Part shown: in pieces, positions 1-64,000 of the stretch
Layout of the letters: every line of letters begins with the position of its first letter
Position numbering within the stretch: the stretch's first letter is position 1
Origin: Eukaryota sp. GEM-RC1
Lineage: Eukaryota
Assembly: GCA_040285855.1 (NCBI GenBank)
Contig: JAUFOQ010000005.1
Location: 248,001 to 312,000, forward strand
DNA: 64,000 bases
Reading direction: 5' to 3'
The notes under the pieces: generated by a model
Seen by the model: only the letters and a program-made list of their open reading frames with translations
What the model was told of the DNA's origin: nothing
Database searches by the model: none
Position numbers and translations under genes: made by a program

Positions 1-450
1 GGACCCTCCAAACTCTTATCTCTTAAAGTTCTTGTAAACAACACTCCTTTTGAAGCACTAATCGACAGTGCTTGCGAAACCTCTTGCTTCTCAGAAGATA
101 TCGCTAAGAAAGCCGGATGCCAAATTGTCGCTAGTAGATTTAAATGTACACTAGCCAATGGAACCAACATCCAATCCAATGGAACTGCCAACTGTATCCT
201 AAGCTTCGAATTCGACCGAATACTCTCTCCGCTAGTGCATATGAAATGCCAGATCCCTATTATACTAGGGAGAAAACCAATTCCTAATTGGATGCGACTT
301 ATTGTCAAGCCTCGGTCTACTAAAAGAAAATTCACTGATGATCAATCTGAACAAAGAACACTCCAAGATCACAGGAGCCGAAGCTACTCTGGACCACCTA
401 ATGGTCGACCCCCCCCAGGAAAGGCCTCGTCGCTTCAACGTGCGCAACAT
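1..450 (+). pseudogene. Ty3/Gypsy-type retrotransposon aspartic protease fragment (truncated pol)
   Basis: Frame 1 reads LKVLVNNTPFEALIDSACETSCFS...CTLANGT (retropepsin D-S-G-like site, here DSA, plus the LANG flap). After a frameshift near 275 it reads FLIGCDLL (ILGxD motif). No RT follows. Confidence 0.7.
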
Positions 451-839
451 TAGACGTGTCAGATATCAAGATTATACTAAAGTACTGAAGTTAAAGCATT
501 TTACAGACATTTATCATTACTCTAAAGTTGCTCATGGGGCAACCTGGTTCATTACAAGATTTCAACTTAAGACTTGGTCACCATCATTTGCTGATTTTTT
601 CAGAACTACTTTTTTCAAAAAAAAATTCCAAAAAAAGTTAGAAAAGAGGAACCAAAACAAACAATATCTCTGAAAAGATAACATACTGTACATGTATAAT
701 TAGAAGGATTGATTTTGTCCAGTTGAAGAATTTTGTTTCAACTCTTGACTAGTCCAATCAAAGCGTTAGAAGATTTATTCTCAACAGTGACATCAATATG
801 TAGAGAGTTTTTCAGTTCATATATATAAAAATTTGTAGT

Positions 840-1298
840 CTAACTGAAGTTTAAGTATTTGCTATACTTTTCTTAATCTTACTTTATCTTTCGTAAAAGT
901 TTATCGATGAAGGGCACAAAAATACATAACATAATAAAAGCCACGAAACACTAGACACAGAAAATTCCTGGTCAACAGTACCACAGTTCTTATACAACTT
1001 TATGAAAATTGAACTAAAAAACTTAAGCACCGAACGGAACAAAGAAAAAATGAAACGGTTATGCCAAATTGAAAAGCTAAATCTCTTATTCTGGGACTTG
1101 CACATTGATCCCAAATCAGTTAAAAACTTAGAAGGCAATTCACCAATACTTTCGATAATACAAATATCTAATACATAAAGAAATTTTGATTGAGCTTAGC
1201 ACCATCACTGGAATATATATATATTACCTTTTTCGGCTGCTTTTAGGTGGTTAAAACCTTTTGAAGTTGCTACTTCAAATACGTTTTAACTGTACAAA
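840..1298. repeat. Degenerate repeated fragment homologous to ~36420-36870; its last ~70 bp also match ~40485-40550
   Basis: Shared strings such as AGTTTATCGATGAAGG, CACAGAAAATTCCTGGTCAACAGTAC and TAGGTGGTT..CCTTT(T)GAA. Confidence 0.75.
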
Positions 1299-2244
1299 GA
1301 AGTGCTATTGATGAGGTAAAAATGAATGTTAATCAGTTTGATTCGTGTCTGCCAGAATAATTGTAGATACATTACTTCTTCAAAACTAGAATACACGAGT
1401 GTAAAACATGAATGATTTTTGAGTTATTAGGGCTGCAGACAAACATCTTTTAGCAAATTTTTATTTTAATTACAACATCACTACCATGACAGTGTACATA
1501 CATCTAATAATCAATATCCTCAAAGTCCAGATTGTCTATCTGAAAATTCTCACCTACCTTATCCTCATAATGTCGGCCAAGAGATAATAAAGCGCTAGAT
1601 ACAGAAAGTATTATACATTTAAAGATAACAAACACAATTCGATTTTTTCGTGAAACCGAATTCAATAATGTCAATTGAGTTTTAAAAGTTTTTCACCAAT
1701 CAACAGAGGGTTTTTAGCATAAGATTTAGCAAGTTTCTTGTTGGAATCATTACAAACATTGATAAAAGTCATTGTGGTTTGTAGTTCGTTAATTTATGAC
1801 ATAAACTTTTTTTATAAAAACAAAAGGAATTACTGTTACTTCATCATTAATCTGAAGAATGATTTGACGGAAACACTTTCAGTCTTTTTTTCTTCTGAGA
1901 AATGTCCAGACAGAGCAGTTGCGACCAGGAGTCTGTCTTTCTTCGTCATCATTCCACATACTTCTTGCTCGTTAACACAACAATAATAAGCAATTAATAA
2001 TAGTAACATGATTCATCTCTTTTGTAATTCTGTTCCTCAACTACTGCATTTATGAGAGACTAGGTAAAATACTGTTATAAAACAAGTAATTACAATAAAG
2101 TAATGGTTAAAACTCGTTGAGATTTGAGTTGAAGCAAAGCACATTTGTAGACATTATCTATAATTAATCATAGACTTCCAACTACTATTGTGCTTGACAT
2201 GTGGATACAATCACGTCATTTCAAGTTCTAATTAGGAATCTATT

Positions 2245-4570
2245 CTAAGTAAACTTCAAATTACCTTTTGAAACTGAATTAATGTAAGCTATGGTTGTGT
2301 CATCAAAAGAATTTAAACCCAGATCAATATTTTCAATTATAGAATTCTCCAGAAAAACGTGAGCAAATGCAATTGCAGCTTTACTTGTAATATAATTAGA
2401 CCTTAGAACAAACTGCTTAATCGATGAATTGGCTTTCAACGCATCAGCTAAAGCTATAGTAGCTGGAACAGTAGGATTAACAACAGAAAGATCGTCAAAT
2501 TGAACAAACTTTAAAAAACTGCTATTTGAAATTAAACTGCACAGTATGGGAATAGTTGAACCATGGAATTCACAGTTTTTTAGAGTCAGTTTTGAATCTT
2601 AAAACTCTCCAGAAAGCGAGTTAGAGATGAAGTGTCTTTAGGTGAAATTTGTTTACAATTCTCAGGAGCAAAAACAAACACTCCATTGATGACGTCAACA
2701 AAATGAGGGAAGATATCAATGTCAAGAACTACTTTCCTCATTGTAAGAATTTCATAGACAATCATAAGTCCTGGAATTGTAGGGAATCCAAAACCAAGAC
2801 ACTTCAAATACTTGAGAGGAACGCCTGAGTTGAGAGCCTCTAAAAGAGCAGTAAGATCAGATTGTTGGATTCTTGATTCAAAACTAATAAACCCACGAGA
2901 AACATCAAAAACATGAGGATCGAAACGGATATCTGGAAGTAGTTTCTGACAAGTAACCAGTTCAAATGCAGCTAGTAACACTTTGAGGGGAACGCAATTA
3001 AAACTTAGATCAACAGACTTTAAAGTAGAATTAGATTGAAGAGCACCAATTATGTCCATAAGACTACCACCATAAAGCTCACAACCGGAAAAACCCATGA
3101 AGGTCAAGTGATTATTGGTCTTAATGAAATCAATCAAAATAGGGATCATCGGACTACCAAATTCACACGTTGATAGAGAGAGTCTCTTAATATTAGAAGA
3201 TTCTACAAGGTTTTGTAGAGAAGAGAAATCATCCGGAGTAATTTGAACACGATAGCCAGGGTTAAAAGAGAGTATACCTTCAGTGACATTTAGATAGTGA
3301 GGGGTAATATTGATAGGGGAAGTGAACTCATTAGTAAACATAGCCTTATAAAGAGTAATTAAACAGTTCAAGTTTAATGAAGGTAAACTGACTTTTTTTA
3401 AAATTGAATTAGTTTGAATTGCGTTTAGGATATTTTTTAAATGAAATAGATTTAAATAAGTAACTGTCAAGGGTCAAAACAAGAAGTCCAGAATTCTTTT
3501 CCAACATTTCTACTAACAAACTTGCCTGGTTTTCATCTAGCCGCCATCTTGTTCGTGACAAACATAGTTCTACCAAAGAGGAATTAATTGTTAAAGAATT
3601 AAAAAGTGACGAGAAATCAGTTGAGATTCCAGACAAGGACAGTTTCCTTAGATTGGTGTTACACGTCAAAACTTCTGAAAGACCATCAATATCAATCTTG
3701 GTGTCGAAAAAGGAAACTTCTTGAAGAGAGGTATTACTAACAAGTGCTGAGAAGACTTTAGAATTGGTCTGGGACACACGTGGAAAAAGAATTGATTTGA
3801 GAGAGAGACTTCGTAAAAGAGGAATAACGACATCGGAATCATTAGTGAAGAAGTGGGAGAGATCAACACTTTTGATTGTAGAATTCTTACGTAAAACAGT
3901 GAAAAGTGACATAAACTCAGCATCACTTACTGCAAACCCCCCTGTTCGAGATAGCTAGCTTTGTTATAGTTGTATTTGAAGAGAAGATGGTGGTGAGAGC
4001 AGTGATTGCGGATGGCGTGAACATATCAATGACGAGATCTAGCTCTTTTACTGTTGAATTAAGAGATAGATGATCGGCAAAAGAAGTAAAAGGAGAACCT
4101 GGATAGACTGTAATATCAAGACGTTTGAGAAGGGGAAAGGAGTGAGAACGTGGATGGTTGAGGAAAGTGAAGTCATTGACATAGTAGTCCAGGTTGAATT
4201 GTAGGCATGAAACAATTGAACTAGACTCAAAGATTGTGTTAGATTTGAAAGTATGTTCCAGTAACAAGTTCACTGATCTAATGTTCGCACCAAAGAACGA
4301 GGAAAGAGAGAGAAGACGATCGAGTTCTTGGGAATCCAAGTGATGAGTGTTTGATTCGAGAAAAACTTGAACTGTAATGGTAGCGGATTCAAGAAAGTGT
4401 TGACTCACATAGCCTATCTTATGAAAGAATAGAGAGAGGTTCTTGGAGAAATCAGAACAAAACTTTGGATAACTGTAGCGACCTGGTTTTATCGAAGCAT
4501 TGTGTAGATGTGTAAGGAAGCGGGAGCCGATTAAGACCAGTAACGATGATGGGAGATGTAAATAGTGCAT
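2245..4570 (-). CDS. RNI-like/NLRC3-like leucine-rich repeat protein (~770 aa), split by three 1-bp indels
   Basis: ORFs 3923-4570, 3409-3912, 2586-3470 and 2245-2439 join into one protein. Repeats include NxxLxxLxL, ALQSNSTLKSVDLSFN and LADALKANSSIKQFVL. The indels are at C6 (~3937), T6 (~3433) and T4 (~2590), where copy B is in frame. Confidence 0.8.
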
Positions 4571-4723
4571 TCTGATGACTGATAAATGTTATCATTAGAG
4601 GTCTACTTTATGATACTGTACATACAAATCTACCCCACAGTCTCACACACTCTTAACACTGATCTGAAAATCAACAAGGTTGTAGTGTTGAAGTACATGC
4701 AGTAAGATGCTATTAGCAGCATT

Positions 4724-5405
4724 CTAGGATCGGTAATGCTTACAAGAAGACTTGTGTGCGTGATTTCCAACAGCAAATATTCCAGATCTTCCCTGATAAT
4801 CAGCAAAACAGAGCCAGCAGAATTCCTTACTACATTTGGAAACATCGCATATGATCACAACCGTCATTCTTTTCGATGCCATATCCACATCCTGGACACG
4901 GCTTTGTGTTTTGTTCAATGTAGTTTCTATTGGCGTTCTCTTCTGATGCATAAATCGATTGCAAGTATTCCTGACATGTTTTTCCTTCATGCCAAACCAC
5001 TCTGTCAACGTAGCAAGTCTTGGTTCTGCATTTAGGACAGGAAATGATTGGGTAGTTCTCCCCATCATCGTACACTGCTCCAAAACCACACCCAGGTTTA
5101 GCACACCACCGGAACTCTGGTATAGATTCAATAAACTTTTTGAAGAGGAGTTCTTCGTATGATTCAAAGTCAAGGGCGGTGGCAAAAGTACGGATGTTTT
5201 CGTGTTCCATTTTAGAGTTACAGTCTGAATTCAAGCAAGGAACTTCTCTGAAGGCGTTTTTGACGTTGATTTCCTCACGAACGTGTCTCAAGATACAAAC
5301 ATTGCAGAAGTCTCTTTCATGATCACAAGAAGAGCACATCTTTACAGACCAATCTTCGTCCTCGTCTTTCTCGGTGAGACAAATACGACAGGAGAGGGCA
5401 GTCAT
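4724..5405 (-). CDS. RBR (RING1-IBR-RING2) E3 ubiquitin ligase, minimal ~226 aa; 1-bp frameshift near 4838
   Basis: RING1 CRIC..CSSCDH..CNVC..CLNSDC; IBR WCAKPGC..CPKC..WH..C; RING2 CPGC..IEKNDGCDHMRC..C..FCWLC with the catalytic Cys. Copy B is uninterrupted. Confidence 0.9.
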
Positions 5406-6306
5406 GGGATGCAAATTTAAATTTTGAATTCTAGTTGAATGAACAGCAGAGGCATGCACAGTGCTTCGTCATGCATCTCCTTTTCCCTTTGATAATATAT
5501 GTCATTCTTGGCATCAAACAAACTGGCAGTCCAACAATAGCAGACTAAGAGGAATTTAGTCTACTCAACATGTATTGATCTTATTTAATACCCCATCCAC
5601 TGCACTAATTGGTATCTTTTTGAACTCGGATCATCCCAAATATGACGAGTTAAACAAACATAGTCTTTGTCATCAAAACAACAATACAAAAAGAGAAGAA
5701 ACATGAAGTAAAAGTACCATGACACGCACTTTGTTAGCTTTTCGGTCATCAAACACCAATACTTGCATGAGAAACAGATAACACTAAATTATAGAAATCA
5801 TGAAGCAACTTTAACTACTGTGAAAGCTGGTCTAAAGTTTGGTGTCTTTCTTGTGTGAATTTAAACTGCAATTAACATTCTTATTAAGAAACAGATACGA
5901 GACAAACACAAGATTATGTGTCACAAACATCAGTACCTCTGTATCAACTCAACAATAAGGAACCCAAAGTTCTATATCGGCAATTCAAGTATCGAAAGAA
6001 GGATTAAGGAAAATGTCTGGGATCAAGGCATCGGTTCCAGCACCCTATTCCATGATGGTTGGAAACACAAACATGGGAAAATCGTCAACAGTCGAGATGA
6101 AACAAACAAATAGAAAAACTACAAGACAAAAGAAAAACAGGAGCACATAACATTATAGAAGCATAAGGAAAAAGAGACTGCCCAAAGAACACAACAGATC
6201 TAAGTACATAAAGATGTTGTACTTAGAGACAAGAGAAACAGATTCTGGCACGACAAAATTCTCTCCTCTGGAATTTTGATGACTTCCTTTCAATGTCAGA
6301 TCCGTC

Positions 6307-6927
6307 ATGCTTGTTGTCTGTTTAGAAGGTCCTCACGGGGTTGGTAAAAGCTCTCTCCTCAAACAGTTTTCTGCATTGGGTTTTCCTACCCTTGATGAAG
6401 CTTTTCTCGATCTGCCTGATTCCATATTACATCCCCAAACTCTCACAATGGAACTTGAATGGCTATCGAAGTGGTTCCAACGCCTTCTGAAAAAGAAATC
6501 AGATCCCAAAGGTCATTATCCCGTCTACATTGCAGACCGAAGCCCCTTTTCAGCTGAGCTGTATGCTCACAACGGAAAGCTTCTGTCACCCGTTCTTCGC
6601 TCCATGGTTGAAGAAATGGAACAAGAAGCTGGTATCAAGATTGTCACCATTCATCTCAAAGTCTCTCCCTCTGTTCTATGGAGTCGTATCCAGACCCGCC
6701 TAGTCACGGAGCCCTCTCGTACCCTGTATAATGAACATCGGTACTCTTGGATGATGACTGTGCTTGAATTCTACAACACGTCATCATGGACATATGTAGT
6801 CTCAAACAATGCCGATTTACAGAACTGTTTGGAGGACGTTGTAAGTACTTTGAACAAGAATGAACAGGGCTTTAGTGAATTGCCAATTGAAGCTCGTCGA
6901 AACTGTGTTTCATCTATTTCTTCATAA
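6307..6927 (+). CDS. Deoxynucleoside kinase / thymidylate kinase-like P-loop kinase
   Basis: N-terminal Walker A (LEGPHGVGKS), DRS motif (IADRSPFS) and lid R..TR. The 206-aa protein is identical to 44925-45545. Confidence 0.85.
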   Translation: MLVVCLEGPHGVGKSSLLKQFSALGFPTLDEAFLDLPDSILHPQTLTMELEWLSKWFQRLLKKKSDPKGHYPVYIADRSPFSAELYAHNGKLLSPVLRSMVEEMEQEAGIKIVTIHLKVSPSVLWSRIQTRLVTEPSRTLYNEHRYSWMMTVLEFYNTSSWTYVVSNNADLQNCLEDVVSTLNKNEQGFSELPIEARRNCVSSISS

Positions 6928-7176
6928 TTCAACACTCTTTGTTAGTGTTTTTTGGAGGTTATTTAATAAACAAAGTATATTTAATAAGTTCTAGGAAGTC
7001 GTTACCCCCATGTTGCGTATTCAAACTGTTCTACACCTCTAAAATTTTTGTTCAGTACAGTGCATCCATTCTTTCATCAGTCAACATGTTTATCCGAATT
7101 GTCAATAGTCAATTATATACACCAAAGTAGACGACCAATAGTGCAGTCTGAAAGTACTTGTAAAATGTCGCGCTAT

Positions 7177-8097
7177 CAATTTTCAGAAATGCGTCAAATG
7201 CGCGCATTTGGCGCATTTTGACGCCTTTTACGCATTTGGGATTTTGTGATCTTGCGCATTTTGACTTTGAGATTTTTTTTGAATTTTTTTTTGCTGTGCT
7301 TCTGTATAAGTCTCTAAAAACAATAACAGTGATGTTGATCTCAAGGCAGTGTTTTGCAGTCCCTCCTTCGTTGGACAAATGCAAAGTTGTACTGTATACA
7401 ATTCAATGAACATTCTTTTGATATCACAATGTGAATTGGTTTAAAATCGGTGAAGTTAGTGTGATTCAACCAAAACTTATGATCAAAAGTCTGTTTTACG
7501 AATATTTACGAACAATGTAAATCGATACAAAACCATAAACGGTTAATATTGTATAAAAAACTGAATGAAATATGGTTTAAAGACCATTTATTAAGACACC
7601 AACGTCCACTGTTTGTCCTGAAAGTTGAAACACGTTTTCTGTATAGATGTGATCAACAGTAACAGTTGTTGAATGAGATTGGCCAATGAGAAGAGGATGT
7701 GCGTTTTCGAGCTCTCAACTCAGCTTAAAGACTTTCAACGAGTTCTGAACACAGTTTTGAACAAGAAAACATTACATCGTCCCCAGTACAAAGTGTTGTT
7801 TCAAACGATTAGTTCCAGCGACGAACTGGTGGACACAATGATGATAATGAACTGTAGAACCTTTGGAAGGAGGTTGGTATACAATTGGAGCGTGATGCCA
7901 AATTATGTGGGATTTTGATACATCTCGAAACGGGTATGGCATATAGAGAATTACGGGTACATGTATCAGTATGACGAAAAAGATTTTTATTTATGGGGTG
8001 TCTCAAGTTCTAAATCAAAATGCGCACGTAAAATGCGCGCATTTGGCGCATTTTGACGCATTTCATTTCTGGAAAGAGTGCGCATTTGACAACACTG
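7177..8097 (-). mobile_element. Non-autonomous hAT element (GCGCATTT-subterminal family), one TIR lost
   Basis: Inverted relative of 46207-47787. Right end TTGACAACACTG is followed by CAATTTTC (8098-8105), which also occurs at 7177-7184. Empty site in copy B at ~45790. Confidence 0.85.
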
Positions 8098-8792
8098 CAA
8101 TTTTCAGAACTGTGACATTTTGCGCACTTTGATTTGGAAGTTGAGACACTCCAGTTACATGTGCAATTCCTGATCCTGTATGATCAATAGATACGTTGGA
8201 TCCTTGGGTATTCCTTCGATAGAGCCTGGAACGAAAATCTGCACCAGCGTGGAACTGCTGCTCCACGTACTTACAAGAAGAAGATCAACTGATGTCCATT
8301 CTTCCCATGTAAACCAGTTCGCTGCCCAATCTTGCTAAGGTGTTATTACTCTAATTGCTCTAATCTGGCAACTCAACTCTGTTACATGATTCTAAGTGTG
8401 GACTTAGGAAAGTCCTTGATCAATAATTCGTACTGAGACTACATGTGGAACGCTGCTTACTACTTCTATAAAAAAAGAACGGGTTTATGATTCAATACAG
8501 TGATCTATAATACATGTTAATGGTTACATCTCTGAAGGCAATAGTATCTCCGACAGTACCTAAGAATAAAGGATTAAGAAAAGAGGTGATGGTCATCGGA
8601 AGCAGAGCTAGAAGAATCGTCTAAATAAAGAAAATGAGAATCGGTTGAGTGACGATGGCAGACACAACGACTTTGAGGTAAAACGCAAAAGAACGTTCAC
8701 CAGGAAGAGAATTAAAGACTTAGATAGAAGTGGCTGATGCATCAGGAAATCTGAATGGTGGTGATGACAGTGCTGCGAATGACGAAGATCAA

Positions 8793-9107
8793 CTAACTCT
8801 CCGAAAGAGAAGATATACGTTTAGATGAGAGAGAATGTAAGGAGAAGTAGAAGAAATGAGTTATATGTTTTATATAGAGAATGAATCTGGGCAATTTTCT
8901 AGTTGTAAGATGAAGGAAGAAATCTGGACAATTTTGTAATCGTCCAACAACACCACAGATGCTACACGTAAAGGGATTTCTCTTCGTACGGGTAGAACAA
9001 GAGCGAGGTTGAGTTGCAGACTCTTCAATAGGAGCGAAAGAAGAAGAAACAAGCATCAAATGAATTAAAAAGAAGTTGATGTGGATTATTGGGGAATGGA
9101 GTAACAT
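8793..9107 (-). pseudogene. Zinc-knuckle-like fragment (probable TE relic)
   Basis: KRNPFTCSICGVVGRLQNCP resembles a degenerate CX2CX4HX4C knuckle. It lies in a ~790-bp block absent from copy B. Confidence 0.3.
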
Positions 9108-9275
9108 GTAGGATGTTGGGATTCATGGACTTGACAGTTGTCACACGTATAAGAAAAAGAGAATTGTGTTGTCACACCAATGACGTATAAGAAAAAGTGG
9201 GCCATTTTGTCACACGAATTCTAAATTTCATTTGTCACACGTATAGATCTAGCCATAGATCTAGCCCCAAAAAAG

Positions 9276-9742
9276 CAGTGTTTGAAAACCACCCGGGTGG
9301 AAATGAAAACCACCCGAGTGGCGTCTGGGTTACTGGGTGGATAATTTTGGTCATACCATCATCTTCAATCCATGACTTCCTGAATACATACTTCGATGTT
9401 CAACGTGTCCTGAATACAATTATTTTAACGGGAGTTATTTCTAGGCTCGGATAGGCTAATATCATCTTATTTATTTATTTTTCAGAATTTTTTTGTAATC
9501 CCAATTTGGGATTATCCCAAACCTAAACAAAGTACTTCATTGTTAGTTATTTTATATCACACACTGCTAAAGTACTTTAAGTTTCATCGTATATGGTGTA
9601 TACAGTAGTTTTTGCACCAAAACTTATGTCTCGTTCTTTAATGCCACCCGGTGACCACCCGGGTGGAAATGAAAACCACCCGGACGCCACCGGTTTCACC
9701 CACCAACCGGGTTGCGTCCGGGTGGAAAATTTTCGAACACTG
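9276..9742. mobile_element. Non-autonomous hAT/MITE (CCACCCGG-subterminal family), 467 bp
   Basis: TIR CAGTGTT(T/C)GAAAA; 8-bp TSD CAAAAAAG at 9268-9275 and 9743-9750; empty site in copy B at ~46175. Confidence 0.92.
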
Positions 9743-9780
9743 CAAAAAAGTGCGTATTTGTCAACACTAAATTCCACTAG

Positions 9781-10507
9781 CAGTGTTATACCATAACCGA
9801 ATTTTCAAATGCCATGCGCCTATGGTCTATGGGTCATGGCTTTCGGACGCATGGCGCATTGGCAATATTTTCGATATCCAACAAAGTTAGTAGATATTAC
9901 GTAAATGAACACATATCGATATATCCCAGTATGTATTATTGGTTTGTAAGTGCAAATCTGTTCTCATACAATTCATTTCACAATCAATTTGAATCGAGTT
10001 CTTCTTTTGATGATTCTCTTACTCCTGTTACATGGTGGAAATCAAATGGTACAACAGCCTGTGTAGTCAAGAAGCTTGCGATTAAGTAAATCTCACAAGT
10101 ATGTTCAGCAGAAACATGTGAAAGTGTATGGAGTTCCTATTCTTATATTCACTCAAACAGAAGGAACCGGCTCACCACCGAAAGAGCTAAGAAGTTAGTG
10201 TATGTGTGCACTTTAATTCCAAATTCCAGAAACAAGCTGGTCTTATGAAATAAAGATGAACAGAACACAGCGTAGACAGCGATTCTGACTATTAGAGCTC
10301 TTTGTATAGGTTTAAAATATAACATTCTTTAAGTATACGTATCATAGAACTACTGTATATGCTCATGTAGTACAGTGTCATTGTTGGAATAACAACACGT
10401 GTTAACACGCCATAACAACACGGCCATAATCAGAAAATGCCATGCGCCTATGGACGCATGGCACGCATGGCACGCATGGCAGTTATGGCTGTCATGGTAC
10501 AACACTG
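9781..10507 (+). mobile_element. Deleted hAT element (CGCATGG-subterminal family) with C-terminal dimerization-domain remnant
   Basis: TIR CAGTGTT(A/G)TACCAT. Remnant reads TPVTWWK..KLAIK*ISQVCSAETCESVWSSYSYIHSNRRNRLTTERAKKLVYV. Flanked by CTAAATTC at 9767-9774 (then 6 extra nt) and 10508-10515. Confidence 0.9.
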
Positions 10508-10515
10508 CTAAATTC

Positions 10516-12060
10516 TAGGACTGTCCAAATTAGGGTCGGTTCATGCAGGTTCGGTTCAAGCTCCATGAACCTGAACCGAACCGAACCGAACTGGTTCTTA
10601 AAACTACGAACCTGAACCTGAACCAGTTTAAACCATACTTGTAAAATACAGATTTCTGTATTTTATGTATTTTTGTATTATATGTATTTTTCAAATAGTG
10701 AGTTTTAAAATACAAAGTGTATTTTAGTGTATTTTTCAAACACACAATCCAAGTGCTTTTTAGCACAGATTTGATGTAAAATGAGTCGATTAGTTAGAGA
10801 TAGTCGTACTTTTTTGGTTTGGGAGATCGTTTGTTTATGAACTGATTGCACTTCTCAGAGTCAAATCCAGAGTAGATGATGAACAAATGAAACAAAAAAG
10901 TTCATATAATTTCAACCAGACCCTCATTCATGACTTCTCTTTCCCAATCCACCCTATACCTATTTTATGAATTTCCTGATGTTGAACAAGAGAATCAGGA
11001 AGTTGTACAAGTTGAAGACGATGGAATTGGTGAGTTAGTGGAGATCCATGACGATGCACTAATGTGGGATACGGGTCACCAACTGCAGGAAAACGCAAAC
11101 GTAGACAGCAATCTACTACTGTACCGTTAACGTTGAGTCGTGGAGATGAAGATTGATTGACGTGGATGTTTGTATTTTACTTTGTATTTTAGTGTATTTT
11201 ATGTATTTTTGTATTTTATGTATTTTTGTATTTTTCAAATGAAAACTCGTGTATTTTACAAGTATGGTTTAAACCGGTTCAGAACTAGTTCAAAACGGAA
11301 TTTCACCTTTATTTTAGTAGTTATACATAATTAAGTCAACAAATCTAAACTCAAACACGCTCATCAACAAACAATTTCTGCAAAGACTTCAAACTAACCA
11401 ATGAAGTAACACTTTTATCAGACAAAGAAGCATGAAATTCAGTGGCTGTCCGGCCTGCAGAAGAAAACATTTGTTCAGATGGAACAGATGTTGCTTGAAG
11501 TGCAAGGTAATTTCTAGCAATCGTAGCCAGTTGATAGTAACGGTGACATCCTTCATATTGCCACCAGACAAGAGCTTCGGAGTTTTGAGCCAATGCAGGC
11601 TCAGCACAGTATAACCCAATTCTTCAGCAGCACTTAAACTAGATCTTGAACGTTTAACATTAGGCTCGAATAAATTATGTTCTGCTAGAGCAGTTGAACA
11701 ACTTTCCATGTTATCAAGCATGGACTCAAACATATCGATGTAAAAAACAACTTCATCTGTTCCAGGAAGCCTGGTTTTGCGAATTCGGGGATCCAAAGAA
11801 GACAACCAAACACCGCAGTTTCGTCAATTCAACAAATTATTTTAAACATAAAGACCTCATATTGATGTTTATTGCTTAAATGCAGTGCTAGAAGCAGATT
11901 ATATTTTGATGAATTAACTGGTTCCGAACTGGTTTGGAACTGGTCTGGTTCAGTTCCAACAAATCACGAACCTGAACCGACTAAATTAGTGAACCCGAAC
12001 TGAACTGAACCAGTTTGGAACTGGTTCGGAACTGAACTGAACCGAATTTGGACAGTCCTA
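10516..12060 (-). mobile_element. Deleted hAT element (GAACC-subterminal family) with transposase C-terminal remnant
   Basis: Perfect 16-bp TIR TAGGACTGTCCAAATT; 8-bp TSD CTAAATTC at 10508-10515 and 12061-12068. Minus-strand remnant LDPR..ALVWW..LATIARNYLALQATSVPSEQMFSSAG at 11351-11805. Confidence 0.93.
10634..11266. mobile_element. Nested non-autonomous hAT-like element (TGTATTT-subterminal family), 633 bp
   Basis: Perfect 17-bp TIR CATACTTGTAAAATACA; 8-bp TSD GTTTAAAC at 10626-10633 and 11267-11274. Confidence 0.9.
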
Positions 12061-12092
12061 CTAAATTCCTTCATCTCGGATCTGGTTGTTAT

Positions 12093-14571
12093 ATGGGGAC
12101 TGAATGTTCTCCCACCCAAGTCTTTGCCTTCCCTCCTTCTACAATCACTGCAAAGCTTTGTAATCTTCGTAAAGAAGGTGTTCTCCTTGACTCATCCATT
12201 TCCCTTCACGACGACGAGTTTCCTTGTCATTCTGCCGTGGTTTCTCTCTTCAGTGACCTTCTCAAAACCAAACTGTTTTCTTCCTCCAAAGTTGATGATC
12301 TCGATCTCCTGTTACTTCTACTTCCCGATTCCTCTCTCTTCTTCAACGTCTTGTACTCTTTCTATGGTCTCCCTCTGAAGTTCACTTTTCAAGATCTCTA
12401 TCATACTGGTGTTGTCTCTACTTACTTGAAATACACTAATCTTTCTGATTTTCTTGCTACTCTTGTCGAAACTGGAATGAGCTTGAAGAACACGTTCACT
12501 TTCCAATTAGATCATGACGTGATTGTTTCTAATTTTAGAAAGTTTGCCCCTAGTGACGTGTCAATTACTTACAAGGAAGTACACATTCAAACAAATACCC
12601 TAATTTTAGTTGCCACGTCAGCAACTTTTCTGAACCAATTCTCTACTAGTTTTATTGATTCAAATGATCGCAAAATCACTTATGAATCAGAATTTGAAGG
12701 AGTAGAAGAAGATACTTTTGAACAATTTTTTAATTTGTTCTATTCAGATTCAATTAAGGTCAATATTTCTAATGTTTTAAGTTTTTATCAATTGTCCTTT
12801 TATTTTCAAGTTCCAGAGCTTTTGGAAGCTTGTAAGACGTTTTTATTAACCAATACTTTTACTGATTTGGAATTATTGTCACTTTTGAATTTAGCAAATG
12901 TTCGTCATCAAGTTCGATTTGTTGAACAAATTTTACATATATTTAAAAATCTTTCTCATCCCCTGAAACTCGATTCATTACCATTGTCTGTTGAAATACT
13001 TCAAAGGTTGTTTCCTATTGTTGATAATTGGTGGCTTATTCAATGTCTTTTAGAAACTTTTAAAAATCGAGAATTAACCAGTGAAGAATTAAATTCTATT
13101 TTAAAGTTGATTGACATTCATCAATTTGATTACAACAATCTGTACACTTTAATTCAACCTTTATTTGATGAACAATCTTTTGAGTCTGTTTTATTACAAT
13201 GGTCAGTTGATAATTTTTCAAATATTAAACAATTGGAGAAAATTCCTCCGCATTGGTTTTTATGGACTTTTCAAGCTGCTGATAGAGCTAAATCTGATCT
13301 TGAACATTTTGTTGTTAATTTTATGAAAGTTGTTCCTTTTGAGTTTCTACATTGTTTTCAAGGATTTTCTCCATCACCTTTAGCTTTCAAACTTCTTGCT
13401 CCATCAGTTACAGCTGATTATTCAACTTTTTGGCTAAAAGTCTTGTTGATTCTTGGAGAAATTTTGATTGGGATGTTGACGTATTTCATGAATGTGTGAA
13501 TGGTTTTGATTTGAAAGTGACAGATCCTGTTGCTATTTTTGAAATATTTTCAGACTTAAAAAATGATTCAAAACTGTGCCAATTCTTCCAAAAGTATTTC
13601 GCTGATAATGCTTTAATTGTTTTGAAATTTCAACAGGCTAAGTGTGAAGGTCTTGTTAAAAATTTGGAAAAGAATGTTGCCACTTTAAAACAAAGTAATT
13701 CTCAATTATCACTAACTAACTCTCAATATAAGGAGTTTGTCATGTCTTCACTTCGTTTCCCATTTACCTTTACTAATGCAGGAAAAACAGGTAGAAGTGG
13801 GCCTTGTCTTGAGGACTGTATTGGTGCTTATAATCATGAATATTTTAAAAATATTCAAAATTTTAATGTTATTGATGGGATTCAACATTGGACTGTACCT
13901 TTAACTGGAATGTATAGAATTGAATGTGCTGGAGCTAGAGGTGGTAATGATAATTATAACACTTCAACTAAACCTGGAAAAGGAGCAGTAATGATTGGTG
14001 AATTTGAATTGAAATCTGGTCAAATTATTAAAATATTGGTTGGTCAGGTTGGGTGTGATGCTCGAGGTGCTAATTGGCATCGAGGTGGAGGAGGAGGTGG
14101 TGGTTCCTTTGTTGTATTGGATTCTTCTCCTTTAATAGTTGCAGGAGGTGGTAATGGGCAGAGTTATAGAAGTTGGAAAACAAACGGACCTGATGGTAGA
14201 GTAGATTTCACTGAAGGTGTTGGTAAAGGAGGAAGAGGACGTGGCAGTGATGGTGGTGGATTCACTCTTGATGGTCAGAATGCAACTGAAGGTAATAATA
14301 CTGGAGGTAAGTCCTTTCTTAATGGAGGAATGGGTGGTCAAAGTGACACTAGTTATTCTATTACAGCTCACGGTGGATTTGGTGGTGGTGGAGGTACCAG
14401 AGTAGAAGGAGGAGGAGGCGGGGGTATACCGGGGGTAGTGTAGTCCCTACTAATCAGTACAACAATACATACCCCTCGTATGGAGCTGGATCTTTCAATT
14501 CAGGATTAAATCCAGTAAATACTAGTGGAAGTAATGATGGAGATGGTTTTGTAAAAATACATTTACTGTAG
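12093..14571 (+). CDS. Tandem BTB/POZ + coiled-coil + ALK/LTK-like glycine-rich domain protein, paralog 1 (two homopolymer frameshifts)
   Basis: BTB1 LCNLRKEGVLLD..EFPCHSAVVSLFS; BTB2 SDVSI..LILVATS..FEQFFNLFYS..NVLSFYQLSFYFQVPELLEAC; C-terminal FTFTNAGKTG.SGP..GIQHWTVPLTGMYRIECAGARGG..ILVGQ.G..GGGGGSFV..PLIVAGGG. Frameshifts in a T-run (~13428) and a G-run (~14420). Confidence 0.85.
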
Positions 14572-17500
14572 ATTGTTTTTCTTTTGAGTTTCTGATGTTA
14601 TTATTTGATTTAATGATCATTATCAGATCACTGCTTGAGATAAACAACATTAATACACGTATAATCTTTTTTGCTAGGAATAATGGAAAGAGTTTAATCA
14701 CAAAGAATGAGTAAAACTTTGTTCCTCAATGTCAAATTGGTACTAGAAGTCATGGGAAATCCAGGAGTTGACGTGATGTTGTTCAAGAAAATGAAAGAGA
14801 TGGAAGTATAAAACCCAGATAAGAATAATTGTAAGAGTAAGATGAAGAAAACAAGCTATCTGAATAGCAACAAGGTGGTTTGTATTGAGAAACAAGAACT
14901 TGTTTGAAGCGATGTCATGTTTTTATAGAGTATGTGGATTAGAAACAAGTTCTCAATAGGTTCAATGTAGACGTGGCACTTTTCCCTAACAGCGATCATT
15001 GAGACAAGCGACAAGAACCTAAGGAGTTTCCTATGCAGTGGTTACTAACAAGGAAACAAATGAATGCGAATCTGAAGAAGAAGAACTCATATCATAACAG
15101 GGATTTCTACACGGGTATGCAGCAGATAAGAGCAAGAACAAATCTGGAACAAACGTAAAGCACCACTTTTAGTCATGAATGAGTCTCTCATGACTCCATG
15201 TACATGTACAAGAACCTATCCGAATGAATACGGCTGACCATTCAGCTACAATTCCAAAGAAGAAAGCTTGTATGTAGGAACGGTTCAGCAGTAGGTCAAT
15301 ATCAAAGCAATATTGTGGTAAATGTGTGTAGTGTGATGATAAATTAGTTGTGGATGTTAATATGTAATACAGTGACTGTATTAGAAAGATAAAGATGAAG
15401 GAAAGTTCTTTGCAACAAGAAGATTCCCAATGAATGAATTCCTTCTATTAAACGTAATCAGCAAAGGAAAGTTACTACACACATTGGTGTAACTCTTGTA
15501 TATCTTCTTGTCTTGATTTTAAGTTGATTTGTTGTAAAATTGTTTCAACTAGGAGTAAATTACTCATAGAAATGAATCAGTGGGTTTAACATAAATCTTC
15601 GGTTTCTAGTTTCAGTTTAATGTACTTCTCCAGCATGACGTCTTCAATGAGCTCTTAAATTGATTTACAGCAATGAATCACGTAATTGTTTAATCCTGCT
15701 GTTTTGACATGAGCTCCTTCAATTAATCGATGTCGTTCACGATAACATCAATTTCTACGTAAGCTGAATAAAATTTTGTAATTCGAAGGACTATAGTGTC
15801 AGTGTGTGTTAGTCTAACTGTGTGTGTAAAAGTTAATTCTTCATTGATGTCTCACGTATAGAAAATATGTATTTTTCTTCTGAACACTACTGATAACGTG
15901 GCCTCAATCTAACAGTAGCATTTATACTTGTTTCAATCCAAATATTTCATCATCTTCATTATCCAGTGCTTCCCCGAGAAGTAGATCGAACACGCAGTTC
16001 CATAGTAGCCCATGGTACGAAACACCGTAAAGTTGCCTTCATAATGTAATTCTTTTCCTTGTGTTCCTCAATATTTTCAAAATACAAATTAAACGGAGAA
16101 ATATCATTTGATAAACGACCGAAGCTGACTTTAACTATGGTTTGTTTCAAACAGAATTCATTTTACTTTTAATACAACTCAGTTCGTAAGGTTACGTTGG
16201 AAATGTTTAAGTGTCAAGTAGTCAATGGAAAAATTGAACCTTTTCTTAAACATTACAGTGATGACACTATTACCAATTCTCGAAGAGTAGATCGCATTGT
16301 ACCTCATGTTGATTCATGTAGTTAGATTTTACTAATGACAAACAGTGATAGATTTTACTACTATTGATCCTTGTGTTTTTGAACTTTGTTCCTAGTTTTA
16401 GGCTGAACAACTAAGTATATTTTCAAGTGTTTACACACAGTGACCAAGCTACAGTAAAACGTAAATCGTTTCTTTTTCTCCAATTTTTGGGGTATTAATT
16501 TTGGGTATATAATGAACGTTGGAAAAAATCGATGAATGATGTTCAAATTTGAACCGACGAAAGCATCACTTCAACAAGTGAAAATAAGCAAATTATACAT
16601 TAGCTCACCTCTAGCATGAACAACTGAGAGAATGTTTTTACCATTAGGTAAACACTGCATTTCATTTATGATCGAATCCCAGATCAAACTCTCACACCAG
16701 CTGCAATTTAAATTAATATTACACTATAAACTCACACTGCTTCATAATAGCACAGAATTCGTTGTGCCGTTTAATTTACTTCATATAATTGGTAAACATG
16801 ATGTAAATGTACGTGTACAATTAAAACACAACATGAGAATGTATAATAGAAACCAAAAATACTCAATTGAATAAACACTTTACTTTAATCAGTACAGATG
16901 AAGGTCATCAGTACTCGCATTTACAACAATATTTGAAACCTTATAACCAGAAAGAATACGAACCTAATAGTTCAAAAAGTGCCTAAAAAGTACAACACAT
17001 AGTAAAAATAACAAAACGTGAGTAAAACAACTTTATTCATCAATGCGGTATTGATTCTAGAACATTTGGGAAATCAAGGAGATGACGTGTTTTTTCAGGA
17101 GACTGGAAGAGACTGCAATTGCATTTCTAACTGTTGTAAGAGTAGTAAGTAGGGCAAGGTCTGATTCGGATTCCGCATTACTGAACAGATGACAATTACA
17201 TATAGTAAAATTGTAAGGATAAATTTAGGGCAAAATTGCACCTATTATCATATCCCAAATCAGTAATACACGACCATCAAATTACTATTTCTCAACATGC
17301 TATTCTCATGACAACACAGTATCTACTCCATGAATAGAAAACGCCTTTTAATTACAATCACAATTATAGTATATCATCTATACTGACATACATAGTTTTT
17401 ACTGGTTTATCTAAATTATCAAGTTCTGTGATGTAAATTCTTCAATGCAGTATCCCTCTTTCTATCACGTGTATCTGCATTCTCAGCTCAACAATTACTG

Positions 17501-17678
17501 GTTTTGTCTTCTTTTGAACTTCAAATTGTTGATGTTGGAATAACCGTATATGCCGATGATTTACCCAGTACTAAAAGAAGTACTCTTAACTTCGTTGGTT
17601 CTCAAACGAGGCTAAGATCTAACGAACAAACTACACCGATTGTTTCCAATTTGTGTCACTAGAAATTGAATTTGTATT

Positions 17679-17990
17679 TTATTTAAATGACATTTGTAAA
17701 TATTTAAAAAGTTCTTGTATTTGATTTCTTCGATTTGTTAATACTAAAATCACTGCAAGATCTCCTTTTGTGAGACTTGGTGGATGTGAATCTGTTTTGG
17801 ATGTAATGCGATCCCTAGTAGAGTAGCGACACTTGTAAAGAAGTCGGTACTGTTTTTCTCGCTCCGCTTCTTTCTCAAGTTGATCTAGGTAAATACGGTG
17901 CATTTCAGCTAAGGGGGTCTTCTTGCTCCCATTCGTTCTGCCATGGAAATACCTTACGTTGATCATCCGAACTTCATTCAAAATCATCAC
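17679..17990 (-). pseudogene. Unidentified charged ORF fragment, homologous to 54032-54388
   Basis: Shared peptide PLAEMHRI.LDQ..KE.E.EKQYR..STRDRITSKTDS..SLTKGDLAVILVL. The 5' frames differ and no family was recognised. Confidence 0.3.
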
Positions 17991-19324
17991 ATTCTGAAGT
18001 TAATGATGAGCAGAACTCTACCTGCAAATTGAGGATCTGAGTCAGTCATTTGAGCAAAAGATTTGGGAAAAAGTTCCTTTTGCCAATGTACTCTGTATTT
18101 CCTCACACCAACGCGTGTTTAAAATTGGTTATTCCAACTGAGACATCCACGTATAGATCTCACCTCTGCAGAACTTACTATCAGTTCACAGTGAACAAGT
18201 GAAGTTGAAAAGACTTAGTTTCGATGAGCTCACTGCTGATGTGGGAATGATGACAGAAGACGAATCATATAGATATCTCTTCTTCATCTGGCACCTTTAG
18301 TATTAGAACCCAACGGTTTGACGTACATTTTGTCAATAACAAACTTACTATTACGATATGAATTCGATTATAAAAAAACGGGATTTATAATCAATCAGTG
18401 AAATGAAAGCTTTCGCAAACAATAATAACTAACAGACACCAACTAGAGTATCTAAACTATGATCCTTCTGTCCTTCACCGAACAACTTACCTAAAATTGA
18501 ATTATCAAATATGTACATTGAACGAAACAGCCCAAACTTTAACCAATCAACCAAAAATGTCGACTATAAATATTACTTTGATGCGATTTCTTACAACGAA
18601 ATGAGTAGACTTTCTTAACGCTCAGTAATTGAGACTCTTTTTTTCACTGTTTCAGAGAGCCACATGTCTGAATTTTTTCGAGATCTAAGACTGATCAAGC
18701 CACACACGTGTTAGTAAAAATGTAACAAAAGATTATAGTCTGACCTGCTTTTATAGTTGATTAATATATTTCAGTTTAAAGCACTTTCGTGTTCAAAACT
18801 ATGACTCGGAATTAACTTCATTGATCACATGATCACGTACGTCATCGATCTTGAAGGGTTAGTATTCCAGTTCTTTCATCACAATTAATTATTGGTAGAA
18901 TGTACACCCAATCATCTAGCTTTATTTAATAGTTGAAGACGATGACTTGTAGATTCGAAGGCCTTCATTGTTCTGTTTGTGTACGTAATATACTTGAGTG
19001 CAAAGAGAATACTGTAAGTTATAAAGGATACAGCGGAAGTGCTAAAATAGAACTTCACTTATGAGATTACCCCAAGTACACATAAGTAACTCTAGTGCAT
19101 GTAATAGTCAAATGACAAAAATCAAATAAACTCATTTCGTGTGGATATGGAATGAATAACCTACAATATTACGTTAAGCACTTACCATGATAGACAACTA
19201 ACAATCCTTTATCTGGTTTTTCTTTCCATGTCTACCATTTGTTGACGTAGAACTAAAAACCAAACATCCCAACATATTTTAAAGTTACTTTCTTAATAAT
19301 TGCACGTGATGTAGACTGAACGGT

Positions 19325-19630
19325 GCTCTGATTTTAGGTGATTATGTTGTCAATGAGAAAGTAAAGAAGTCACTAATTTCCTTTCTGCACATTTTGATTT
19401 CGACATTGTTGAAAATGAAACTGTTTTTCAAATCAATGCATCTTTTCTGCGACATCTTCAAGCGTCAAACGCTTGGTGTCATGTGACACTTTTAGAAAAT
19501 GGTGTAAAACGAAAAATATATTTGGAAAATATCAAAATCAAGATGAAACACCCCTGCAAAAACGCTCATTTGTGACTCTTTTGAACATTGATAACATTAA
19601 TTGAAAAAGCTTATATGAAATAAATCTTAT
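19325..19630. repeat. Dispersed ~300-bp non-coding repeat (also ~52955-53280 and ~55655-55960)
   Basis: Shared CTCTGATTTTAGGTGATT.TGTTGTCA, TTTTTCAAATCA.TGC.TCTTT..GCGACATC and TTGAAAAAGCTTA.ATGAAAT. Confidence 0.7.
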
Positions 19631-20401
19631 TTTGTAATTCAAAAACAATGAATAGAAGAGCTTGTATTTTGTTGAAACACTTAGCTCTATTCAGTTCAGC
19701 ATGATCATCGACTCCTTCTACTACGTACTTGGTTTGATCTAACAGTGAAGTGCTTCAACTGACGGACTTTTGGTCTGAAGGAATTAACTGGCAATCCTGT
19801 ATGCCACGTGGCATTCAGATTTGTCACCTTCCTCCGTCTACGATTACCGTCACTATTGATGATCACGTCACTATATCTTCTCTAAATCTATTCACCAATG
19901 TCGTTCTCCTCTTCAAAGATCACTCAACTCTCACTAAAACTGATACTCTTCTACTTAATGGAGGTACGTTACGCTCTGATCTCTCTTCTTCATCTTCCTC
20001 TACCTCTCTTGTTGTGGATGCTGACTCTATTTTCCCACAAACTCATTGTTACTAGGATCTTTGATTGGAAACGTGATTCAATTGATCTAGACGACTTCAG
20101 TGGAACTTGTTTTTGACAATGTTACTTCACCAATTACAATCGAATCCTTGGAAAATATTAAATTTTAAAAACTTCATGGTTTTTTGTTGAATAGTTGTTC
20201 AAATCCTTCTTCGGACGATCTTTCACCCTCGATGAGAGCAATGCTTATGACTTCTTCTACCTCGTCCACTACTTCCAAGTGAACAAACTCATTGACCACT
20301 TGAATTTAGAAGCATAACAGTCAAGGTGTTTTTCCAAACAAACACGGTGAAATTAAATCAAAATGACCTAAACATCCCTAATCTTCAATCTTCCTTATCC
20401 T

Positions 20402-20500
20402 ATTAAACAAGCTTCTGCTGTTCATAGTCATTCTCTAGTTCTGTTAACAAATGGTGACGTTTACACTGCTGGACGTAACCATCATGATCAACTGGGCTTT
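20402..20500 (+). pseudogene. RCC1-repeat fragment (second stub at ~20775-20815)
   Basis: IKQASAVHSHSLVLLTNGDVYTAGRNHHDQLG matches the RCC1 consensus (xxxG..HS..L..dG.VY.WG.N..GQLG). Confidence 0.8.
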
Positions 20501-20979
20501 GTTTGTAAACCACTTTAATTCCAAATTTAAATGAAATCAAATTGACTACTGATTGATTGTTTGAGGTTTGGAGATCGTTTTGAGAATCCTCTGGACTTCT
20601 CTCATTTGCCCATATCATCTGAGTCTTTCTCTACTTTCATCTCTTCCTTCTTTGGTCACTCCTTCGATCTCACTTCTTCCATTAAAACAGTGTTTAGCAA
20701 TGTCTGAAAAACATCATCATGATACTTCTCCTTCCCAAGTTCGTTAGCCTCCATTGAAAGAAGGAATTATAGTGTGTTGAGTTAACAAATGGTGACGTTT
20801 ACACTTCTGGACGTCTCTACAACAACTCTTGGATACTCTAAAGAACCTTACCAAGCAGTGAAGTTTCTACTTATGAAGTCTGCGGTTGTTACTCCGGCTA
20901 TTATCAATTGCAATGAGGAAGGTCCTCCCATCAACCATCCTGCTGTTTTACCAGCCAGTGTTGGTTCTAGACGAAAAGT

Positions 20980-21138
20980 GTTCATTGAGACTTGAAAAAC
21001 AGCCAACATTCTCTTAGTTGATGATCACGTTAGAGTTGCTGATTTTGGTACCTCTAAAAACCTTGCAGCCACAACTCTAGTGACCAGACCAAATGCTATG
21101 AGTCCTAAGTATGCTGCACCTGAGCAGTTTGACTCAAG
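20980..21138 (+). pseudogene. Protein kinase fragment, subdomains VIb-VIII, with a stop in the HRD motif
   Basis: VH*DLKTANILLVDDHVRVADFGTSKNLAATTLVTRPNAMSPKYAAPEQFDS. Confidence 0.85.
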
Positions 21139-24100
21139 AGCTGTGTCAAGCTGTCAAATTCCCCTAATCAAGTCTCTTCCCACTCCAAACTCTCTTTCTC
21201 CATCAACATTAAGCTATGATAAGGAGATTTGGACTGCTGTCTAGTACTTTACATTGTCTTTGTTTAACTAAATTAAACCCCTAATTAGAGGTAATTATTA
21301 TACTTGGAGAGGTCTAAATCCAGGAGTAAGTAACGAAAGTAAAGTTTTAACAGTTGTTCTGAGTTCATTGACCTGTTGAGGTATTTTATGGTCAAAGGTC
21401 AAATGAACTAAATTAAAAGAAAAAAAAGTAAAAAAGATTCTGAGTAGTAAAAATTCCTTCCTCCACTGAATAGAACCATTTAAACCAGTAATTAAAACAA
21501 AGAAGTGTTGAAAGAAGATGAGTAAACAACTCTCAATTAAGACTGATAATGAATAATTGAAGAAGTTGTTAGGTAACTATTAAATCAGTACATTGACTTA
21601 AGTAGACCCGAAACTAACACTCAACAATGTTATTAGTTTGATAAAAAGGAAATGTGGCTCCGATAATCTCCATTAATCAAGTTCTTTTAGACTCATTCAG
21701 AAGAAAAAAGAACAATGAACATGGTCTTAATAAAAGCTTATTCAAGAAAGTATATCAAAAAACACGTGTTCTACCACTTTCATTGAGAATTATACCAAGA
21801 AAGTGCAACAATCAGTCAATTCAAAAGACTGTAGATTTAGGTAGTGTGAATGCTGGAAAGTAAGTAACACTGTCATTAGTGATAAATAGGGTACCTTAAT
21901 AGATAGTAACTCATGTTAGACATTCAAATCAGAGTTTTCTTGAGATTGAAGTGATGGCCTAAATCAGTGGTGAGTACTAGTGTTTGACAAGTAGAGAGTC
22001 ACAAAGGTCAGGAGACGAGAGAACTGGCAAGACATTACTTTGAGAGGGAGAAAGAAGGAAGGAATCGAAGGAGTGTGAAGGACGAGGAGAAGCGACAGAG
22101 CTTAGAGGTGGAGATTCACCAGTTTTAGTTAAAGGAAATGAGAGAGACTTCAGACTGATAATCACGTTATTAGGTAGCTTTTGGTTTCAGATCAAACGGT
22201 GCTCATGAATCTCTGCAGGAGTTCGATTGGTCACATAGAAGTGAAGATCGAACATCGAAAGGACTTTGAGAAGAGGTAGATCAAGGAAAGAAAGAGTTGT
22301 TCGTCTAATTGAATCGCATTGAGCAGTAGAATCGTGGCGCGTCACTAAGAGCGTCCCATTTCGATCAGGAGAAGGTTACATGTTCAACATTGAGGAGATG
22401 ACATGAACTTCTCTCTTTGATTCAACTCTCTCGAACTTCACTATGATGTCCTTTGCTCTACTCGTCTACTCTCTTCTTCACTTCTTTATTAGTTCACAAT
22501 GGGGGATCGATTATCTCATTTTCAGATCAATTCTTCTTCGTTAATTGTGTGCTGTGTATGTGACACGTTACCAGAAGTAATCCTTGACACGTGTTAACAC
22601 GGTGTTAGGAAGCGTGTTTGATGTTATCATACTCTAGTTGAGTCTGTTCTCTAACTTACTCTTGATTAAACATCTATACTTGAGTCTATTTCTCGATTCA
22701 TCTACCTCCATGTCTATTTCTCTTGGATAACCTGGTCTTACTTTGGGTTTCAGGTTTGTTACTTTACTTTGGATTCCTGGTTGATCACGTCATCAACTCA
22801 ATCACTTTGAATTCATTGGGTATTGTTATACCGATATATAATATTGTTTCAATTGTCAACGTGATCAAATTAGTTCTTTTTTGTTTGAAGTATTCTGTTT
22901 TGAATACTTTAGTTCTTTGTTTATTATATAACAAACCGATCCATTGAAGATTATTACTTACAATACTTGATCAGTTTTGTTGGAAGAAATTTCCAGCACT
23001 TTTGAGTTTCCTTTAGAGTTTTGCTTCAGTTTTTCACCATTTGTAATTATTTGTGTTGTTCCAAATTGTCATTTATCAATTTGGACTATACTTATGATAC
23101 TTCTATTATTCTAAATTTACAATTTACAATTTCCACCCATTCTTTGCAGCTATTAGTTGTTCCTTCTATCGTCATCAAACAAAAACTGAATGATTGAAAA
23201 CTCTGTGATACAATCCAGGAATCCAGACAGATTCCATCGTAGGCTGGGAAAACCATAGAGATGAAGGAAATACTTATCAAAAACGGTAAGATTACTGAGA
23301 GCTGAGGATCTCACATACTCTGGCACTCCAAAATCAAGTTTGATTGTGATCTTAAAGAGAAGTTTAGTCGTCATGTCAAAAAAAAGTTTAAATAAACATT
23401 TACCAATTCTTCAACCACTTCTAGCTGTCTCACCGTCAGTTTCTCTTCAAACAATGTCTACGAATACAGTATAGAATCAACAAATGGTTTAACTGCAAAC
23501 GTGGATATCGCTAAGTAGTCAGAATTCTATCTAGTTTTAATCTTTGTCGGAACCATTCTTTTATCTCTTTTACATGTGAAACTTTTCAGTATACGTGTGT
23601 CTTTTCGGAAAATTCTTGATTTTGATAAAACAAATAGATGACTTGTAAACCAAATTCAAGACATGATCAACACATCATTTATGGAGGATTTCGAGACTAT
23701 TCGTTGCATTGATCCTGTTTGATGTATCGTTTGAAGTCACAGATTTGACATGTACCAAAATGTCTGCAACTGCTTCAAATTTTGTGACACTTTTCACTCA
23801 AACAGTATGAATCACATGTGGTGGTGATGGTTTTTCTGGTACTTCAAGATCACTTCCGTAATGTCTGTCAGACTTGATTTTGGCTGGAAAAACGAATTGA
23901 TAAAGTGTAATGTAACTCCTAAGTATGACCAGTGGTTTTTGGAGGTCAACAAGTCGACCGTTAAGGAAATAGTTGTAGCTTCAGTATAAGCTCTATCTTC
24001 TCTCGTAGTTCACTATAGCAAGATATTAGTTCTTGGTGACACGTTTTACGGATCATAGTGATTTCAGTGCTCCTAACTTGAAATGACTTCTCAATGTTTT

Positions 24101-24438
24101 AGTGTGTGGCTTTCAATCTTAGACAATGAAGGGTTTCACTACCAGTTTAGTTTTAGATAAGCTATGTAGTTTATCTATACATTGAGTTTATACATGGTAG
24201 TTGACGTGATGCTACTGTAACTCATCGCAACGTTTGTGTATAAAGTTTATTGATCAAATTTAAATGAGATGATCCATTCTTTATTTTCAAGCCCAATTGT
24301 TTTGACTAGACTGAATGCGGTAAAGGGGAAACATTGTTCATCTTCGATTCCGGTGTATTGGTTTTCCCAATAGAATGGATGGTTACTCCTAGAACTCATT
24401 TTCTGTAGAAGTTCAGTGATCTGGAGTAAGCGATATTT

Positions 24439-25187
24439 TCAAGATATGTTATTCAATTGATCCATCAGAGCTCTTTTTGTGCTCGAGTAGTTATCCAATA
24501 TTGCTTTCCGTAATGTTTGATTCTTAAACAGTTTGACGTTACGATTGAGGAACTCTGTCATTTGGACAATCTGCTTCGATTCCACTAATCTAAATGCAAG
24601 ATGTTGATGGAACAGTGTTTTAAAACCATTCATTTGCTCTTTTATCAAGTTTACAGCATTTAGAGAAGGTACAGTAGTGTTATGTAACATTGCGATAAGG
24701 AAAAAAGAAGATCCAGAATTTTCCCATCCAGGATGATTACGATTTTGGTGTTGACGCAAGTTGACTACAACTTGTAGTTGAAGGATTATTGTAGGGATAA
24801 GCTTTAGAGGAAGGACAGTGCTGACACCTTCGTTTATTTTGCGATTCCCTTGAAAAGAAGTTATCAACACTGGCTGGTAAAGACGGTGAAGTTAACGAAA
24901 GAGAAGTTGGTTCTGAGCTGGAGATCTCTTCTACATCTTCGTGTACAAGGGGGAGGTGGAGATGAAGGGGAGCGTCGTTTACGTCCTGTATTGGGGTCTG
25001 CTTCAGCTTCTAATAGTGCTCCGGGAGTTTCGTCTTCGTCGGAAGAAATTACAAGGGGATCTTGAGGTTGAGGGATACGTGGTTGGTCACGACTCATTGC
25101 TGCAAGGATTAGTGATGCAGAAAGATGAGAGTAGTCCATAGAAAAGTGTACGGAAGAAATAATGAAAAGAATAATTACTTCTATCAT
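24439..25187 (-). pseudogene. Unidentified two-frame ORF remnant, more degraded at ~61840-62380
   Basis: Overlapping ORFs of 107 aa and 143 aa; SIM-like PLVISSDEDE and basic GRKRR segments. No family recognised. Confidence 0.3.
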
Positions 25188-28100
25188 TTTCTGGAAACAG
25201 TGTGTATTAATCTATTGTTGTGATAATTAGAGCTCAGATCAATTGTTACAAATAAAGTATATTCTTTTAAAATTGTAATGTGGATTTAGGGACTATTTTT
25301 TGGATTATAGTTTCAATGGCAAAATTCAAATGTCAATTTTAGAATTAGTCTCACTGTGACTAAATGAGCTGATGAGACTAATTAGACAAACCAGTGTACT
25401 TATCTGAGGATTTCTCTTTTAATGTATTAACCTCTATTGGAGAATAATGTACTGTATTTGATCTCTTTCAGAAATGCAAAGAGTTAATACTACAATTACA
25501 AGTATCGTTTTGGGCATGAAATATATTGGAGCTAAAAGTGATAGACCTTTGGACAAATTATACGAGGTCAATACCACAGTTGAGATAGGAGGATTTAAAC
25601 TTCTTGATTTGTCCTCAAAACATCTTCAAAGTTTACGTTCATACTACAGAATTGTCCAGTATATCAATAAAACTCAAACCTTTTTATGTAAAAAGAACAC
25701 TTCTTTCAATGAGCAATACTAATGATAAAACTACCACTTCAAAACAGAGGCCGTTTATTTTAAATATCAGAACGTATATTACTATACATATCTCGTTTGA
25801 AAGAAGATAGTATACATCAATGGTTTCACACAACATCATTACTACTGTTACACCTTCATAATAGTTTGATATTCACAAAGTTGGGCTTTACTGACTCTTG
25901 AATCAACAACAATCGCAGTTAAAAAATCTTGATTTTGGTCAAAATTAAATTTGATTGTCTTCTAAAACACCATCCAGTACATCTGTTAAAAATGAAAAGA
26001 AGAACTGAATCTTTTACTAGAATAGTCATATCTGTAAACAACGCTTTCTTCCTGGAAACTTTGTTCTTATAATGTGCTAGACGTCTTCAATCTGCTATGA
26101 ACGACCTTAACGAAGTGGATGTGTATTAAATTCCAGCATTTAGAACTGGTTCTAATTTACTTGATTTACCTCACTCCAATTTTAAATGCAGTACTACTAG
26201 CAGTATTACCAATTAATTACTTGCAATAGTTTACTGCCTTGAACAAACGAGAACAATAAACTTGATTATTAAGTGTCAGTTTGGACTAAACTAGCAAATG
26301 TATCAAAAGAATCGGAATAATACGATGTGTACAGGTGGATGTGAAATTCACGAACAATTTTTTTCTTTTTGCTTCTGTCTTTTTTGATTTCGTTAAAAGA
26401 TCCATGTTTTTGAAACTTTTGACAACACACTTGTGTGAGCCACGAAATGGCTATTTGGTTTCGATGTCAGTCTTTGGACTTGTATTGTTTTAAAGATATA
26501 GATGCAGTTATATTGATTAATTATCTAAAGTAGTAGCTGTCAAAAGTATTTCTCTCGATTTGCAATAATCTACTTAGATTTGCTTTGCTGGTAAGTCTGA
26601 AAGGTCAATAACAAAGTTTGAAAACACCTTCATCTCTTCAATTTTCTGCTTCTCGATTAACAATTGGAATGACAAAGTCAATAAGTTTCATCCAAGGTGA
26701 TGGCAATTGAATTGTACGACTAAAAAAACCAGGTTGACAAAGAATCGTCTAATTAATATTTGAATGTGAAGTGGTGAAATGTTTTAGATACATCTCTGTG
26801 CTGAAGACTTTTTCTGAGTTGTTGAAGAAAAAAGAATCAGCAGGAGTTGAAGGGTTAAATGATAGAGGAACTGACTCTTTTGTCGGTGGTTTGTGCTATA
26901 AAGGTCAAAACTACGACTAGTTTCTTTTTTAGACTTTGGAAAACAATCACAGATACAACATGGTGGTTAAAATTATTACAAATTACAAACAAAACATGTA
27001 CAGTACTTCAATTTTTTATGTTCAATGTATGCTTCGGAATATGTTTTTTTAAGCTCTCGTTAAGTTGTAGGTGACACAGACGTTTTGGATACCAAATCAA
27101 AACAATGTAGCACGTATTTATGTTCAGACGATCCCCATCTCCGTTGAGGAAAGAAATATATTCGTTGACCACGTTGACCATAGACGAATGGGACAAACTT
27201 GTCCGATAACCTAGTTAGTGTGGCCACACTAGTATACAAACGTATATGTTTCCACGTATATAGCATCAAAACTACACCACAACAGACTACACGTGGTCAA
27301 ATACTGACAGTTTTTGGTTCAGATACCTGTATCAATGATACAAAACATTGAAAAATACAGTGATCTAATACCACTTTTGTGCTATTTTCTACTTCTATAG
27401 CATTCGAGAGATCATTTGGTATTATTCATGACAAACAAAGAACTCGTTTTACTGCTGACATAACCAATTGTCAATTGTTGACACATCATATTTTACGATT
27501 GTTAAGAATTAACACTGATATTAAGTGGCTTCCAGAATATTGTACTGATGATGGCGATACAGAACACACTTTTTCACAGTAAGTTTCATTACATACTGAT
27601 TCTAAAATGATTGTTCAAAATCAATAAACAACAAAGGATCAACATGTGGATACAGATACTGAAGTTCATTTAGTAGGTAGACGTTGATTACGAAAAAGGA
27701 TATGATCGTTTATGACGTTTGGTGAAATATTATTAAATGAAATTACAATGTAGCTTATAATCCTCCTAATTCTCGTACACAGTGCAAATCTTCAGATAAT
27801 GACAGTAATTTGATTACTTCTAATGATCTACCGACAGTTTCAATATGCGCACATCAAATTCCTGCATGACACAATAATAGTGCCTTACAACGTTTGACGG
27901 TATTTTTGCACGGAAACGTTGGTTCTTGTTCCACAGAATTTCTAAATTTGTTTGGAATCATGTGTTAAGATTTAGAGAGTAGATTTGCATAGAAACTTTG
28001 CTCTGAAAATGAAAATAATCTTCTGCGGCGACTTCCACAGAACATCAAGTTTCTTAGATCAATAAATAAGATGATGTGTCTGCAAAACTAATCTTGATCA

Positions 28101-30516
28101 AAATACTTGGTATATCTTTTAAATCGATCCTGAAAAGAATTACACCATCAACAAAATTAATTGAGTGACGATAAATAGTAATTACATGTAATGATCTAGA
28201 TTTTTGAGCAGAAATAAGTTCAACAACAGTCAAGAGATTTTCAAACGAAATAGGAAGGTAACCAAATGTGACCTTTTTTAAACCGACATTTTCTTGCAGT
28301 GCTTTCATAATTTCCCAAAAACCATTAGTACATACACAGTCTTCAAAGTCAATGGAAACCAACAAGTTATTGGTTTTGATTATATCACATAAAGCAGTGA
28401 TTGCATCATCATAAAAACAACCTCTTTTTAGAGTAAGCTCTTTGATACTAAAAGACTTCAAAAACGCTGTAAAGACGAGACTTCTTTAGCAGTTCTTTCA
28501 GTCAAACATTCATGTGAAAAGCAAAACACACCATTTTCAAGGTCCAGATAATGAGGAGAAAGACTAATATTCAACACTGATCTGTTGATAGTTAGAATTC
28601 GAGAAACAATAAAAAGTCCTGCTATTCTTAGACTTTGGAATCCATGATGACAGATCACATACTTGATAGGAACATTTGATTTTAAAGCATTTGAAACAAG
28701 CACCAAACTATCGTTTTCAAACTCATTTTCATAACGAATACCACCATGGGCAAAATCAAAGAGATGAGGAGAAACTTGAATATTTGGTGTTAATTTTTTA
28801 GCCGCAACCAGCTCAAAAATAGCCATAAGAGTTTTGAATCTCATTGAGCTATGATTGAGATTGACTTTACTTAAATGAGTGTTCAATTGAAAAGCATTGA
28901 TTAATTTCAAGAAGTCGTCTGAAGAAAGTGAAGTATTCCAGATGTAAACGTCATTGGAACCATCCCTTGTTTGTGTTTCAGCTTTTCCAATGTAACTGAA
29001 GTCAACGGAAGTAAATGAAATATTGTCCCTAATTAAATCAGACAAAGCACAAATTGATTCAGTAGTAAAACTACATTTTTTAAGAGTGAGGTCCTTAATA
29101 CTAAAACACTGCAAAAAACATTGTAAAGATGAGAATTCTTCAGTAGACACTTGAGTCGTTGTTTCCGGCGAAAAATTAAACACACCATTTTCAACGTCAA
29201 TAATATGAGGAGATACATCAACACTAATCATTGAGTTGTTAATAAAAAGAATTTCAAATAAAGCAATAAGTCCTTCCAGATTTGGACTTTTGAACCCAGG
29301 ACATTCAACACTTGTAATAGGAACGTTGGACTTAAGAGCATTAAGAAGTGAAAGTAAATCATCATTGTCAACTAAATTTTGAAAAGTAATTGAACCAAGA
29401 ACAAAATCAATAGATTGTTTAGAAATTTGAATACTAGCAATTGAATTGTGAGATACAAAAAGGTCAAAGATATTTAAAAGTCTTTTAAAGTTAATGTCAT
29501 TTACGCTCAGATTGACTGTTTTTAAAGAAGAAACAAATCGAAGTCAATTTAGTAAGTCAACGAAATCCTGATTAGAAAGTCTACTGTGACTGAAGTCAAC
29601 AGAAGTCAATGAACTTTGATTGATTCGGATTATATCACACAACACAGTGTTAACTTCCTGGGTAAAATGACATTTTCTAATAGTAAGATTTTTGATACTA
29701 AAGCACTCCAACAAAGTTCGAATAGATGATATACCCTCAGCATTTAGTCGTGTAGAATGTAGTGGCGAAAAGCAAAACACACCGTTTTGAACGTCAATAA
29801 TATGCGGACAAATTTTAACAAATATCACAGATTTGTTATTTGAAACAATTTTAAATAATGCAATAAATTCTTCTGAACTGGAACTTTTCAAACCAAGACA
29901 GTCAAAACGTTTAATGGGAACTTTTGATTGTAAAGCGTTTAAAAATGAAATTAATTCAGAATGGTGGAGCTTATTATCATAACGGATAGTACCGTGATCA
30001 AAATCAATCAAGTGGGGAGACACTTGAATATTTGGTGTTAATTTGTCAGATGAAATTAGTTCAAAAATCTTCAGAAGGTCATCAAATCCGATTAAATTAT
30101 TGATAACATTAATTTTTGTTAAATTGGAGTTGGACGACAGTGCACTGATTATCGAACAATTGCGGTCAGAAGAATTATGAGAACTTTGGTCAAACAAATT
30201 ACAATCACTGAAGTCAACGGAAGTTATTGAATTATTGTCCCTAATTAAATCAGACAAAGCACAAATTGATTCAGTAGTAAAACTACATCTTTTAAGAGTG
30301 AGGTCCTTAATACTAAAACACTGCAAAAAACATTGTAAAGATGAGAATTCTTCAGTAGAAACTTGAGTCGTTGTTTCCGGCGAAAAATTAAACACACCAT
30401 TTTCAACGTCAATAATATGAGGAGAAACATCAACACTAACCATTGAGTTGTTAATAAAAAGAATTTCAAATAAAGCAATAAGTCCTTGTAGATTTGGACT
30501 TTTCAATCCACGACAT

Positions 30517-31450
30517 TGTTGGTGCTTTCACCAATGGAATGAAGAAAAGCTTGTTTATTGATCTATACAAGAAAGAAGAACAACTGCCACGTCACTATTC
30601 GCTAACACTACCTCTTCTACATATTTTGTTTAGAGGATTCACAAAATCAGGTCTTGAGCGATCATCTACCATCTCTAAATGGTTCACTTCTTCTACTTTG
30701 GCTCTACAATTTACAGCAAGATGGCCAGGACGGTGACATCTGTAACAGTTTCTTTTCTTTATGTCATCGCTACGCAGTTGAGTTCTGCTTAAAACTTCGG
30801 GATTTGCAGCAGCGGACATCCAACATCTAGCACGTTCGAGGTCAACCAATTCTGAGGTAATGCAGCTTATTAAGCTTGCAAGGGAAGGAAATATGTCATC
30901 TTTTACTCTGGAAGTAAGAGAAACTGACAAACCTTTAGGACAAACACCACGAGCGAATCGCATTATGAAAACCTTTTCTGACAGATTCAATGGTGAAGCC
31001 CTTTCCTGGACGCAGACAAATCGACGGAGGTAATCGTTCATCCGTTCTTGGGGTTCTTTGATGGTTTTATCCATCCGGAGTTCGGAGACAGTCCGAGAAA
31101 ACTCCTCGTAAGAACTGAAGGTGACCATTCCACGGAGGAATTCTCTCAAGCTGGAGTCCGAAGACAGTTCAGGACTGTACAACTTGAGAGATTTGAGGAT
31201 TGCTGGCTCCAGCAAAAGTCTCAAAGGTATTTGTCGAGGCTTATCAGTGACTGACTGATAAACCTCGACTGAGTGTAGAAACTCATTTATGTCGGACACA
31301 GACAGTGTGGACAATCGGGGTGTTTGATGAGACGGGATCATCGGGGCAACAATAATTATTGTTGGTGCTTTCACCAATGGAATGAAGAAAAGCTTGTTTA
31401 TTGATCTATACAAGAAAGAAGAACAACTGCCACGTCACTATTCGCTAACA
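30517..31450 (-). mobile_element. Gag-only miniature LTR retrotransposon (934 bp)
   Basis: Identical 91-bp LTRs (30517-30607 and 31360-31450), TGTT...AACA; 4-bp TSD ACAT; PPT AGAAGAGGTAG before the 3' LTR; AATAAA inside the LTR. The paralogous LRR repeat at ~29300 shows the uninterrupted sequence. Confidence 0.95.
30595..31341 (-). CDS. gag: Retrotransposon Gag protein (248 aa) with CCHC zinc knuckle
   Basis: Open from MIPSHQ. Capsid-like LRM..QERMNDYLRRF..LNLSEKVFIMRFARG; knuckle CYRCHRPGHLAVNC. The stop codon lies inside the 3' LTR. Confidence 0.88.
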   Translation of the reverse strand: MIPSHQTPRLSTLSVSDINEFLHSVEVYQSVTDKPRQIPLRLLLEPAILKSLKLYSPELSSDSSLREFLRGMVTFSSYEEFSRTVSELRMDKTIKEPQERMNDYLRRFVCVQERASPLNLSEKVFIMRFARGVCPKGLSVSLTSRVKDDIFPSLASLISCITSELVDLERARCWMSAAANPEVLSRTQLRSDDIKKRNCYRCHRPGHLAVNCRAKVEEVNHLEMVDDRSRPDFVNPLNKICRRGSVSE

Positions 31451-32676
31451 ACATTCAACACTTTTAATAGGAACGTTGGACTTAAAAGCATTAAGAAGTG
31501 AAAGTAAATCATTTGTTTCAACCTCACTATCGTAACTAACTATAGCAAGGGCGAAATCAATCAAGTGAGGAGAAACTTGAATATTTGGTGTTAATTTGTC
31601 AGATGAAACCAGTTCAAAAATCTTCAGAAGATTATCAAATCCAATTAAATTATTGCTAAAATTGATTTTTGTTAAATTGGAGTTGGACGACAGTGCACAG
31701 ATTATGGAGCAATTGCGATCAGAAGAATTATGAGAACTTTGGTCAAACAAATTACAATCACTAAAGTCAACAGAAGTCAACGCGTTACTCCCAGTAATTA
31801 AATCACACAAATCAGGGATTGTGTCGACAGTAAAACGACATCTTTTGAGAGTAAGGCCTTGTATACTAAAACACTTCAATAAATACTGTAAATAAGAAAC
31901 TTCTTCAGCAGACAGTTGGTGGATCATTTGTGGGGTAAAACAAAACAAACGATTTTTGATGTCAAAACTATGAGGGCAAATATCAACATCTACTATAGAC
32001 TCGTTACTGGAAAGAATTTTAAATAAAATAATGAGTCCTTGTAGAGTTGGACTTTTCAACCCACGACAATCAAAACGTTTAATGGGAACGTTTGATTTAA
32101 GAGCATCAAGAAGTGAAAGTTAATCATCATTGTCAACTAAATTTAAATTTTGATATCGAATAGAACCACGAAAAAAATCAAATGAATGAGGAGAAACTTG
32201 AATGTTTGGTGTTAATTTTGCAGTTGAAACCAGTTCAAAAATGGTCAAAATAGTCAGTAATTTTACTGAAGTATGGCTAAGATTAATTTGTTTTAAATCG
32301 GAGTTGGACTGAAATGCATCTATCAATTTCAAGAGATGTTCATCATGAAGATTGGTAGAATAACATCGCGCAAGGTCAGAAACGTAAATTGCAATAGAAC
32401 TGAAGTCAACAGATTTCAACGAGTTATTGACCCTAATTATATCGCACAAAGCAGGTATTGTTTCGGTAGTAAATCGACATCGTTTAAGAGTAAGCTCATT
32501 GATACTAAAAGATTTCAAAAAAAGTTGTAAAGAAGATACTTCATTGGCAGTTATTAATGTAGATTTTTCTGGAGAAAAACAAGGTATACCATTTTCAACG
32601 TCAATAGAATGAGGAAAAACAATAATATTTGAAGTCAATTTGTAAGTTGAAACCAGTTCAAAAATAATGAATAGTA

Positions 32677-35214
32677 TAGATGGGAGCCGGCTCAAATTTT
32701 GCTCACGGCTCAGCTGCAGGTACTAGTTAGCCGGCTATGGCTTCCAACATAGTTTAGCCGGCTCAAGCCGGCTTTAGCCGGCTCAGCCGCAATGAGTTTG
32801 ATGTAGATTTATTGTTTAACTGTTTTGTCAAAGCATATGCTTTCAGTGTCTTCTCTTTGATAGATTTGTTTTATGTGGTTCATTATTGTTATACATAAAT
32901 TCTACCCTATTCTTCAATTATCGCTACTCTACTCATCGTCTTTCTGATCTTCTTCGTTCAAAAGCCAGCACCGCAAACACATTAATGCAGTTACCGTGGT
33001 GTCATCTAACCGGGAACGCTTCTTAGTTATTACGTTACCAGTTTGTGAAAACAATCGTTCACTACTAACGGAGGTCGCTTGAACAGCTAACATATCCCTT
33101 GCAAATTTGCTCATCAGAGGAAAGTTTTCAGAGTTTACTCTCCACCAATCTAAGGGATTGTCATTCTCGGCCGAAAACATAGAAAGATACGTATCTAACT
33201 CCTTTTCAACTGATAGATCCTCAGAGTCAGAACGTTCATCTGTGGTACTGTTCTGGGACACAGATTCTTTGATGATCTTAAGCTTAGCTCTGAAGGATTT
33301 GGTCTTCTTTCTCACTTCTCTTCCTCCATTTTCACTGCTATACTCCTCCTGAAGGCGTGTTAATAGCAGATGTCTAACTTCCTGCAAGTTCACATGCGTT
33401 GGCCACATTAAAGGACTTAACTTGATAGACGGATCCATCACAGTTGCAATCTTGGTCGTGTCATTCAGTACATTGGCATCGTACTTAGCAATGATTTTCT
33501 TCATAAAGATGCTACAAAAACCGGTTACTTTGTTTGGATATACCTCACTCAATTCCTGCATCTTTTTGTGCAGGTCTGACTTCCGGCGAATATTCTCCAA
33601 TTCTGCCAAATTGCTGTTTAGTACTCCTTGGCCAAATTTGGCAATTTCAACATCTAGCACTTCTTTTATGGTTTCCCAATACAGAATTGTATGGGAAATT
33701 GTCACGTCAGATGCAGATGAAAGATCGGTTGTGATATCATAGAATGGTTTCAACAGTTTCAACAGCTTTGACAATGTTACTGTTTCAAAGTCAGATAATA
33801 TTAGTTCAGTAATTTGCTCATTTTGTAAGAAGTAATTAATGATAGCCAACTGGTCGTGATACGTTTTTAGCATGAGATATGTACTATTCCAGCGAGTAGG
33901 AACGTCAGAGGGAATTCTTTGAAATTTTTGCCTGTGTCTTTGGCGCAAGTTTTGAGCTTTTCATTCAATGAACTGGACATATGGGTTTTAGACGTCAATT
34001 TTTGAATCTTAAGTATACTGGCTTGTATAAAGGGCAATCCATTCTGGACCATGATGTTTAAAACATGAGCAAAGCATCGCTGATTTTCAGACCTTTCGTT
34101 CAGTAAATCAACTGCATTCACAATGTTCCCAGCATTGTCAGTTGTCCATGATTGTGTCTTGGTTTGAAGCCCATAATCAGCAATAATGGTGTTCAGTTTC
34201 GCTGAAATCATTTCTGCGGTATGCGGAAAAGGCAAGTAAGAGATATCGAGAGTGCATGTAAGTAGCTCATATGCGTCATTAATGTAGTGGCCTACGACAG
34301 AAATATAGGGTGTCCCATTATTTGAAGTCCACAAATCGGACGTAAGAGACATCTTCGAAGTGTTAAGTGCCAGCGTTTCTTGAAGCAATAACTTTTTTTG
34401 TGCGAATAAATTCAATATCGTATCCGTAATCGTTTTTCTGCACGGTAGACTCACAGACGGTTCGTAAAACTGAAGGATCTTCAAGAGAGTTGGAGATTCA
34501 ATGTACGACAATGGATGTTGATCAGCAAGAATATGATCAACAATGAGAGGAATTACTCCACTTGGATCTTTTTTGAAGGAGCGTTCTGTTGGCTGAAGAT
34601 ATTCAGTTATTTGTCGACTCTTTTTAAGGGGAGGAACTTCAGATTCATAGAGCTTATTATGGTGCTTTCTCACATGAGAACGCAAGTTACCTGTGGCTGT
34701 CGATGACTTGTAGCGCTTAGAGACACAAAATTTACATTCGATGGTTTCAGTACGCACTTCTATATCACCATTTGGGAGTTTCTTGGCCGCCTGTTGGAAG
34801 AAAGGAGCAATATCTTTGGGAAGAGGCTTGAGGAGTTCTAAGGAAACTATGTCGTTGGAAGAGTTGCTTTGAGATACTTCTATAGGTTCTTCATTGTCAG
34901 AGACCAAAGTAATGTCCATTGCAAATTGATGTGAAGAATGTAAACTGCTGATTATTGTGCTAATGTTGATAAAGATTATTTTTATAGAAATTCTTTAGTT
35001 TTAATATTTAATGTCCTGCAATGTTATGTTTGTATCAATTCATGAACGAATTATAAATATTTCAGCTGTCAAAAATGAAATTTCAATAATCGGCTTGAGC
35101 CGGCTAAAAGTTATTTGAGCCAGCCGGCTTGCAGCTGGAAATATTTCCAATTTGGGACAGCCGGCTGGCTCGGCTAGCCGGCTGAGCCGGCTAAATTTAG
35201 CCGGCTCCCATCTA
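32677..35214 (-). mobile_element. Autonomous-type hAT DNA transposon (AGCCGGCT-subterminal family), 2538 bp
   Basis: Perfect 16-bp TIR TAGATGGGAGCCGGCT; many AGCCGGCT subterminal repeats; full-length transposase inside. No clean 8-bp TSD. Confidence 0.95.
32929..34919 (-). CDS. hAT (Ac/Hermes-like) transposase, ~660 aa, one frameshift in an A5 run near 33927
   Basis: BED finger CKFC..TGNLRSHVRKHH; catalytic SLTSDLWTS and TTDNAGN; CxxH in RCFAHVLN; TRWNST; dimerization domain PLDWW..ARDMLAVQATSVSSERLFS. Confidence 0.93.
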
Positions 35215-37721
35215 ATCGTAAATCAGGGAAGTTAACGATTTTGAGTGCAGAATTGCTGTTGAGCGCTTGAACAATGATTAGAAATTGTTCACAATTGACA
35301 ACCGAAGTATGGAAACGGCAACGTGGTGAGGTGGTAAGACAGTGAGTGAATAAATCTGATAAGGAATATGTGTCCATTGACTCAAAAGTCGATGATAAGA
35401 ATATAGTACACGACCAAATTTCGAGTTTCTTTAATGTTGTGTTAAAATTTAGAACTGAATGTTGCAACTTCCAGAATCTAATGTTCCAGACAGGAATTGT
35501 ACTAGTACAACTAATCACAGTATGATAGAGTTTACAATCAAAAAGATTTAAAATAAAAGAAATGCAATTATTTTAATACTGGAACTGTTCAAAAGTGACA
35601 GAAGAAAATTACAATTTGATAATTGATCAATATCATACAAAATCAGATTATTTAAATCAATTCATTCAATTAATGAATCACCTGAAAGTGACACCGAAGA
35701 AGTTAAGGAAAGTGTTTTCACCGTTTTACTTGAACAAAATACTTTTGCAAGTGAAATGAATTTCAGATTTCGAATGATATCCAACATCCTAATTCAATTG
35801 TACAACATTAGTATTAATCAATAAAGAATTACAAAAGGAAATTAACGGATTTGGAGTTGAACAGTCAGGAACGGTATCAAGGTCGATACATCATAAACGG
35901 GGTAAGAAAAAAGGAGATCAAGAAACTGATCAAAACTAGTATCATTACCAATCAATTTTATACGAGATACAATTGCAGTCAGCTCAAGAATTTCGTCAAC
36001 TTTAAAGGATCGGTATATAGACATGAAGATAGATTGAACGTTTGCTTCAAGAACAGAATTGATTGATGAAAGTAAAGGAATAACATCACCTAAAGAACTT
36101 CCGGAAACTGTTGGAAGAGTGTTTGTTTCAAAGAAAACCTTAATTGCCGATAACACAGAATCAAAGAATCTTTGACTGACATAGTCAACTGTGTGAAAGA
36201 AAGAGTTGAGATTATTGAAAATGACTCCTGGACCTTGCAGAATTTCGGGTAGAACTTCTCTCTATACTCTTACGTGTCATGGTTGATTCTGATATTTGAA
36301 CTAACTTTTGCTTTCTTTACTGTGGAATGTAAAATTTTATTTTTAAAATTGTGAGACTCATTTACTCAACTTATTAAAAAGGCTTGACTTAATAAATCAT
36401 TCTAAAGAGACCAGAATATTAGGTACTATTAGTTGTAAAGCTTAAAAGAAATTGTAAATATTGACAACAATTGAAATAAAAATAGTTTATCGATGAAGGC
36501 ACAAAAATGCATCTTGTAATACAAGCGATAAAACACTAGACACAGAAAATTCCTGGTCAACAGTACAGTTTTTATACAACTTTGTGAAAATTGATTTAAA
36601 AAACTTAGGCATCGAACGGAACAAAAAAAAATCAAACTGTTATGCCAAATCGATTAATTAAATCTCTTATTCTGCGATTTACACATAGATCCAAAATCAG
36701 TAAAAAACTGAGAAGGTATTTCATCAATACTACCAAACATAAAAATATCAAATGGATCAATAACAAATTTTCAATCCACATTTTGAGTGAGTTTAGCAAC
36801 ATCTTTGGAGTACAAATCAATTTTTCGTTTACGGCCATTTCTAGGTGGTTGGAATCCTTTGAATTTCAGCCGTTAACATAAGTTTGAGAACATGGATCTA
36901 CTGTTGTAACATCAAGGATAATTTGACTAGAATCAATAAAAGGACCATGTAAGTCGCCTCGACGAGAATTATTAATTAAATCAAGGCCCAACTTACTAAA
37001 TCAAGGCTCAACTTTGGCATGAAATCCATGAGCTTTAAACATTTCAAATGTAACATCTCTGACATTATGAAGAACAGCACGAAATTGCATAAATATGGGG
37101 CAATTAATTACATGTCTAAAAGTTGCATTTGTGACGATGACTACTTACACATTCAGAATTGTCGAGCAATTCAGCAGGAAACAAACCTAAACTTAATCGC
37201 CAAGCCTCATCAGACTAATGCAAACCAAAAGAACGTGGTTGTTGAGGGATCAAACAAATTGAATTCTGAATATCATTTAAGAAATCAGCAAAAACAGGAT
37301 TGTTCATTATAGCAACATTAAAACGATTTTCGAAATCCAAGTTTTCAAATGCCTTCAAAAGTTCAGTTTGAAGTTTACCCACACACAAAGGGAGAGACAA
37401 TGGAGATTTTTCAGAAATACTTGGTACATGAGAAGGAAAACTGCTGTTCTAAATATTCAAATCCAAATTGTTAATGAATGAAACTAACGAACTTAGTCAA
37501 GAAACGAGATTTTCATTGAACAAAAAACCGTATGTAGTTTTACATTCATAAATTTGACATTGAGGGACAGACTTTTACTCATTCTTTGTGTTTAAACTCT
37601 TTCCATTATTCCTAGCAAAAAAAGAAGATTATGCGTGTATTAAAGTTGTTTATCTCAAGCAGTGATCTGCTGATGATCAGTAAATCAAATAATGACATCC
37701 AAAACTCAAAAGATAAAGAAT

Positions 37722-40214
37722 CTACAGTAGCTGTATTTTTACAAAACCATCTCCATCATTACTTCCACTAGTATTTACTGGATTTAATCCTGAATTGAAA
37801 GATCCAGCTCCATACGAGGGGTATGTATTGTTGAACTGACCACAAGGGACTACACTACCCCCGGTATACCCCCCGCCTCCTCCTCCTTCATATCTGGCAC
37901 CTCCACCACAACCAAATCCTCCGTGAGCTGTAATAGAACGACCAGTATCACTTTGACCACCCATTCCTCCATTAAGAAAGGACTTACCTCCAGTACTATC
38001 ACCATTACCACTAGTTCCATTCTGACCATCAAGAGTGAAACCACCTCCACCACTACCTCGTTCTCCTTTACCAACACCTTCAGTGAAATCTACTCTTCCA
38101 TCAGGTCCGTTTGTTTTCCAATGACTAAGATTCTGCCCATTACCACCTCCTGCAACTATTAAAGGAGAAGAATCCAAAACAACAAAGGAACCACCTCCAC
38201 CTCCTCCGGCAACATACATACCACCTTTAGCATCACACCCAACCTGACCAACCAATATTTTAATAATTTGACCAGATTTCAATTCAAATTCACCAATCAT
38301 TACTGCTCCTTTTCCAGGTTTAGTTGAAGTGTTATAATTATTATTACCACCTCTAGCTCCAGCACATTCAATTCTATACATTCCAGTTAAAGGTACAGTC
38401 CAATGTTGAATCCCATCAATAACATTAAAATTTTCAATATTTTTAAAATATTCATGGTGATAAGCACCAATACAGTCCTCAAGAGAAGGTCCAGTTCTAC
38501 CTGTTTTTCCAGCATTAGTAAAGGTAAATGAGAAAAACAGTTGAGATAATTGAGAGTTTCTTTGCTTTAAAGTGACAACATTCTTTTCTAACTCAGATTT
38601 ATCATTATTTAAATTCTGAACAAGATCATCAAGTGTTTTCTTTTGCTGGGACATAGTCAAGAGCTCATTTTTTTGAAAGTTTAACACTAGTAAGGCATTA
38701 TCAGCAAAATACTTTTGGAAGAATTGAAACAATTTTGAATTATTTTTTAAGTCTGAAAATATTTCAAAAATAGCAACAGGATCTGTCACTTTCAAATCAA
38801 AACCATTGACACAATCATGAAATACGTCAACATCCCAATCAAAATTTCGCCAAGAATCAACAAGACTTTTGGCCAAAAACGTTGAATAATCAGCTGTAAC
38901 TGATGGAGAAAGAAGTTTGAAAGCTAAAGGTGATGGAGAAAATCCTTGAAAACTATGTAGAAACTCAAAAGGAACAACTTTCATAAAATTGACAACAAAA
39001 TAATCAAGATCAGATTTAGCTCTATCAGCAGCTTGAAAAGTCCATAAAAACCAATGAGGAGGAATTTTCCCCAATTGTTTAATATTTGAAAAATTATCAA
39101 CTGACCATTGTAATAAAACAGACTCAAAAGATTTTTCATCAAATAAAGGTTGAATTAAAGTGTACAGATTGTTGTAATCAAATTGATGAATATCAATTAA
39201 AATTAGAATAGAATTTAATTCTTCACTAGTTAATTCTTGATTTTTAAAAGTTTCTAAAAGACATTGAATAAGCCACCAATTATCAACAATAGGAAACAAC
39301 CTATGAAGTATTTCAACTGACAATGGTAATGAATCGAGTTTCAGGGGATGAGAAAGATTTTTAAATATATGTAAAATTTGTTCAACAAATCGAACTTGAT
39401 GACGAACATTTGCTAAATTCAAAAGTGACAATAATTCCAAATCAGTAAAAGTATTGGTTAATAAAAACGTCTTACAAGCTTCCAAAAGCTCTGGAACTTG
39501 AAAATAAAAGGACAATTGATAAAAACTTAAAACATTAGAAATATTGACCTTAATTGAATCTGAATAGAACAAATTAAAAAATTGTTCAAAAGTATCTTCT
39601 TCTACTCCTTCAAATTCTGATTCATAAGTGATTTTGCGATCATTTGAATCAATAAAACTAGTAGAGAATTGGTTCAGAAAAGTTGCTGACGTGGCAACTA
39701 AAATTAGGGAATTTGTTTGAATGTGTACTTCCTTGTAAGTAATTGACACGTCACTAGGGGCAAACTTTCTAAAATTAGCAACAATCACGTCATGATTTAA
39801 TTGAAAAGTAAACGTTTCCTTCAGGTTCAATTCAGAAGCAATAAGAAGAGCAAGAAAATGAGAAAGGTTAGTGGATTTCAAGTAAGTAGAGACAACACCA
39901 GTATGATAGAGATCTTGAAAAGTGAACTTCAGAGGGAGACCGTAGAAGGAGTTTAAGACTTTGAAGAAGAGGGAGGAATCGGGAAGCAAATAAAAAAGGG
40001 AAACGAGATCATCTAGTTTGGAGGAAGAAAACAGTTTGGTTTTGAGAAGTTCACTGAAGAGAGAAACGACGGCAGAATGACAAGGAAACTCGTCATCGTG
40101 AAGGAAAATGGATGAGTCAATGAGAACACCTTCTTTACGAAGATTACAAAGCTTTGCAGTGATAGTAGATGGAGGGAAGGCGAAGGTTTTGGTAGGAGAA
40201 GATTCAGTCCCCAT
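37722..40214 (-). CDS. Tandem BTB/POZ + coiled-coil + ALK/LTK-like glycine-rich domain protein, paralog 3 (intact, ~830 aa)
   Basis: Uninterrupted ORF with the same motifs as 12093-14571. 3' flank homology to ~14570-14740 extends to ~37550. Confidence 0.9.
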   Translation of the reverse strand: MGTESSPTKTFAFPPSTITAKLCNLRKEGVLIDSSIFLHDDEFPCHSAVVSLFSELLKTKLFSSSKLDDLVSLFYLLPDSSLFFKVLNSFYGLPLKFTFQDLYHTGVVSTYLKSTNLSHFLALLIASELNLKETFTFQLNHDVIVANFRKFAPSDVSITYKEVHIQTNSLILVATSATFLNQFSTSFIDSNDRKITYESEFEGVEEDTFEQFFNLFYSDSIKVNISNVLSFYQLSFYFQVPELLEACKTFLLTNTFTDLELLSLLNLANVRHQVRFVEQILHIFKNLSHPLKLDSLPLSVEILHRLFPIVDNWWLIQCLLETFKNQELTSEELNSILILIDIHQFDYNNLYTLIQPLFDEKSFESVLLQWSVDNFSNIKQLGKIPPHWFLWTFQAADRAKSDLDYFVVNFMKVVPFEFLHSFQGFSPSPLAFKLLSPSVTADYSTFLAKSLVDSWRNFDWDVDVFHDCVNGFDLKVTDPVAIFEIFSDLKNNSKLFQFFQKYFADNALLVLNFQKNELLTMSQQKKTLDDLVQNLNNDKSELEKNVVTLKQRNSQLSQLFFSFTFTNAGKTGRTGPSLEDCIGAYHHEYFKNIENFNVIDGIQHWTVPLTGMYRIECAGARGGNNNYNTSTKPGKGAVMIGEFELKSGQIIKILVGQVGCDAKGGMYVAGGGGGGSFVVLDSSPLIVAGGGNGQNLSHWKTNGPDGRVDFTEGVGKGERGSGGGGFTLDGQNGTSGNGDSTGGKSFLNGGMGGQSDTGRSITAHGGFGCGGGARYEGGGGGGYTGGSVVPCGQFNNTYPSYGAGSFNSGLNPVNTSGSNDGDGFVKIQLL

Positions 40215-40242
40215 AACAACTTGATTCAAGATGGTTCTAAAG

Positions 40243-40389
40243 CAGGGTTTGGGAAAATTGAATTGCCATTACAATTATTTGAATACATTGGTATGAAACA
40301 TTGATTGGTTCAACGTAAAACATTGGAATTGGCATCGGTTAAACAGCAATCATTGACATTGGCAATCAATTCAATTGTTCCAAACCCTG
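40243..40389. mobile_element. 147-bp MITE
   Basis: Imperfect 23-bp TIR CAGGGTTTGG(G/A)A(A/C)AATTGAATTG; flanks GTTCTAAAG / GTACTAAAG (8 of 9 match); internal CATTG repeats. Confidence 0.75.
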
Positions 40390-40391
40390 GT

Positions 40392-40432
40392 ACTAAAGTA
40401 CTAAAGTAACTTTAGTACTTTAGTCCCATCTA
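40392..40432. repeat. Perfect 33-bp inverted repeat next to a probable hAT terminus stub
   Basis: ACTAAAGTACTAAAGT-A-ACTTTAGTACTTTAGT followed by CCCATCTA. The reverse complement begins TAGATGGGA, like the TIR at 32677. Confidence 0.6.
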
Positions 40433-40896
40433 TTTAGTAAAGTTGATTCATTTTACCAGCGGTGCGAACTTTTCTTTTCTTTACTTTTCGGCTGCTTCTA
40501 GGTGGTTTAGACCTTTTGAAGTTACGACTTCAATACGTTTTATTGTACAAATATCATCATTCCATAAACTTCTTGCTCGTTAACAAAACAATAATAAATG
40601 CGTTTATAAAATCAACAATGAATCTACAACAGAATTTCGTTTCAACAAAGCAATCAATAATAGTAACATGATTCATCTCTTCTGTTCCTCAACTACTGCA
40701 TTTATGAGAGACTAGGTAAAATACTGTTATAAAACAAGTAATTACAATAAAGTAATGGTTAAAACTCGTTGAGATTTGAGTTGAAGCAAAGCACATTTGT
40801 AGACATTATCTATAATTAATCATAGACTTCCAACTACTAGTGTGCTTGACATATGGATACAATCACGTCATTTCAAGTTCTAATTAGGAATCTATT

Positions 40897-43211
40897 CTAA
40901 GTAAACTTCAAATTACCTTTTGAAACTGAATTAATGTAAGCTATGGTTGTGTCATCAAAAGAATTTAAACCCAGATCAATATTTTCAATTATAGAATTCT
41001 CCAGAAAAACGTGAGCAAATGCAATTGCAGCTTTACTTGTAATATAAGTAGACCTTAGGACAAACTGCTTAATCGATGAATTGGCTTTCAACGCATCAGC
41101 TAAAGCTATAGTAGCTGGAACCGTAGGATTAACAACAGAAAGATCGTCAAATTCAACAAACTTTAGATAACTGCTATTCGAAATTAAACTACACAATAGA
41201 GGAATAGTTGAACCATGAAATTCACAGTTTTTTAGAGTCAGTTTTTGAATCTTAAAACTCTCCAAAAGAGAGTTAGAGATGAAGTGTCTTTACGTGAAAT
41301 CTGTTTACAACTCACAGGAGCAAAAAGAAACACTCCATTGATGACGTCAACAAAATGAGGGAATATATCAAGGTCAAGATCTACTTTCCTCATTGCAAGA
41401 ATTTCATAGACAATCATAAGTCCTGGAATAGTAGGGAATCCGAAACCAAGACACTTCAAATACTTGAGAGGAATACCTGAGGTTAAAAGAGCAGTAAGAT
41501 CAGATTCTTGGATTCTTGATTCAAACCTAATAAAACCACGAGAAACATCAAACACATGCGGATCGAAACGGATATCTGGAAGTAGTTTTTGACGAGTAAC
41601 CAGTTCAAATGCAGCTAGTAATACTTTGAGCGGAACACAATTAAAACTTAGATCAACAGACTTTAAGGTAGAATTAGATTGTAGAGCATCAATTATGTCC
41701 ATAAGAGTACCACCATAAAGCTCACAACCAGGAAAACCCATGAAGGTCAAGTGATTATTGGTCTTAATGAAATCAATCAAAATAGGGATCATCGTACTAC
41801 CAAATTCACAGGTTGATAAAGAGAGTCTCCTAATATTAGTAGATTCTACAAGGTTTTGCAGAGAAGAGAAATCATCCAGACTAATTTGAACACGATATCC
41901 TGGGTTAAAAGAGAGTATGCCTTCAGTCACATTTAGATAGTGAGGGGACATGTTGATAGGGGAAGTGATCTCATTAGTAAACATAGCCTTATAAAGAGTA
42001 ATTAAACAGTTCAAGTTTAATGAAGGTAAACTGACTTTTTTTAAAATTGAATTAGTTTGAATTGCGATAAGGATATTTTTAAATGAAATAGATTTAAATA
42101 AGTAACTGTCAAGGGTCAAAACAAGAAGTCCAGTATTTTTTTTCAGCATTTCTACTAGCAAACTTGCCTGGTTTTCATCTAGCCGCCATCTTGTTCGTGA
42201 CAAACATAGTTCTACCAAAGAGGAATTAATTGTTAAAGAATTAAAAAGTGACGAGAAATCAGTTGAGATTCCAGACAAGGACAGCTTCCTTAGATTGGTG
42301 TTACACGTCAAAACTTCTGAAAGACCATCAATATCAATCTTGGTGTCGAAAAAGGAAACTTCTTGAAGAGATGTATTACTAACAAGAGCTGAGAAGACTT
42401 TAGAATTGGTCTGGGACACACGTGGAAATAGAATTGATTTGAGAGAGAAGCTTCGTAAAAGAGGAATAACAACATCGGAATCTTTAGTGAAGAAGTGGGA
42501 GAGATCAACACTTTTGATTGTAGAATTCTTACTCAAACCAGTGAAAAGTGACATAAACTCAGCCTCACTTACTGCAAACCCCCTGTTAGATATTGCTAGC
42601 TTTGTTATAGTTGTATTTGAAGAGAAGATGGTGGTGAGAGCAGTGATTGCGGATGACGTGAACATATCAATGACGAGATCTAGCTCTTTTATTGTTGAAT
42701 TAAGGGAGAGATGATCGGCAAAAGAAGTAAAAGGGGAACCTGGATAGACTGTAATATCAAGACGTTTAAGAAGGGGAAAGGAGTGAGAACGTGGATGGTT
42801 GAGGAAAGTGAAGTCATTGACATAGTAGTCCAGGTTGAATTGTAGGCCTGAAACAATTGAACTAGACTCAAAGATTGTGTTAGATTTGAAAGTATGTTCC
42901 AGTAACAAGTTCACTGATCTAATGTTCGCACCAAAGAACGAGGAAAGAGAGAGAAGACGATCGAGTTCTTGGGAATCCAAGTGATGAGTATTTGATTCGA
43001 GAAAAACTTGAACTGTAATGGTAGCGGATTCAAGAAAGTGTTGACTCACATATCCTAGCTTATGAAAGAATAGAGAGAGGTTCTTGGAGAAATCAGAACA
43101 AAACTTTGGATAGCTGTAGCGACCTGGTTTTATCGAAGCATTGTGTAGATGTGTGAGGAAGCGGGAGCCGATTAAGACCAGTAACGATTGTGGGAGATGT
43201 AAATGGTGCAT
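40897..43211 (-). CDS. RNI-like LRR protein, copy B (one 1-bp frameshift near 41265)
   Basis: A 666-aa ORF plus a 122-aa ORF, near-identical to 2245-4570, which is in frame at this position. Confidence 0.85.
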
Positions 43212-43370
43212 TCTGATGACTGACAAATCCAATAGCAAATGTTATCATTAGAGGTCTACTTTATGATACTGTACATACAAATCTACCCCACAGTCTCCCA
43301 CACTCTTAACACTGATCTGAAAATCAACAAGGTTGTAGTGTTGAAGTACATGCAGTAAGTTAGCAGCATT

Positions 43371-44051
43371 CTAGGATCGGTAATGCTTACAAGAAGACTT
43401 GTGGGCGTGATTTCCAACAGTAAATATTCCAGATCTTCCCTGATAATCAGCAAAACAGAGCCAGCAGAATTCCTTACTACATTTGAAACATCGCATATGA
43501 TCACAACCGTCATTCTTTTCGATGCCATATCCACATCCTGGACACGGCTTTGTGTTTTGTTCAATGTAGTTTCTATTGGCGTTCTCTTCTGATGCATAAA
43601 TCGATTGCAAGTATTCCTGACATGTTTTTCCTTCATGCCAAACCACTCTGTCAACGTAGCAAGTCTTGGTTCTGCATTTTGGACAGGAAATGATGGGGTA
43701 GTTCTCCCCATCATCGTACACTGCTCCAAAGCCACACCCAGGTTTAGCACACCACCGGAACTCTGGTATAGATTCAATAAACTTCTTGAAGAGGAGTTCT
43801 TCGTATGATTCAAAGTCAAGGGCTGTGGCAAAAGTGCGGATGTTTTCGTGTTCCATTTTAGAGTTACAGTCTGAATTCAAGCAAGGAACTTCTCTGAAGG
43901 CGTTTTTGACGTTGATTTCCTCACGAACGTGTCTCAAGATACAAACATTGCAGAAGTCTCTTTCATGATCACAAGAAGAGCACATCTTTACAGACCAATC
44001 TTCGTCTTCGTCTTTATCAGAGAAACAGATGCGACAGGAGAGGGCAGTCAT
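43371..44051 (-). CDS. RBR E3 ubiquitin ligase, copy B (intact)
   Basis: RING1-IBR-RING2 with IEKNDGCDHMRC. Start placed at MTALSC because the upstream frame is not conserved in copy A. Confidence 0.9.
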   Translation of the reverse strand: MTALSCRICFSDKDEDEDWSVKMCSSCDHERDFCNVCILRHVREEINVKNAFREVPCLNSDCNSKMEHENIRTFATALDFESYEELLFKKFIESIPEFRWCAKPGCGFGAVYDDGENYPIISCPKCRTKTCYVDRVVWHEGKTCQEYLQSIYASEENANRNYIEQNTKPCPGCGYGIEKNDGCDHMRCFKCSKEFCWLCFADYQGRSGIFTVGNHAHKSSCKHYRS

Positions 44052-44924
44052 TCGGTGCAAATTTAAATTTTGAACTCTAGATGAATGATCCAGTGCTTCT
44101 TCCTGCATCTCCTTTTCCCTTTGATAATATATGTCATTCTTGACATCAAACAAACTGGCAGTCCAACAATAGCAGACTAATTGGAATTCAGTCTGCTCGA
44201 TCTTTTTAAAACCCCATCCACTGCACTAATTGGTATCTTTTTGAGCTCGGATCATCCCAAATATACCGAGTAAAACAAACATAGTCTTTGTCATCAAAAC
44301 AACAATACAAAAAGAGAAGAAACATGAAGTAAAAATACCACGATATGCACTTTGTTAGCTTTTCGGTCATCAAACACCAATACTTGCATGAGAAACAGAT
44401 AACACTAAATTATAGAAATCATGAAGCAACTTTAACTACTGTGAAAGCTAGTCTAAAGTTTGGACCAGCTGTCTTGTGTGAATTAAACTGTAGTTCACTT
44501 TCTTATTCCGCCGATACAGACAAAAACAAGATTATGTGTCCAAAAATCAGTAACTCTGTATCAACTCAACAACAAGGAACCCAAAGTTCTATATCGGCAA
44601 TTCAAGTATCGAAAGAAGGATTAAGGAAAATGTCTAGGATCAAGGCATCGGTTCCAGCACCCTATTCCATGATGGTTGGAAACACAAACATGGGAAAATC
44701 GTCAACAGTCGAGATGAAACAAACAAATAGAAAAACTACAAGACAAAAGAAAAACAGGAGCACATAAAATTATAGAAGCATAAGGAAAAAGAGACTGCCC
44801 AAAGAACACAACAGATCTAAGTACATAAAGATGTTATACTTAGAGACAAGAGAAACACATTCTGGCACGACAAAATTCTCTCCTCTGGAATTTTGATGAC
44901 TTCCCTTTCAATGTCAGATCCGTC

Positions 44925-45545
44925 ATGCTTGTTGTCTGTTTAGAAGGTCCTCACGGGGTTGGTAAAAGCTCTCTCCTCAAACAGTTCTCTGCATTGGGTT
45001 TTCCTACTCTCGATGAGGCTTTCCTCGATCTACCTGATTCCATATTACATCCCCAAACTCTCACAATGGAACTTGAATGGCTATCGAAGTGGTTCCAACG
45101 CCTTCTGAAAAAGAAATCAGATCCCAAAGGCCATTATCCTGTCTACATTGCAGATCGAAGCCCCTTTTCTGCAGAGCTGTATGCTCACAACGGAAAGCTT
45201 CTGTCACCCGTCCTTCGATCCATGGTTGAAGAAATGGAACAAGAAGCTGGTATCAAGATTGTCACCATTCATCTCAAAGTCTCTCCCTCTGTTCTATGGA
45301 GTCGTATCCAGACCCGTCTAGTCACGGAGCCCTCTCGTACCCTGTATAATGAACATCGCTACTCTTGGATGATGACTGTGCTTGAGTTCTACAACACGTC
45401 GTCGTGGACATATGTGGTCTCAAACAATGCCGATTTACAGAACTGTTTGGAGGACGTTGTAAGTACTCTGAACAAGAATGAGCAGGGCTTTAGTGAGTTG
45501 CCAATTGAAGCTCGTCGAAACTGTGTTTCATCTATTTCTTCATAA
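44925..45545 (+). CDS. Deoxynucleoside/thymidylate kinase-like protein, copy B
   Basis: Same protein as 6307-6927; only synonymous differences seen. Confidence 0.85.
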   Translation: MLVVCLEGPHGVGKSSLLKQFSALGFPTLDEAFLDLPDSILHPQTLTMELEWLSKWFQRLLKKKSDPKGHYPVYIADRSPFSAELYAHNGKLLSPVLRSMVEEMEQEAGIKIVTIHLKVSPSVLWSRIQTRLVTEPSRTLYNEHRYSWMMTVLEFYNTSSWTYVVSNNADLQNCLEDVVSTLNKNEQGFSELPIEARRNCVSSISS

Positions 45546-46206
45546 TTCAACACTCTTTGTTAGTGTTTTTTGGAGGTTATTTAATAAACAAAGTATATTT
45601 ACTAAGTTCTAGGAAGTCGTTACCCCCATGTTGCGTATTCAAACTGTTCTACACCTCTAAAATTTTTGTTCAGTACAGTGCATCCATCCTTTCAGTCAAC
45701 ATATTATCCGAATTGTCAATAGTCAATTATATACACCAAAGTAGACGACCAATTGTGCAGTCTGAATGTATTTGAAAAATGTCGTGCTATAAATTTTCAG
45801 AACTGACATTTTGCGCACTTTGATTTGCAAGTTGAGACACTCCAGTTACATGTGCAATTCCTGATCCTGTATGATCAATAGATACATTGGATCCTTGGGT
45901 ATTCATTCGATAGAGCCTGGAACGAATATCTGCACCAGCGTGGAACTGATCCTCCATGTACTTACAAGAAGCAGATCAACTGATGTCCATTCTTCCCATG
46001 TAAACCAGTTCGCTGCCCAATCTTGCTAAGGTGTTATTACTCTAATTGCTCTAATCTGGCAACTCAACTCTGTTACATGATTCTACTATAAGAAAAAGTG
46101 GGCCATTTTGTTACACGTATAAGAATTCCCAAATTTCATCTGTCACACGTATAGATCTAGCCATAGATATAGCCCCAAAAAGTGCGTATTTGTCAACACT
46201 AAATTC

Positions 46207-47787
46207 CAGTGTTGTCAAATGCGCACTTTTCCAGAAATGAAATGCGTCAAAATGCGCCAAATGCGCGCATTTTGATTTCGAACTTGAGACCATGGAACGC
46301 AAATGTTCCGTACCGGAGCGATTTTCGGCGTACCGTACCGTACCGTACGGACGTACGGTACGTGTACCGGTACTGTACTTTGATCAACTAGATTACATTA
46401 TTACTATTTTGAACATGATGATCCAATGTGAGATTTTAACAGTTACCATCGTCATGTATTCAACTGTTAGACATGGCTCAGGATATCAAGATCACGATTG
46501 TTACACTCAGTCGAATTTGGGGTACATCATTGATGACCACAACTTTTCCAAAATGACATTAGTTCACACGAAGCTCAGGAATCACATAAAATCAACAACA
46601 ATATCATCTTCAACTTACATTGCAATAAACGAGTGAGTACTACGAAATATACCATAACAAAGAGCCCAAAAACCCTAAAATTTTGTGTATAAACTATTAG
46701 AATGCACAGAAGCCAATTGCAAATTGTACTATGTTTGACGAGGGAATAAACCTCCACTCAAAATTTGTATTTGTAAATCATTTTAGGTCATTCATAAAAA
46801 GGCTTCAAATAAAATCAAATCACATCGGTACGGATAAACAAAATCGGTACGTACCGATCCGTACCGTACGTACGGTACGTACGACGTACCAAAGATTTGC
46901 GCACATTGCTTGAGACACCCCATTAATAAAAATCTTTTTCGTCGTGCTGATACATGTCCTCGTAATTCTCTATAATCCATATCCCTTTCGAGATGTATCA
47001 AAATCCTACATCATTTGGCATCACGCTACAATTGTATACCAACCTCCTTCCAAAGGTTCTGTAGTATCAGAAGCTACAGTTCATTGTCGTCATTGTGTCC
47101 ACCAGTCCGTCACTGGAACTAATCCTTTGAAACAGCACTTTGTACCGGGGACGACGTAGTGTTTTCTTGTTCAAAACTGTGTTCAGAACTTGTTGAAAGT
47201 CTTTAAGCTGAGTTGAGAGCTCGAAAACGCACATCCTCTTCTCATTGACCAATCTCATTAAACAACTGTTACTGTTGATCACATACTCTATACAGAAAAT
47301 GTGTTTCAACTTTAAGGTCAAACAGTGGACGTTGGTGTCTTAATAAATGGTCTTTAAACCATGTTTCATTCAGTATTTTACACGATATTAACCGTTTATG
47401 GTTTTGTATCGATTTACATTGCTCGTAAATATGGGTAAAACCGACTTTTGATCAAAAGTTTTGGTTGAATCCCACAACCATACACTAACATCACTGATTT
47501 TAAAACAATTCACATCGTGATATCAAAAGAATGTTCATTGAATTGTATACAATACAACTTTGCATTTGTCCAACGAAAGAGGTACCGCAAAACACTGTTT
47601 TGAGATCAACATCACTGTTATTGTATATAGAGATATAGAGACTTATACAGAAGCACAAAAAAAAATTCAAAAAAATCTCAAAGTCAAAATGCGCAAGATC
47701 ACAAAATCCCAAATGCGTAAAGGCGTCAAAATGTGCCAAATGTGCTCATTTGACGCATTTGGCGCATTCTGAAAATTGATAACACTG
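46207..47787 (+). mobile_element. Non-autonomous hAT element (GCGCATTT-subterminal family) with BED-finger remnant
   Basis: TIR CAGTGTT(G/A)TCAA; 8-bp TSD CTAAATTC at 46199-46206 and 47788-47795; remnant SYIIWHH..VHCRHC..GTNPLKQHF at ~47000-47145. Confidence 0.92.
46291..46908. mobile_element. Nested non-autonomous hAT-like element (CCGTAC-subterminal family), 618 bp
   Basis: 8-bp TSD CTTGAGAC at 46283-46290 and 46909-46916; imperfect TIR CA..G..CGCAAAT; GTAC arrays at both ends; empty site (GTCTCAAG) at ~8000 in the sister element. Confidence 0.9.
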
Positions 47788-47819
47788 CTAAATTCCTTCA
47801 TCTCGGATCTGGTTGTTAT

Positions 47820-50349
47820 ATGAGGACCGAATGTTCTCCTACCCAAGTCTTTGCCTTCCCTCCTTCTACAATCACTGCAAAGCTTTGTAATCTTCGTAAA
47901 GAAGGTGTTCTACTTGACTCATCCATTTCCCTTCACGACGACGAGTTTCCGTGTCATTCTGCCGTGGTTTCTCTCTTCAGCGACCTTCTCAAAACCAAAC
48001 TGTTTTCTTCCTCCAAAGTTGATGATCTCGATCTCCTGTTACTTCTACTTCCCGATTCCTCTCTCTTCTTCAACGTCTTGTACTCTTTCTATGGTCTCCC
48101 TCTGAAGTTCACTTTTCAAGATCTCTATCATACTGGTATTGTCTCTACTTACTTGAAATACACTAATCTTTCTGATTTTCTTGCTACTCTTGTCGAAACT
48201 GGAATGAGCTTGAAGAACACGTTCACTTTCCAATTAGATCATGACGTGATTGTTGCTAATTTTAGAAAGTTTGCCCCTAGTGACGTGTCAATTACTTACA
48301 AGGAAGTACACATTCAAACAAATTCCCTAATTTTAGTTGCCACGTCAGCAACTTTTCTGAACCAATTCTCTACTAGTTTTAATGATTCAAATGATCGAAA
48401 AATCACTTATGAATCAGAATTTGAAGGAGTAGAAGAAGATATTTTTGAACAATTTTTTAATTTGTTCTATTCAGATTCAATTAAAGTCAATATTTCTAAT
48501 GTTTTAAGTATTTATCAATTATCCTTTTATTTTCAAGTTCCAGAGCTTTTGGAAGCTTGTAAGACGTTTTTATTAACAAATACTTTTACTGATTCGGAAT
48601 TATTGTCACTTTTGAATATAGCAAATGTTCGTAATCAAGTAGGATATGTTGAAGAAATTTTACGTATTTTTAAAAATCTTTCTCAACCCCTGAAACTCGA
48701 TTCATTACCATTGTCAGTTGAAATACTTCATAGGTTGTTTCCTATTGTTGATAATTGGTGGCTTATTCAATGTCTTTTAGAAACTTTTAAAAATCAAGAA
48801 TTAACTAGTGAAGAATTAAATTCTATTCTAATTTTAATTGATATTCATCAATTTGATTACAGCAATCTGTACACTGTAATTCAACCTTTATTTGATGAAA
48901 AATCTTTTGAGTCTGTTTTATTACAATGGTCAGTTGATAATTTTTCAAATATTAAACAATTGGACAAAATTCCTCCTCATTGGTTTTTATGGACTTTTCA
49001 AGCTGCTGATAGAGCTAAATCTAATCTTGAATATTTTATTGTCAATTTTATGAAAGTTGTTCCTTTTGAGATTTTACATATTTATCAAGGATTTTCTCCA
49101 TCACCTTTAGCTTTCAAACTTCTTTCTCCTTCAGTAACAGCTGATTATTCCACGTTCTTGGCCAAAAGTCTTGTTGATTCTTGGAGAAATTTTGATTGGG
49201 ATGTTGACGTATTTCATGAATGTGTGAATGGTTTTGATTTGAAGGTGACAGATCCTGTTGCGATTTTTGAAATATTTTCAGAATTAAAAAATGATTCAAA
49301 ACTGTTTCAATTCTTCCAAAGGTATTTTGCTGATAATGCTTTAATTGTTTTGAAATTTCAAAAAAATGAGCTCTTGACTGTATTTCAGGAAAAGAAAACA
49401 CTTGACGATCTTGTTCAAAATTTGGAAAAGAATGTTTCGGGATTTGAAGATCTTGTTCAGAATTTAAATAATGATAAATCTGAGTTAGAAAAGAATGTTG
49501 CCACTTTGGAAACAAAGTAATACTCAATTAGTAACCGGACTCCCCTTTACCTTTACTAATGCAGGAAAAACAGGTAGAACTGGACCTTCTCTTGAGGACT
49601 GTATTGGTGCTTATAACCATGATTGGGTAAGAAATATTCAAAAATTTAATGTTATTGATGGGATTCAACATTGGACTGTACCTTTAACTGGAATGTATAG
49701 AATTGAATGTGCTGGAGCTAGAGGTGGTAATAATAATTATAACACTTCAACTAAACCTGGAAAAGGAGCAGTAATGATTGGTGAGTTTGAATTGAAATCT
49801 GGTCAAATTATTAAAATATTGGTTGGTCAGGTTGGGTGTGATGCTCAAAGTAGCGGTTCTCTTCGAGCTGGTGGTGGTGGAGGTGGTTCCTTTGTTGTTT
49901 TGGATTCTTCTCCTTTAATAGTTGCAGGAGGTGGTAATGGACAGTGTAAGAGTGATTGGAAAACAAATGGACCTGATGGTAGAGTAGATTTCACTGAAGG
50001 TGTTGGTAAAGGAGAAATAGGTAGTGGTGGAGGTGGATTCACTCTTGATGGTCAGAATGCAACTAGTGGTAATAGTACTGGAGGTAAGTCCTTTCTTAAT
50101 GGAGGAATGGGTGGTCAAAGTAATACTAGTTATTCTAAAATAGCTCACGGAGGATTTGGTGGTGGTGGTGGTGCTCACTATGAAGGAGGAGGAGGCGGGG
50201 GGTATACCGGGGGTAGTGTTGTTCCTCATGCTCAGTTCAACAATACATACCCCTCGCATGGAGCTGGATCTTTCAATTCAGGATTAAATCCAGTAAATAC
50301 TAGTGGAAGTAATGATGGAGATGGTTTTGTAAAAATACATTTACTGTAG
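47820..50349 (+). CDS. Tandem BTB/POZ + coiled-coil + ALK/LTK-like glycine-rich domain protein, paralog 2 (one frameshift near 49508)
   Basis: ORFs of 566 aa and 284 aa join if one G in TTGGAAAC is removed. It has an extra coiled-coil repeat (DLVQNL twice). Confidence 0.85.
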
Positions 50350-53300
50350 ATTGTTTACCTTGGAGTTTCTGATGTTATTATTTGATTTAATGATCACCAA
50401 CAGTATAAATCTTCTTTTTTTGCTAGGAATAATGGAAAGAGTTTAATCACAAAGAAAGTAGAACTCTGTCCTTCAATGTCACATTGGATCTAGAAGTCAT
50501 GATAAATCCAGGAGTTGACGTGATGTAGAAAATGAAAGAGAGGTCAGTAGTAACTCCTAAGTAAGAGTAAGAGGAAGAAAACCATCTATCTGAATAGCAG
50601 CAAGGTGGTTTGTATTGAGAAACAAGAACTTGTTTGAAACGATGTGATGTTTCTATAGTGTGTGTGGATTAGAAACAAGTTCTCAATAGGTTCAATGTAA
50701 ACGTAGTACTTTTCCCTAACATCGATCATTGAGACAAGCGACAACAATCTAAGGACTTTCCTATACAGTGATTACTAACAACTAAACTAATGAAGGTGAT
50801 TCTGCAGAAGAAGAACTCATATCATAACAGAGATTTCTACACACGTAAGCAGCAGATAAGAGCAAGATCAAATCTGGAACAAACGTAAAACACCACCTTT
50901 AGTCATGAATTAGTCTCTCCTGACTCCATGTACAAGCCTATCGGAATGAATATGGCTGATGAGTCAGATACAATTCCAAAGAAGAAAGCTTGTATGTAGG
51001 AACGGTTCAGCAGTAGGTCAATATCAAAGCAACATTGTGTCAAAGCAACATTGTGGTAAATATGTAGTGTGATAATATGTAATACAGTGACTGTATTAGA
51101 AAGATACAGATGAAGGAAAGTTCTTTGCAACAATATGATTTCCAATGAATGAATTCCTTTTATTAAACGTAATCAGCAAAGGAAAGTAACTACACACATT
51201 GGTGTACAGTACCTCTTGTATATCTTCTTGTCCTGATTTTAATTGATTTGTTGTAAAAATTTTTCAACTAGGAGTAAATTACTCATAGAAATGAATCAGT
51301 GGGTTTAACACAAATCTTCGGTTTCTAGTTTCAGTTTAATGTACTTCTCCAGCATGACGTCTTCAATGAGCTGCAAATTGATTTACAGCAATGAATCACG
51401 TAATTGTTGATCCTGCTGTTTTGACATGAGCTCCTTCAATTAATCGATGTCGTTCACGATAACATCAATTTCTATGTAACCTAAATATAATTTTGTAATT
51501 CGAAGGACTATAGTGTCAGTGTGTGTTAGTCTAACAGTGTGTGTAAAAGTTAATTCTTCATTGATGTCTCACGTATAGAAAATAAGTATTTTTCTTCTGA
51601 ACACTACTGATAACGTGGCCTCAATCTAACAGTAGCATTTATACTTGTTTTAATCCAAATATTTCATCCTCTTCATTATCCAGTGCTTCCCTGAGAAGTC
51701 GCTTTCTCACTTGATCGAACACGCAGTTTCATAGCAGTCCATGGTACGAACAACCGTAACTCTCTTCTCTTCATAATGTAATTCTTTTGCTTGTGTTCCT
51801 CATAATTTTCAAAAGACAAATTAAACGGAGAAATATCATTTGATAAACGACCGAAGCTGACTTTAACTATAGTTTGTTTCAAACAGAATTCATTTTACTT
51901 TTAATACAACTCGGTTCGTAAGGTTACGTTGGAAATGTTTAAGTGTCATGTAGTCAATGGAAAAATTGAACCTTTTCTTAAACATTACAGTGATAACACT
52001 ATTACCAATTCTCGAACAGGAGATCGCATTGTACCTCGTGTTGATTCATGTAGTTACATTTTACTAATGACAAGCAGTGATAGATTTTAGTACTGTTGAT
52101 CATTGTGTATTTGAACTTTGTTTTTAATTTTAGGCTGAACAACTGAATATATTGAAATTTTCAAATGTTTCCACACAATGATCAAGCTGCAGTAAAACGT
52201 AAATCGTTTCTTTTTGTTCAATTTTTGGGGTATTAATTTTGGGTATATAATGAACGTTGGAAAAAATCGATGAATAATGTTCAAATTTGAACCGACGAAA
52301 GTATCACTTCAACAAGTGAAAATATGCAAATTATACATTAGCTCACCTCTAGCATGAACAATTTAGAGAATATTTTTACCATTAGGTAAACACTGCATTT
52401 CATTTATGATCGAATCCCAGATCAAACTCGCACACCAACTCCAATTTAAATTAATATTCCACTATAAACTCACACTGCTTCATTACAGCACAGAATTCAT
52501 TGTGCCGTTTAATTTACTTCATATAATTGGGAAACATGATGTAGATGTACGTGTACAAATAGAACACAACATGAGATTCTCATGATGAAAATATATCATA
52601 GAGACCAAAAATACTCAAATGAATAAAGAGATCAAACATAACAATCAATTCAACTGAATTTGAAGTGGAAACGATTAATGAACACAATGTGTTTTATCTC
52701 AATTTGTTTAAAACACGAAAAGAGCGTCACTATGTCGTATAATACTGAAAATTTTAAATATGTAACAATTCTGGTTTTCTTTTCTCCCATTTGTTGTACG
52801 GTAAGATTTCATGAGGTATCCATTGGCAACTCACTGGCGATGACGTGATCGACATGTTTACTTCTGATTACGATAGAAAATACACAAATGTCTCTCCCCA
52901 ATATGATACTTAAATTTACTTTCTATATAAATAGGCAAAAGGATGCCGACAAAATTGTACTCTGATTTTAGGTGATTGTGTTGTCACTGACGAAGTGAAG
53001 AAGTTACTAATTTCATTTCCATGTAGGTTGATTTCGAGATTGTTGGATGATTGTTGAAAATAAAACTCTTTTTCAAATCATTGCGTCTTTTCAGCGACAT
53101 CTCTAAGCCTCAAACGCTTAAAATAATGTTTCAGTTTTGAAAGATTACATGTCACGAAATATATCTTTGGTCAAAATCTCTGAATTAAGAGATCCAAAAT
53201 AGCCAAAAAAATACAAAAAAATACGCACATTAGAGGCATTTCCGAAAATTGATTGAAAAAGCTTAAATGAAATCAATCTATACATTTCACAATTTTGTTC

Positions 53301-56300
53301 TGAAACATGTTATCTGAAGTTCAATACGGGCTATTATAATATGTGCTTAGGTTTGAACAGGAATCTGTAACTTTTCGACCGTAACCAACTTCAGTTTTCA
53401 GTTACGATTCTGTTTGATTTCTGAATATTTAGTTATTGAAACTTTTAGCGAAATCCAAACATGATTAGAACTGGCCTCTTTACGTAAATACATTTCTTAC
53501 ATTACTAAACAGATTACAATTACATAGAGTAAAATTGTCAGGATAAATTTAGGCCAACATTGCAATTATGATCATATCCCAAATGAGTAATTCACGACCA
53601 TCAAATTACTATTTATCAACAGGCTATTCTCATGACAACACAGTATCTACTCCATGAATAGAAAACGCCTTTTAATTACAATCACAATTATAGAATATCA
53701 TCTGTACTGACATGCAAAAAACGGGGTTTATGATCAGTCAGTGAAATACATACATAGTTTTTATTGGTTTATCTAAATTATCAGTTCTGGAATGTAAATT
53801 CTTCAATGCAGTGTCACTCTTTCTATCACGTGTATCTGCATTCTCAGCTCAGCAATTACTAATATTGTCTTCTTTTGAACTTCAAATTGTTGATGTTGGA
53901 AAAACCATATATGCCGATGATTGACCCAGTAGTAAAAGAAATACTCCTAACTTCGTTGGTTCTCAAACGAGGCTAAGATCGAACGAACAAACTACACCGA
54001 TTGTTTCAATTAGTCTCACTAGAAATTACATTTACATTTCATTAAATGGCATTTGTAAATGTTTAAAAAGTTCTTGTATTTGATTTCTTCGATTTGTTAA
54101 TACTAAAATCACTGCAAGATCTCCTTTTGTGAGACTTGGTGAATATGAATCTGTTTTGGATGTTATGCGATCCCTAGTAGAGTGGCGATGCTTGGAAAGA
54201 AGTCGACGATACTGTTTTTCTTCCTCAGATTCTTTTGCACATTGATCTAGGGAAATACGGTGCATTTCAGCTAAGGGATCTTCTTGCTCACATTCGTTCT
54301 GCCATGGAAATACCTTACGTTCATCATCCGAACTCCATTCAAAATCATCACATTCTGAAGTTAATGATGAGCAGAACTCTACCTGCAAATTGGGGATCTG
54401 AGTCAGTCATTTGAGTGAAAGATTTGGGAAAAAGTTCCTTTTGACAATGTACTCTGTATTTTCTCACATGCGTGTTTAAAATTGGTTATTCCAACTGAGA
54501 CATCCACGTGTAGATCTCACCTCTGCAGAACTTAATATCAGTTCACAGTGAACAAGTGAAGTTGAAAAGGCTTAGTTGAAAAGGCTCACTGCTGATATGG
54601 GAATTATGACAGAAGACGAATCATATAGATATCTCTTCTTCATCCGTCACTTTTACTATCAGAACTCTAACGGTTTGACGTACGTTTTGTCAAGAACAAA
54701 CTTACTATTACGATATGAATTCGATTATAAAAAAACGGGGTTTATAATCAATCAGTGAAATTAAAGCTTTCCCAAACAATCATAACTAACAGACACTAAC
54801 TAGAGTATCTAAACTATGGTACTTCTGTCCTTCACCGAACAACTTACCTAAAATTGAATTATCAAATATGTAAATTGAACGAAACAGCCCAAACGTTAAC
54901 CAATCAACCACAAAGTTCGACTATAAACTTCTTATCTTTATAAACTCTTTCTTTAAAACGCTCAACTCTTTTTTTTCACTGTTTCCAGAGAGCCACATAA
55001 CAGAATTTTACCAGATCTAAGACTGATCAAGCCACACACGTGTTAGTAGAAATGTAACAAAAGATTATAGTCTGACCTGCTTTTGCAATTGGTTAATATA
55101 TTTCAGTTGAAAGCACGTTCGTGTTCAAAACTATGACTCGGAATCAACTTCATTGATCACATGATCAAGTACGTCATTGTTTTTGGATGATTAGTATTCC
55201 AGTTCTTTCATCACAATTAATTATTGGTAGAATGTACACTCAATGATCTATCTTCATTTAATAGTTGAAGACGATGGCGTGTAGATTCGAAGGCATCCAT
55301 TGTTCTGTTTGTGTACTTAAATAAACTTTGCAAAGAGAATAATGTAAGTTATAAAGGATACAGAGGAAGTGCTAAATATAGAACTTCACTTTTGAGAATA
55401 CGCCAAGTACACATAAGTAACTCTAGTACATGTAATAGTCAAATGACGGAATCAATTAAACTCATTTCGTGTGGAAGTGAAATGAATAACCTACAATATT
55501 ACGTTAAGCACTTATCATGTTAGACTGCTAACAATCCTTTATCTGGTTTTTTCTTTTCCATGTCTACCATTTGTTGACGTAGAACTAAAAGCCAAACATC
55601 CCAACATATTTTAAAGTTACTTTCTTAATAATTGCACGTGATGTAGACTGAACGGTGCTCTGATTTTAGGTGATTATGTTGTCAATGAGAAAGTAAAGAA
55701 GTCACTAATTTCCTTTCTGCGCATTTTGATTTCGACATTGTTGAAAATAAAACTGTTTTTCAAATCAATGCATCTTTCCTGCGACATCTTCAAGCGTCAA
55801 ACGCTTGGTTTCATGTGACACTTTTGAAAAATGGTGTAAAACGAAAAATAGATTTGGAAAATATCAAAATCAAGATGAACCAACTCTGCAAAAACGCTCA
55901 TTTGAGACTCTTTTGAAAATTGATAACACTGATTGAAAATGCTTTAATGATATAAATCTTTATATGTAATTTTAAAAAAAAGATTACATGAGGTTGTATT
56001 TTGTTAAAACACTTAGCTCTATGCAGTTCAGCATGATCATCGGACTCCTTCTACTACGTACTTGGTTTGATCTAACAGTGAAGTGCTTCAACTGACAGAC
56101 TTTGGTCTGAAGGAATTAACTGGCAATCCTGTATGCCACGTGGCATTCAGATTTATCATCTTCCTCCGTCTCAATTCTTATTGACAACTGCGCACTTGCT
56201 ACCCGGTGCGACTAGTGGAACTACAACGTATCTAGGGTCACAACCATCGACTAACATCAAGATAACCACTGCTACAAGAGCAACAGATTTGTCATTTTCT

Positions 56301-57445
56301 GTTTTAAGGGACAATAATTACCAATAAATAATAACAATAATTACCTCTACAATTACCGTCACTATTGATGATCACGTCACTATATCTTCTCTAAATCTGT
56401 CCACCAACGTCGTTCTCCTCTTCAAAGATCACTCAACTCTCACTTTAACTGATACTCTTCTCCTTAATGGAGGTACGTTACGCTCTGATCTCACTTCTTC
56501 ATCTTCCTCTACCTCTCTTGTTGTGGATGCTGACTCTATTTTCCCACAAACTCATTGTTACTAGGATCTTTGATTGGAAACGTGATTCAATTGATCTAGA
56601 TGACTTAAGTGAAACTTGTTCTTGGCAATGTTACTTCACCAATGTCAATCGAATCCTTGGAAAATATTAAATTTAAAAAACTTCATAGTTTTTTGTTGAA
56701 TAGTTGTTCAAGTCCTTCTTCGGACAATCTTTCACCCTCAATGAGAGCAATGCTTATGACTTCTACTATCTCGTCCACTACTTCCAAGTGGACAAACTCA
56801 TTGACCACTTGAATTTGGTAGCATAACAGTCAAGGTGTTTTTCCAAACAAACACGATGAAATTAAATCAAAAAGATCTATGACGGACCAAAAGACTTTTA
56901 CAAGCAAGTCAAAGATATCAGAAGGGTGGCGGGAACGTCTGAGATTCTTAAAGAAGCTTGTGGTAAAGTGTAAAAGGATAACATTGAGCAAAAGCTTTTA
57001 GCCCTCCCTAATGTTTCAGTCATTCTTCAATCTTCCTTATCCTATTAAATAAGCTTCTGCTGTTCATAGTCATTCTCTAGTTCTGTTAACAAATGGTGAC
57101 GTTTACATTGCTGGACGTAACCATCATGATCAACTGGGCTTTGTTTCTAAACCACTTTAATTCCAAATTTAAATAAAATCAAATTAACTACTGATTGATT
57201 GGTTGGAGTTTGGAGATCGTTATGAGAACCCTCTGAACTTCTCTCATTTACCCATATCATCTGAGTCTTTCTCTACTTTCATCTCTTCCTTCTTTGGGCA
57301 CTCCATCGATCTCACTTCTTCCATTAAAACAGTGTGTAGCAATGTCTGAAAAACATCATCATGATGCTTCTCCTGCCCTAGTTCCGTAGCTTACATTGAA
57401 AGAAGGAATTGCATTGTGTTGGATTAACAAATGGTGACGTTTACA

Positions 57446-57902
57446 TTGATATCTCGTATCCCTACAGTCTGGGTGGGACCAGGCGGCAAGATGCTATTCA
57501 AAGGCATCATTGTTTGATAAAAACCACAAGGAAGGCATTTTTGGTCATTGATCCAATTCAATCCAAATTTTTTCTTTTTTCGAAGACGAGGGTTTTTTAT
57601 GGGATTATGTGTGTTGTTTTTGGCAGTCAGGCCTATCATTTTTACATGCCCAGCATGGTGATAGAACCACCAGGGCAACACACTGCTTTCCAGCACCCAA
57701 ACTTGCATCCTTGTAAAATTCATTGGATCGGTGGTGGAAGTGAAATTTTGTTGAAGTGTTTTTTTTGAAATCTCTGTCAGATTTGATCGTGGACTGCTGT
57801 TTAAAATTGATCTAACTTCTGATGGTGATGTGAAATCCAATCGTCTAATACCGATTCAGATCCCCTCGGTACTAGATTGAGTCGTTCAAGTCTTATTACA
57901 GG
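57446..57902. other. 457-bp insertion flanked by a 13-bp target duplication
   Basis: GGTGACGTTTACA at 57433-57445 and 57903-57915; single copy in copy A at ~20791. Confidence 0.85.
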
Positions 57903-58186
57903 GGTGACGTTTACACTTCTGGACGTCTCTACAACAACTCTTAGATACTCTAGAGACCCCAACGAAGTAGTGAAGTTTCTACTTATGAAGTCTTCGGTTG
58001 TTACTCCGGCTATTATCAATTGCAATGAGGAAGGTCCTCCCATCAGTCATCCTGCTGTATTACCAGCCAGTGTTGGTTCTAGACAAAAAGTGGTCATTGA
58101 GACTTGAAAATCAGCCAACATTCTCTTAGTTGATGATCACGTTAGAGTTGCTGATTTTGGTACCTCTAAAAACCTTGCAGCCACAA

Positions 58187-58438
58187 GATATAGATTATAT
58201 CCACTGATATAGATGACGTTTTGTCTTCTTGTACTAGAAACAGTCTCTATGTCTTGTCAGGACCCTCTGGAAAGGAAAGTCTGCGGCTCTTTTTGAGCAC
58301 TTGAAGAAAAAATCACGTGATTTGGTTAGATGCTCGAATTTGTCTTTGTCAAAATCTGAAGAAGAAGATTCTGGGTATATTTCACCCAGTTATTTAATAT
58401 CTGATGGCTCTGGAATGTGTCCAGGTACTCCACGTAAA
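58187..58438. other. 252-bp insertion flanked by a 6-bp target duplication
   Basis: CCACAA at 58181-58186 and 58439-58444. It splits a kinase activation segment that is continuous in copy A. Confidence 0.85.
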
Positions 58439-61400
58439 CCACAACTCTAGTAACCAGACCAAATGCTATGAGTCCTAAGTATGCTACACCTGAGCAGTTA
58501 GATACAAGAGTTGTGTCAAGGTGTCAAATTCCACTAATCAAGTCTCTTCCCACTCCAAACTCTCTTTCTCCATCAACATTAAGCTATGATAAGGAGATTT
58601 GGACTGTTGTCCAGTACTTTACATTGTCTTTGTTTAACTTACTCAAACCTCTAACTAGAGGTAATGGTTATACTTGAAGAGGTCTATATCTATGAGTAAG
58701 TAACGACAGTAAAAGTAAAGTTTCAACAGTTGTTTTGAGTTCATTGACCTGTTGAGTTATTTTATTATCAAAGGTCAAATGAACTAAATAAAAAAACAGT
58801 AAAAAAGATTCTGAGTGGTAAAAATTCCTTCCTCCACTGAGTAGAACCATTTGAACCAGTAATTAAAACAAAGACGTGTTGAAAGAAGATGAGTAAACAA
58901 CTCTCAATGAAGACTGATAATGAATAATTGAAGAATTTGCTAAGTAATTATTAAATCAGTAGCATTAACTTAAGTAGACTCAAAACTAACACTCAACAAT
59001 GTTATTAGTTTGATGAAAAGGAAATGTGGCTCTGTTAATCTCCATTAATCAAGTTCTTTTAGACTCATTCAGAATAAAAAGAACAATGAACATGGTCTGA
59101 ATAAAAAGTTTTTTCAGAAAGTATATCAGCAAAACACATGTTCTATTACTTTCATTAAGAATTATACCAAGAAAGCACAACAATCAGTCACTGTAGATTT
59201 AGGTAGTGTGAATGCTGGAAAGTAATAAACACTGTCATTAGTGATAAATAGGGTACTTTAATAGATAGTAACGTATGTTAGACATTCAAATCAGAGTTTT
59301 CTTGAGATTGAAGTGATAGCCTAAATCAGTGGTGGGAACTAGTTTTTGACAAGTGGAGAGTCACAAAGGTCAGGAGACGAGAGAACTGGCAAGACATTAC
59401 TTTGAGAGGGAGAAAGAAGGAAGGAATTGAAGGAGTGTGAAGGACGAGGAGAAGCAAACGAGTTTAGAGGTGGAGATTCACCAGTTTTAGTTAAAGGAAA
59501 TGAGAGAGACTTCAGACTAGTAATCACGTTCTTAGGTAGCTTTTGGATTCAGATCAAACGGTGCTTTTGAATCTCTGTAGGAGATCGATTGGTCACGAAG
59601 ACGTGAAGATCGGACATCGAAAGGACTTTGAGGAGAGGTAGATCAAGGAAAGACAGAGTTGTGGCTCCAAATGAATGAGATTGAGCAGAAGAATCGTGGC
59701 GCGGCATTAGGGGCGTCCCATATCGTTCAGGAGAAGGTTACATGTTCAACATTGAGGTGAGGTCATGAACTTCTCTCTGTGATTCAACTCTCTCGAACTT
59801 CACATTTATGTCCTTTGCTCTGCACTGTTGCTCTCGTCTACTCTCTTCTTCTCTTCTCTATTAGTTCACAACGGGGGATCAATTATCTCATTTGCAGATC
59901 AATTCTTCTTCGTCAATTGAGTGCTGTGTACGTGACACGTTACCAGAAGTAATCCTTGACACGTGTTAACACGGTGTTAGGAAACGTGTTTGTAGTTATC
60001 ACACTCTAGTTGAGTCTGTTCTCTAACTTTTTCTTGATTAAACTTCTATACTCGAGTCTATTTCTCGATTCATCAACCTACATGTCTATTTCTCTTGGAT
60101 AACCTGGTTTTACTTTGAGTTTCAGGTTTGTTACTTTACTTTGGATTCCTGGTTGATGACGTCATCAACTCAATCACTTGGTTGCTGCTTAATTTCCTCA
60201 AGATTGATTTCTATTTCTACTGAGTTATATATTAAACATTGTTGGTCCATTTCTGCATCAATTGTTGTATTTCTTTTTGAAACTTTCAATTGTCAACGTG
60301 ATCAAATTAGTCCTTTTTTGTTTGAGGTCTTCTGTTTTAAATACGTTAGTTCTTTGTTTAGAATATAACAAACTTATCCTCTGAAGATTATTACTTACAG
60401 TACTTGATCAGTTTTGTTGGAAGAAATTTCCAGCACTTTTGAGTGTCCTTTAGAGTTTTGCTTTAGTTTTTCACCATTTGTAATTATTTGTGTTGTTCCA
60501 AATTATCATTTGTCAATTTGGACGATACGTGGAAGACTTCTATTATTCAAAATTTCCAATTTCCAATTTACACCCATTATTTGCAACTAATAGTTGTTCC
60601 TTCTTTCATCAGTAACGTAAAAAAAACTGAATGATTGAAACCTCTGTGTTATAAACCAGGAATCCAGAAATATTGCTTCGTAGGCTGGCAAACCATAGAG
60701 ATGAAGGAAATACTTATCAAAACAGTAATCTTTGGTTATCGTCAAGTAATCAGAATTCTATCTAGCTTTAATCTTTCGGGGAATCATTCTTGCATCTCAT
60801 TTACATGTGAAACTTTTCAATATACGTGTATCTTTTCGGAAAATTCTTTATCTTGATACAACAAATAGATGACTTGTAAATCAAATTGAAGACATGAGTA
60901 ACACATCATCTATGGAGTATTTCGAGACTATTCGTTGATCTTGTTTGATACATCTTCGGAAGTCATAGATTTGACATGTAAAAAACGTCTGTAACTGATT
61001 CATTTTTTGTGAAACTTCTCACTCAAACAGTATGAATAACATGAAAGGGTGATGGTTTTTCTGATTTTTCAAGATCACTTCCATAACATTCATTTTGTCA
61101 CTTTGATACTCATACACTTCCACTTTCCTGCCTTTCTCTTTTAAGTTATGAGTGATTAAATCCAGGGGAACGATGTCTCTGTTCCCGATATATGCTACAT
61201 GTGCCTTTTCCGATTTTTTTATAGCACTTTTGACTTCCGCAATGTCTGTCAGACTTGATTTTGGCTGAAATCACGAATTGATAAAGTGCAATGTAACTCC
61301 TAAGTACGAACAGTGGTTTTTGGAGGTCCACAAGTCGACTGTTAATGCAATAGTTGTTGCTTCAGTGGAAAGTGTAAGCTCTATCTTCTCCCGTAGTTGA

Positions 61401-63797
61401 CTCTAGCAAGATACCTGTTCTTGGTGACAGTTTTTACGACTCGTAGTATCAGTGCTCCGAACTTTCTCAATGTTTAATTGTTTTAACTTGTGGCTTTCAA
61501 TCTTAGACAATGAAGGGTTTCACCACCAGTTTAGTTTTAGATAAGCTATGTAGTTTATCTATACATTGAGTTTATACATGGTAGTTGACGTGACGCCACT
61601 GTAACTCATCGCAACGTTTGTGTATAAAGTTTATTGATCAAATTTAAATGAGATGATCTATTCTTAATTTTAAAGCCCAATTATTTTTATTCAAAGTAGA
61701 CTGAATATGGGATGCATTGTGTGGACGCGGTAAAGGGGAAACATCGATTCCTGTGTATTGGTTTTCCCAATATATTGGATGGTTACTCCTAGAACTCATT
61801 TTCTGTAGAAGTCCAGTGATCTTGAGTAAGCCATATTTTCAAGATATGTTACTCAATTAACACTTCAGAGCTCTTTTTTTGGTCGAGTAGTTATCCAATA
61901 TTGCTTTCCGTAATGTTTGATTCTTAAACAGTTTGGCATTACGATTAAGGAACTCTCTCGATTGGACAATCAATCCCTTTTGATTCCACTAATCTAAATG
62001 CAAGATGTTGATGGAAAAACAAATCATAATTTTCCCATCCAGGATGATTACGATTAGGTGTTGACGTATTGTTGTAGTTGGAAAATCATTGTAGGGATAA
62101 GCTTTAGAGGAAGGACAGAGCTGACACTTTCGTTTATTGTGCGGTTCCCTTGAAATGAAGTTATCAACACTGGCTCGTAAAGACGGTGAAGTTAAGGAAA
62201 GAGAAGTTGGTTCTGAGCTGGAGATCTCTTCTACATCTTGATCTACAAGGGGGAGGTCGAGATGAAGGAGAGCGTCGTTGACGTCCTGTATTGGGGTCTA
62301 CTACAGCTTCTAATAGTACTCCGGGAGTTTCATCTTCATCAGAAGAAATTACAAAGGGATCTGGAGGTTGAGGAATCCGTGGTTTCTCAAATTCTCACTT
62401 TTGTGATAAAATACCTATGAATAGAACAACATTCGACGAATACAAATACTGAACCACCTCGATATTACTTCTTTTTTCCTATGAATAACATTTCCGCTGA
62501 TATTTGTGTTTACAAGGCAAGAAATTGAGTCAGGACGTCGTTTTTCAATAATGAGCTTATTTTAGCACATCCTTCTGGTTGGATTGTCCATCCTAATATA
62601 ATTGTTGTGGAAGTAAATCAAGCAGACGCATTGGACGAATGTTTTCCTCCTCTATTGATCGTCGTATATTTGTTGATCTTAACGAATGACAACAAATATT
62701 TTTTTGGAGGTGAGACTAATTTCCAACAATGATAATTAGTCTGAGTGAGACTAGTTACCATGATTAGTGTACCACAGTTGAAATAAGAGGATTTGAACTT
62801 CTTGATTTGTCCTGATAACATCTTCAAAGTTTACATTTAATCTACAGAATTGTCCAGTACATCACTAAAATTCAAAATGTGCTTGGTTGTGTTTAGTTAA
62901 TGAAAGTGTAAAAACAAAACTTCTTTCAATGACCATTACTAATGATAAAATTACCACTTCAAAACAGAGACAATCAAATTTGAAAACCATCTTTGTCTAC
63001 CATCTCAGATCGTATATTACTATACATAACTCGTTTGCAAGAGGATATTACACATCAATGGTTTCACACAAAATCATTACTACTGTTACACCTTCACAAT
63101 AGTTTGATATTCAGAAAGTTGGGATTGTCTCTTACATCAACAACAATCAGAGTTAAAAATTCTTGATTTTGTTCAGATTTAAAGTTGATTGTCTTCTGAA
63201 ACACTATCCAGTAGATCTGTTAAAAATGAAAAGAAGAACTGAAATTCTTTTACTAGAATAGCCATATATGTAAACAACTCTTTCTTCCTGGAAATTTTGT
63301 GCTTATAATGTGCTAGACATCTTCAATCTGATATGAACGACCTTAACGAAGTAGATGTGTATTAAATTCCAGCATTTAGAACTGGTTCTAATTTACTTGA
63401 TTTACGTAACTCTCAATTGAAATGCAGTACTACTAGTAGTATTATCAATTAATTATTTGCAATAGTTTACTGCCTTGAACAAGCAAGGACATTAAACTCG
63501 ATTAATGAGTGTATGTTTAGACTAAACTAGCAAATGAATTAAATGAATTGGAATTACAGTATATGTACGGGTGGATGCAAAATTCACGAACAATTTTGTC
63601 TTTTGCCTTATGTCTTCTTTTATTTCGCTACAATGTCCATGTTTTTGGAACGTTTGTCAACACACTTGTGTGAGCGAAGAAGTGGCTAGTTGGTTGAGTG
63701 GCGATGTCAATCTTTCTACCTGTATTGTTTTACACACATATAGTGAGTTGTGTTGATTAAGTGTCTAAAGTACAATTTAGTACCTGTCAAAAGTATT

Positions 63798-63931
63798 AAT
63801 AGAGTACTAAGATCCACACTAATTAAGTCCAAAATTAACACTATAAAAAAGCAAGAAAATAGAATTAGTGTGGACCACACTAATTAAAATCCACACTAAT
63901 TCTTTATCCACACTAAATACACAAATTGCTG
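63798..63931. other. 134-bp insertion flanked by a 20-bp duplication, rich in CCACACTAA repeats
   Basis: TAGTACCTGTCAAAAGTATT at 63778-63797 and 63932-63951; single copy in copy A at ~26531. Confidence 0.85.
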
Positions 63932-64000
63932 TAGTACCTGTCAAAAGTATTGCTCTCGATTTGCAATAATCTACTTAGATAGTTTTGCCAGCAATACTGA

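What the first reader, a model, noticed from the sequence alone, without database searches (positions are those of the whole stretch)
13755..14571. BTB adaptors with an antibody-like domain: invariant glycine-rich scaffold and about seven hypervariable loops
Seen: the three paralogs (13755-14571, 37722-38530, 49545-50349) are nearly identical across the glycine-rich scaffold, even at synonymous sites, but differ strongly in short discrete loops. In order paralog 1/3/2 these are: CDA[RGANWHRG/KGGMYVA/QSSGSLRA]GGG; NGQ[SYRS/NLSH/CKSD]WKT; GKG[GRGRGSD/ERGSG/EIGSG]; QN[ATEGNN/GTSGNGDS/ATSGNS]TGG; QS[DTSYSIT/DTGRSIT/NTSYSKI]AHG; GG[TRV/ARY/AHY]EGG; VVP[TNQY/CGQF/HAQF]NN. Loop lengths also vary. Established: BTB domains commonly act as Cullin-3 substrate adaptors, and the ALK/LTK glycine-rich region is a ligand-binding module built on polyglycine helices, extracellular in those receptors. 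Inference: here it appears intracellular (no signal peptide or TM segment visible) and may be a diversifying recognition surface coupling foreign targets to ubiquitination, i.e. a candidate protist innate-immune receptor family.
Basis: partly seen in the sequence, partly recalled or inferred. Interest (0 to 1): 0.85.

Follow-up and report, generated by a model that had tools for sequence, protein, structure and literature searches.

The report
Protist BTB adaptors with shuffled tips
A free-living anaerobic protist carries at least twelve near-identical BTB proteins whose ALK-type glycine-rich end domain differs almost only in seven loops predicted to form one binding tip, which likely makes them a variable set of receptors that would mark diverse, possibly foreign, targets for ubiquitin tagging.

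Summary
The three window copies encode tandem BTB, helical region, coiled coil and an ALK/LTK glycine-rich domain (GRD; model pLDDT 94, Z 33 to ALK). Nine further paralogs, named Eukaryota sp. GEM-RC1, vary in the same seven loops (26 of 41 loop columns versus 9 of 234 others have three or more states). By topology all seven lie at the distal end of the polyglycine bundle (inferred; no coordinates). New here: five tip residues nearly fixed in 43 outside homologs are scrambled in these paralogs (5 of 12 conserved tip sites versus 0 of 57 elsewhere), and loops are swapped between copies (PHI p=0.0003). Related GRDs end BTB-BACK, RING/B-box and UBA-Kelch-BTB proteins, the substrate-receptor slot. 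Corrections: the scaffold is not synonymously invariant (pS about 0.08); two of three window copies are frameshifted; the fold is not antibody-like; dN/dS near 10 disappears (about 1, rate eightfold) once local rate is freed. Cullin-3 binding, expression and foreign targets are untested. Verdict: a new variant of the diversifying E3-adaptor theme, on a scaffold whose closest functional analogue is phage gp38.

The parts
37722..40214 (-). Copy W2: intact 830-aa gene; BTB1 (about 15-125), BTB2 (152-254), helical region, coiled coil (about 507-560), GRD (561-830)
37722..38534 (-). W2 glycine-rich domain (TNF-like sandwich plus polyglycine-II bundle), the modelled domain
12093..14571 (+). Copy W1: same architecture, broken by 1-nt deletions at about 13427-13431 and 14420-14424, both at homopolymer runs
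47820..50349 (+). Copy W3: same architecture, frameshift near 49510 at the end of the coiled coil
14063..14086 (+). W1 loop L1
14162..14173 (+). W1 loop L2 (holds GRD position 136, Trp in 88% of outside homologs)
14231..14251 (+). W1 loop L3 (holds position 159, Arg in all 43 outside homologs)
14282..14299 (+). W1 loop L4
14345..14365 (+). W1 loop L5
14396..14404 (+). W1 loop L6 (holds position 215, aromatic in all 43 outside homologs, next to Glu216)
14449..14460 (+). W1 loop L7 (holds positions 232 and 234, Asn 95% and Tyr 91% outside)
10516..12060 (.). hAT-type non-autonomous element with terminal inverted repeats and an 8-bp target duplication, ending 32 bp upstream of the W1 start codon (context, not part of the gene)
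   Evidence: hAT assignment from the 8-bp duplication is own knowledge

Best explanation
These genes are a recently expanded family of cytoplasmic tandem-BTB proteins whose C-terminal ALK-type glycine-rich domain likely serves as a substrate receptor, with seven variable loops predicted to form one binding tip that selection likely keeps diverse. Shown: architecture, fold match, at least 12 copies, loop hypervariability, loss of the tip motif that outside homologs conserve, mosaic sequences. Inferred steps: (1) the tip is the ligand site, ancestrally one fixed pocket (Trp136, Arg159, aromatic215, Glu216, Asn232, Tyr234; a set typical of glycan-binding sites, own knowledge); (2) after duplication, gene conversion keeps the scaffold alike and moves loops between copies while selection favours new tips; (3) the BTB-helical part would recruit Cullin-3 so that bound targets are ubiquitinated; (4) the targets are most likely foreign and changing (surface molecules or proteins of bacteria or viruses that reach the cytosol of a bacterivore).
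For: Out-of-sample loop variability. Top connectors vary (mean entropy 0.5-1.8 bits) while the six bottom turns do not (0-0.43). Deep-conserved non-Gly sites with 3 or more states in the 12 paralogs: 5 of 12 at the tip, 0 of 57 elsewhere, p=7e-5. Six-residue tip motif complete in 46 of 53 outside domains and 0 of 12 paralogs. Loop identity among paralogs (0.46 at scaffold identity 0.93) is no higher than to the TZLM1-RC homolog P0007 (0.46 at 0.67); Naegleria orthologs keep 0.97 loop identity at 0.91 scaffold identity. Loop dN 0.59 against scaffold dS 0.085; M2a beats M1a in the GRD (p=8e-7 and 5e-9; 14 of 15 flagged sites in loops) but not in residues 1-515 (p=0.9). Mosaicism: runs test 0 of 10000, PHI p=0.0003; P0001 shares L1, L2, L5, L6 with W2 but not L3, L4, L7. 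GRD as last domain of BTB-BACK (P0024, P0255, P0282), B-box or RING-B-box (P0257, P0279, P0052, P0290) and Kelch-BTB or UBA-Kelch-BTB proteins (P0299, P0310). The same N-terminal scaffold carries an LRR (P0375) or an unrelated tail (P0377) in other paralogs. Precedents: phage gp38 and nematode MATH-BTB.
Against: With a free local rate the loops fit omega about 1 at 7-8 times the rate as well as or better than omega 10 (LRT 0.01, p=0.92; fixed partition p=0.56), so three DNA copies cannot separate positive selection from old or hypermutable loops. Duplicated flanks also hold mismatch clusters, and some outside pairs also show low loop identity at high scaffold identity (0.47-0.59 at 0.83-0.90). 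No BACK domain by Pfam in 14 of 14 N-terminal sequences; the N-terminal model is poor (pLDDT 55) and its KLHL11 BTB-BACK matches are not significant (E 0.04-0.05). BTB1 matches ZBTB-type BTBs best, which are not known as Cullin-3 adaptors (own knowledge). Two of three window copies and 5 of 12 GRD copies are split. The outside homolog set was chosen by score against a profile that held five motif-bearing sequences, so its tip conservation is partly built in. The one-face placement rests on topology, not on coordinates.
Confidence: 0.5

Rival explanations
1. They are Cullin-3 adaptors with diversified tips, but the targets are the cell's own fast-evolving proteins (for example transposon products or paralogous families), not microbes.
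For: All structural and evolutionary evidence fits equally; the window is rich in transposon remains (hAT transposase, zinc-knuckle ORF), and the named organism's genome is 48% repetitive (PMC11316075 Table 1).
Against: Fast tip turnover with birth and death is the pattern attributed to foreign-protein recognition in nematode MATH-BTB and F-box genes; homologous GRDs sit on bacterial surface proteins and phage fibres, which points to microbial-surface ligands.
Confidence: 0.2
2. The tip lost its ancestral ligand and is drifting; gene conversion homogenises the scaffold while heterologous loops escape, and many copies are decaying pseudogenes.
For: Free-rate model gives omega about 1; Trp136 is absent from all 12 copies; 5 of 12 copies split; transposon ends just upstream of W1 and W3; clusters in flanks.
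Against: Loop divergence is about seven times the synonymous level and far above the 7.5-13% of duplicated flanks; loops are co-converted intact, so they are no barrier; scaffold is under purifying selection (omega 0.16); loop indels are in frame; the same seven loops vary in all copies.
Confidence: 0.14
3. The tips are diversified recognition surfaces, but the tandem BTB and coiled coil act as an oligomerisation or signalling scaffold without Cullin-3 (for example caging a target or self/non-self signalling).
For: Tandem BTB best matches tethered ZBTB dimers (4u2m, 4u2n); no BACK domain detected.
Against: BTB2 matches KBTBD4, KLHL22, KLHL3, is followed by a long helical region with weak KLHL11 BTB-BACK matches, and homologous GRDs recur on RING and UBA-bearing proteins.
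Confidence: 0.11
4. The mosaic pattern and broken frames are assembly or polishing artefacts in a repeated region.
For: The window's frameshifts lie at homopolymer or doubled bases, as do several 1-nt indels in a neighbouring duplication; the named paralogs come from a nanopore assembly polished with short reads (PMC11316075 methods); P0242 breaks at the same place as W1.
Against: Sequencing error does not yield in-frame, loop-restricted, mostly non-synonymous differences at the same seven places in 12 copies; this rival can explain the frameshifts and part of the mosaicism only.
Confidence: 0.05

Closest known systems
ALK/LTK glycine-rich domain (PF12810; PDB 7LRZ, 7NX3, 7LS0)
   Same: Same fold over the whole domain: Z 32-33, rmsd 2.4 A over 247-250 residues, 34-35% identity; Foldseek E 3e-17.
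   Different: Here cytoplasmic, fused behind BTB domains, no kinase or membrane anchor, multicopy and variable. In ALK the ligand binds mainly the TNF-like sandwich (recalled, not checked: the passages seen did not say and the paper asked for was not held), whereas the variation here is at the predicted far tip of the polyglycine bundle.
T-even phage gp38 adhesin
   Same: Polyglycine-II lattice with hypervariable loops that set receptor specificity; glycine-rich motifs proposed as recombination points for swapping loops (10.1101/2023.11.25.568672 section 5; PMC12032242 passages; PMC12892980 abstract).
   Different: Ten helices with a beta-helix base instead of a TNF-like sandwich; extracellular and viral; varies between phages, not among paralogs of one genome; not among the listed fold matches, so treated as an analogue.
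Nematode MATH-BTB and F-box families; BTB-BACK-Kelch adaptors
   Same: BTB plus C-terminal variable substrate domain, birth-and-death expansion, selection signal in the substrate domain and not in the cullin-binding part (PMC4334554 passage citing earlier work; here).
   Different: Different substrate fold, tandem BTB, about a dozen copies rather than hundreds, in a metamonad.
TRIM5/TRIM-PRYSPRY restriction factors
   Same: Coiled coil followed by a domain with variable loops on one face (own knowledge); RING-B-box-coil-GRD proteins exist among the homologs.
   Different: The window's proteins have no RING or B-box; GRD instead of PRYSPRY.

Membership tests
ALK/LTK glycine-rich domain (PF12810) | Profile match above the gathering cut-off | tested here: met
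   31.6-51.4 bits against cut-off 24.5 in all three copies
ALK/LTK glycine-rich domain (PF12810) | TNF-like sandwich plus polyglycine-II bundle | tested here: met
   Model pLDDT 94.4; Z 33 to 7LS0; TM 0.75-0.80
ALK/LTK receptor tyrosine kinases | Signal peptide, transmembrane helix, kinase domain | tested here: not met
   Only BTB and GRD by Pfam; no hydrophobic segment
Cullin-3 substrate adaptor | BTB domain | tested here: met
   Two BTB stretches
Cullin-3 substrate adaptor | 3-box/BACK helices after the BTB | tested here: inconclusive
   All-helical region predicted; no Pfam BACK in 14 of 14; KLHL11 BTB-BACK matches at E 0.04-0.05; loose, gapped profile alignment to heterolobosean BACK
Cullin-3 substrate adaptor | Binds Cullin-3 and promotes ubiquitination | not testable with these tools
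Diversifying immune-type adaptor family (MATH-BTB/F-box pattern) | Lineage-specific expansion with birth and death | tested here: met
   At least 12 GRD copies, 5 of them split; the 5 put in the tree form one clade (support 100); 2 homologs seen in TZLM1-RC
Diversifying immune-type adaptor family (MATH-BTB/F-box pattern) | Positive selection confined to the substrate domain | tested here: inconclusive
   Significant with uniform synonymous rate, not with free local rate
Diversifying immune-type adaptor family (MATH-BTB/F-box pattern) | Recognises foreign molecules; induced by infection | not testable with these tools
   No binding or expression data
Antibody / immunoglobulin variable domain | Immunoglobulin fold | tested here: not met
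   The domain is the ALK TNF-like/polyglycine fold at Z 33
Diversity-generating retroelement target | Variation confined to adenines, with a template repeat and reverse transcriptase | tested here: not met
   16 of 54 variable loop columns involve no A and 16 loop A columns are invariant; no template repeat in the self-comparison
T-even gp38 adhesin | Structural homology to gp38 | tested here: inconclusive
   Not listed among matches; other phage fibre tips are (Pam3 Z 9.5, Bxb1 Z 9.0)

The most novel reading that the evidence does not exclude
The ALK-type polyglycine domain is an unrecognised, ancient ligand-binding (likely glycan-binding) module that several protist lineages have wired to ubiquitin ligases as a cytosolic microbe sensor, and this metamonad has turned it into a germline repertoire whose seven tip loops are recombined between copies, as phage gp38 does, to keep pace with bacteria or viruses.
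Probability: 0.3. Interest if true: 0.88.

Novelty: new variant of a known kind. Interest (0 to 1): 0.68.

Why it matters
It would add a new substrate-receptor fold to ubiquitin ligases, give the first handle on cell-autonomous defence in free-living metamonads, and name a conserved pocket (W-R-aromatic-E-N-Y) for a domain whose non-animal members have no known ligand and are routinely mislabelled 'receptor protein-tyrosine kinase'. Twelve natural variants on a 93% identical scaffold also show which positions of a polyglycine bundle accept change, a direct test of its proposed use as a binding scaffold.

Tried and rejected
No whole genome was held, so the copy number is a lower bound from protein clusters and only three copies had DNA. 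No sequencing run was listed, so expression and frameshifts were not checked; this is no evidence either way. Diversity-generating retroelement: rejected. Signal peptide or membrane anchor: none by hydropathy, while two outside homologs used as positive controls have one. Independent origins of the E3-GRD fusions: the free tree separates the Skoliomonas-type sequences from the heterolobosean/TRIM/Kelch group, but one clade is not rejected (AU p=0.25, quick tree, 42 of 65 rows after dropping near-copies and two long branches), so neither convergence nor transfer from bacteria is claimed. N-terminal fold search gave nothing at E 0.001. ESM Atlas: no usable hit for the full protein; GRD clusters only for the domain. 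gp38 was not among the listed fold matches. No complex prediction was sent. Earlier scan findings: none in three look-ups. Literature: no paper holds both 'Skoliomonas' and 'BTB'; the listings showed no report of BTB-GRD or TRIM-GRD proteins (titles and abstract starts only; subscription papers and supplements not covered; the supplements of PMC11316075 were not opened and may hold expression values).

Full report
Observation. The window holds three copies of one gene: W1 (12093-14571, +), W2 (40214-37722, -) and W3 (47820-50349, +). Variable sites in the glycine-rich domain (GRD) are clustered beyond codon shuffles. Three points need correcting. The scaffold differs at 6.5-9.8% of synonymous sites, the same as the BTB2/helical part. 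Only W2 is a single open frame: W1 has two 1-nt deletions and W3 one frameshift. The coiled coil and residues about 68-135 also vary. W1 and W3 start a duplication of about 15 kb; W2 is an inverted copy beside another duplicated block.

Anatomy. Pfam gives BTB and ALK_LTK_GRD. A profile of 14 N-terminal sequences finds two BTB domains, about 15-125 (best ZBTB-type, tethered dimers 4u2m and 4u2n) and about 154-269 (KBTBD4, KLHL22, KLHL3). A helical region and a long helix follow (mean pLDDT 55, BTB part unreliable); no BACK domain is detected and matches to KLHL11 BTB-BACK are not significant. The GRD model is confident (pLDDT 94.4, 101 sequences) and matches ALK and LTK over its whole length (Foldseek E 3e-17; Z 33, rmsd 2.4 A); next come phage fibre tips at Z 9. 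No signal peptide or membrane helix is evident.

Family. Searches returned nine more GRDs named Eukaryota sp. GEM-RC1 at 84-96% identity (6 of the 120 rows listed; 3 of 120), further N-terminal pieces and two homologs in TZLM1-RC. PMC11316075 (passages and two sections read) describes Skoliomonas sp. GEMRC as a free-living bacterivorous metamonad; matching that name to the NCBI label is my inference. The window is therefore most likely from this organism or a very near relative. Seven of 12 GRD copies are predicted as full-length proteins; P0004 and P0005 lack about 60 residues, not checked at DNA level.

Loops are variable out of sample.

One face (inferred). The model's strands (51-58, 76-85, 90-94, 116-120, 123-128, 250-259, 264-269) pin the chain to the sandwich. 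Between them the glycine-rich segments leave and return in excursions of 2, 2 and 12 segments by my count from the sequence. Successive polyglycine helices run antiparallel in 96% of cases (10.1101/2023.11.25.568672, passages and section 5 part 1 read), so connectors alternate between the far and near ends. L1-L7 and a mildly variable L0 fall on the far end; the six near-end turns are almost invariant. ALK has 14 such helices by that paper against my 16 segments, so the count is approximate, but parity closes from both ends.

The tip is normally conserved. Among 43 non-redundant outside homologs (of 53 scoring above 200 bits), Trp136 (88%), Arg159 (100%), an aromatic at 215 (100%), Glu216 (100%), Asn232 (95%) and Tyr234 (91%) are nearly fixed. 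In the 12 paralogs five of these six show 3-9 states: 5 of 12 conserved non-glycine tip sites against 0 of 57 elsewhere (p=7e-5). The six-residue motif is complete in 46 of 53 outside domains, 0 of 12 paralogs, and 7 of 148 domains from 130 bacterial, archaeal and viral loci, so it marks one subfamily and other GRDs have other tips. The outside set was picked by profile score, which partly builds in this conservation. Loop identity among paralogs equals that to the TZLM1-RC protein despite 93% versus 67% scaffold identity, while Naegleria orthologs keep their loops; some other outside pairs do show fast loops. I read this as a specificity-setting pocket being re-targeted, not as slack loops. 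The residue set suggests glycan binding (own knowledge; untested).

Selection and shuffling. Loop dN is 0.59 against scaffold dS 0.085. My GY94 site models on three copies favour M2a in the GRD (omega 10-13 on 9-10% of sites; p=8e-7 and 5e-9) and not in residues 1-515. But freeing the local rate removes the need for omega above 1 (rate about 8, omega about 1). So the loops are certainly far more diverged than neutral gene-wide divergence predicts, and whether by positive selection, retention of old alleles or local hypermutation is open. Duplicated flanks differ by 7.5-13% with 11 clusters in 8307 bp, against 5 in 808 bp for the W1/W3 GRD. Recombination is strong: long runs where each copy in turn is the odd one out, and PHI p=0.0003 in both halves; single loops are shared between otherwise different copies. 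Short-read polishing of repeats could mimic part of this.

Link to ubiquitin. Of 32 close homologs scanned, GRD is the last domain of BTB-BACK proteins (Naegleria, Willaertia), B-box or RING-B-box proteins (Naegleria, Willaertia, two unnamed) and Kelch-BTB proteins, one with a UBA domain; many of the others carry bacterial Ig, PKD, cadherin or LamG domains. This is the slot held by Kelch in KLHL proteins and PRYSPRY in TRIMs (own knowledge). Whether these fusions arose once is unresolved (AU p=0.25). The family's own N-terminal scaffold also occurs with an LRR or an unrelated tail.

Comparison and verdict. It works most like nematode MATH-BTB adaptors (PMC4334554, one passage) on a scaffold that behaves like phage gp38 (PMC12032242 passages; PMC12892980 abstract). 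It is a member of the ALK/LTK GRD fold family, not a receptor kinase, not an immunoglobulin and not a DGR target; Cullin-3 adaptor status is probable but unproven. I found no report of this architecture in the searches named under Tried and rejected. My odds: tip is a ligand site kept diverse by selection 0.7; Cullin-3 coupling 0.65; foreign targets 0.45; the whole account about 0.5. New variant of a known kind; interest 0.68.

Noticed in passing
window 10508-12068 and about 47770-47795: A 1.5-kb hAT-type element with an 8-bp target duplication sits just upstream of W1; outside it, and directly upstream of W3, lie similar element-like ends, and the 15-kb W1/W3 duplication begins exactly at this 8-bp site. 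Transposon ends may have driven the duplication or replaced the promoters.
   Followed up: partly
window 1988-7191 and 40648-45805: A 5.2-kb duplication next to W2 carries an RBR-type (IBR) ubiquitin ligase gene, an AAA_18 kinase-like gene and a 667-codon ORF with no Pfam match; the copy near 2-7 kb has no BTB-GRD gene beside it within the window.
   Followed up: partly
window 28345-32722: Array of related repeated ORFs (65-80% alike) on the minus strand with a weak zinc-knuckle match and no other Pfam family.
   Followed up: no
window 32929-34994: hAT transposase (BED finger, dimerisation domain) in two overlapping frames.
   Followed up: no
GRD tip loops of W2, W3, P0002, P0004, P0005, P0006, P0121, P0122: Eight of 12 copies have gained cysteines in the tip loops, at different positions; could be mutation bias, metal binding or disulfides.
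   Followed up: no
P0001 and P0371: Internal duplication of about 130 residues in the helical region, lengthening the spacer between BTB and GRD.
   Followed up: no
P0271: Unnamed protein fragment whose N-terminus looks like the tail of a KCTD-type BTB (by eye; no Pfam match) in front of a GRD: a possible further adaptor architecture.
   Followed up: partly
L079, L110 and BFVD hits: GRD relatives occur in giant-virus bins and many phage structural proteins, often auto-named 'receptor protein-tyrosine kinase'.
   Followed up: no
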